The notes beneath the pieces were generated by a model that saw only the letters and a list, made by a program, of their open reading frames with translations, ran no database searches and was not told where the DNA came from. Shown piece by piece: positions 1 through 64,000 of a stretch of DNA of 64,000 nucleotides. Both the position numbers and the translations under genes were made by a program. Origin of the DNA: Yuukianura sp. NJ FZ-2021 (lineage: Eukaryota). Location of the stretch: the NCBI GenBank assembly GCA_046563655.1, contig CM102288.1:3348001-3412000 (forward strand). The letters run 5' to 3'. The stretch's first letter is position 1, and the number at the start of each line of letters is the position of its first letter.

Positions 1-550
1 TTTGAAAAATTCAGCTGAAATTCAACTTTTGGATATATTTGCCTTGCGGAGGATTCACGCGTACTCTACCGTCTTGAAGTGTTGGTCTCGTGAAAAATTG
101 ACCTGTTCTCTAACTTTTTGACGTGACCAATATTTTAAAAATTCACTTGTACACTTACTTTTTGAGGATTTGGAATTTTGAAAAATTCAGCTGAAATTCA
201 ACTTTTGGATATATTTGCCTTGCCGAGGATTCACGCGTACTCTACCGTCTTGAAATGTTGGTCTCGTCAAAAATTGACCTGTTCTCTAACTTTTTGACGT
301 GACCAAATTTTTAAAAATGCACTTGTACACTTACTTTTTGAGGATTTGGAATTTTGAAAAATTCAGCTGAAATTCAACTTTTGGATTTATTTGCCTTGCC
401 GAGGATTCACGCGTACTCTACCGTCTTGAAATGTTGGTCTCGTGAAAAACTGACCTGTTCTCTAACTTTTTGACGTGACAAAAATTTTTGACAAAATCTA
501 ACTTTTACGTTTACTTTTCGAAGAATTCTAACTTGGGAAAATTCAGCTGT
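1..550. repeat. Tandem repeat, 176-bp unit, ~3 copies (array continues off the left edge)
   Basis: TTTGAAAAATTCAGCTGAAATTCAACTTTTGG recurs at 1, 177 and 353 (period 176). Copies are near-identical; the third degenerates after ~480. Confidence 0.95.
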
Positions 551-577
551 CGTAAAATCTTAAAAGTGAATTATAAT

Positions 578-765
578 TTATAACAACGTCTCGATTCTCC
601 GCAAGTTTCCTATAACAGCGGCTCGATTCTTCGCAAGCTTTTTATAACCTCGGCTCGATTCTCCGCAAGCTTCTTACAACAGCGCTTCGATTCTTCGCAA
701 GCTTTTTATAACAGCTCCTCGATTTTCCGCAAGCTTCTTATAACAACGTCTCGATTTCTGCAAGA
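578..765. repeat. Minisatellite, 32-bp unit, ~6 copies
   Basis: TATAACAnCG(G/T)CTCGATTCT(C/T)CGCAAGCTT-like unit starting at 579, 611, 643 and onward, head-to-tail with no spacers. Confidence 0.9.
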
Positions 766-1189
766 AAAAAACTTGCATAAAATGTTCGTTTTGATTTTCT
801 GCAAGGAAATTTAATTGTGTTTTTTAAAAAAAGCTTGCAGCAAATCGCGTTGAACAGCAGTCGATCTCCCCTCATAGGGGAGAGGCAAAATGAGCAGTTG
901 AACAGCGAAAAATCGTGGATTAACAAGAGAAGTTCCTGTTTTTGTGAGGGTTTGACTGAATGTTTGGTTGGTTGTGATTAGAAAGAGGCTCTTGACATTC
1001 CTAAGCTGACAGTTTGGAATGAAGATTCTTTTTAAGCGCAAAAAGAAAAACCAAACTTGAGCTTGATGAATTTATGGTTTCACTTTTCCTTTTTCTACTT
1101 TGTATACTTGCAAGTTTTTCTTTGAAATTGAAACTTCCTTAAATTCCAAATTTCTTGACTTCAATTTGTTTTGTTTGGTTTTAATTTAG

Positions 1190-4142
1190 AACGGATTTAC
1201 GAGGATCATGAGAACATGGTTGAGAACCTGCTGATGTGGACACGTGACTCGAAGAACAAGATCTACTTTGTAGAGCGAGAAGACAAGTACGACATGTTCA
1301 ACAATCCACAGCGCTACTTGAGCCACGGCGGTGCTGGACCAGGAACTGTTCTGGATGATCATGGCAAAAGGAACTTGGTGGATGAATTTTATGCCCATGG
1401 CCACGGTGTTCCGGAAGTAGAAAGTTGTCTCTACCTCAAAGCAGAGGGCAAGAAGGCTTGGAAGAAGTTTTCCTTTGTACTCCGTGCCTCTGGCGTCTAC
1501 TACTTTCCCAAGGGAAAGGCCCATGCTAACCCTTCCAAGGACTTGGTCTGTCTTGCCACCATTGATCACAACATACAAGTAAGGAACCAACCCTAACGTA
1601 ATTTTCAAACTTTTCAAAACACTTTTCAAACAAATGCTTCCGGTCGACTCTCCTTCGACGAAGCGTCTGTTGCTTTGTTTGAGTTACAGTTTTCAGTTTT
1701 CCCGGGAAAACGGAAATTTCGAACTGCGAAAAGACGCTGATATGTCGGGGAAAAGTTTTTGAATGCAGAATGCTGAACTTCATTGAAAAATTTAATTTTA
1801 TCTTAACTTTGTTTTTGAATTGAACTCATTTTGGAACTTTCTTTTTCGTTTTTTAGGCTTACGAGGGCGTTGGATGGAGAAAAAAGTTCAAGGCACCGAC
1901 GGAATTTGGATTTGTGCTAAAACCAGCCCGGCTTCAGGTCAAGTCACATCGACACATGAAGTACCTCTGTGCAGAGGATATCGAGACCCTTAAGTCCTGG
2001 ATGGTGGGACTTCGAATTGCAAAGGTACTTGAAAAATTACCACTTTTGCATTCAAGAGGATCTGGTAGTTTTCTAACTTTTTTTTAAAGAAAATGTAGAA
2101 TTTCTTTTTGAATGTCGGTTTAGTTTGGAAAAATCCTTTGGGACAATTACCGAAGTCTCCAAGAAGACATTGCACACGAGGACTTGGATCGATTTGGACG
2201 CAGTGTATCCCTAGCCTCAATGCCTATTCAAATCACTACTCTAAATTCAAATTACCATCAGCCAACCTCAACTAATGGAGAAGAGGTCAAGGGTCACCTT
2301 GTCAAGTACCCTCCACCACCTCAAGACTTTTTGCCCTCCAACAATACTACGTCAGTCACTTCAGTTCCTCTGGCCCCTCTCGGCCCTCCTCTCAACCTTC
2401 ACAATCATTCTGCACCGGAGAATTCCAATGGTTTCAATGGTGATCGCATGGTAAGAATTTTTTAGAAAATTTATGACTGCTTTTGTTCAAAATTAGCATT
2501 CAATTGAACAAAAACTTCTGATTGGTTGTGATTTGACAGGTTCTGATTGGTTCATTTTTCTTGTGTACTTGATTAGGTGCTTGTAAATCATCAACTCCCT
2601 CCGCCACCGACAACGCTGCAAACGATTGTGGCTGTAAGAGAAGAAGGATTTGAAAGTGACGCTCCAGTGGGTGGGACAATCAAAAGGAAACCTTCTACAG
2701 TACTCAGTCCCAAGATTCCTCTGACGCTGAATACTAGAAGTTTAGTCAGCGAGTACATAACGCCTGGAGAAGGAAACACCGTGACACTGGCACATACGCT
2801 GCAGCGCAAAAGAAGTGTCAGCGGAAATGGTGGAACGCCAACAAGTTCGTCCAGTTCTTCCGTCATCTCCTCTCCTGTGAGTAGCAATCCTCATCCAATT
2901 TGTGGAAAACCTCCATATGGCCCTTCAAATGGAAAGCCCTTGGGAGTTCCAGCCCCGGTCGGAGAAGAATCGCTGGACTCCTTAGAAATTGCCAATTTGC
3001 CACCACCTCCTCCAGAACTTCTGGAATACGGTGGCTGTGATGAAGTTAATGTCATTTCAGTATCGGACAATGAAATTAGAGACAATATCTACCAGATTCC
3101 AAATGCTGGACCACCAATGTCCATACTCAAGATGGGACACCAGAGCGGAACACTCCCTTCTGGACCAATTTCACGCCATGGTTCGCTTGATTCTCAGTCC
3201 AGCACGCAGAGCCTTCCGAAGAAAGGTGTGACCTTTGCAAACGAACTTTCACAAAGACTGATGAGTCGAAATCAGGCCCCACCTCCTCCTCCTCCTGCTC
3301 CGAACAAATTGAATCTGCCGCCACTTCCTCTGAACACAAACAACAGTAGCAGTAGTTTGTCTAGTCCAAGAAAAATGGAGGAACCTCCACAAGCATTTCT
3401 GACTGACCTCCAACGGGTAATGCAAAAGAAGTGGCAAGTGGCCCAGAAGTGTCAAGTTTCCAATTCGAGTCCACAGGAAATCTTGGGATTTCGGTTCGAA
3501 CCGAACAATTGTGCCGGTTCGCAGTATCCGGAGAGTCCAATAAGCGAATGTCAATCGGAAGTTGATAGTTCCGGGAATCCTACTCTGCATAGTGTCAGCG
3601 AAGACCAGTACTATTATCCACCATCGTCTAGATCCGGAAGTATCACACCAATGGCAACTAACAAGGTATGGTATTTTTTCGTTTTTCGTTTTTTTTTCAC
3701 TTTGAGTTGTTTTCTAAAAAAAAACGAATTTTGAAACCGATTTCGTTCGTTTGCGTAGGAGGCAGTAGTGAGAGCCTGGGTATCGCAACACTACGGTGGA
3801 GCCGAGGAGGTACCGGAGTCGCCACAACCCAGAAAGCCGATTCCGCCTGTACCGAATGCCAAACCACAACAACGAGTTTCGTTCTCAATTCCAGTGGCGA
3901 CTCCGCTACCATCCCCTCCTGCCTATACTCAACCCCCAATTTACCAAACTCCGTCAACAAATGTCGTAATTTATGAAAACTTCCAAGGAAGAAAACATTC
4001 TCAAATGGGAATCCCAATGACAATGTCCAACAATTATAACAATCAACAACACCAAGTTCACCTAAGAAATAAGAAACCACCGCCACCTATACCCAAGAGA
4101 GCCGATTCAACTCATTTGTCAGCACATTTTGTTTATAATTGA
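1190..4142 (+). CDS. MRL-family adaptor (Lamellipodin/RAPH1, RIAM/APBB1IP, pico, MIG-10), 3' portion: end of RA domain, PH domain, Pro-rich tail; 5' exons lie outside the window
   Basis: Exons 1190-1578, 1857-2024, 2124-2450, 2577-3665, 3759-4142 (GT-AG). ERIYEDHENMVENLLMWTRDSKNKIYF (RA end); LYLKAEGKKAWKKFSFVLRASGVYY...YEGVGWRKKFKAPTEFGF...MKYLCAED...WMVGLRIAKFG (PH); LPPPP EVH1-type ligands; KPPPPIPKR near the C-terminus. Confidence 0.9.
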
Positions 4143-5649
4143 ACAAAGCAATCATTAACAACAATGTGGTTGGGTGTAAAGCGGTTTTCGAAAAACACAA
4201 AAATATTCTGGTCAAAACTTTGTAAAAAATGCAAGGAAAAGACACACGGACTTTTCAAAATAGAGAAATAATTGAGTGAATGTGGCTTGGATTTGAGAAG
4301 CATGTCACCCCTAAATGTTATTAATCTAAGATTGTTAATTTACAAAATATTATTTAGTTACACATTTTTGTTACGTAATGCTAACATATGCTACAGTAGC
4401 AAAAAAGATGCAATTTGCAAAGTACTGATCAAAAAATTGAACTGTTTGTTGTAATGTGTAAAGGCCTTAAATGCAACTGCCAATCCATATGAAGACGCTG
4501 CGGCCTTTTTTTTCTACACAAGTTTGCTGAAAGGGGAGGGCAATTTTTTTAAATTGTAAAAGAAATTACTAAAAGAAGGCGCTATTTCCATACGATTTAA
4601 GTTAAATATTATAAAATAATTAATTAGTTTTGTTAAATTACTTGTAATTGTAAAGTTGTGGGAAGTGGGAGTTATGGGGGGAAAAATATGGGTGCCAAAG
4701 AGGAGCGTTATTTGTCAATTCTTAAAAAAATATTTAGGAATTTGATATAAAGTAACTTTGTAAATTGTTACTAAATTCTACACACGTTAATTCATGAAGG
4801 CTGTAAAAACTAATTACATGCATTATGTTCCCTATAGTTCCCTGCTGATGCCCGAAAACTGTATAAAAGTCAAGTGTCCTGTAGAGAATTCAGTAGTCAA
4901 TTGAGTTAGTTTTTTGTTTTGAAAAATCTAACTTGAATTGACCTAAAAGTTCTTGTGGATTGAGTATAATAAGTTTATATTTAAAACGTATTGGGCATCA
5001 AATTACAATTAATTAACTTAAGATGTCATGTTACGGGATTCAAAAAAGAAAAAGCGTTATTTCCGTCTTCTGTTTGTAATGACAGCACAGCCAATGGACA
5101 GGAAGGAATAATTGAATAAATCAGACTTTACTACAAATTAGTGCAGTAAATCTGGTGAAATTCGTACCTTCTTCGGTACATCGTTGTACTCATTTCTACA
5201 TAACCTTGAAATCTGCTAAAGCTTAAAAAAAGGGACGCGTCGGCGTCATTTCCTCTTTTGGCGTCCGTGAATCGCGGGGAAGGGGGCGGATTGATTATGT
5301 TCTAAAATATATTCATAACTCCAGAGAGCTCTCAGCTCTCAGTACTCAGCTGTTCCGTAGATTTTTTTTACTTTGTTTTTATTTCTTCTTCCGTTTTTGG
5401 TTGTTTTCTTTTCGTTTTTCTTTCTTTGGACACTTGGGGACAACACGAACGACGTCGTCACTGACTAGTGAAGTGAGTACAGAAAGCTGAAGCGATAAAT
5501 CGTGTAAAAGGTAAGTGGATAGTGGATTTAGTTCCTATTATGTTGTCTGTTTGCGAAGCGAATTATAGAGCTTAAATCTTATTTCTTGCAATTCTCAATA
5601 AATAATAATAGTATATGTAATTTGATTTCGATTCTGGTTCAGATTCAGA

Positions 5650-7478
5650 ATGTCTGGTACTGCAATTTGGAGCGCTGACGTCTTGAGAAGCGTTTTGCAC
5701 GTTGTTACAGAAGAAAGATGGACAAAAGTCATTCTGGACCACTTGATGAAGCAAGAGTACCTGGGTATTGATTGTGAAGGGGTCAATTTGGGTCGCGACG
5801 GTAAAGTCACGCTAGTTCAAGTGGCTACTCCGGTTGGAGACGTTTTCATATTCGACATGTTGCAAAAAACAGTGCACAGTGGAGTACGTACGCTTTTGCA
5901 ATCGAATGTGCTTAAGGTAATAGTTAACTTTTAAATCTTTTAATTCTAAAAACCTCCCACCCCACCATTGTGTTGATTTCAATTCCAGATTATGCACGGC
6001 TGTAGAGGAGATGTGGCGAATTTATTTGTCGAGCACGGGATACTTTGTCAACAAGTGGTAGATACGCAGTGGGCTCAACTTCAAATCGATTCTACACAAA
6101 ACCAAAATGGAAAACAATTGAAACCAGGATTGAACGAGCTCAATGCAAAGTATGGTGTTCCAACAAATCCATTGAAAGGGAAAATTGATGTAAGTACAAT
6201 TAAAAAAATCTATTATCGTTACCTCACTGAAGCGTGATATTTTTTTCTGTAGTATGCAAAAAATCCACGATACTGGGAGACCAGACCACTAACTCAAGAT
6301 ATGAAGCACTATGCAGCAAGTGATGTCATTTCGTTGGTGAAGTTGTACCCTCTTCTGAAATCAAGAATTGCCCAACCAAAAGAATTCCTGGAAACATGTA
6401 CTGCCAAGATCCGGGAAATAATCTTTACCTCCGTATCCCCGAACAACGTGAAACCGGCTAACTCCGTATCCCCGACCAGCGTGAAACCGGCTAACTCCGA
6501 ATCCTCGACTAACGTGAAACCGGCTGCTGTAATCTTTAACTCCGGTTCCCCGAAGAATGTGGAACCAGCTGCTGTAATAGATATGGGGTCGCTGCTGATG
6601 AAAACAATGATTGTGAGGAACAAGAGTGATTCTCAACAAGTGACTGCCTACATTTTAAAACAGAGGTATATCGCAGTCGATGTAAAAACCGTTCAAACTG
6701 ATGGTGACTACGACAAATTGAGACTGTTTCAAGTTGGGACCGAGGCTGGCCAAGTTTATGTTTTTGACATGACATCTACAATCGTTCTCGACTACATTAA
6801 AAGTTTCATGGAAAACAGTGGTGTGACAAAGGTAATATAAATATATTTGTGACAATGGCAATATTTGATTCACACTGTTACATTCTTGTTTTGATTGTAA
6901 TTCACTCAATCAGGGTGTTTTATTTTTTCGTGTTAGGTGATGCATGATTGCAGAGATGCAGTATCCAGTCTGTACTCCTATTACGGTATGAGGGTTAACC
7001 AAATTTTTGACACACAATTGGCTCAACGCGTTATCACTTCCGCCAAACCGGGGGCCGCTAACCATAACATTGGTTTGGATGAATTGTGCAAAGCTTACGG
7101 CATACCAAGCAATCCATACCGGAACGAGGTATTATTAAAAAAGTTAAGTATTTCTCTTGATTGGTGATTGGCAAATTAACTCCTAACCACTCTTGCGTTC
7201 ATAAGGCATTCAACTGGTCCCAACGGCCGATTACACAAGGAATGGAAAACCTTGTCGTATATGACGTTTATGCAATTTTGAAACTGTACGCGCGACTGCT
7301 GAAGAACGTGAATATCGATCATGTAAAGTCCAGATCGCATAATCGTGTAATCCAACTGCAAAAGGTTGTAGACGACGACAACTCCAATTGTGAGAGTAAT
7401 GCAGAAACGGAAGACGACGTGGAACAATCAAGTGATGACTATGACGCATACCAGCAATACTGGTACAAGAACTATTAA
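5650..7478 (+). CDS. Protein with two tandem EXD1/Egalitarian-like DEDDy 3'-5' exonuclease domains
   Basis: Exons 5650-5916, 5989-6189, 6253-6831, 6937-7128, 7206-7478. Domain 1: LGIDCEGVNLGRDGKVTLVQVAT / KIMHGCRGD / VDTQ / YWETRPLTQDMKHYAASDV. Domain 2: IAVDVKT / KVMHDCRDA / FDTQ / WSQRPITQGMENLVVYDV. Probable non-coding 5' exon ending at ~5509 (AAAG|GTAAGT). Confidence 0.85.
6427..6579 (+). repeat. Coding 33-bp (11-aa) tandem repeat in the inter-domain linker
   Basis: SVSPNNVKPAN SVSPTSVKPAN SESSTNVKPAA ... SGSPKNVEPAA; DNA unit TCCG.ATCC.CGA..A.CGTGAAACCGGCT. Confidence 0.85.
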
Positions 7479-7761
7479 ACTGCCTTATCAAGAATGCTTT
7501 AAGCCTCTAAGACAAATCTCGAAGCAACTGATGCTCAATTTATTTTGTGGTAATTACGACGAACAATTTATAATTTAGGATTAGCTTATATCCAGTCTAT
7601 GTCCGAAAACGTCGCACAAAAGAACTAAACTTGAATATTTTTCAATCTATATTTTGCTACTTACTGCTATAAAAGTGGTTAGTATAGTAGAATCGTTTAA
7701 CAATTTTTTGGAAAATTAATTTGGATTCTAGTCAGTAGAATCAATGGTGGACCACTTCATC

Positions 7762-7775
7762 GTTTCCAACGAAAC
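7762..7775. promoter_or_regulatory. Candidate X-box (RFX site) upstream of the axonemal dynein
   Basis: GTTTCCAACGAAAC, an imperfect palindrome resembling the X-box GTT(T/G)CCATGG(A/C)AAC, ~205 bp upstream of the dynein ATG. Confidence 0.4.
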
Positions 7776-7979
7776 GCTGTAGCGTTGTGGTTTTGTTTAT
7801 GTTTGGTCAATGTGAAGTCCAATAAATCAAGTGCTCTCGTTTTCATCTTTTCAGGTTATCTTCATTTTTTTACGAAGACGTGCTGAAAGCGGAAGTATCT
7901 TGTTTCGGTGGTCTTCATGTGAGCAATTTTTGAAATCTGCTAATTTTTTTGTTTGAAGCTAGGTTTGACAGGCTAGGAG

Positions 7980-23466
<15,487 letters not shown>

Positions 23467-23794
23467 GTTAATCGATTAATACAAATCAACTTAATTTTTT
23501 GCAACAATCTTTACATGAAATGAAACTTTGTTCATACGTTTAAAAAATAACGCCAAGCCAAAAAAAAACCTTAACTTTTACATCCAATCATGCGTAACGC
23601 GTTTTATTGTCACGTGGGAGGTCATTGACCTTTGTTTGTTCATTTCTTTGTTCCACTTACTCTCAGCTGTCGTCAGTATGTTTTTGTCTATGCTTCGAGG
23701 AGCACTTCAGTGTTGTAAAAATTGTTTTGACGCAGTTTGTTCAACTACTTAAGTTTGTTCAATTAGCTTTTTCATTATGCTTAGTAAATTAGCA

Positions 23795-25471
23795 ATGACA
23801 GTAGAGAAACTCAGTTTGGATGATGACGATGATGGTCATCAAGATTCCGACGTCGGATTCACTCGGTCCAAAAATCGTCGTCACAAGATTCCAACTTCTC
23901 GCCCACGTAAGCCAATGTCACCAAAATCGTTAAGCATTAATCAATTTTAATGTTCAATACAAAAAAATTTCGGTTTCCGGTGCTTCCAGGAACAGAAGAG
24001 CCTCAGAACACTACAAAAGTACCAGGACGAATAGTGGTCTTACAATCTGAATCTACACGTATGATAAACTGCGAAGTTTCTATGAAATTGTTGAAAATGA
24101 AAGCAAGGAAGTTACTGAAACTGCTGATTTTTTAGAAATTCAGCAAAATGTACTGGACGGAGGAGATTCTACTGAAAACGATTCGCAGCCAGAGTTTTCA
24201 TCTCAAAATCCAAGGTTATGGACAAGTCACGACGTCAAAAAGTTTTTGGCCAAAAATGGATTCTCGGACATCGTTTTGTCCAAAACTAGCGTACGTCATT
24301 ATCATTAGTTCCTGAAAGTTCCTTCAACTTTGCTGGGGCTACTTTATGACACTGTGGAGCCCTTACACCAGGTCTGGTGCACAATTACTAGGCTGGCAGA
24401 GTCATTTTTCAAATGGTGCAGAAGAGCCAGCGAGCCGAACTTTCACCTTGCTTTCCAACTTTTTTATTTAAGCTCTTTAGAAAAAATTCATGAACTATAA
24501 AGTCAAGGATTTCAACAAAAAAAAAATCTGGGAATTCATTTTTTTAAATTCTTCAGGTGATTCTGAGATAGTAAGTGGTGAAGAGATTAGCTTTCTGTGG
24601 CATTTTGTTTCAGAGAAATGAATTTTTAAAGTTTTTGAATTTTAGAATTTTTTGGAAAGAGATTTTCCATTGTGGTGGGGTAGGCTCTGCTTTGAGACTG
24701 GCCGGAGCTATGCGGGGATCATACGGTCCAGAAAGGCTCCTCGCCTTTCTCAACTTTTTTCCCACTGGCGGCATTCCCATACAAAAGCCAGGTAGAGGAA
24801 GTTTTCCTATCCACCTCTTTGCTTCGTATAATCTCCGATCTCAAACCTCGAAAAATTCCCAGTGCACTTTTAGAATCTTCGCGTCCTCAAACAAACGCAC
24901 AAACTAATGAAGTGTTTTGCGTAACTTAATAACTTTGATGTTTTTCTTAGGAGGTGAAGGGAATTGACTTTCTAAAGATGAACCGTGAGGTACTTGGCCT
25001 CAGGATGGACCTGTCAACGGCTCTCAAAGTCTACAAATTGATTCAAGAACTGCGACAAGTTGCAACGGAACTTGAAACTCCGGTTGTCCGAAAAGTCAAA
25101 CGCCGACGTCGACGAAGCATGGACGACGAGCCAGTTGCAGTTCCATGGCTGGCTATCCCACCTAATTCATCAGCGACAGTTTACTCCACTGGAGAGTGGA
25201 TTTTGAAAACGCCTGCATTAAATCCTCCGTATGTTGCTCCACTTGACCCCAGGCTGAAAAAGGTCAACTTTTGCTTCTACTGTCGTCGAACCGAATCCAG
25301 TCCACTTCCTGACAGTACCTGTCAGCTCAGGTCACGTTGTCCAAGTTAGTAGTGAAAAAAAGTGATTTTAACAGCAGAAAACTTTAAAATATCTTTTGTA
25401 ATACTTGTTTTGTAGTGAGCTCGGGATCCAATCTTCGCTCGGATACCATTTCGGGACGAGATCCGAAATAG
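23795..25471 (+). CDS. SAM-domain protein (Scm/Polyhomeotic/L3MBTL-like SAM) with basic patch and Cys-containing C-terminus; last exon uncertain
   Basis: Exons 23795-23906, 23990-24058, 24136-24290, 24951-~25344, 25416-25471, with compatible phases. Spliced NPRLWTSHDVKKFLAKNGFSDIVLSKTS|EVKGIDFLKMNREVLGLRMDLSTALKVYKLIQELR matches the SAM pattern (W..DV..FL...G...idG..Ll.l....L......g.alKi...I..L). Confidence 0.65.
24530..24832 (+). mobile_element. Dispersed non-autonomous repeat, copy A (in intron 3 of the SAM gene)
   Basis: Aligns by eye to the reverse complement of 44294-44549 plus 45500-45570. Shared blocks include GAATTTTTAAAGTTTTT, AGGCTCTGC, CCGGAGCTATGCGG, AAAGGCTCCTC, CCATACAAAA and CTTTGCT(T/C)CGTATAAT. 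Confidence 0.75.
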
Positions 25472-27638
25472 GAATTAGCAGAAGATGAAAAAAGCGCAGC
25501 GCTTCAAACCCGCCACAAACCGAGTGCCTTCTGCTGCATTTGATTGTTCAAACAACCGAATTTTGTATTTGAAAGAAAAAGTAAATCCCGTACGCAGTTC
25601 TTTGCTCAACTTCAAAAGGGTTTGATTGACAGCTTGTTTTTTTAAGAATTAAAATTTTGAAAAGTTTTAGAACAGGGAGGACGGAAGCCTTATTTCAACA
25701 AAGGTTTTTAAAAAATGGAATGTATCGCTTCTTTTTCAAACAATTGAAAAAGCGCAAACGCTGAAATGGCTTAAGTCTACATTGATTTATTCAATTTTAA
25801 TTTAATTCCAATTGTTTTCTTTTCAGATTAAAACGAAAAGTATGAAAGTTTTGGTAGATTACTAACTGACATTGTTTTAGAATTAAGATTGTAAGGGTAC
25901 AAACTTTCAGTTGAAGAAAGTTTTTCAAAAGCAAAATCGAATTTCTCCATGAAATTTTGGAAAAAAAAAATGAAAAAACTTGAGGGATATTGTCAAAAAG
26001 TAGTATTACACCATGTTATTCTTTTCGTACATTGTGACAAAAGAAATCAATATGAAAAACCTACCCTAACATTACAAACTATTGTTCATTTTTTCCGAAA
26101 TCGTTTTTTGAAAAAAAAATCAAAAAATGGACAATTCCAGCTGTCAATTGTCATTTTAGGTTCGAATGTTATTACAAATTAAATAGAAAAAGTTGTATTT
26201 GAAAAGGCGTAAGTGTTCTCATCTGCTTTTACTCCCTAAAACAACTCAATTAGAGACCCAATCACAAACTTTCCCTTAAAAGCAGAGAAAGCCCCCAAAA
26301 GTTCTCCAACAATTGAACAGTTTTTGCCCTTCAAGGGCCCCCCTGCATTCTGCTTCTGTTTGGTAACAATAATGAAATATGGTGAAAATGAAATATGAGA
26401 AGGGTCCCCTTATGTGGTCTCGTTTTTTTGATTCTGTTTCGTAATTATCTTCATGTTAGTTTCAAAACACGAAACATTGAAACACGAATCCGCGAAAAAC
26501 TTTTTCCAAAAAAATGAACACAATCAATCATCGTTCTTGGGTTCCTTCTAAAACGAGATCATGAAGGCTACAAATGAGTTCATTTGCAGGGGCCCTTCGT
26601 TCGATTATTTTCACATTTCTGGGCCATTGATTTATTGAAGCCCTTTGGTTCAAATTCTTTGAAATGTGGAAGTTTTTGGACTTGTTCTGGGAGGGGCCGT
26701 TTGAACAAAACATAAAAAAATGGGGGCGGAGGATGAGGTTTTCGTGGTTATTAAAAAGTATTTGGAGCCTGAGTGAAACTGAACTGACTGAGAAGGGGCC
26801 GGGCCCTTTGATTTTTGAATAAGGTGTCTTGTTCCGAAAGTGTCATGGATGAGTTAATTCGATCAAAAGAAGATCAAGGGGATCCCGCAAAGGCTATCCT
26901 ACCCCTTAAGTCCCCAATTCTTTTCAGACAGGACTTTAAATCTCGTAATTTGTAGACACGGCAGCACAGCTGGATCCCTCACACTTCCTGGGCCCTTCAT
27001 CAAAGGGCCCTTCCTTATTTTCCCACTTCCACTAACTTCCACTTCAAATTCATAATGGGAAATTAAACACTGGAGGTTCCAAATAACAACCGGTTGTAAA
27101 AACGAGTGTATACGGAAGTAGCGCAAGATGCCTTAACCTTAGACCAAGACTAGTTATGCAATTTTATCAATTTGAGTTGAAAGTAAAATAAAATTCCGAA
27201 ATCTAATAACATTTAGGGGGCAAATTTGAGCTTATAAATAAAATAATTCCGAATTTCGATACGCTAGAAAATTAATGGGGAAATGTTTGAGATTATAAAT
27301 CGTATAATTCCAAATTCCCAAATCTTTGAATTTAATGTGGAAATTTTGAGTTTAGATTCAAGTTGACTACATGGCACACGGACAGACAGACTAGATGGAA
27401 GCATAAAGTAGCTTTCGCTGCAACTACACTCGTGCCAAAGGGGTCATGACCCCTTGACGGCTTTTAGGTTGGAGAAAAAGCGGAAAACACCGGTAACCAT
27501 ATCTTTGTCATTAGTTTTTGGTTAATTAGGTTTTAAGTTTTTCATGTTTTGGGTTTCTGGAAGATTTTCAAGGGAAGGTATTTAAAGTTGAGTAATTTAC
27601 ACCAAAATTAATTAAAATCGCGTTAAAACATACTCAAG

Positions 27639-28135
27639 ATGGCAAAAGTTGTTGTAGCTGCGTTTCTTATTTTTGGTTGCGTTTCTTTACAGGCCCAAGA
27701 TGTTGACAAATTGTGCAAGCAAGTCTATACCGATTGCCAAGCCTGTTCTGTTTTTAAGGTAATTTCGAAATGCCTTGTTGCAAAAACTTTTTGAAAAACT
27801 TCATTTTTTGAAAATATTTTTTCGTTTAGTCCGAATGTGCTGACCAAGGTCGCCCTGCTGTAAACAGGCCTAGGCCTGAACGACCTCAACATCCGGAACC
27901 ATCCCCTACTCAGCCACCCACGCAAGCACCACAAACTGATCGCGTAATTTTCCGATTTCAAAGTTTTGAAAATTTTAGAAATATTGATTTCAAATTTTTG
28001 TTCCAGCCCTCGACACAATGTATACCAGACAACAGAGGATGTACTGTGAGCGATGAGTGTTGCAGCGGAACTTGTAAAGTTGAACGAATTCAAATGAACG
28101 GAAACGACTACATCATTCGATTGTGTCGCTCATGA
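27639..28135 (+). CDS. Small secreted Cys-rich protein (120 aa): signal peptide, 4-Cys module, Pro/Thr linker, C-terminal inhibitor-cystine-knot-like domain
   Basis: Three phase-0 exons 27639-27758, 27830-27943, 28007-28135 (GT-AG): MAKVVVAAFLIFGCVSLQAQDVDKLCKQVYTDCQACSVFK|SECADQGRPAVNRPRPERPQHPEPSPTQPPTQAPQTDR|PSTQCIPDNRGCTVSDECCSGTCKVERIQMNGNDYIIRLCRS*. TATTTAAA at ~27580; AATAAA at ~28238. Confidence 0.8.
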
Positions 28136-30379
28136 AAAAAACGATGCTGCTCCAGCGATTAGCAGCGTAGGTGTAAATTTAGCAGCGTCAGCGATTCTAA
28201 TATCGTCAACACAGATGTCTATGAGGTTTTAATTGTGAATAAATTACATTTTTTTTTTCAAAGAATTAGGTACGGTGTGACCTTTTGTTTGAAATGTACA
28301 GAAAAAATGTAGTTGTTTCCTTTGTGGTTTTCGAAATTCAGCGATTTGAAAAGAGAACTGAAATTGCACCCAGCCCTTCCATTTCAAATCAATTGAGTCA
28401 CGGACCATTTCCTTCTGGATTTTCCATTGTGTAACCCACGTCCATTGTCCTTTCCACCACAAGGCCCCTTCTCTCTTCATATTGTAGTGCCCTTCAAGGG
28501 CTCCGAGTCTCTTCCGATCATATCAAGGCTCTCAGCAATCTTTTTCCAGGTGAATTGATGACACCTTCGCCAAAGCATCGAAAAATTTATATTTTCCATC
28601 CAAAATAGATATTTTCAAAATCGAAATTCAAAATTTCAATTTATTTTTATGGAATATGTTCAGGACGTATATTTTGGAAATGAAAAACAGGTTAACAATA
28701 GATTGATGTACCCATGGGCTAAGTAGATGCTTCCGTTGATGAGCCATCATCCGGTCAGGTGTGACGAAGAGGACACTGCAAATAAGTGATCAGTTGATTA
28801 AGGGCTTCCGGAACCTAATCTGCAGAGGAGCAGTAATTCTAAGGGCATTCTACAGATGAAGTACCCCCTCTCTCTGTCGGGTCCCTTGAAAAATCCAATT
28901 CATCATTCAGGTAAATATTTAATTAACAATAGACGCAGATGGCCCCTTTGAGGAAGAAGCTTAGCACTGTGTGTCACCGCCGCGGTGACGCTTAAAATTT
29001 CCGTCTATTTCAAGTCTAAAATCCACACAATTTTGCAATAGTTTCCGTAGAGAAAGGATTTGGTTTTAATTTTATGGCGTTAAAGTTAGTATTGTTAGAA
29101 AAAGAAGAAAAACAAAACAAGCATGCTTCTTTAATTTAAAAACCTCATTTTCTTTTTTCAATTTTTCAATATTGTACTTTTTTTTTTGAAGATTGCGACT
29201 TCTGAACACTGGAAAAAGACAAAGGTCACGCCAGGTCGCGTGACCTGGAAGGACGGAAGTGTGTGATTGAGTGGCCTATTAACTTTCTCCCTGTCCATTT
29301 CCAGTTTAGTTTCAACAGATTCATGAGTTATCATTTTCAGCAGCAGCAGCAGCATTTTTCATTGCTCATGAAAATGTTCAACACAAACAGCAACTGGAAA
29401 GCATTTCGTGCTGCTCGTGCCAAGTCCAAGGTTTGGACGAAACCAATTGTCTTTGCTTTCCTTGATTAGTCACGCTGATTTCTATTGTTGTGCACTTTGG
29501 CCATGGCCAGGTGCTTCTTTCACAATGGGGACAATATAGAACATACAAAATCGTTCAAGATTTTCAGCGATTTTTAAAAATCGCTTGCTCCTGTACATTC
29601 AAAATTGATGGATTAATCGCTTCCTTGAGTTTCTGCTGGATTCGAAAGAAAATGAAATCAACTGAAGCGTATAGGAATTGGACTTTTCTGTAGCTCAAAA
29701 GTGATTGGCTGTTGAGCACTGTATGCTGGGCTGCAGTGCTTTCACTGTGTACAGACCGTGGGAAAAAACTGTGAGAACTTGTTCACCTGTTTTCCATTTC
29801 TTGTCCTCCGTCGTGCCTATCACTTTACTTTTACTCACAGAGAAAGCACAAAAGCATCTCAAAAGCATCTGAAAACCATCTGAAAAAGTAGCAAGAGAAA
29901 ATCGCTTCTTCCTACCACCATGTCTATCTTCCGAATCGATTTTTCAGCGCTGATAAATTTAATCGCTTCCCATTTCAAATCGCTTCTGAAGTTTCTAAAG
30001 AAACATACAAAATGCTATGACTCAGGAATTTTTTCCTTTTATTGTGTTCTAATCACATTGTACAGTTTCCTATTTTTTCATGTTTCCAATTTGTTGCACA
30101 ATGAATGCCGTGTCCTCAAAGAAATTTGGTGGTTTTCTTCTAAATTTTTTATTAAAGCAAATTGCTTCCTAAAATTATAATTGAATTTGCAAACAAAATT
30201 ATAATGACTAGGTTGTTAGCAAATCACACAAAAATGAGTATTTTAAGGAACGGAACAACTGAATTGCACAAAAATTTCGAACTGATTAGTTTTTTAAAGC
30301 TAAAGGTGTTTAGTAAAAGTTAATTGGTTTGTACAATTTCATTTACAGGCTATCCAAACACAAAAAGACTAAAAACTTT

Positions 30380-31252
30380 TTAGTTTTCATCCAGAAATGT
30401 TGTTCCACTAGACAGGGATTTTCCGGTGTTAGGATTTTCGGGTGTCCACACTTTGGCAATCATGACTGACCCACAACGATTTCCTTTTTCACTCATCCAA
30501 GACAGAGAGTGACCTCCGATCAAACCAAAGTCACCCCCTGAAAGTGAAATTGAAACGAAAGTTAAAATTTTGATTAATATTTCCAAAAAAAAGTTCAAAT
30601 TTTTTCATACCTCGATGACTTTGGACCACAATTTTCTTGGGGGCTTCAGGGACTGGCCCTTTGGGTTCAATTCCACTCTTGTCTGCTTTCACAACTTGAG
30701 ACAAAAACGTAATGTATTCAATTGCCACTTTCAGTGTGTCTACTTTGCTCATGCGCTTTTCGTAAGGGCGCATGGGAATGTGTGCTCGGAGCCCTTCGAA
30801 AGCATCGTTGATACTCTGCATTCGTTTCCTTTCCTTTTTGAAAGAAAAGACAAGTTTTTTTTTTTTGAAAATTTAATTCTCTTGGGGGTACTTAAAAAAC
30901 TTACGCGCATATTGGCTGCTTGGCGTTGCTGAATTTGTTGCTGTGGACAGCGTCTCCTTCGTCGTCGAGCTCCACGGCCTCCGTTGTTTTCTTGATCGCT
31001 AAGAGCCGAACTGGAGAGTTGTGACCTGGAGTCATCCAGAAGGTCATCTTCATCCTCATCATCAGCTTCGTCGTCCATATCCATCATGTCAATGGAACTT
31101 GAGTTGTCACTGTGGCCATGGATATGATGGTGACAGAAAGCCGAGTCACTCGTCACGCCAAAGTGCCCTGAGTCAAAAAACTGACGGTGAATAGCCGACT
31201 CCATGTCGAGGTGACTGTGATGGTCCATCATGCTCATTCCAGTGTTGTACAT
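30380..31252 (-). CDS. Ptf1a: bHLH transcription factor PTF1A / 48-related 1 (Fer1) ortholog
   Basis: Exons 31252-30905, 30833-30611, 30537-30380. [49 protein letters not shown] bHLH, plus the PTF1A-specific RBPJ-binding motifs HSLSW and AKVWTPE. Confidence 0.93.
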
Positions 31253-31945
31253 CTTCTTCCCCAGTCAAAATCAAAGTCAATAGGTCAAAGGTCAGTTTCA
31301 CGAGGGACTCACTTCAGTTGCTCGTTGCCCCGCAAAGAATGCAGTTTTCATGTTGTGAACTTACATAAAGTTTTCTGAAGTCTTTTCTTCGAAGAATTCC
31401 GATTTACAAGACCAGAAAAAGTATTTCGGATATTTTATTTTTCGAAAAAAGGAAAAGTGAGAATATGTGAAATTTTAAATCACGTTTTGTTGTGAAGTGA
31501 TGAACTGTGTGAGGTCGTGACCTATTGTTGGAAACGTGTTTGTTGAGTGGTGACAGACGACTGAGCGGAGGTCACACGTGACTGAGCAGTAGCCGTGAAT
31601 TAGGGATTTGATGCTGCCACTCTGCCACTTGTGAAACTCAAATGGAAAGTGTTTGGATTGTTTCTGGATTGTGGACAAATAATACCCGGGTAGAAAATCC
31701 GAGGCTGGGAAAGCAGGCACTTGCTCACTTTCGCTTTTCGGTTCCCCCTTTCTAGAAAGCAGAGCAGAGGGGCGTGGCCAAGTCGCGTGGCCCCTTAGCC
31801 TTCTGGAACATGAAATACGCCCTCCAAAACTCACCCATGCTCTGCTGTTTTTGTTATTTGAACAAATTCTAAAACAAAATACTTTGAAAATTGTGAAAAT
31901 GGAGAAGATGAGAAACCGTCCAACTTATAACTACGACACTAAATG

Positions 31946-33082
31946 TCATTCGAGGTCAATGAACTTTGAATTTTTGGTGAGCCACTGAGAACATTTTTCT
32001 TTGATCACTTGCAATTGGTACCAATCTGGGCATCCCTGGACAGTGTCAAGGTTCCTTCTTGAGTCATAGTTGATTCCAGTGATTTCAAAATCAGAGGTCA
32101 TCAGTTGAGGAATCCAAATTCCAGAGAGTAAATCAGTGTCGATTATTTTTGTAGAAGCTCTCTGTCTTAAATCTTTTAAGCGTTCCAGTTCAGTTTTCGG
32201 TGGATATGAATTCCGCTTCCAGAATCTGGCAGTTGAATTTTTCTTTTTTGTCTTCTTTGCTGACCTTTTGATCTTGAACTGCCAGTAGTCGTCAGCATTT
32301 TGACACAATTCAGGAATAGGACTAATGTCACCTTTCAAATAAAAAGTCACAAGCTGGTGTGAATGATACCTGATCAATACAGTTATTCAGTGATGTTACC
32401 CAAAATTTCTTGTAGGCGGTGTTCAAACTGTGCAGAATTTTCAACTTCGAGTTCAATTCCAACCTTCGAGGTTGTCTGCACCATGGTGTCGTTTTTTCCA
32501 ATTACTTTCACTGGAGCGTTTGCATTTTCCGGGTTTGGCCCAGAGGTGTCACCAATCCTCTGACTCTTCAGAAACTTTCTCCTGTCGGACGCTTCACCTA
32601 TACCGCAACGCTGGTTTCCTTCCAAAAAGTAAATATGTTTCAAAAAATGCAAAGACTCAGAAATGCTAACTGATGACACGGAACTGACCTTGACCTCTGT
32701 TGACCTTTGGATACTTCAGCTCCAAAGCCACTCTGTTGTTAATTTCTAGTAACTCTCGTGCTTTTTCCAAAACAAATCGACTTCGTTCCTCCACTGTTTC
32801 CAATTTTGTTGGTCCAAATTCAAGTTCTTTTAAAATCCGCTTCTTCAGTACCCAAATTCCCCTAAAATCAAATTCTTCCAAGTGAATTCTTTCTTTCACC
32901 TCGATTTTTGGCACTGGAACTGCCACTTCTGGTTTAAAAGGTACTGGAAAAACAGCGTCCACTTGGAAATCCCCCGGGGGGTCAGGACCTGCCAAGGTCA
33001 AGTGGCTCAGAAGTGGAAGGCAAGGGGAAATTAAGTCCGGGGCTAACTGGAATCGCTGCGGGAGAGCGCTGCTACTGGCCAT
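31946..33082 (-). CDS. Uncharacterised protein (~330 aa, 3 exons); start may lie further upstream (frame open to 33394)
   Basis: Exons 33082-32689, 32618-32400, 32331-31946 join in frame through two phase-1 GT-AG introns. Ends ...CPDWYQLQVIKEKCSQWLTKNSKFIDLE*. No domain recognised. Confidence 0.6.
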
Positions 33083-35008
33083 GGAACACCTATGATCCAA
33101 ATCAGCCCAACTAAAACAATCAGCGATCCTCCTGAGAATGTAGAGCCTATTGTTATTGTGTTGTTTCTCTCCTCTTTTGTTTGTATTTCGAGGTGCCATT
33201 CTCCAGGTATTGATTTCACTTTTGCCAAAAACTGTAACCATTTTGGCGCTGGATCGAAATGGATCTCTGCATGGTGTCCCATCCAGAAATTGTCCATCCT
33301 TGATTTGATATTTTTGATGTAGGGAAAGTAGGGCTGTAGAAAGTAAGCCACAGCAGCGTCTCATCACTTGCGATGAAATATTTGACCAAGTCACGAACCG
33401 ACAAGTGACATCAACCCGTGCGAACCAATTTCAAGTCACATTATCAAAACATTTTATCAGGCTGAAGTGACCACCGATTTCAGTTCAGTTTTAGCAGCGG
33501 ATTGGCTGACCAACCAACATTCAGCGTTCAATTTAAAGCAAAACGCTCAGCTTTTTTAAAACTTTGCAACCAAGTTTTTGATTGCGAATGAACGCACAAT
33601 GAAAACTGAAGTAGCAAACGGTGATCAGGAAGATACATTTTCGTAAGCGGGGTCAAAGGTCACTAGAAAACGTAAGTTTTTCACCATCAAAAAACTTACA
33701 GTAAAAGTACAAAATTTCGTCCAATTTATTTCGACTTTAGTTTTCATTTTAGTACACTCACTCATCAGTTAATTCCTTTTTGTGTCAAAGCAATTTTGAA
33801 TTTTGACCAGGTTAGCTTAGGTAGCTGAGAAATTGTAAATTTAAAATTTTGAAATTTGTAATTACATATCTGACAAATTGAAACTTTAGTATTTTCCGAA
33901 AACTTCAATTTTCAATGTCCAAGCAGAGGAAGGTGTCAGTCAATTACAGACATTTGGACATCCAATTTCCGCCTCATAAATGTATCCTCAAATGTGTCCA
34001 GTAATTTCCTTCCATGTCCAATGTCCAACGTGTCCCACTCACAACTGTCTTTACGTCTGTTTCTGTTTTAGATTTCTTGTGTTAGGGACACTTTGGTTTG
34101 AAATTATTGATGAGACTACTGGATAGATGCAGGAACTATAGTTTTAGTACTACTGTTAGTCCGAAACACGCAAAAGAGTAACGACTTCGTTCGTGTTTAT
34201 TTGTTTCCTAATGGGAATTCAAGTGGAGGCCACCACCATTTAAAGCTCGCCATTCCGGAAATGGAATTTCCAAAAAACGGATTCCCAAAAAGACAAAGAC
34301 GGAGGTGGACACAGGACGGTGACGTGACAGTTGCAAAAAATTTGCACAAGGAGACAAAGGCTGCACGAGGCAAGGAAAAGAATGGAATTCGACATTTTCG
34401 CAAATTAGGGAAATCTAGACCTTTCCCTTACTTTTTTTTTGAGAAAGTAAAGTTCTTTTGTGTGTTGCGGTGCGAACTTTGCAAAAATGAAGAGAAAAGT
34501 TTGTGCATAATTCAACGCAAGTTCGATCACTTTCTTTTAGAATTTGGAGGGTGAAGGATACGAACCCATAATTTTTTCATTTCAAAAAGTTACGAAAAAT
34601 CGACAATTGCTTGAAAATTTGGGTAGGTGTGGCCTTAAGCTGATGAAATTGAAAAATATTTTTGAAAAGTACAAGTTATATTTGAATTTAAATTCTATTT
34701 GAACCTGGCTAGAAATTGACGAGGACAAAGTTGACAAGTTGTCGAGTGAGGAGTGATGCTAGTGAAACCTGATCAATTATGTATTGGTAGGCAGAGGTTT
34801 GACTCAATTCACGCAACTCTGTTTGACCAAATTTTGAAAAAGTAGTCGAGCATTTGCAACTTTCTCCCAGTGACGCTCCAGACCTTGTCCAGTGTCCACG
34901 GTGTCCGATTTTGAAAAAAAAAAAACGTCATCTGTCCAAAGTCCTCTAATTTTCGAATTTCAAAATTTTGACTTTCTAATGCCTCCAGGCTTTTCTGGTG
35001 CTGGAACC

Positions 35009-38000
35009 ATGTACAGTCAAAACAATAACCGAATCATTACCAAATACTCGGAGTTTTTGAAGGAGCAGGAAGTCATAACACCAGCCTTTGAGCCACCAAC
35101 TGTTGACGCCACTGCCGGCAGTGGGACTCGTCCCACCACACCCACCAAACACGTAATTGAAATCACCCGATTTTACTCTTTTGAAGGTGAAAGTGACTCG
35201 GGTAGAGAAAGTACGCCAGCACATACTGCTTCTACCGTGACTGTAACGAGTGCCCAAGTGCATAACATTGACAGTGAAGCTGAAAGTGGGGTTGACCAAT
35301 CGTCGGATTCCATGATGACTCTACTCCCTCCAGAACATTTTTCAAGCAGTAAATTCTCCGATTTGTTCAACAGTTCGCAAAGTCATGCGCTTCATCAGCG
35401 TGACCTTTTGATTCAGTCTGAAGATGGAAGCTTTCTGCGAGATGCTAGAAATGACCACAAAGTATTCCATAGTGACGAGGTCAACAGGCCTTTGGAGGTC
35501 ATTCCAGAAAACTTTCTGCATGACCTTGACCTTGAGGGGACAAATGACCTCAGTGCCAAACCTGCCGACAAATCTCCAACCAGAAGTCAGTATTTCAAAG
35601 GAAAAGGAGATCGCGCTGATGCTGGATCCCTGGGGCAGTTCTACACTGGCTCAATCGCTTCTTCCTCATTGGCCGAAGCAGAAGTGACGCTCAGAAGAGA
35701 ACTGCTCAGCAACATCAGAGCCATTTCAAAAGCAACTTTCTTTGAGAACTTGTACACGGACCATGGCGAAGTTGGAGGTAGTGCTGGCAGTATCAGTAGT
35801 GACACCAATAACAATCCCAATTCGGCAGCACATCACCAAGAACTAGAAGCGTTGTTAAGACTAGCCAACGACTCTCCGCACCACTCTGTTGTTGTAGCAG
35901 AGTCGGACAAAGACGGCCTTTTAGTTTTTGAGGAACAGAAATCTCCGAAGCATCAAAAAACTGACGATACTGCTGAAGTTGAGGATCCACCGCCTCCTCA
36001 TGTGTCCCTTGACCCCGACAAAGAAACGTCCATAACCCAATGGATCTTGAATTCGCAACATGAGTCTGATGCTGAACCGGCAGTTGATGAAATGTTGCCA
36101 GAGGTCACGTACAGGTCACCTGAGTACAAACTTGAACCAACAATGGGTGACATATTGCCAGAGGTCACTTACAGGTCACCAGAGTACGAACCGGACAAAG
36201 CTGAAGATCCACCACAGGCATCGCCTACAGAAGAAGCTAAAGAGGCTGACATTCATGTTGTCTCAATTGGTTCAAATTCGGCTCCAAATGCAACTCCGCT
36301 CCAGGATCTTGTCCAGCCCATGGAAACTGCAAAAGATTCTGAAGAGTTGGCCAATCAAGAAGCACAAGTGACTAACGAATCAGAATCAGTACCTGCCAAT
36401 GCGCAGACGCAAGAACCAATTGACGACAAAACTCACGACGAAATGTCAGACAACGCCACGGCTGAAGGTAGCACTAGCAGCAGCGGAGAGTCCGATACTG
36501 GCAGCATCGGAGCTGGACAGTTTACCCCCTTGTTCAGCCGAGTTCACATTGAAAGTGACACAAAAGATAAGCGCGATCGCTTGCCTCTTTCGCATGCCCC
36601 GGGTCACTTGACACCTTCAACCATTCTAACACTCCCGGGAGCTCTAAATAGCGTGTCCATCACAGTTCTCAATCCTTTGAATATTAAACAGGTTCGGTAT
36701 CCCGCTGTTCTTCCGAAACGACTCTCTCCGATTTACCCCGAAGATGAACGAGACAGCAGGAATCGACGTGGATTTGGCGGAAATGTACCTGGAGTTCTAC
36801 GGAGACAAAACATGGATCAGTGGGTGGCCAAAATTGTTCGGTTTTATATCAATGGGGATGAGCATTTACCGAGATTCGAGTATCGGTTCCGTCCTGGACG
36901 GGATGTCCATAACTTCGATGGCCTCTGTGACATTTTGTCTGAGCGACTCAAGTTACCCCGTGGAGTAAGATACATCTTTACTCTGCATGGTGACCCGATT
37001 GAGACGCTGGATGATCTCAGACATGAACATGCTTATGTGGTGTCGTCAATTAAAAAATTCAAGGTAAATTATCATGTTAACTGTCATGATTTTTCTAAAA
37101 TTTTCCTCATTTTTTGAGAAATGGCAACTTACATCACCCCTGTTGTGCACTGACGCATGTTTTACTAGATAGATGTCAAAAAAACGTGACATGTTCTTGA
37201 ACACTGCAGTAGTCAGGAAAGTTAAACTCGAAAATTTTCAAAAAGAAAAAAAAAGTTCAAACAGATTTTTGAAAACTAGATTTCCTATTAAAAATAGACA
37301 TAATTTAGCATAGAGAAGCAGAAAAGACAGTTCTGGGAAGACAAATTAGTTAATTAGCACTTTTTTCCCTAAAGTCTCGTCAACATAAACAGACAAGAAT
37401 TATAATAATTTGCACAAGAGATTAACTAAATTTCGTAGTAAAGAAAACGACGTTCTCGAGAAGTAACCTGTTTACAATTTTTTTGTGACGCACACCAGTA
37501 GTTAGTTACCTGCCTCAAGCGTTACACGAGAAGAGTCAGAAAATGTTTGCAAAAAAAATTGTGAAATGTTGACTTGCTCGTGATGTTTGCCAAAAAAACT
37601 GAACCTGAAATGATCTCCTCCCCAAAAACAATTTTTTCGCTTCACGAAATTAAAATTCTACGAACGTTATAAATTGTGCAATTTTTACAACCAGTTTGCC
37701 AGTCTCAAAGTGGCAACGTTATCAAAGAGTTGAGCTAGTTTGCAAGTTTGCAAAAATTCTCAGCTTAGCAAACATTTTACAAGGCCACTGTTTCGCTAAA
37801 GATGCTAACCAAACTGTATTCACTTTTGAAGGCCTTGAACTACGGTGGCGAAGTTGTCGAAACTGGAACAGGAGAAGGAAACGGCAAAGGTACTTGTGCT
37901 AGTAGCAAGCGCCGAAGTCGCAGTAGACCACCATCGGCTCCATCCAATAGAAAGCCACCAATCATAAGAGTCCGAAGAGAAAGGTCACTCAATGGGGTCG

Positions 38001-39336
38001 TCTGGGGGTCACCACATCAGGATTGGTCCAGCGGAAGCGAGCGAAACACAAGGCCACTTCAGCAGAGTGCTGTCGAAGCTGAAAAAGTACTCCGAGCAGC
38101 CATTGAAGAAAGCCAGGCTCTAGCACATGCTCCGACGACTGTACTCAACAAACAGATTATTCGGGTCATCAACGGTGGAGATCCAACTGTCCAGAGTCAA
38201 GTACTGCTAAATACTCGGGTGTCACAGGAGTTCCAGGAATTGGTCAAAGATTTGGGTCTGGCAGTCAAAATTCCAAGGTCTGTTCAGTCCAGGATGGAAA
38301 CGCTGACCGGTCGAGCTGTAAGTAGAAACAAAAATCAATCAAACTTTTTAAATAAACATAACTTCAAAATCAATTGAATAAAATTTTAAACAGAATAGGC
38401 AGAGAAATTTCAAAAAGTAGGTTTTCTAAATCCCTAACTTCATGAAACGCAGATAGACATACAGACGGACAGACTCGTCTGAAAACACAACTTAGGCAAA
38501 CCTGGTTTTAGGACTTATATCCCCTAATAGTAGATTTCCGAAACATATTTTCTTGTTTTTTTAAATTTCAGGTTAGTAAATCCTGTTTACCTTTTAGATT
38601 TTCATTGATTTCCGAACTCTTAAAATGTTTTTGAGCAAAATCAAGGTCAAACCTCTTTTGAAAACACGCAAAGTCTCTTTTCTCACTTTTCTATCCAATT
38701 CCTGCAAAAACCGAAAGAGATCAATACAAAACATCTCTGATACTTGCAAACTTTCTCAAATTATTAAAATTTCGAAATAAATTATCGTATTTTAACTCAA
38801 CTTACCAATTATTTCTAATGAACCGTCGTTTTCTATTCTAGATCCAGAGCTACTCTCAACTTCGATCGCAGTTGAAGGCCGGAAATGAAGCGTTCTACAT
38901 CTACAACCTGAGCGTCACTTCGACCAATTCCAGCACACGGCCTAGAGGTCACATTGATGACCAGGAGTATCGACAGAACGTTCCGTTTGGATCCATGAGC
39001 AAATCAGTTTCAAATCCAACGCTTCCAATAATTGAGTCCTCCCTAGGCAAAAAATTTCCAAATTCAATTATTCATTTGACTCCGGGCAACTATGGAGAAA
39101 AGTCAATGTCCAATAGACTTACAGTGCCGTCGTTAGGAACAAAAGCGTCTTCTTCCTCTTCCCTTCATCAAAGTAAGATTGAAGAGCAGCGTAGTACTAC
39201 AGCAGTGATGAATCAAAATACTCGTCTTACAAATTCACATCCAAATCTAAATCTTCATCAGCGTCGAAAGTCCACAAAGAAGCGATACGAAGCATCCAAG
39301 TACTTGGCACACCGCTCCAGGTCACCGTCACCTTAG
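35009..39336 (+). CDS. Tandem doublecortin (DCX)-domain protein with long acidic disordered N-terminus
   Basis: Exons ~35009-37063, 37832-38317, 38842-39336. DCX1: AKIVRFYINGD...NFDGLCDILSERLKLPRGVRYIFTLHGDPIETLDDL..EHAYVVSSIKKFK|ALNY. Divergent DCX2: IIRVINGGDP...QVLLNTRVSQEFQELVKDL...METLTGRA|IQSYSQL. No kinase domain. Start codon (34979 or 35009) uncertain. Confidence 0.8.
36074..36193 (+). repeat. Coding 60-bp (20-aa) tandem duplication
   Basis: EPAVDEMLPEVTYRSPEYKL / EPTMGDILPEVTYRSPEYEP. Confidence 0.85.
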
Positions 39337-40196
39337 AACACCAAATGCTGCCAGTCAAATTACAGCAAATGCCGGTTGTTCTAAACATTTAGAAAAAACC
39401 GGAACATACTGGGCAGACGCAGACTGACAGTAGTTTAGTTGTTTCCAAAACCAGCAACTCAACAACGACCTGAAAATGCAATAAAAACGTATTAATTTAT
39501 AGAATTTTTACACCTAATGAAATAATTATGTTAAAAATATTGGATTAGTTTATGAACCTCAGGCATCAGCGCGGAAACTTCTTCATTTTTGCAACCTAAA
39601 ATGCAAACTGATCATCAAAGTCTATATAATAATTTCAATCCGTCATATTTTAATTGTACTAAACTTTCAAAAATTGCTACTTTAATTTTGTTTAGTAAAT
39701 GCAAATACATTATTTCTTACTGTTAAATCCAACAAAGTGTTTAAGATTATAGGAATCCTTGCTATTTGTATCTTTCGAGTAAATTATAGCATCCTTACTT
39801 GAAACTTGAAGTGTTAAACTGGTGCTACACAATTTAAAATCAAAGAATAGTTATAGTTATTACTTTGATTACTATGATAGTTCTAGTAGTATGAAAAAAA
39901 AGTAACTGAAAAAATCCTCAACTTCTATTTGTCACAAATGCATAAATATATCCATATTTACCTCAAAAACCAAAGAAGGCTAAACTGAAAAACCAAAAAA
40001 CGCGTGACAAATGAACGGCTAGAAGAAAGAATTCTAAATAAAAGCTGACATTGATATTCAGAGACCCACTCAAAAATTCTGCACTTTACAAAGTCGTTGC
40101 TACAAAAAGGGCGTCCAGGTACCAATGTTCAGCTTTGAAAATATTTCTGCACACTTATCGTTGAAAATGCAATCTGAGTAGTTACTTCCTCCAGAT

Positions 40197-42966
40197 TCAG
40201 GAAACAGCGGAATCTTCGACTGTGTCAGGAATCTCCATGTGCTCTTCAGTGGGTGGTTTGCTTGTACTTGCAGCAGCACCGCCTTTGGTGAACACATAGA
40301 TTGGTCGCTGAAAGCCTTTGGAGTGGTGAGCTGGGATTCCAACTAAGTTAACAGATGAGAAGCCCACTTCCTTCAAAAGAAAGGCTTCAAAATCCTTCGG
40401 GAAGAATTTGATACTTTGAAAAGTTTTGAAAATTTCCTCCTGCAAGTAACAAAAAAAAACATTTAGTTAATTCCGTTTAAATCGAGCTACTTATATAAGG
40501 TCAGTTAAAGTGTAGATTCTTACGGTCAATTTCTTTTTCTTGCGATACGATGTCCATGGTTGTGGCTCCAGAACAAAGACTCCTCCAGGTCGCAGATTCA
40601 AAAATGCTCGACGAAAAAATCGCTTCAGCCCGTCATCTCCGAAGTTGAGGTGCACCCACTTCGTAGTGCTGAGACAAACGATGCAGTCGTACTGCGGTTT
40701 CACGGTTGACAGCAATTCGTCATCTTCCATAACGTAATTTTCCTAAAATTCAAAAGAAATATTAAAAGTTTAGAAAATCTTGTCATGAAAAGTTAGAAAA
40801 AAAGTGAAATTGTAAAAAAAAAAATTGTAGTCATACTTGTCGAAAACCAACGTTGTACGGAAACAGAATCCTCTTGCGTTCTCCTTGGCTGCCACTAGTC
40901 GACGTCGGCGTAGCACTCGGTCCTCCATACTCCGGTGTTTTCCCCATGGCCGCTTCCAACTGTGGAGGTTGAAGACTTCCATGTACGATTGAAAGGGCGA
41001 GAGGAAACTTTATACTCACATCGTTTGGATCTCGATCCACGTAATGCTTCACGTTCTTCTTCGCCACCTTGATCAAGTATCCGTCAATGTCAATTCCCAG
41101 GATCCGGCGTGGTCCAAAGTCTCGTCCTAGGCAGAGTGTCACATGTCCAACGTTACATCCTATGTCCAGTACATCCTTTCCTTCGATCCATTCTCTTTTG
41201 AATGCTCTCAGTCGAGCATCCTCTGCTTGTCCAGCATTTCGATACCCATAGTACTGGTTGTAATTCCCAAAACGAAAAATCTTGTCCTTCGTATGAAATT
41301 TATGAAGTGTCTTGCCCTCTACTGGCTTCGTCTGCTTGTTGTCACTTTCCTTCTTCTCTTCGGCAACTTTCGGTTGCTGTGGATGGTGCTGATGTTGTTT
41401 CTTGTGATGATGTCGGAGATGTGCATGTGAAGCCCATGGTCGTTTTCCAGTAGTGAGATTCGGGAAAACCGGACTCACAATTGGATCAAGTCGATTCCGA
41501 TACCTTCGGTTGAACATCGCTTGCTGCTGGACAGAAGGTTCAGGAGGAAGTTGTCTACGCTGAATTTCGTTTCTTGGAGGGGTGCATCCAAGACCGTAGT
41601 GTCCAGAAGGGACGCGATGCTCAATCATGACATCCATGGGACGAGGCGGAGGTGAAAATGGTTCTGTAATTGTGAACGTGTCCTGTGTACCCATGTAGTT
41701 ACTCATTGAAGGTGACTCGAAGGGCAAAACCGTAAAATTCTCGTTCATGGTATCTAGAACAAACGGTGAAGGTTGATAATGAGACGACAAAGGAATATAA
41801 TCGCTGGAAACACGAAATGGATATGATGTACTCGGCTCCCTTTCAACTGCAACAACTTCTTTCTCTGTTGGAGCGACATCAGAAGACGTTGTCATTTCCT
41901 CTTTTTCCTGAGCTTGTGAACTTGAACTTTCTCGAACTTGACCCTTGTCGCCAATGCCATCCTCTGAGATGCCACCAGTCGCTTGTGGTTGGATTTCTGA
42001 ATGTTGCTGAATGGGAATCGCATCAACCTCATCATCGTCTCGTAGTTCCTTGATATGATTTTCTGCAATAACTGCCGCAGCTACTTTTTCAACGTCTTCG
42101 TCAGAACCGGCAGATTCCACGCTGCACTCGCTTTCATTTCTCTTCCTCAAGCTCCTTCTGCGATGACGACGTCTCTTATGCGGGTGTGGTTGTGGTTGGG
42201 TTTCGGTCGGAGTGACCGACAAAATGCCTTCGATTACATCCCTGGTATTCTCTACGTCATCTTCTGACAACAAGCGCAACGGATCATGATAATTTTTAGG
42301 AATCATAATTGGAATTTCACCCGAGTTGTGCGAAGAAGGAAATGGCATTGGTGACGTTTTTGGTGTTACGGCATTATCCGAATCTCCGAGACCGTTCAAG
42401 TTCAATGGATCGTGTGCATTTCCACCCAAAAGAAACTTCAGCGGTGTTTTATGGACTCCGCCACCTCCAGGTCCGGATGGACAAGAAATATGTCTTCTAA
42501 TAAACATTCGTCTTGACTTGTACGGTGGCATATAATTCCCATCATTCCCACCTCCATGTACTGATTTCTTACGCTTTCGAAAACTTTTCCTCCTTCCTCC
42601 ATTGCCGCCTACACAATAAGGACACCAATTTCGATAAAAACGACGTCTCCTAACCCTACCATTTTTAACAACTTTCTCGTTCTTACCCAGTAATTGGTCC
42701 TGCAAATCTTCTTCGCTCTCTTCCTGGCCTCCTGACCCTAGTTCGTGCGTCACTTTCTCAAATGCAATTGTTGGCATCCTGACAACACTTTTAGCAATTT
42801 CCAGTGCCGCTGATGCTGCTGTGGAAGTACTGGCAGCTCTTGGCGACTCACCTCCTCCAAAGTTCTGCTGATGAAGTGGTGAAGGCGAAGGGGATGAAAC
42901 CACAACAACGTCTCCCATCCTAGTCATATGATTTCGATTTCCAGCTGAATTTGATTTTCCCTCCAT
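40197..42966 (-). CDS. MEPCE: 7SK snRNA methylphosphate capping enzyme (MEPCE / Bicoid-interacting protein 3)
   Basis: Exons 42966-40837, 40742-40524, 40439-40197. [38 protein letters not shown] (SAM-binding motif I); [53 protein letters not shown]. Confidence 0.95.
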
Positions 42967-44293
42967 CCACCCTCCCCCTTCCAAGTTCCTGGGGGTTCGA
43001 GTCAGCTGACTTTTATATTTTTAGAATAAAGGTCACACAAATTAAGGAATTTAAGGGCCTACAATGACCCGTGTGCCTTGACACGGGGAAAAAAGTGGTA
43101 GAGGACGTTGACCTGCGTATGTTGAGATGATACTGGAGAGGGTAAAGGTCACTGGGTCACCAAATGGTTCTACTTCCTTAGCTTAGGGAGTGTCCTATCC
43201 CATGGACTGCTTAGCCCATAATAAAGGCACTTCTTTTCTTCTGTTTGTATCTCCATTTTTTGCATTTGAAAAAAAAGCGAAGGCAGAGGCAGAGGCACAA
43301 TAAAACAGAAATTCCACATTGCACTCGCCTCAACCATGGTTTGCGTGTAACATGCAACAGAAAAACTTGCCATATTTTTTTCAACACTGTAATTAGTAAA
43401 AGTGATGTACAAAATTATATGATAAGTTGGTTTAAGTACGTTTAAGATGCGTTATTGTAACCAGACAGTGTACCACACAATAATGGGTTGCTACGCTATG
43501 ATGTTACAATGGCTACGCTGTGCGGCTATGTACTATGTTGCTACTTTTGGTTAGATTAAAATGGCTACAAATGTTGCCACCAAGGTGTGGCCACCTGTTA
43601 CAGCAACACTAGATGACCGTTATTTCTGTACTAGGTGGATCACCAATAAACCTTGCCTCAACCGAGAAGTTTATGTTCAGAGTTGTTTTTAAATCGAAAC
43701 CCTAAATTTGTGCACTAGAGTAAACAAAGTGCGGAATAGAATTATTCAAAAGTGTAAAAACAAGGAAGACGACGCTCTTGAGGCTTTCTTATCAACATGG
43801 AACGATTTTTTTTAATGAAAAATTGGTTTTTATATATAAATTATTAAATTAATTCAGCATATTATTACCTTGCTGTCCGTACGTTTCATACAGGTTTGCT
43901 TAACCTGAAATTATTAATTTTTCATACAGCTTCGAGAAACTCTCAAAATTAGACAAAATTTTGAAAGTGCATTGTTTGGAAACTTTTTGCACCAAATTAC
44001 GTAAAATGGGCAAAAGGTTGCAACTTTCTGCAAAAATTATAAATCTTTAAAACGGTCACATTTTGGATGTGATTTTTTTCTATTTTTTTGCAAAAATTTT
44101 TGCATCAATTTAAGCGAAAAGATGTTTTGAAACTTGGGTCGAGCGATGCAATGACAACAGTCGCTGCTGCAAGCTTGAAATTTCTAGAATTTTCTAAAAT
44201 TGAAATTGTGTGTGTGTTTTTCGAAGTTTTTGAAGAAGAGCCTTTTTTTTTTTACATGGGAGGCCTTTGAAAAATGAAAAAAGTAGACAGGGT

Positions 44294-45570
44294 ATTATAC
44301 GGAGCAAAGGGGCAGGTAGCCCTTCTCTGCTTTTTGGATTTTTGTATGGAAGGCCACCGGCGGCAAAAGAAAAAAAGTAAAAAAAAAAAAAGTAGAGGAG
44401 AGGAGCCTTTTTGCATCGCCTAATCTCCGCATAGCTCCGGACATTTTCCAAGCAGAGCCTGCATCTCTCAATGTTAAATCTGTTTCCAAAATTTATGAAA
44501 ATTAAAAAACTTTAAAAATTCGTATCTCAGGAACGGAATGCAATAAATTCAGTAAGTCTTTGTCAAATGTGTAAAAAAATGAAATTTTTTGTGTTACATG
44601 TATTTTTTGATCTTCTCCAAATTTTGGGGAAATGAAGTCCCTTTAAAAAGAAAATTTTTGGTGAAAAATGTTTGACCTAACTCAACCCATTATGGAGATA
44701 TCGAAGGTCGCAGCCGCCATTTTGGAAATATTGCGGCACGATTATCTCCGGAACGGCTCATCCGATTTAGGTCATCTTGGGCTCAAATGAAAGGGCTCGA
44801 CATGCTCCAGACCTCATTTTTTTCTCAAAATTTTGACAAGGGCCCATGGGCCCTTAATTGTTGAAAGTTTAATTAGTTGTGGACTTTCATCTCAGAATAT
44901 TAATTTTCTCGTTAGAATTACATGGAATATTTACAGTAGACCAAAATGACCCTTAAGGGCCCACTGAAAATCTTAAGGGCCCCCTATAAAATTTCTGCAA
45001 AATGTGCTTACTTAAACATTACAACGTGTTTAATTGTAATTTGGCAGTATATGGTAAAATTGTGTAGGGCCCTTAAGATTTTCAGTGGGCCCTGAAGGGT
45101 CATTTTGGTCTACTGTAAATATTCCATGTAATTCTAACGAGAAAATTAATATTCTGAGATGAAAGTCCACAACTAATTAAACTTTCAACAATTAAGGGCC
45201 CATGGGCCCTTGTCAAAATTTTGAGAAAAAAATGAGGTCTGGAGCATGTCGAGCCCTTTCATTTGAGCCCAAGATGACCTAAATCGGATGAGCCGTTCCG
45301 GAGATAATCGTGCCGCAATATTTCCAAAATGGCGGCTGCGACCTTCGATATCTCCATAATGGGTTGAGTTAGGTCAAACATTTTTCACCAAAAATTTTCT
45401 TTTTAAAGGGACTTCATTTCCCCAAAATTTGGAGAAGATCAAAAAATACATGTAACACAAAAAATTTCATTTTTTTACACATTTGACAAAGACTTACTGA
45501 ATTGCCAATTTCTTCACGACTGCATTCAGAACGATCCCAAGAATTTTTTATTCCCAAAAACCGAATTCCT
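44294..45570 (-). mobile_element. Dispersed non-autonomous repeat, copy B, split by the foldback insertion
   Basis: 44294-44549 and 45500-~45570 are collinear, in reverse complement, with copy A at 24530-24832. Confidence 0.7.
44550..45499. mobile_element. Foldback/MITE-like non-autonomous DNA element: 950 bp, 433-bp TIRs, 84-bp spacer, 4-bp AATT TSD
   Basis: 44550-44982 is the reverse complement of 45067-45499; by eye one mismatch (CCCTTAAGGG vs CCCTGAAGGG). AATT at 44546-44549 and 45500-45503. No transposase ORF. Confidence 0.93.
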
Positions 45571-45816
45571 ATGTACGGTGTGGGTGTAGCATTAATTTTA
45601 ATTAAAAAGTAAAAAGACGGACCATGGATAGTACGAATACCTTTTGGGTTTCATCCACTTTTGTTTCATCCACTTTGTAAATAAGTTTTATTCTCCACAG
45701 GTAAACAAATGTTTTTGATAAGTTCTGAAAACTATGTATTGATTTTTTAGGAAAGTATAGGTTGTTTCGAATTGAAGAATTCAACGAGAGGAAGAGCTGA
45801 TCTAATGATGATGAAC

Positions 45817-46860
45817 TTATTGTGATCCAGTAGAAAGAAGAGCCAGAAGACCGCCGGACAAGCTGACAGAGAGGACGTAGTTTCTGTTGACCAAAGAAAA
45901 AATCAAAATGAAGTCATTAAATGAGCACAGTGTTAAATTAGTTCAAAGATCGCTTACACCGTGGGTGAGAATGATTTGAGGATATAAAAGCTGCAGAAGA
46001 TGATCAGAGCCAGAAACAAAGCGTTGTTGTAGAATATGGAGAAGGTCGTAGCTTCGTAGTCTGCAACTTCATTCTTCTTCCAGAGAATACTGGAAAAATA
46101 AACATTCATTTGAACCAACACAATCATGATTTCACTTCATAAAATCAATGCTGAATACTGCTATTGCTGTGCTACGATCTTACCGTTCATCCTTCTCTTT
46201 CTTGCTCATCTTCTTGTCTTCTGAAAGACGTTTGTTCATGTCTTCCGTTACAGCCGCTTCACGCTTCACTGCCACCTGAAACAAAAAGATTCACCAATGC
46301 GTATTAAGCCTACCGTTGGACAAAGTTCCATAAAGTCTTCTAACCATTCATGTACTAAAGCCCAACGTTGTATAAGTATAACTAAGTTAAGTACGTGACA
46401 AACTGAAGCTCTAATTTAGCTTTGATAATGTAAACTAGGCACGAGTTCAACTAATCTGCCCCTATTACCACTAACACAGCGACATTCAATATTTGAATCA
46501 TAAAGTGAGCCCAACTTACCTTATGCTTGAGTGAGAACTTTGTATTTTTGTAAGCAAAAGCCATGAGCCAAGTGGCGGCAAGGGTCACCAGAAGGAAGAT
46601 CGGTGATGCTGTGATGATATCCATCAGATGGATTCTCCAGAACAACCCTATAGTAATCAAAGAAACAATTTACATCATAACAGCTGATCCATCGATACAT
46701 TTATCACTTGATTATCATTTGGTAACTTACAGATCGGGATTGCTGAAACGATGAAGGCATTTCCGTAGAAGAGTGCATTGGATTTTGTAGAAACGTTGCG
46801 ACTGAAGTCTTGGAGCAGTAGTTCTTCCTCCCTTGTAAACTGTTTCGACTTGGCTGACAT
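45817..46860 (-). CDS. SSR3: Translocon-associated protein subunit gamma (TRAP-gamma)
   Basis: Five exons. [94 protein letters not shown]; ends [22 protein letters not shown] (TAA at 45819-45817). Confidence 0.96.
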
Positions 46861-47512
46861 GTTGTTATTTCGGTCCTTGTGAACTAATCACTTAAGTGCT
46901 GTAACTAAATCAATTAAAATCTTCTCACAACTCCTTGGTGTATCTTCCCTACCGGTCTGTCTCTCCACCTTGTATGAAATATGCAAAAGGTGGAATCTGT
47001 AAATTGACAACACCGTATTTTGAGCCTTCCCACTTGGAAAGTGTTGATGAGCTGGCACCGAGTTGGCTTCCCTTGCCTCCTTGTGAACATCAAAAGTACA
47101 GAGCATTTCACACAAAACTCATTGCATGATTTGTAGCGCATTGCATTTGCAAATCGAAATCATAATGATTAACAGCAAGCACTCCAAAATAAATCAAAGT
47201 TAGCATAAGTTTTAGCAAATTTTCTACAAAGCAGGCCGAACAGTTAAGCAACTAAAACTTCGAATTTGAAGAGAAATGGACCTCGATTAGGAAAATCTGC
47301 AACCAATTGTAAGATCTACAAAAAGCAGTGGCTGCAGAAGCAGAAAAGCAGTAAACTCAAGATCATGTTATTAATTAAGCAATAGAATTATAGAGAAAAT
47401 TAGGAAAAACTAATTAGTACCTTAGCCATCTAGTGTTTGAAGTTTCACTACATTCGCTTCTAGCCAATGCATCCAGCGTTGAGTAAGTTCGAGTACATCC
47501 AAAATGCTGCCG

Positions 47513-50500
47513 TTAGTCTTTCGGCGGTGCTTCGTTAAATATATGACGAAAGTCCGGATCATTCAGTATATGCTGATGTCTTCCGTGCATAAAGTGTTCG
47601 ACGTAAAATTGCCAACGTGGGTAGTACTTCGCAATTAGAAGAATTTTCCTACACACATTTACACAAAAATTCAAACTTATTTTCGTCCTGCACAAATATT
47701 GATAGTATTTTTTAAAAATATTAAAAACTATAACACTTACGCCTGCGACAGAACCAGAATTTGAGTAAACGTTTCAGCTCGGTAGGATTTTGCATAGTTT
47801 GAGCCATAGAAGAAGGCCGCTGCTTTTCCAAAAGCCTGCCAATTTAGAACATGATTCCAAAAATGTTTTTAAAATTTCTTAAATTTTGGTTTTTACGTCT
47901 CCGTGTTTATATTTTTTGAGAAAGTCAGTTCCTCCTTTGTCGTTTCGTTCATAGGCAGCTACTTCTCCGCTGTGAATAATGAACAGTTTGTTTCCAGGTT
48001 CTCCTTCACAGGCCACAAATTGACCAGGCAGAAACATCGAATGCTTGAAAAGGCAAGCCACGTTGCGAATAAACGTCAGTTCCCCAATCGTTCCAAACAT
48101 TTGACACCTCTGAATAGTTTTGCAGAATAGAACGGAAGAGACGTCCAATCGCATTGACTTTGGTAGAAATTGCAACGTTTCATGAATCGGAACACCGCGA
48201 CACTGCAACAAAGTTTCACTTTAGCTTCACTTTTGCAATTTTAAAATAGCATTGTTTACCTGGTGCCACATCGTCAAATAGTATGCTCTGACGTAAGCTT
48301 CCAAGGTCCAGGAAAGTCCAATACTTTTAAGATGGTTCTTCAAAAAAACGCTTAGGTTAAGGTCATTAGGTCATGAAAACTTAAAATTGTATTGAGTATT
48401 ACCGTCATGAGGAGAACATTGTAGAAGTAGACACGACGCTCTTGGGACAGTGATGTGAGGCCAACAGCAATATTTGCAATAACAACGCTTACACCCAGTG
48501 TGCCAACGAACATTGCAATAACCGTTAGAAGGTAAGTCTAAAAAATTTGAAAATTTAACTTCTTCCAGATTTCATTACTTTTAGTAAAATCAAAAAAGAC
48601 TTTACGTTCAAAACATGTGGAACAATGTCTTCTCCCAAGCCAGTGGTAGTGACCGTCACAAACGCAAAGTACAATGACCTCAAATACCTTCAACAAAAAT
48701 TTTGAATTTTTTAAATTGAAATTTGAAAGCTCTTATACAAGAACTTTCCGGAGTTGATTCAACGACATACCAGGAAAAAGTGTAGTCTGAAACCTCGTCT
48801 CCGGGTTCAATAAACATTTCACCTAAAAGTAAAAAAACATTGAGCAAAATTTTAGACTTCAACATCAATTTTCCAAAGTTGTTTTTCGATTTACGGTAAA
48901 TGATGATCCAAGTCTTATGTCTTGGTGATTCCGGAGTGATGAAAGCGAGATGGAAAAAGAGGCAAGCGACAACATGTCCAAAAAGTAGAAAAAGACTTCC
49001 ATAAAATTTCAGTCTTGACGCAAATATTGACATCTCAACGTCGTCTTTTTGACCTTTCGATAAGTGACGGTAAAGGTAAATCTAAAGTCGAAAACAAAAG
49101 AAAACCTTGAATTATCGATGAATTTTCATGAACTTTTGAAATTTTGAAACTCACCATTCTGAAATACAGAAGTGTCACAAGGGCTGGGTGGATCAAATAC
49201 CAAGGAATAACAGTCAAAACGTCAAGCACAAACAAGTTGAGATCGGTGAAATAACTGCAAAGCAGAAACGGTTTTTCAAAAATAATGTTGTGTAATTTCC
49301 AAACTTGGATTACTTACTTGATCATAATTTTTGTCCACACTTTGCAGTAAGTTTCCGGTTCGTATAGTTCGAAAGGCGTAATCCAATGCAAAATCATATC
49401 GATGACAAAAATGATCTGGCAGATTATGATGCTGGCGATAACCCAGGATCGTACTGTCAAATCTGTCCCAATAATCGGTTGTGGTCCAAGGACAATGAAG
49501 ATGACCCAGTACAGGGCAAGTCCTGGATAAAAGAAACTGGCCAACAGACATATTTTTTCAAATACTCGTTGCACTGGACATTTTGGATGGATGAGGAACT
49601 TGAATTTCTTGGGGCGACTAGAAAAAATTAGCCAAAACACAACATTATAAATCCATTCATGCGTTAATAGTGTTTAGTTAAGCTTACTCTGTAGCCATGT
49701 AGAGAACTGGAAGGTCGCTGTCATGGATTCCAGAACCATAAAGCGGACGCCCACAGCGATGTGTCTTCCCTTCCTTCTTCACTCGTTGTGCAATTCCCTC
49801 CAGAGACCGTGGATTCCGCCGTATTAAGGATCGTAGCAACCGTGTTGTCTCTTTGGCAGTCTTGGTGTACTCTGGATCTTCTTCCTCTTCCGGTCTAAGT
49901 CAAATTCAACTTTAGAATAATCCTTAAATTCAATTTTGAGCCTTTTTGAAAGTAGGGAATACCGAATCTTGCTCTCGTGAATGTCATTGAGACTGTCTTT
50001 CAACATCTCCAGCATCTTCCCCCTCACTTTTGGATAGTAGCGGACCAGTTTATTGAAATTTCGGAGACTGAGCACAAGCACTTCAACATTGGTAGCTGCG
50101 ACGATGGCGTGTTTCCGAGGAAGTTCAAAGAGGAGATCCGTTTCGCCAAAAAATCTAACAAGTTTTTCCATTTTTAAAAGAAAACTTTTTAAATTAAAAA
50201 ATTAGAGTAAATGTATTGACTCACTCTCCAGCCCGAATCGTACACAACCACTGTACGCTACTGTTACAGACATATGCAGAGCCCCTGATCAGAATACAAA
50301 ACTCAAATTGGAGATTTCCAATTCGAGCAAGATGGGATCCTTTGAGGAAAACGACTTTCTCGAACACTGTTCAAACAATCACAAAATTTGAAAAAATGCT
50401 TCGTTCCAAAATAGTTAGTTGTGCAACTTACAGTTGAACATGAATCGCATAGCAGGTTCAGAGAGGTCTTGAAATAGGGGAATGCCGTCGAGCGAGTCAC

Positions 50501-53500
50501 CGACAAAGTGTTTGAACAGATCGTGTGACAGCGCTAGTTGAACCAAAGAAAAAGTGTATTTGAAGCAAATCACATTCATATTCTTTGTCGACTATTCTTA
50601 CAGGGGTGCAAGTCGCCAAAAAGTTGCTTCGGCTGCAATCCTCGGCTCTAAAATTGTGAAAAATGAAAATAAAACTCAAATCTCCACTTTTTACACAACC
50701 AAAACCGAAAAAAAAGCTTACCATTAGCCAAGTGTAGTTCAAATAGTCAGAGACAGGTCTGCAGCCAAAACACAAAATTAAAAAACCGAAAGTCAGAAAA
50801 TAGCAAACATTTTAAATTCAATTTTGATTTTACTTGATCCATTTCTCTCCGCGGTTTTCGTCCACATAACGCAGCAAATGCAAGACACGGGACTTGTGTT
50901 CAACGAAGTCTGCCCTCAACTCGTCGCTGTCAACCTCAGCCGCAGTTACTGAAGTTGGTCAAAATTAACTACAATTCAGCATGTCTAGTCAATTTCATAA
51001 ACTAAAAGTTTAACTTACTGTCAGAAGCGACGTACACAAGTAACAGCACACCTTGAAATGGAAAACAACAATTCAAATTCCATCAACAAGCACACAGTAA
51101 AAACAGCATTTTCAAAATTTTTTCGAACCAAACAAGGTCATGATCAACACAAAGATGAGTTCATCCTGGGCATGCAACGGCGTCAGATCTCCAAATCCCA
51201 CACAAAACAAGACTTGGATGGAATAGTACAGTCCAATTACTAGCCGAGTGAAGATTGAATAGAAAGTCAAGTCTGAGACAAAAATTAAAAATGAAAAATC
51301 ACCACATTTTTCAAAACAAACTGGAAAAAAGTTTCCAACATTGCGCTAGTATCACCTGGCACAAGCGCTTTTATCCATCCATTGAAGCAGTAGGGCAGTC
51401 GATACTCGTCTCCATCTCTCCAATCATGCTGACCCAACGGACATCCAATTTCAATAGCAATCGTTGCAAAGATGATGCTCACTGACACTGTGAGGATAGC
51501 GTAGAAAGCGATGCTAGAAGCAAAAAGTTATCGAAAATTATCGAACTTGGGATAAAAGCTTAATTTTATCCAGAACTTACAAGTTAGTAAGGCGTCTTGT
51601 GGATGAGTTTCTGACCAAGCCGAAGAGGGCTAAAAACCGATAGATTTGCAGAAAGCGAATCCATCGTAACTTGGAGTACCACGAGGCATGCAGTCCGTAA
51701 CCAAAAAATGCCGTGAATCCTCCACCATAGAAGAAAAGCATCATCAGGGAACTGACCAATTCCGCTGGAGTGGAAAAAATGGCGTCGTAGAGGAACATTC
51801 CTTCTTTGACGTAACGGGCAGAGGTCATAGCTGGATGTGAGATGAGAGACTTGTTCTTTGTGTAGTATGCCCAGTGCAGCTTCAGGTAGCTATAAAATTA
51901 TAAAAAAGTATAAACTATAAATCATAAATATAGATATAAGTATAAATTATAAAATACAAACTACAGTTATATATATAATATATAAAAGTAAATATATAAA
52001 AGTTTTAATATAATCTTACATGTCCATCCAAGAGATGATATCCAGCACAAGGTTGATGAATCTCACAAATGGAGTTCGGTAGCCCATGAACAGCTAAAAG
52101 GACGCAAAATTTAGCGACTTAAAAACAATATGTATGTATGGTTCACTTTTTTCTAAAATGTTGATTTTTACTTCGATAAACAGTGTCAGAATGATTCCCA
52201 ATACTCCTAAGCTGGAGAACACAGTCCAGGCTTTGGCAAATGTACCGCATGGGTGGACCGTCTTTGACATGAGCAGCAACCTTTAGATGCCAAAAGCACT
52301 TAACAGTTAACTTAATGTCACAATTAATTTAAACACTAAAACTTCATAAAAATTGATTTTTTCTTACTTGAACAGACACTTGCAACGCACGGTTTCCCAA
52401 ATCGCTTTGTTCTCTTCATAAGTGCAGTGCGGGAAACTTTCGCCCTCTGACTTTGGAAACTCCATCCACGACGGTGTCACTACTGGAATATCCGTCGACT
52501 CCTCGTCATCCCCAATAGCATTCCGCCGTTCCATAGCTTCTGGATCGGCACGTCTCACGTGAGCCTGCGTTAAATTTCAAAATTTTCGCCAATTACGTTC
52601 AAAATTTCAAAATTCAGGTTAATTTTATTAAACTAACCTTTTCGTCTTGGATAATGCTATGAATCGCTGATGCTTCCTCTTTGCTCAAACTGTCTTTGAG
52701 ACAAGGTTGGTCAATCACAAAAAGATGAACGTAGCTTAGCGTTTTGACGTCAAATCTTGCCGGTTCCGAGAATAGGAGATCGCGTATTCCAAAGTGCGCC
52801 GTTGGACCGAGTATTGTTTCATACTTTTCTTCCGGAGCTGCATATGTGCTACTCATCCTTGGTCTCCGGCCAATCGAACTTCTCCTACTCCTACGGCCAG
52901 AGCTAGTCGAACTTGGCTTTTTCTTTACTGGTGGCGGATACAACTAATGCACAGAAAATAATTCAGCACCAATGGTTTATACTTGCCATTTATTGTTTGA
53001 AGTACTTACTCCCACATATCCATTGACGATGACGTACATCTCATGTCGAATTTCTCCAGCTCTCTGGAAAGTTATTCCAGGCGGAAGCACATACCTTCCC
53101 ATATTATTGACAACATTTAGAAAAACGGAATCATCCGCGCTCTGAAAACCAAAAAAAAAATCAGTTTGTGTTACGAATTCGCAACATAATGCCCAAAAAT
53201 TCAGTAATTTTGCTTACCGTAAACAATGGAATTCCTTGGAGGTAAATACGGTACTCAATGTCGACAATATTTTGAAAAAGGTGGTGCGGAGCGTCGTACA
53301 GGAGAACATGTTCATCCGAAGGAAGTTTTACACCTACAAAGTCAAAAAAATATGTTAGGGAGGTCACAATTCAAAAAATTTTGAGAAATTGAAAATATTG
53401 GTTTCGAAAACTTGCCTTTCGTGAATGCAAACTGCAGTTTGTAGTGTTCGTAGATTCGATCAAAGAGAATTTCATTGACGTCGTAATGTTTTAAACATTG

Positions 53501-56500
53501 AGTTATTCCTTGAAAACGTTGTTGAAATCGCAGCATCGGTAGAACGGAACATGAAATACTACTGGCAAGTTCAGTCAGCAGCAGTACCAGCAGAAACAGT
53601 CCAATAACTTCCAGACAAGAAATGATTATCAACTCATTGAACGTTTGGGCACAAAACTCCGTGTATCCAGCCGAAGTGAGGAGAGATGTCGCAAAATAGA
53701 CTGGGTACAAGTACGGCCCTTCCATTTTGATTGCTGTCCCCAAGTAGTCTACCGTTTGAAATCCAATTGTAATTGAATCGATCCAACTGATTCGGATATT
53801 TGTGGTCATCCAGTACAGGAAACAGGCAGTATAATGGATTCCATACACCAGAGTTGTTATCGTTTTCAAACAGCGGATGAACAGGAGATGAAGTGGATGA
53901 AGATTGGCCAGCAGTATAAAGTATCTCCATACTTTTACAAATTGAATGATAACGACGATTGCCACGATAAGAAATGGATTTCGGAGGGAGATGTCGTAAC
54001 TGGCGTAACTTTCTTGTGGAATGACCAAGGCTATCGCACAGCCCAAGTCCAAGTAGAATCCCAAGGCGTGAATTCTTATGAACAGCCCGTCTTTCAAACA
54101 GAACCAGAAACCTGTAAAACGAAAAACGATTTCACTTTTGTTCATTTTTGAAAAAAGAATCATGTTTTTCAAAAATTGTGGTAAAAATTGACCTGATGAA
54201 GGAGACGCAATGATAACTTCCAGAATGACCATGACGACAATTCCAACTGGAATTACATAGTCAATGACGTAGTAGTCAGCCAGTGACTGACAAATGCTTA
54301 GATCCAGTTCATTTGTTGTCAAGTCCTGATGAAATGCTGCACATGCTGGAAAAACTGCTCCGAGAATCAAAATAACGACGACCACGAATATGTTGTAGAA
54401 TCTTGTCCAGGACGTTTCCGAAAAAAAGATGATCGGCACTGGACATGAGCGGTATGGCCGAGTATAATCCTACAAGGACGATAATCAAACACTAATTCAA
54501 TTAATTAACTAAATCAAGTTTTTAAAAAGTTTGATTCTTTACTCTCGTGTGTTCTCCAGCATAGGTAGGCATGGTCATAATGTAAGTATTGGCAGAGTCA
54601 TCAGTAACATCGTCTCGTCTTGTGTGAATGAAGACTTTTCTGCAACAAAAAGTAAAAAAAAAAATGTCCAATATGTTTTGAAATGCCGAAAATATTTCAG
54701 AAACAAAAAACCGGGACAAACCTTCTCATAGTGTATCTTGGATTTTTGGACTGCCGGTCCTCTTTACGCACAGCATACTGGAACGGATACGTGCCAATAA
54801 ACTCGTAGTCTCTTGACAGTTTTTCAGTTAATCTCTGAATCAAACATGAAATTTTTAGAAACACTTTCAAAAAATCCATTGAAATTGAAAAACTAAGAAC
54901 GTTCTTACCCCAAACTTTTCTCGAAGAACTTGAACAAGATGCGGAAAAAGCTCGAGTAGTTGAAAAAGCGATTCGCTGCTAATCACCAGTGCTTGACAAA
55001 CGTACTGAAAATACAGAAAAATTACAGTTTTTTTTAAAGAATTTATCAAATTGAGCAACGTTGGTTATTTTTTTGAAAGTACTAAAGCATAAACGTATAA
55101 AGCTTACTTTAGTTTCGATTTGATGGTCATATGGAATTGAGAAGAGGAGGTTAATCTCTCCAATTATACAACCAGGACGAAGAAGTGCTGAAATGTGCTG
55201 CATATTTGTCTTGCTGCGGACAATCAGTTCTCCTTGAAGTAGGAAAAACATGTTACTGCACCTTGTTACAGGAGAACAAAGAATGTAGCCTGGATTGTAG
55301 ATGACCAATTCCGATTTCTGGGCCAAAGCAGTTAGAAACGATGATTCAAGGTCGTAGAAGAACAAACTCTTTTCGAATATTTCTTGACAAATGTTGATCC
55401 TGTTTAAAATTAAAATACACTAAGATTAGTAAAATACACTAAAATTGAAGGTCTGTTCGTGAATCATTTTTTCAGTGTTAATCCAAAGGCGTACATGATT
55501 GATTCGTGCATTGGTCCTGGAAGAGCATTGAGGTCTTTTTCCTTCACACCTTGACGAAAATTCCAAAAGAAGAGGTAGTATTCCTATAAAATTTTGAAAA
55601 AAAACAACATCAGAATTTCAAAATTACGGAGATCAAAAAGCATCGTTGTGAACGTTGACTTACATTGATCCTATGTATGAAATAGTGTGGACATGATGTT
55701 TTCTGAAAATATGACAATATATACTTGAATTTTATCACTATTTTTACTCGTTTTCTTTAAATACTTACGTAAAGGTTTTCTGCAAAATCGAGACGGTGGA
55801 ACAATTCGTAGCTGGCCGAATCATGTTCAATGCAGAAATCCAGCATATGGCTTGCCAAATGGCCATTTATCAGGATTGACGCGAAGATGATGAGTATGAC
55901 AATCACAAATTCCCAATTTGTGAGCGGAATCGTTCCAAATTTTCTAAAAAGCAAGACAAAAAAATTTGCAAACCGTGTTTGGATAAAATCGGAGATTACG
56001 GTTTCTGTTATGTGTTACCCGGTTGTTGTTAGAATCGTAACGACAAAATCCATTGTAAGAAAAAACAAGTCCTGAGCTGTTGGCAGTTGATGCATCAATT
56101 CTTTGTCAAGAAACAACGCTCGACGTCGTCGGAACGTCAAGTAGCAACTGGTGTTACGATCATCAACGAGGAACGGACCTTTGAGCAGAAGCCATTCCAA
56201 GTACGACTGAAAAAACAACATCAATTAACCAAAAATTGTTAACAAATAAGTTCTGCAAAACCTTACACCACTGCACTCCGCAAACAGCCAAGCTGAAAAC
56301 AGTTCGCAGCAGATGATGTAGTAGAAGAGCAGCTTGAAGAGATGTACAAACTTGTTGTTGAAGGTGTTGTCCTCATTGAGTTTGGCTAAATTCAAAAGAA
56401 TAATCTTATACTTCATACATTTATGTAAATTAGGCAATAGATCGCACTTACAAAAGTAGCTCTCGAGGCGATACAGTGAGAAGAGTTTGAACAAGTAGAA

Positions 56501-57225
56501 AATTTGAACAGTTGCTACCCAGTCCAGTGCGTCTGGGACGGCAAGATTGCAAATCATGTGGCTCAGGTCCACTATCGGTAGAAGCACTAACAGATCGAAG
56601 ACGAATTGAGCAAAAGTGTACTGAACCTTGAAGACGAGGTAGATCGTCGCAAAATGTCCTCGTAGAATTTCAATTATAAGTCGGAGCAGCACGTCGGCTC
56701 CGTAGACGAAACTGAGGAAGATCGTAATATCTTCAACTAGCGGATCGGCAAATGAAAATACGGTGTGAAAAATGGCCAAGACACATGTCAGAATAATGAC
56801 CAAGCAAATGAAGAATTCCCACAAGAAGCAGAAGAGTTCCAGAAAGGGAATGTAGAAGTGTGTGATGGAAACAATCTTGTGGTGGTATTCAGGAGCATCG
56901 TGGATTCTCAAGTACTCGGCCCTTAGTTCTCGAAGCTGCTTGTCTCCAATCTCAGCCTGCTCCGCTGAAGCTGCACCTTCAGCAGCATTTTCCGCTGTGT
57001 CTTCTCCTTCCTCTGCTTCTGGTTCTTCAGTTGGTTCAGTTTCGCCATCATCTGCTTGCCTTTGTTTAGTTCTGTCACTTAATTGCTTCCCCCTTAAGTT
57101 AAAGAATCGATTAACTCAATTGATCAATTCCTAAGTGATCCTTGTAAAGCAGTGTCGTACTTTATGAAAGCTTGAACGTGGCTTCCATGCGCTCGCCTCT
57201 TCTCTTGCCATGCTTCTGTCGGCAT
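47513..57225 (-). CDS. Single-chain cyclic-nucleotide-gated channel-like protein with four concatenated [S1-S6 + C-linker + CNBD] repeats (CNGK / tetraKCNG architecture)
   Basis: More than 30 short GT-AG introns; the junctions checked, including all three inter-repeat linkers, stay in frame. Repeat I ~56900-54910 (pore TILTTTG(K)FG, CNBD IGEINLLFSIPY); II ~54440-52640 (pore SLLTSAGYTE, CNBD HFGIRDLLFSEPA); III ~52280-49970 (pore QVLFCVGFGDL, CNBD FFGETDLLFELPRK); IV ~49620-47513 (pore VTVTTTGLGED, CNBD AFGKAAAFFY). Probable ATG at 57225. Confidence 0.85.
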
Positions 57226-57619
57226 TGCTCCTCCCGATGTATCACCGGTATCTATTCGGATAAAACAGTGATTTCGATGAAAACCATATTCCATACCAAA
57301 CGTTAGTGACTGCGTCATGTGGTATTACATCTTTACCTGCTAAAGTCTAGTCGCGTATCTCGTTATTCACGCTTAGTAGATGGACATAGAATGATGATGA
57401 TGATGTTACTCTAAGTTTCAGCGTGATTGATAATCAAGAATCAATTACTGGCAACAAGAGTATGTAGTTACCGAAGGATTCGATCGTGATAACAGCGAAA
57501 GCGATGACCATCGAAGACGGTAATAAGCATGGGTAGAAAGAATGGAAAGCAATACTAACACAAAAGGAGAAGGATAGTAAATATTTACGTTCTACAAAAT
57601 GGTTCAGGCTGGAATGGAA

Positions 57620-57633
57620 TCCGCCATGGCAAC
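57620..57633. promoter_or_regulatory. Candidate X-box (RFX site) in the 5' region of the four-repeat channel gene
   Basis: TCCGCCATGGCAAC (GTTGCCATGGCGGA on the minus strand): 11 of 14 positions match the palindrome GTTGCCATGGCAAC. Confidence 0.45.
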
Positions 57634-58206
57634 GAAAGAACTACGTAGTTCAATTTGTTGAAGTCTATTAATCAAAAGGTTAACTAATCAATCGAATCAA
57701 TCCTACCTTTTCGCAAATCGCAGTGATGATGATGAATTAACGTCTTCTCCCTTCCACGTACACAACAACACTGACACACTTTACGCTTTGTTTGTACACA
57801 AAGGATTTTCCGATGGGAAGGTGATGGGCAACTTTTGGCACACGAGAGGGCGCCCACGTCCTTTTTCTGGAATAGTGTTAAAATTTATGCTAATCAGTAC
57901 TTAATTGAAGATTATAAATCTAATCTTCAATTAAAACAAATTGCAATTAGTACACAACATTGTTAGTAAAAGTATTTAATGATTTAATTTTCGTATATCT
58001 GCTAAAATAATACTTAAGGTTAAAGTTTAAACAGAAATGTACAAGTAACGTAGAATATTGAACTTATAGAAAGATGTTCAGAAACTCAAAGGATACAAAT
58101 TCTGTAATTGTAAAGTAAAGTAATTATTATTGGTAAATTAGTCAAAAAATTTTATAGTCAATTGATTAACATTCCCAACGAGGTCCTCAGAAAACTCTTG
58201 TCACTT

Positions 58207-60314
58207 TCAGTAGCGAAGAAATGGTTTTGACTTGGCCATGAATCTAGAAATACCACAAATTCTTCAATTTCTCTACTCTCTTTGTCTTAAAATCCAAATA
58301 ACTTGGTACTTACGCGTCCAACTTTTCCCAAAACGTCATAAGAGCCGCTCGATCTAGATGTCTCTTCGTTCTGGACAGTTGGATGACATGTACTGCCCAC
58401 TTGGCCACGTTCGAGTCCAACTTCATTTCGTCATACTTCAAATGAAAAGCGGAGACTACAAAAAAGAGAATATTTTTTAACATTTTGCAATTGCTTGCGT
58501 AACTTTAGCTTACTTTTTGAAAAGATCTCCACTGGATTTCCATCATAGGGGTACCCTTTGAACTGCCATGCTGGACCCATAACGAAAACTGCCACAACTC
58601 GTTCCCAATCCTGTGGACTGAGTTTGAGTGGATTGTCAATTATACGATACGGAACAGAGACGCCGTTTCGTTGACGATGGATCAAGATTTCATTGTCTCT
58701 CCTTAGCCCTTGAGCCTTCTTTTCTTCCGTGGGAACAAACTTGAGATCTTGCAGGAGCTCCTTGACGTTGTACATGGTGACTAGAGATGTATTCGCTCCA
58801 GGGATAATGATAATCGGTGTTTTGGAAACACGCTTGTTCGAGGGCGGTGTAATAGGACTTTTTCCAGGAGTCTATAAAAATTAATAGAGTATCAAACCAG
58901 TCAAGGTCAAAAGGTCATAGACACTGTTATGTCATTTGTGTCAAATTCTTACTGCCACAACAGCAGGAGTATAAGGGGAGGCTGCTGGTGTGAACGGCTT
59001 CTTCGGTGTGTTTGCTTCCGTTACAGATTTCAAAGTCATACCATGGTAAGTACCCAGTGTGTCAATTTTAAATCCCTCCGTTTCTAAAAAATTGAACACA
59101 TAAAGTTCACTTTGTGAGAAGGTACGCTTTGCAAGTCATGAATTTTGACACTTGACGTTACCTTCGTGCGACTTGAACCTATCCTGTTCGTATCGATTGT
59201 AAACTTGTGTCTGAGGGATTTGTCTCACAGGAGCTGGACCCCTGGGAGTCGTTAAGGACGGAGCAGCAACGGGCGGACGCAAAGGCTTTCCCTCTTCACG
59301 ACTCTTGACAGCATTTAGTATAGCCATGATACTTTTTGTAAATTGTTTTCCATTCGTTAGCAGAATGGTCGACCGTGTTCTCCATTGTCTCTCTCTTGAA
59401 ACAATGTCCTTGGTCACATCCAAATCATAGTCAAGAATTGTTCGTAAGTCGGAACCCATCTCGATGTCATCATGCCCTTTGATTGTTGTTCGTTTCTTGG
59501 AAAGTCGCTTGGCCTTGATTTCAGCAATTTTCTCAACAGACATTGCATCAGAGAGAGATCTAAGACAAAAGGAAATTAAGGAAACCGAATTGCTACAATT
59601 GAAATTGAAAATTAGAATTTACTTGGTAATGTTGTTGATAGAAACAGGAGCTTCTCTGGGAGCATCCAGTCTCGCCGCAAGGACATCTTTGACGCGTTGT
59701 AGTTGCGTATCTTCAAATCTAGGTTTCTTCGCTAAGGATTCCGCTGGTTCTTCAGCAGTTCGCTTCACTTGTGTCGGAATTTCAAGCGGAGCTGACTTAT
59801 CGATGCTATTTGATGTTGTGCTCTCTCCTTTCAGATAGGCCAAAATATCCTTTCGATCTGGACGTGTCACCACCGGAATATTCTCGGCCTAGACAAAGTG
59901 ATAAGAACACAAAACAATCCACATCATCAGTTTCTTCCAGCACAAAAAATCATGAACTCCGTCGAGGTTACTGACTGCAGCACGCCGAACGTAGACAGGA
60001 TGGCTCAACTGGATATTCTTCAACAAAAATACGAGACATTCAAGTGTGTAGTAGTCCTTTGGGGCACCGTCCTTCCCAGATCTAGACGATTACATGACAA
60101 AAGACTTTAGATTCAAAGATTCGATCAATTTGTGACTTTAAAAATTAAAATAAAGTAAAAATTACAAATTTTATGAACCTTACCCATAGACCATGTAATT
60201 AGTTTTGACATTTTTACGCCACGCAAATTCGCCAATGACAATATTTTCATCTTTTTCCACAGCCGATTTACCAGCTATCGTGTACTGACGAAGAATTGAA
60301 AGTGGATCAGCCAT
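58207..60314 (-). CDS. CDC73: Parafibromin / Hyrax, PAF1 complex subunit
   Basis: [11 protein letters not shown]...[24 protein letters not shown]...[71 protein letters not shown]; ends [11 protein letters not shown] (TGA at 58209-58207). Confidence 0.96.
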
Positions 60315-63174
60315 TATTCTTCCGTTTTACACTTACAGTTGACCCTCGGCTTCCGGTTCGTTAGAACAACGTTAACTCAAGCACCAATTACTTAATCTTC
60401 AGGTCAATTGAATTATTCAATGAACTCCACCAATTCGATTCCACTCTTCACTTTGTTTTTTATAAAAAAAAAAACAAATCGAACTGAAGCGAAGCGAATT
60501 GTTTTCTTTTGGTTTCACGATAGGCTACTTATCACTATGAGCTAGTATGTCTGGGCACTATTGATTTTTGAGTTTCTTAATCTGCTTAACTCGATTAACC
60601 ACTGATCATTATACATACTAAAATTAGTTTAAATTACTTAAATTAGTAAAGCATTTTTTTGTAATTAATTGTATTTAAGTTCTGCACAAGGATTGTTCAT
60701 AACAGTATGGCGATAATTTTTCTATCGGTGCCAATTTATGATCCTGCAAAGAAATTTGTGGGTTCAGAAATGAGAGAAAGAAAAATGTAGTAAAACCATG
60801 CAGCGCCAAACTAAAAATTTGAATTTGAAATTGGCGCCCGGCAGAAGTGAAATTTCAAACTGCCAGAAACTCAACAAATTAAATGTTTCAGCATTAAATA
60901 AAACAATTTTAACTGACGTTATGTCAAATTATCTAAAACTTTTACAACACTAATTAATTTTTTCAAACAACATGCTTCAAAATTAACGCAAAATATACGA
61001 TGAGTTGTTGTTATTTCGGTATTAAATTGTCCTTATTATGTGTATGGTTCAGCATGTATTTTTCAATGTAGAAGTGGATAGAACCGTGCAGATTCAGTGA
61101 AAATCCAACTCAGGTCTCCCTTCAAGACGTATAAATCTTTCGCCTTTTACTAAAGATTTCCGTGGAGGGGGACAACTCAATGAGTATTCATTGACTTTTT
61201 GGACATGACCTCCCGAAAGGGGGGTCAACATTTACATTTTGAGAATAAAAATCCATGGTTGACATCTATGGTGTGAGAAATTTTGAAATTTCGAGGATTC
61301 TCATACATTGGGACACAAAGGAAACTAATCATTTGAGTGATTTTTTTAGTAGATTTTTGGAATAAATTTTTATTATGGCAGAGATCTCTTACATAGTGAA
61401 TTTTAAAACGTGATTGGTGATGGTTCTTTAAGTATTGGTCCTAACTTTCTCACAAGAGGCAAGGTGTGAATCTCAGTTAAAGTTAAGGCTAACATAACTA
61501 ACTGGAGGTTTAAGGCCCTAAGTTGGTTAATTAAGGTAAAAGTGAGTTTAATTACGATTAGTTGAGAGAACATGAGTAAAAGAATAGTTGAGGGTTAAGA
61601 GCAATTGTCGCCGTCACTGTTGTTGACCTCTGATAAGTCACTTGTCTTAATCGCACATTTCCCAGACGGTGTGAGGTCATATCCAGGTCTGAATTGGCGT
61701 AAGTTTAAACGTTGGTTTTAGCATAGGCGGGGTTTGCTGTTGGTTAATCTGGAAAGGTCAACATGAGGTCAATCATCAATCACTTTCAACTTAAATTAAC
61801 ATGCGAAAGTTATTAAATCCTACGAAGTTGACAAATTATTTATGTCACCTATAAGTCTCCTTTGTCACAATCACTCGCTCCGCACCTGTTGAACAACACA
61901 AAATTACAACACTTTTGCTTCAAAATTTCAGAATTTCAAAATTTCAAAATTTTGAAACAAAAATTTCCAATTCCACTGGTTCTCACCTGGGATATAACTG
62001 CATTCGTACTCTATGCAATGAAGTGAACTTCCTACAAAAGATTCAGTAAAGATTCAAAAACAATTTTCAAAAAACATTTCCAAAAATTTCTAAATACATT
62101 TCATGTTTTAAAAAAAATGCTCATCGATTTTTTTTTCTGTTGCACGTTACCCCATTCGGAATGCTTTTCGTCTTGAGCTTTGTAGAATTTGACTTGGAGT
62201 GAAACAACCAGTGACCCCCCACCACCCAACTGGAAACCAAAACATCAAAGGTCAACTTTGAAAGGTCAAAGGTCAACTTTCCAAAAAGTAGTTAATGTGT
62301 CAATATCATAACCTGGATGACGAGTGGTATGTCATGTCTCACACCATTTTTTGATACGGGTATTCCAAATGTAGGGTAAAACGCAGAGTAGGCCGAGGCA
62401 GTGCTATCTCTTGACTTCTCCGAGCATTCCAGATCCTGGTTTTGTACTTGCAGATTCCTAATTCAGATTAAACATAACTGTCAATGCCAATTTTGACAGT
62501 ATTGGCACACATGTCACACGTCAAATGTCAAAAAAGTTGACCTGAGGTCACGCCAGCATCATCATTCATGACAGACAGCCTAAACATATCAATTTTCCAC
62601 AAGAAAATTTTCTTTTCAACCGATTTTCGAATCACATCTGCTGATCATCTCACAGATAAAAGAAAAGCCGAATTATGAATGTTTGTCCTCAAGCGTCAAC
62701 ATGAAACACACGTACACGTCTTTGTACACGCTTTTTTTACGTGTTGAAATCAGACGTGTGTGTGTGTCTTTGCGTGGAGTTAATTGTCATTTTAGTTTTA
62801 GCACCCGAACTTTCCCTGCGGAGAAAGTTATTAACCCATCAGACGATGAAACATGCGATGCACTACGGAGATTTCCCGCTCTTTGCAAAAGCCATTTTCC
62901 GCTTTTAACTTTCACTCCTGTCACGAACTTCCTCCTATTCTTCATTTTCAAAAAAAAAAATCAAAAAAGCGGTTTTGAAAAAATAATTATCTTGTTTTGT
63001 CAAAAAGTGTTGTTGAAAATCTACTTTCCATGGAATAGCATCAGTCAATTCCATTTTGAGTTTTCGTTTTCAATTTCCATTTTGGAAGAAGTTTGGATAA
63101 TTCGAAGAGACATGCCAAAAAACAGGGAACCGCCAAAAACCAATTTGCAAATGCGAAAACATTATTTGGAGTAG

Positions 63175-63332
63175 GAGAGGAAACAGACGCTAAAAATAAA
63201 CCGGGCCTGAGTAGAACAGAAGTCGTCTTCCGCACAAAACGACTTCCTTTTGTTCTCTTTTGAACAAAAACGGAATGTCACCGTTGTTGCTACTCCGGAG
63301 GAGGAGGAGGCCGGAGGTGGAGGAGGAGGAAG
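63175..63332 (+). other. Possible 5' exon of a gene continuing beyond the window
   Basis: Locally GC-rich GGA/GAG-repeat segment ending in a donor-like GAAG|GTAGGA, followed by AT-rich intron-like sequence. No recognisable protein. Confidence 0.3.
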
Positions 63333-64000
63333 GTAGGATCCGTTTTTACGGAGGATGTTATGTGGTTTTAGGCTTTTGTGTAAGTTTGTTCATCTGTCAA
63401 ACCATGATTGATGCGTTTCGGTTTACTACAAACTACACTCTCTCTCAGTTAGTGTACTCCAAGGTTTCTTCGCTGCTTTTTATGTTTTTGAACATGAAAA
63501 AACGAAAAGTTGTTTTGAAAACTGTGCTTCTCTTTTTCTCTGTTGTGGTTTTAGAAAGCTAAATGGCACTTTCGGAATGATTGGAGCGTAAATTCGATTA
63601 TTCTCAAATTCGTTTAGGGTTGCGAATTTCAGACTTTCACTTTTAAAGAATCTTCAGTCAAGTCAAAATTCAAAATTTCTTCCCACGCAAACTTTTCAAA
63701 AAAAAAATTTAGTTTCAAAAATCTGCCTTCTGAAGCTCGTAGCTTGTCACGATATCTTTGGATTTGACTTTTTAATTTCAAACGGGATTTCGTAATTTTA
63801 ATTTTCAAAAATTAATCCGCGGATTTCATGATTTCAAACTTCAGATACATTTCATCAATTTTTTCCAATTTTTTTTCGGCAATGTTCAGAAACCCTTGTT
63901 GACTAAATTGCTGTTGACGGTTTGTGTGTTGACCGAATGACTTCCTGTGGACTGTTGGCGTGTGGTTGCCTGAATTTGATTTTGCTATTAAGGAGTTCGT

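Follow-up and report, generated by a model that had tools for sequence, protein, structure and literature searches.

A probable single gene for a four-unit CNGK-type channel with divergent selectivity filters in Yuukianura sp.

Gene structure and four-unit architecture

The window, a stretch of 64,000 nucleotides from contig CM102288.1 of the Yuukianura sp. NJ FZ-2021 assembly (GCA_046563655.1), carries on its minus strand a predicted gene of 38 exons that encodes four consecutive channel units (Table 1). The gene model was built by scoring splice donor and acceptor pairs together with three-frame translations of the minus strand, and no internal stop was present in the 6,924-nt spliced coding sequence. 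A sequence-only reading had proposed a gene across this interval with a product of roughly 2,300 aa and three linkers joined in frame; the open frame bears out the gene, its length of 2,307 aa agrees with the estimate, and every quoted junction was recovered exactly, within or around the linkers, as REKFG/RLTEK (exons 8/9), HTR/DYTRPYRS (10/11), QDEK/AHVRR (14/15), CLFK/LLLMSK (15/16), SKIR/PEEEED (27/28) and MATD/RPKKFKF (28/29). The 37 introns measure 57-130 nt (median 73), with GT-AG boundaries in 36 and GC-AG in one.

For comparison with known channels, we used a 458-position profile that excluded the window sequence and drew on 50 repeat units from the CNGKs of other species. Against this profile, 23 of the 37 exon junctions fell in gap-free runs, nine adjoined indels or inserts and five lay outside the units, in the linkers and N-terminus. 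The exon 8/9 and 9/10 junctions, which connect units I and II, were placed on splice signals alone, as was exon 1, the least certain exon of the model. The start codon was assigned to exon 1 because exon 2 offers no Met before model residue 201; further in-frame ATGs lie upstream at ~57318 and ~57294. Several other exon choices were rejected during model building. A frame-1 exon (55617-55429) gave way to two exons, one of 39 nt and one in frame 2, that together restored a continuous C-linker with both junctions gap-free in the profile. Donor 52147 put the sequence in the wrong frame against the homolog from Allacma fusca, and donors 53518 and 53497 would have lost the C-linker, with the GC donor at 53415 fitting both phase and homology. 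Splicing out the Ser/Arg insert of CNBD II was likewise rejected, as the sequence offered no pyrimidine-tract acceptor in a compatible phase.

Compared with this profile, the 2,307-aa model (E 3e-229) yielded four units, each complete with a 6TM segment, pore, C-linker and CNBD, and neither the reversed sequence nor five shuffles gave a match at E<=10. The proposed four-unit single-chain architecture, which recovery of fewer than four units would have contradicted, is thereby upheld in silico by the open spliced frame and the four profile units. Hydropathy of the model also resolved the transmembrane helices into four clusters. The membrane domain of unit II and the start of its C-linker occupy a single exon of 1,054 nt (exon 11, 54469-53416), followed by the GC-AG intron, and the Allacma alignment crosses the exon 10/11 junction (residues 60-83, then 84 onward). 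No linker intron exceeds 87 nt (range 68-87 nt), which leaves no room for a terminator and promoter between units.

Table 1. Coordinates of the predicted gene, its units, linkers, selectivity filters and CNBD features within the window.
Feature	Position	Strand	Remarks
Whole gene	47513..57225	minus	38 exons; CDS 6,924 nt; 2,307 aa; ATG 57225; stop TAA 47515-47513
Exon 1, proposed ATG 57225	57161..57225	minus	splice signals alone; least certain exon
Unit I (aa 83-600)	54805..56911	minus	S1-S6, pore, C-linker, CNBD I; profile 7-132 (E 4e-8) and 116-443 (E 2e-36)
Unit I filter TTTGKFGT	55931..56029	minus	spans exon 3/4 junction; profile insert state exactly there
Linker I-II (aa 601-665; exons 9-10)	54455..54804	minus	open, in frame; surrounding introns 74, 82, 73 nt
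Unit II (aa 666-1203)	52544..54454	minus	profile 5-65, 115-379, 384-433
Unit II filter TSAGYTE	53657..53677	minus	second Gly of GYG replaced
CNBD II beta-roll insert	52818..52943	minus	42 residues, Ser/Arg/Pro-rich; several RRxS-type motifs; absent from Allacma
Linker II-III (aa 1204-1261)	52370..52543	minus	alignable in Allacma and metagenome contig L001
Unit III (aa 1262-1755)	49876..52369	minus	best-conserved unit; profile 2-453, E 2e-80
Unit III filter CVGFGD	51187-51204	minus	canonical
CNBD III phosphate-binding cassette FGETDLLFELPRKHAIVA	50097..50150	minus	motif comparison of four CNBDs
Linker III-IV (aa 1756-1819)	49614..49875	minus	colinear with Allacma
Unit IV (aa 1820-2307)	47516..49613	minus	profile 2-451, E 3e-70
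Unit IV filter TTGLGED	48627-48647	minus	GLG plus extra Glu

Generic domain models were less sensitive to these units than had been predicted. Four Ion_trans domains had been expected from Pfam, yet none was found on the exon and ORF pieces tried, even at E<=10; of four expected cNMP_binding domains, all four places were located on ORF pieces but only two exceeded the Pfam cut-off (scores were 28.6 bits in unit I, at 54979-55419, and 30.3 bits in unit IV). Exon 11 matched GORK, KAT1, SKOR, AKT1, hERG and SthK among PDB sequences, Atlas features for the unit II membrane domain pointed to Ion_trans (0.95), and a structure search with an AF2 model of this exon (pLDDT 65, pTM 0.59) returned 84 matches at E<=1e-3 (TM ~0.58), including CNGA3/B3, CNGA1, hERG, AKT1 and KAT1. 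As far as a predicted structure can show, the unit II membrane domain has a CNG/HCN/KCNH-type fold.

Arthropod homologs and orthology of the repeats

A protein database search with exon 11 gave 45 matches at E<=1e-3, the best of which were long proteins matched in three to five stretches, and Pfam annotation of seven matched proteins found three to four cNMP_binding and two to four Ion_trans domains in each. A word-index search with the same exon among proteins of <=2,000 residues, a range that full-length CNGKs exceed, returned no match. The closest sequence found was an unnamed protein product of the springtail Allacma fusca (CAG7731031.1, 1,681 aa), colinear over units II-IV and sharing odd CNBD motifs with the window protein in units II (FGIRDLLF.EP), III (PRKH) and IV (Y.KSYRAET). 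It differs in its retention of GFGD in units II-IV, in a database model without unit I and in sequence, being only 31-39% identical, which agrees with the earlier description of the channel as highly divergent.

Uncharacterised arthropod homologs, insects included, are already in databases. In addition to Allacma, these comprise partial models of multi-unit CNBD channels from Pollicipes pollicipes (XP_037085638.1 and XP_037081197.1), Plutella xylostella (CAG9122543.1), Laodelphax striatellus (RZF48576.1) and Menopon gallinae (KAL0265502.1, flagged as a contaminant by its source), all of which fell within the arthropod repeat II and III clades. The repeat-I membrane domain was present in none of the six arthropod database models, consistent with the expectation that annotation pipelines would split the gene, whilst four of the six (P0007, P0013, P0160 and P0042) begin inside CNBD I and continue into unit II. 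Among the seven gene models compared, that of the window was the sole one to hold all four units. A metagenome scan with exon 11 produced 78 pattern matches, none of which was confirmed; a scan with a two-row exon 18 alignment identified one locus, L001, which carries units II and III with the linker between them, colinear on one strand; the linker is conserved in this independent DNA.

In repeat trees, units II and III of the window protein each paired with their Allacma counterparts (100% SH-aLRT), the two proteins being sisters at this support in three repeat clades, and the II and III pairs nested within arthropod clades (97-99%) and then within positional II and III CNGK clades (97-98% in the larger tree, 97-99% over both trees). 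The arthropod origin proposed for the gene is in keeping with this placement, which narrows it to a hexapod and probably to a springtail. Unit I, whose branch is 2.3-2.4 changes per column long and whose composition is odd, fell inside the repeat-I clade in one tree (96%) and beside hexapod unit IV in a larger quick tree, a position flagged as a long-branch join. Relative to the free quick tree, constraining repeat I to monophyly changed the likelihood by +82.8 (p-AU 0.998) and constraining repeat IV by +77.9 (p-AU 0.995). Positional orthology is established for units II and III, as judged from these trees, and positional placement of units I and IV was not rejected. The repeat-by-repeat comparison put forward to separate CNGK orthology from an independent origin therefore points to a CNGK ortholog and not to an independent fusion. 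Branch lengths of the window protein were similar to those of Allacma, and hence no special acceleration is indicated in its lineage.

Divergence of the selectivity filters and CNBDs

The GxG filter is kept in units III and IV only. That of unit I has one extra residue inside GxG, and at the altered position of unit II GFGD is kept in Allacma, in the P0005 fragment (TSAGFGD) and in L001 (TSTGFGD). In this alignment the unit II change is specific to the window's lineage and could mean relaxed constraint. The S4 helices of units I and II bear few charges, and unusual filters (GSG, GPG, GTG and AFG) occur in other arthropod homologs as well. Given this divergence of the filter strands, strict K+ selectivity cannot be assumed. 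Described CNGKs have GYG or GFG in the pore according to PMC4749565; of the four repeats in the window protein, in all of which this signature would be expected of a CNGK, only unit III carries it in canonical form. Unlike described CNGKs, units I and II are without GYG or GFG, unit IV has GLG plus Glu, and the repeats are only 13-17% identical to one another, compared with 24-39% in three other CNGKs. Judged by sequence, the four units, pores included, differ mutually far more than in described CNGKs.

Among the four CNBDs of the window protein, only CNBD III has a phosphate-binding cassette with both Gly-Glu and Arg in place, and CNBD IV is without the cassette Glu and Arg. This restriction of the full signature to the third CNBD matches sea urchin ApCNGK, which is reported to open when its third CNBD binds one cGMP (PMC4749565). 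CNBD III of the window reads PRKH where PR(T/S)A is usual, so ligand binding by this domain is not assured. In the insect homologs (Menopon, Laodelphax and Plutella), the CNBD III Glu is lost and the Arg did not align, and the barnacle (Pollicipes) proteins have a CNBD III cassette with canonical PRT. The changes in the three insect proteins suggest, therefore, that cyclic-nucleotide gating is not constant across the arthropod clade. The CNBD II motif shared with Allacma is non-canonical and is also found in L001.

Interpretation of the locus

We consider it probable that the locus is an intact single gene for a CNGK (tetraKCNG) ortholog that inherited its four-unit form and did not arise by a fresh fusion; the locus does not open a new system type. 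The same four-unit single chain, with positional repeat orthology, occurs in the CNGK/tetraKCNG channels of Arbacia and Strongylocentrotus (a K+-selective channel of sperm), zebrafish (DrCNGK) and Ciona (Ci-tetraKCNG), and the family has been described from marine invertebrates, from a choanoflagellate and from some fish (PMC4749565). Each unit shares its fold and sequence family with single-unit CNBD channels (CNGA/CNGB, HCN, KCNH/hERG/EAG, AKT1/KAT1/GORK/SKOR and SthK), which assemble four separate subunits, whereas the window protein would hold four that are fused and individually specialised. With Nav, Cav and NALCN it has in common 24 membrane helices per chain and four non-identical filter strands; these channels are without CNBDs and belong to another clade, and the resemblance is architectural only (PMC6259924).

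As a CNGK ortholog, one chain would be expected to fold into a complete channel, each unit providing a quarter of the pore. CNBD III, the one domain to retain the residues that grip the cyclic phosphate (Gly-Glu and Arg), would be the main driver of gating, as in the sea urchin channel, and CNBDs I, II and IV may be structural or regulatory. By analogy with its orthologs, the channel would most likely act in the sperm flagellum, where it may set the membrane potential. A CNGK-type channel acting instead in somatic cells, either sensory or ciliated, seems unlikely but deserves some weight, as nothing at the locus ties the channel to sperm. Springtail sperm transfer is indirect, by spermatophore, and with such transfer sea-urchin-type chemotaxis may not apply. 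Against a somatic role stands an argument from homology only: the functionally studied members (sea urchin, zebrafish and Ciona) are all sperm flagellar channels according to PMC4749565 and PMC8835908. In agreement with the sequence-only reading, no functional description of an arthropod CNGK was found in the literature searched, as far as its text was accessible.

It is very improbable that the full frame is an artefact of exon joining that merged at least two separate genes, such as one for unit I and another for units II-IV. Such a division would fit the missing unit-I membrane domain in all six arthropod database models, as well as the exon 9/10 junction, which has no homology support, and the Met codons in exon 10. 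It conflicts, however, with the four models that run from CNBD I into unit II, with linker introns too small for a terminator and promoter, with linker exons that all keep an open frame and the right phase, and with conservation of the II-III linker in both L001 and Allacma. A gene that is in frame but decaying or re-purposed, with a pore that is not K+-selective or is non-conducting and a product serving as a non-selective channel, scaffold or sensor, is a less remote prospect, though still an improbable one. The non-canonical unit I and unit II filters (with a lineage-specific change in unit II), the low identity between repeats relative to the three other CNGKs, the odd filters of other arthropod homologs and the few S4 charges all point in this direction. 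Decay would not be expected, on the other hand, to leave 6.9 kb open over 38 exons with all splice sites intact, branch lengths like those of Allacma show no special acceleration, and a non-canonical CNBD II motif common to the window, Allacma and L001 points to constraint. An intact CNGK ortholog remains our preferred reading.

CNGK has been called a nearly symmetric fused channel whose four domains lack specialisation (PMC6259924). We tentatively raise the possibility, which we think doubtful at present, that an arthropod lineage made such a K+ channel truly asymmetric, with four different filters, a single working ligand sensor in CNBD III and the other three CNBDs re-purposed. If so, it would have departed from the selectivity of a K+ channel, and it would represent a second independent case, in a living terrestrial hexapod, of the step behind asymmetric pores of the Nav/Cav type. 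With its strong asymmetry, the protein lends itself to asking what degree of divergence a fused K+-type pore tolerates before it ceases to conduct, and whether single-CNBD gating is ancestral. Together with the partial database models, the window indicates that the CNGK family persists in Pancrustacea, terrestrial hexapods included, and the consistent absence of unit I from the six arthropod database models flags a systematic annotation gap.

Gene structure and channel units

On the minus strand, stop-to-stop frames across 47.5-57.2 kb revealed a series of coding pieces resembling channel and CNBD sequence, which were joined into a channel gene model with a CDS of 6,924 nt, encoding 2,307 aa with no internal stops, in line with the single polypeptide of ~2,300 aa estimated in the sequence-only reading. 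The 38-exon model also reproduced, letter for letter, all six inter-unit junctions quoted in that reading. Exon joins were selected by scoring donor/acceptor pairs between neighbouring pieces; where a pair was ambiguous, all three frames were displayed and compared with the best homolog. The final model was built from coordinates. Introns were short (n = 37; 57-130 nt, median 73) and 36 of them were GT-AG, the other being a GC-AG intron 3' of exon 11 with the donor context AAAG/GCAAGT.

Junctions were compared with a CNGK-unit profile for which 13 other proteins supplied 50 repeat units, the window being excluded. Most fell within gap-free runs of the profile (23/37), with nine adjoining indels or inserts and five in linkers or the N-terminus, outside its coverage. 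Exons 5-7 were picked with an HCN sequence as a guide, their junctions being checked afterwards on the profile. Exon 1 and junctions 8/9 and 9/10 are based on splice signals alone. The same profile matched the window model at E 3e-229 and recovered all four of the channel units claimed (Table); controls (the reversed sequence and five shuffles) gave no profile match at E<=10, and hydropathy placed the membrane helices in four clusters. The expectation of four cNMP_binding and four Ion_trans domains was borne out in part by Pfam on 17 raw minus-strand pieces: four cNMP_binding matches were detected, two of them above the cut-off of 27.5 bits, but Ion_trans matched none of the 17 pieces.

Positions of the channel gene, its units and domains, and neighbouring genes
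Feature	Position	Strand	Remarks
Channel gene	ATG 57225, TAA 47515-47513	minus	
GC-AG intron	53334-53415	minus	82 nt; follows 1,054-nt exon 11; sole non-GT intron of the gene
Unit I	profile 7-132 + 116-443		profile search; filter TTTGKFGT, extra residue within GxG, at splice junction
Unit II	profile 5-65, 115-379, 384-433		profile search, interrupted by inserts; filter TSAGYTE
Unit III	profile 2-453		E 2e-80; filter CVGFGD
Unit IV	profile 2-451		E 3e-70; filter TTGLGED
cNMP_binding	54979-55419	minus	Pfam 28.6 bits, above cut-off
cNMP_binding	52614-52943	minus	Pfam 18.1 bits, below cut-off
cNMP_binding	49824-50201	minus	Pfam 22.9 bits, below cut-off
cNMP_binding	47879-48220	minus	Pfam 30.3 bits, above cut-off
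Ion_trans_2	51112-51345	minus	single near-threshold Pfam match
Parafibromin/CDC73	58431-60100	minus	directly upstream of channel gene, same strand
TRAP-gamma (translocon-associated protein gamma)	46451-46890	minus	PF07074, E 7e-15; directly downstream of channel gene
Dynein heavy chain gene	8000-23300	plus	large, multi-exon; Pfam matches
Long single open frame	34874-37117	plus	747 aa, C-terminal doublecortin domain
Long single open frame	40831-43020	minus	729 aa, weak methyltransferase domain, below Pfam cut-off
3'-5' exonuclease domain open frame	6253-6840	plus	DNA_pol_A_exo1, E 3e-11

Only in unit II is the membrane domain encoded by one exon (exon 11; 351 aa), which had no Pfam match even at E<=10. 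Its Atlas features matched Ion_trans clusters (score 0.95; same family set in 26 of 30 matches), and sequence matches in the PDB included GORK, KAT1, SKOR, AKT1, hERG and SthK (best E 4e-5). A 15-row alignment was used for AF2 modelling, and the resulting structure (mean pLDDT 65, pTM 0.59) returned 84 Foldseek matches at E<=1e-3, including CNGA3/CNGB3, CNGA1, hERG, AKT1 and KAT1, with TM ~0.58 over ~340 columns. As model confidence is moderate, the structural matches support a predicted CNG/HCN/KCNH-type fold at class level, and nothing finer.

Family membership and origin of the four units

At E<=1e-3, exhaustive phmmer with exon 11 returned 45 proteins. The highest-ranking were 1,650-2,400 aa long and matched over 3-5 stretches; the seven scanned with Pfam each carried 3-4 cNMP_binding and 2-4 Ion_trans domains. 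Named matches included a Sinocyclocheilus 'Cyclic nucleotide-gated potassium channel' and proteins of Branchiostoma, Anneissia, Tubulanus and Lingula. The best match was CAG7731031.1 of the springtail Allacma fusca (28% identity, E 4e-24), colinear with window units II-IV. Nothing closer to exon 11 than this identity was found in a 1.8-billion-protein library, so the species' own gene is apparently unannotated there.

Repeat-by-repeat phylogeny (quick trees with SH-aLRT support, without bootstrap) agreed with the proposed CNGK type. A 58-row tree recovered the 14 repeat-II rows as one clade (84%) and the 14 repeat-III rows as another (99%), with no row of either left out; window unit I was placed within a repeat-I set (96%) and units II, III and IV were each sister to the same-position Allacma repeat (100%). 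In a 74-row tree, window and Allacma units II and III fell inside arthropod clades (97-99%) that also held two Pollicipes genes, one sequence each from Plutella and Laodelphax, and a Menopon record, and these were nested in the positional II and III clades (97-98%). The Menopon record is flagged as a contaminant by its source, yet groups with two insect proteins. Window unit I and hexapod unit IV are long branches whose joins in the 74-row tree were flagged as doubtful. Constraining the rows together improved likelihood over the free quick tree for both repeat I (+82.8, p-AU 0.998) and repeat IV (+77.9, p-AU 0.995), and the placement of unit I depends on this constrained-tree test. The data therefore fit a four-unit form inherited from the CNGK ancestor, and nothing in these comparisons supports independent fusion.

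We infer that the four units would form a single chain rather than separate genes. Each linker exon keeps an open frame in phase with its neighbours, and the flanking introns (68-87 nt) leave no room for a terminator and promoter. Units II-III-IV are joined in the Allacma protein model, and four of six arthropod database models run from a start within CNBD I into unit II. In a third related organism, a 5-kb metagenome contig (L001:1-5078) carries unit II (from S5), the linker and unit III, colinear on one strand with short introns; its linker shares 36-38% identity with that of the window. The unit-I membrane domain is absent from all six arthropod models (P0001, P0007, P0013, P0160, P0042, P0024), a pattern that resembles a consistent failure of annotation to detect a very divergent unit more than a true three-unit protein, and that accords with the prediction that annotation pipelines would split the gene.

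The CNGK family is well known and its arthropod homologs are already present as unnamed partial predictions. In the accessible parts of the literature on CNGK in arthropods or insects and on springtail sperm CNG channels (including PMC6660944, PMC6259924 and PMC8835908), no description of an arthropod CNGK was found, as the sequence-only reading had supposed for function. The complete four-unit arthropod model and the extent of its asymmetry are new here.

Asymmetry of filters and CNBDs

CNGK is described, in the available text of PMC6259924, as having four nearly identical domains without specialisation. Window units share only 13-17% identity with one another, compared to 24-39% between repeats in the CNGKs of Anneissia, Branchiostoma and Tubulanus. 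CNGK pores carry GYG or GFG according to the portion of PMC4749565 available, a signature lacking in two of the four window units. GFGD is kept in the unit II filter of Allacma, the fragment relative P0005 and the L001 contig, indicating a change specific to the window's lineage. Both L001 filters are canonical (TSTGFGD, SIGYGD), and other arthropod homologs have GSG, GPG, GTG or AFG in single units.

Within the phosphate-binding cassette, Gly-Glu and Arg are both kept in CNBD III alone (FGE...PRKH, as in Allacma); CNBD I keeps Gly-Glu with Tyr in place of Arg, CNBD II reads FGI... and CNBD IV reads FGK.... Sea urchin CNGK opens when one cGMP occupies its third CNBD (PMC4749565, available portion), and by analogy the window pattern would fit gating via the third CNBD. 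The CNBD II motif FGIRDLLF.EP is common to the window, Allacma and L001 (FGIRDLLFGEP), suggesting that this domain may have a conserved function distinct from ligand binding. A Ser/Arg-rich insert of 42 residues in CNBD II contains RRxS-type motifs, which may be kinase sites.

Genomic neighbourhood and probable affinity of the organism

Parafibromin exon matches were nearly all arthropod. Among those named, identity was highest to Orchesella cincta, also a springtail (79%, covering 60% of the query), followed by Allacma (64%) and insects (~60%). Together with the Allacma sister relation, this narrows the suggested arthropod to a hexapod, probably a springtail. The dynein gene matched DHC_N2, AAA lid, AAA_7/8/9, MT stalk, Dynein_heavy and Dynein_C in Pfam, and its 439-aa exon (20061-21380) was nearest DNAH7 (E 3e-134), then DNAH12 and DNAH3; this axonemal inner-arm type, distant from cytoplasmic dynein, indicates that the organism builds motile axonemes. 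The uninterrupted 747- and 729-aa frames are unusual here, as the window's other genes have many short introns.
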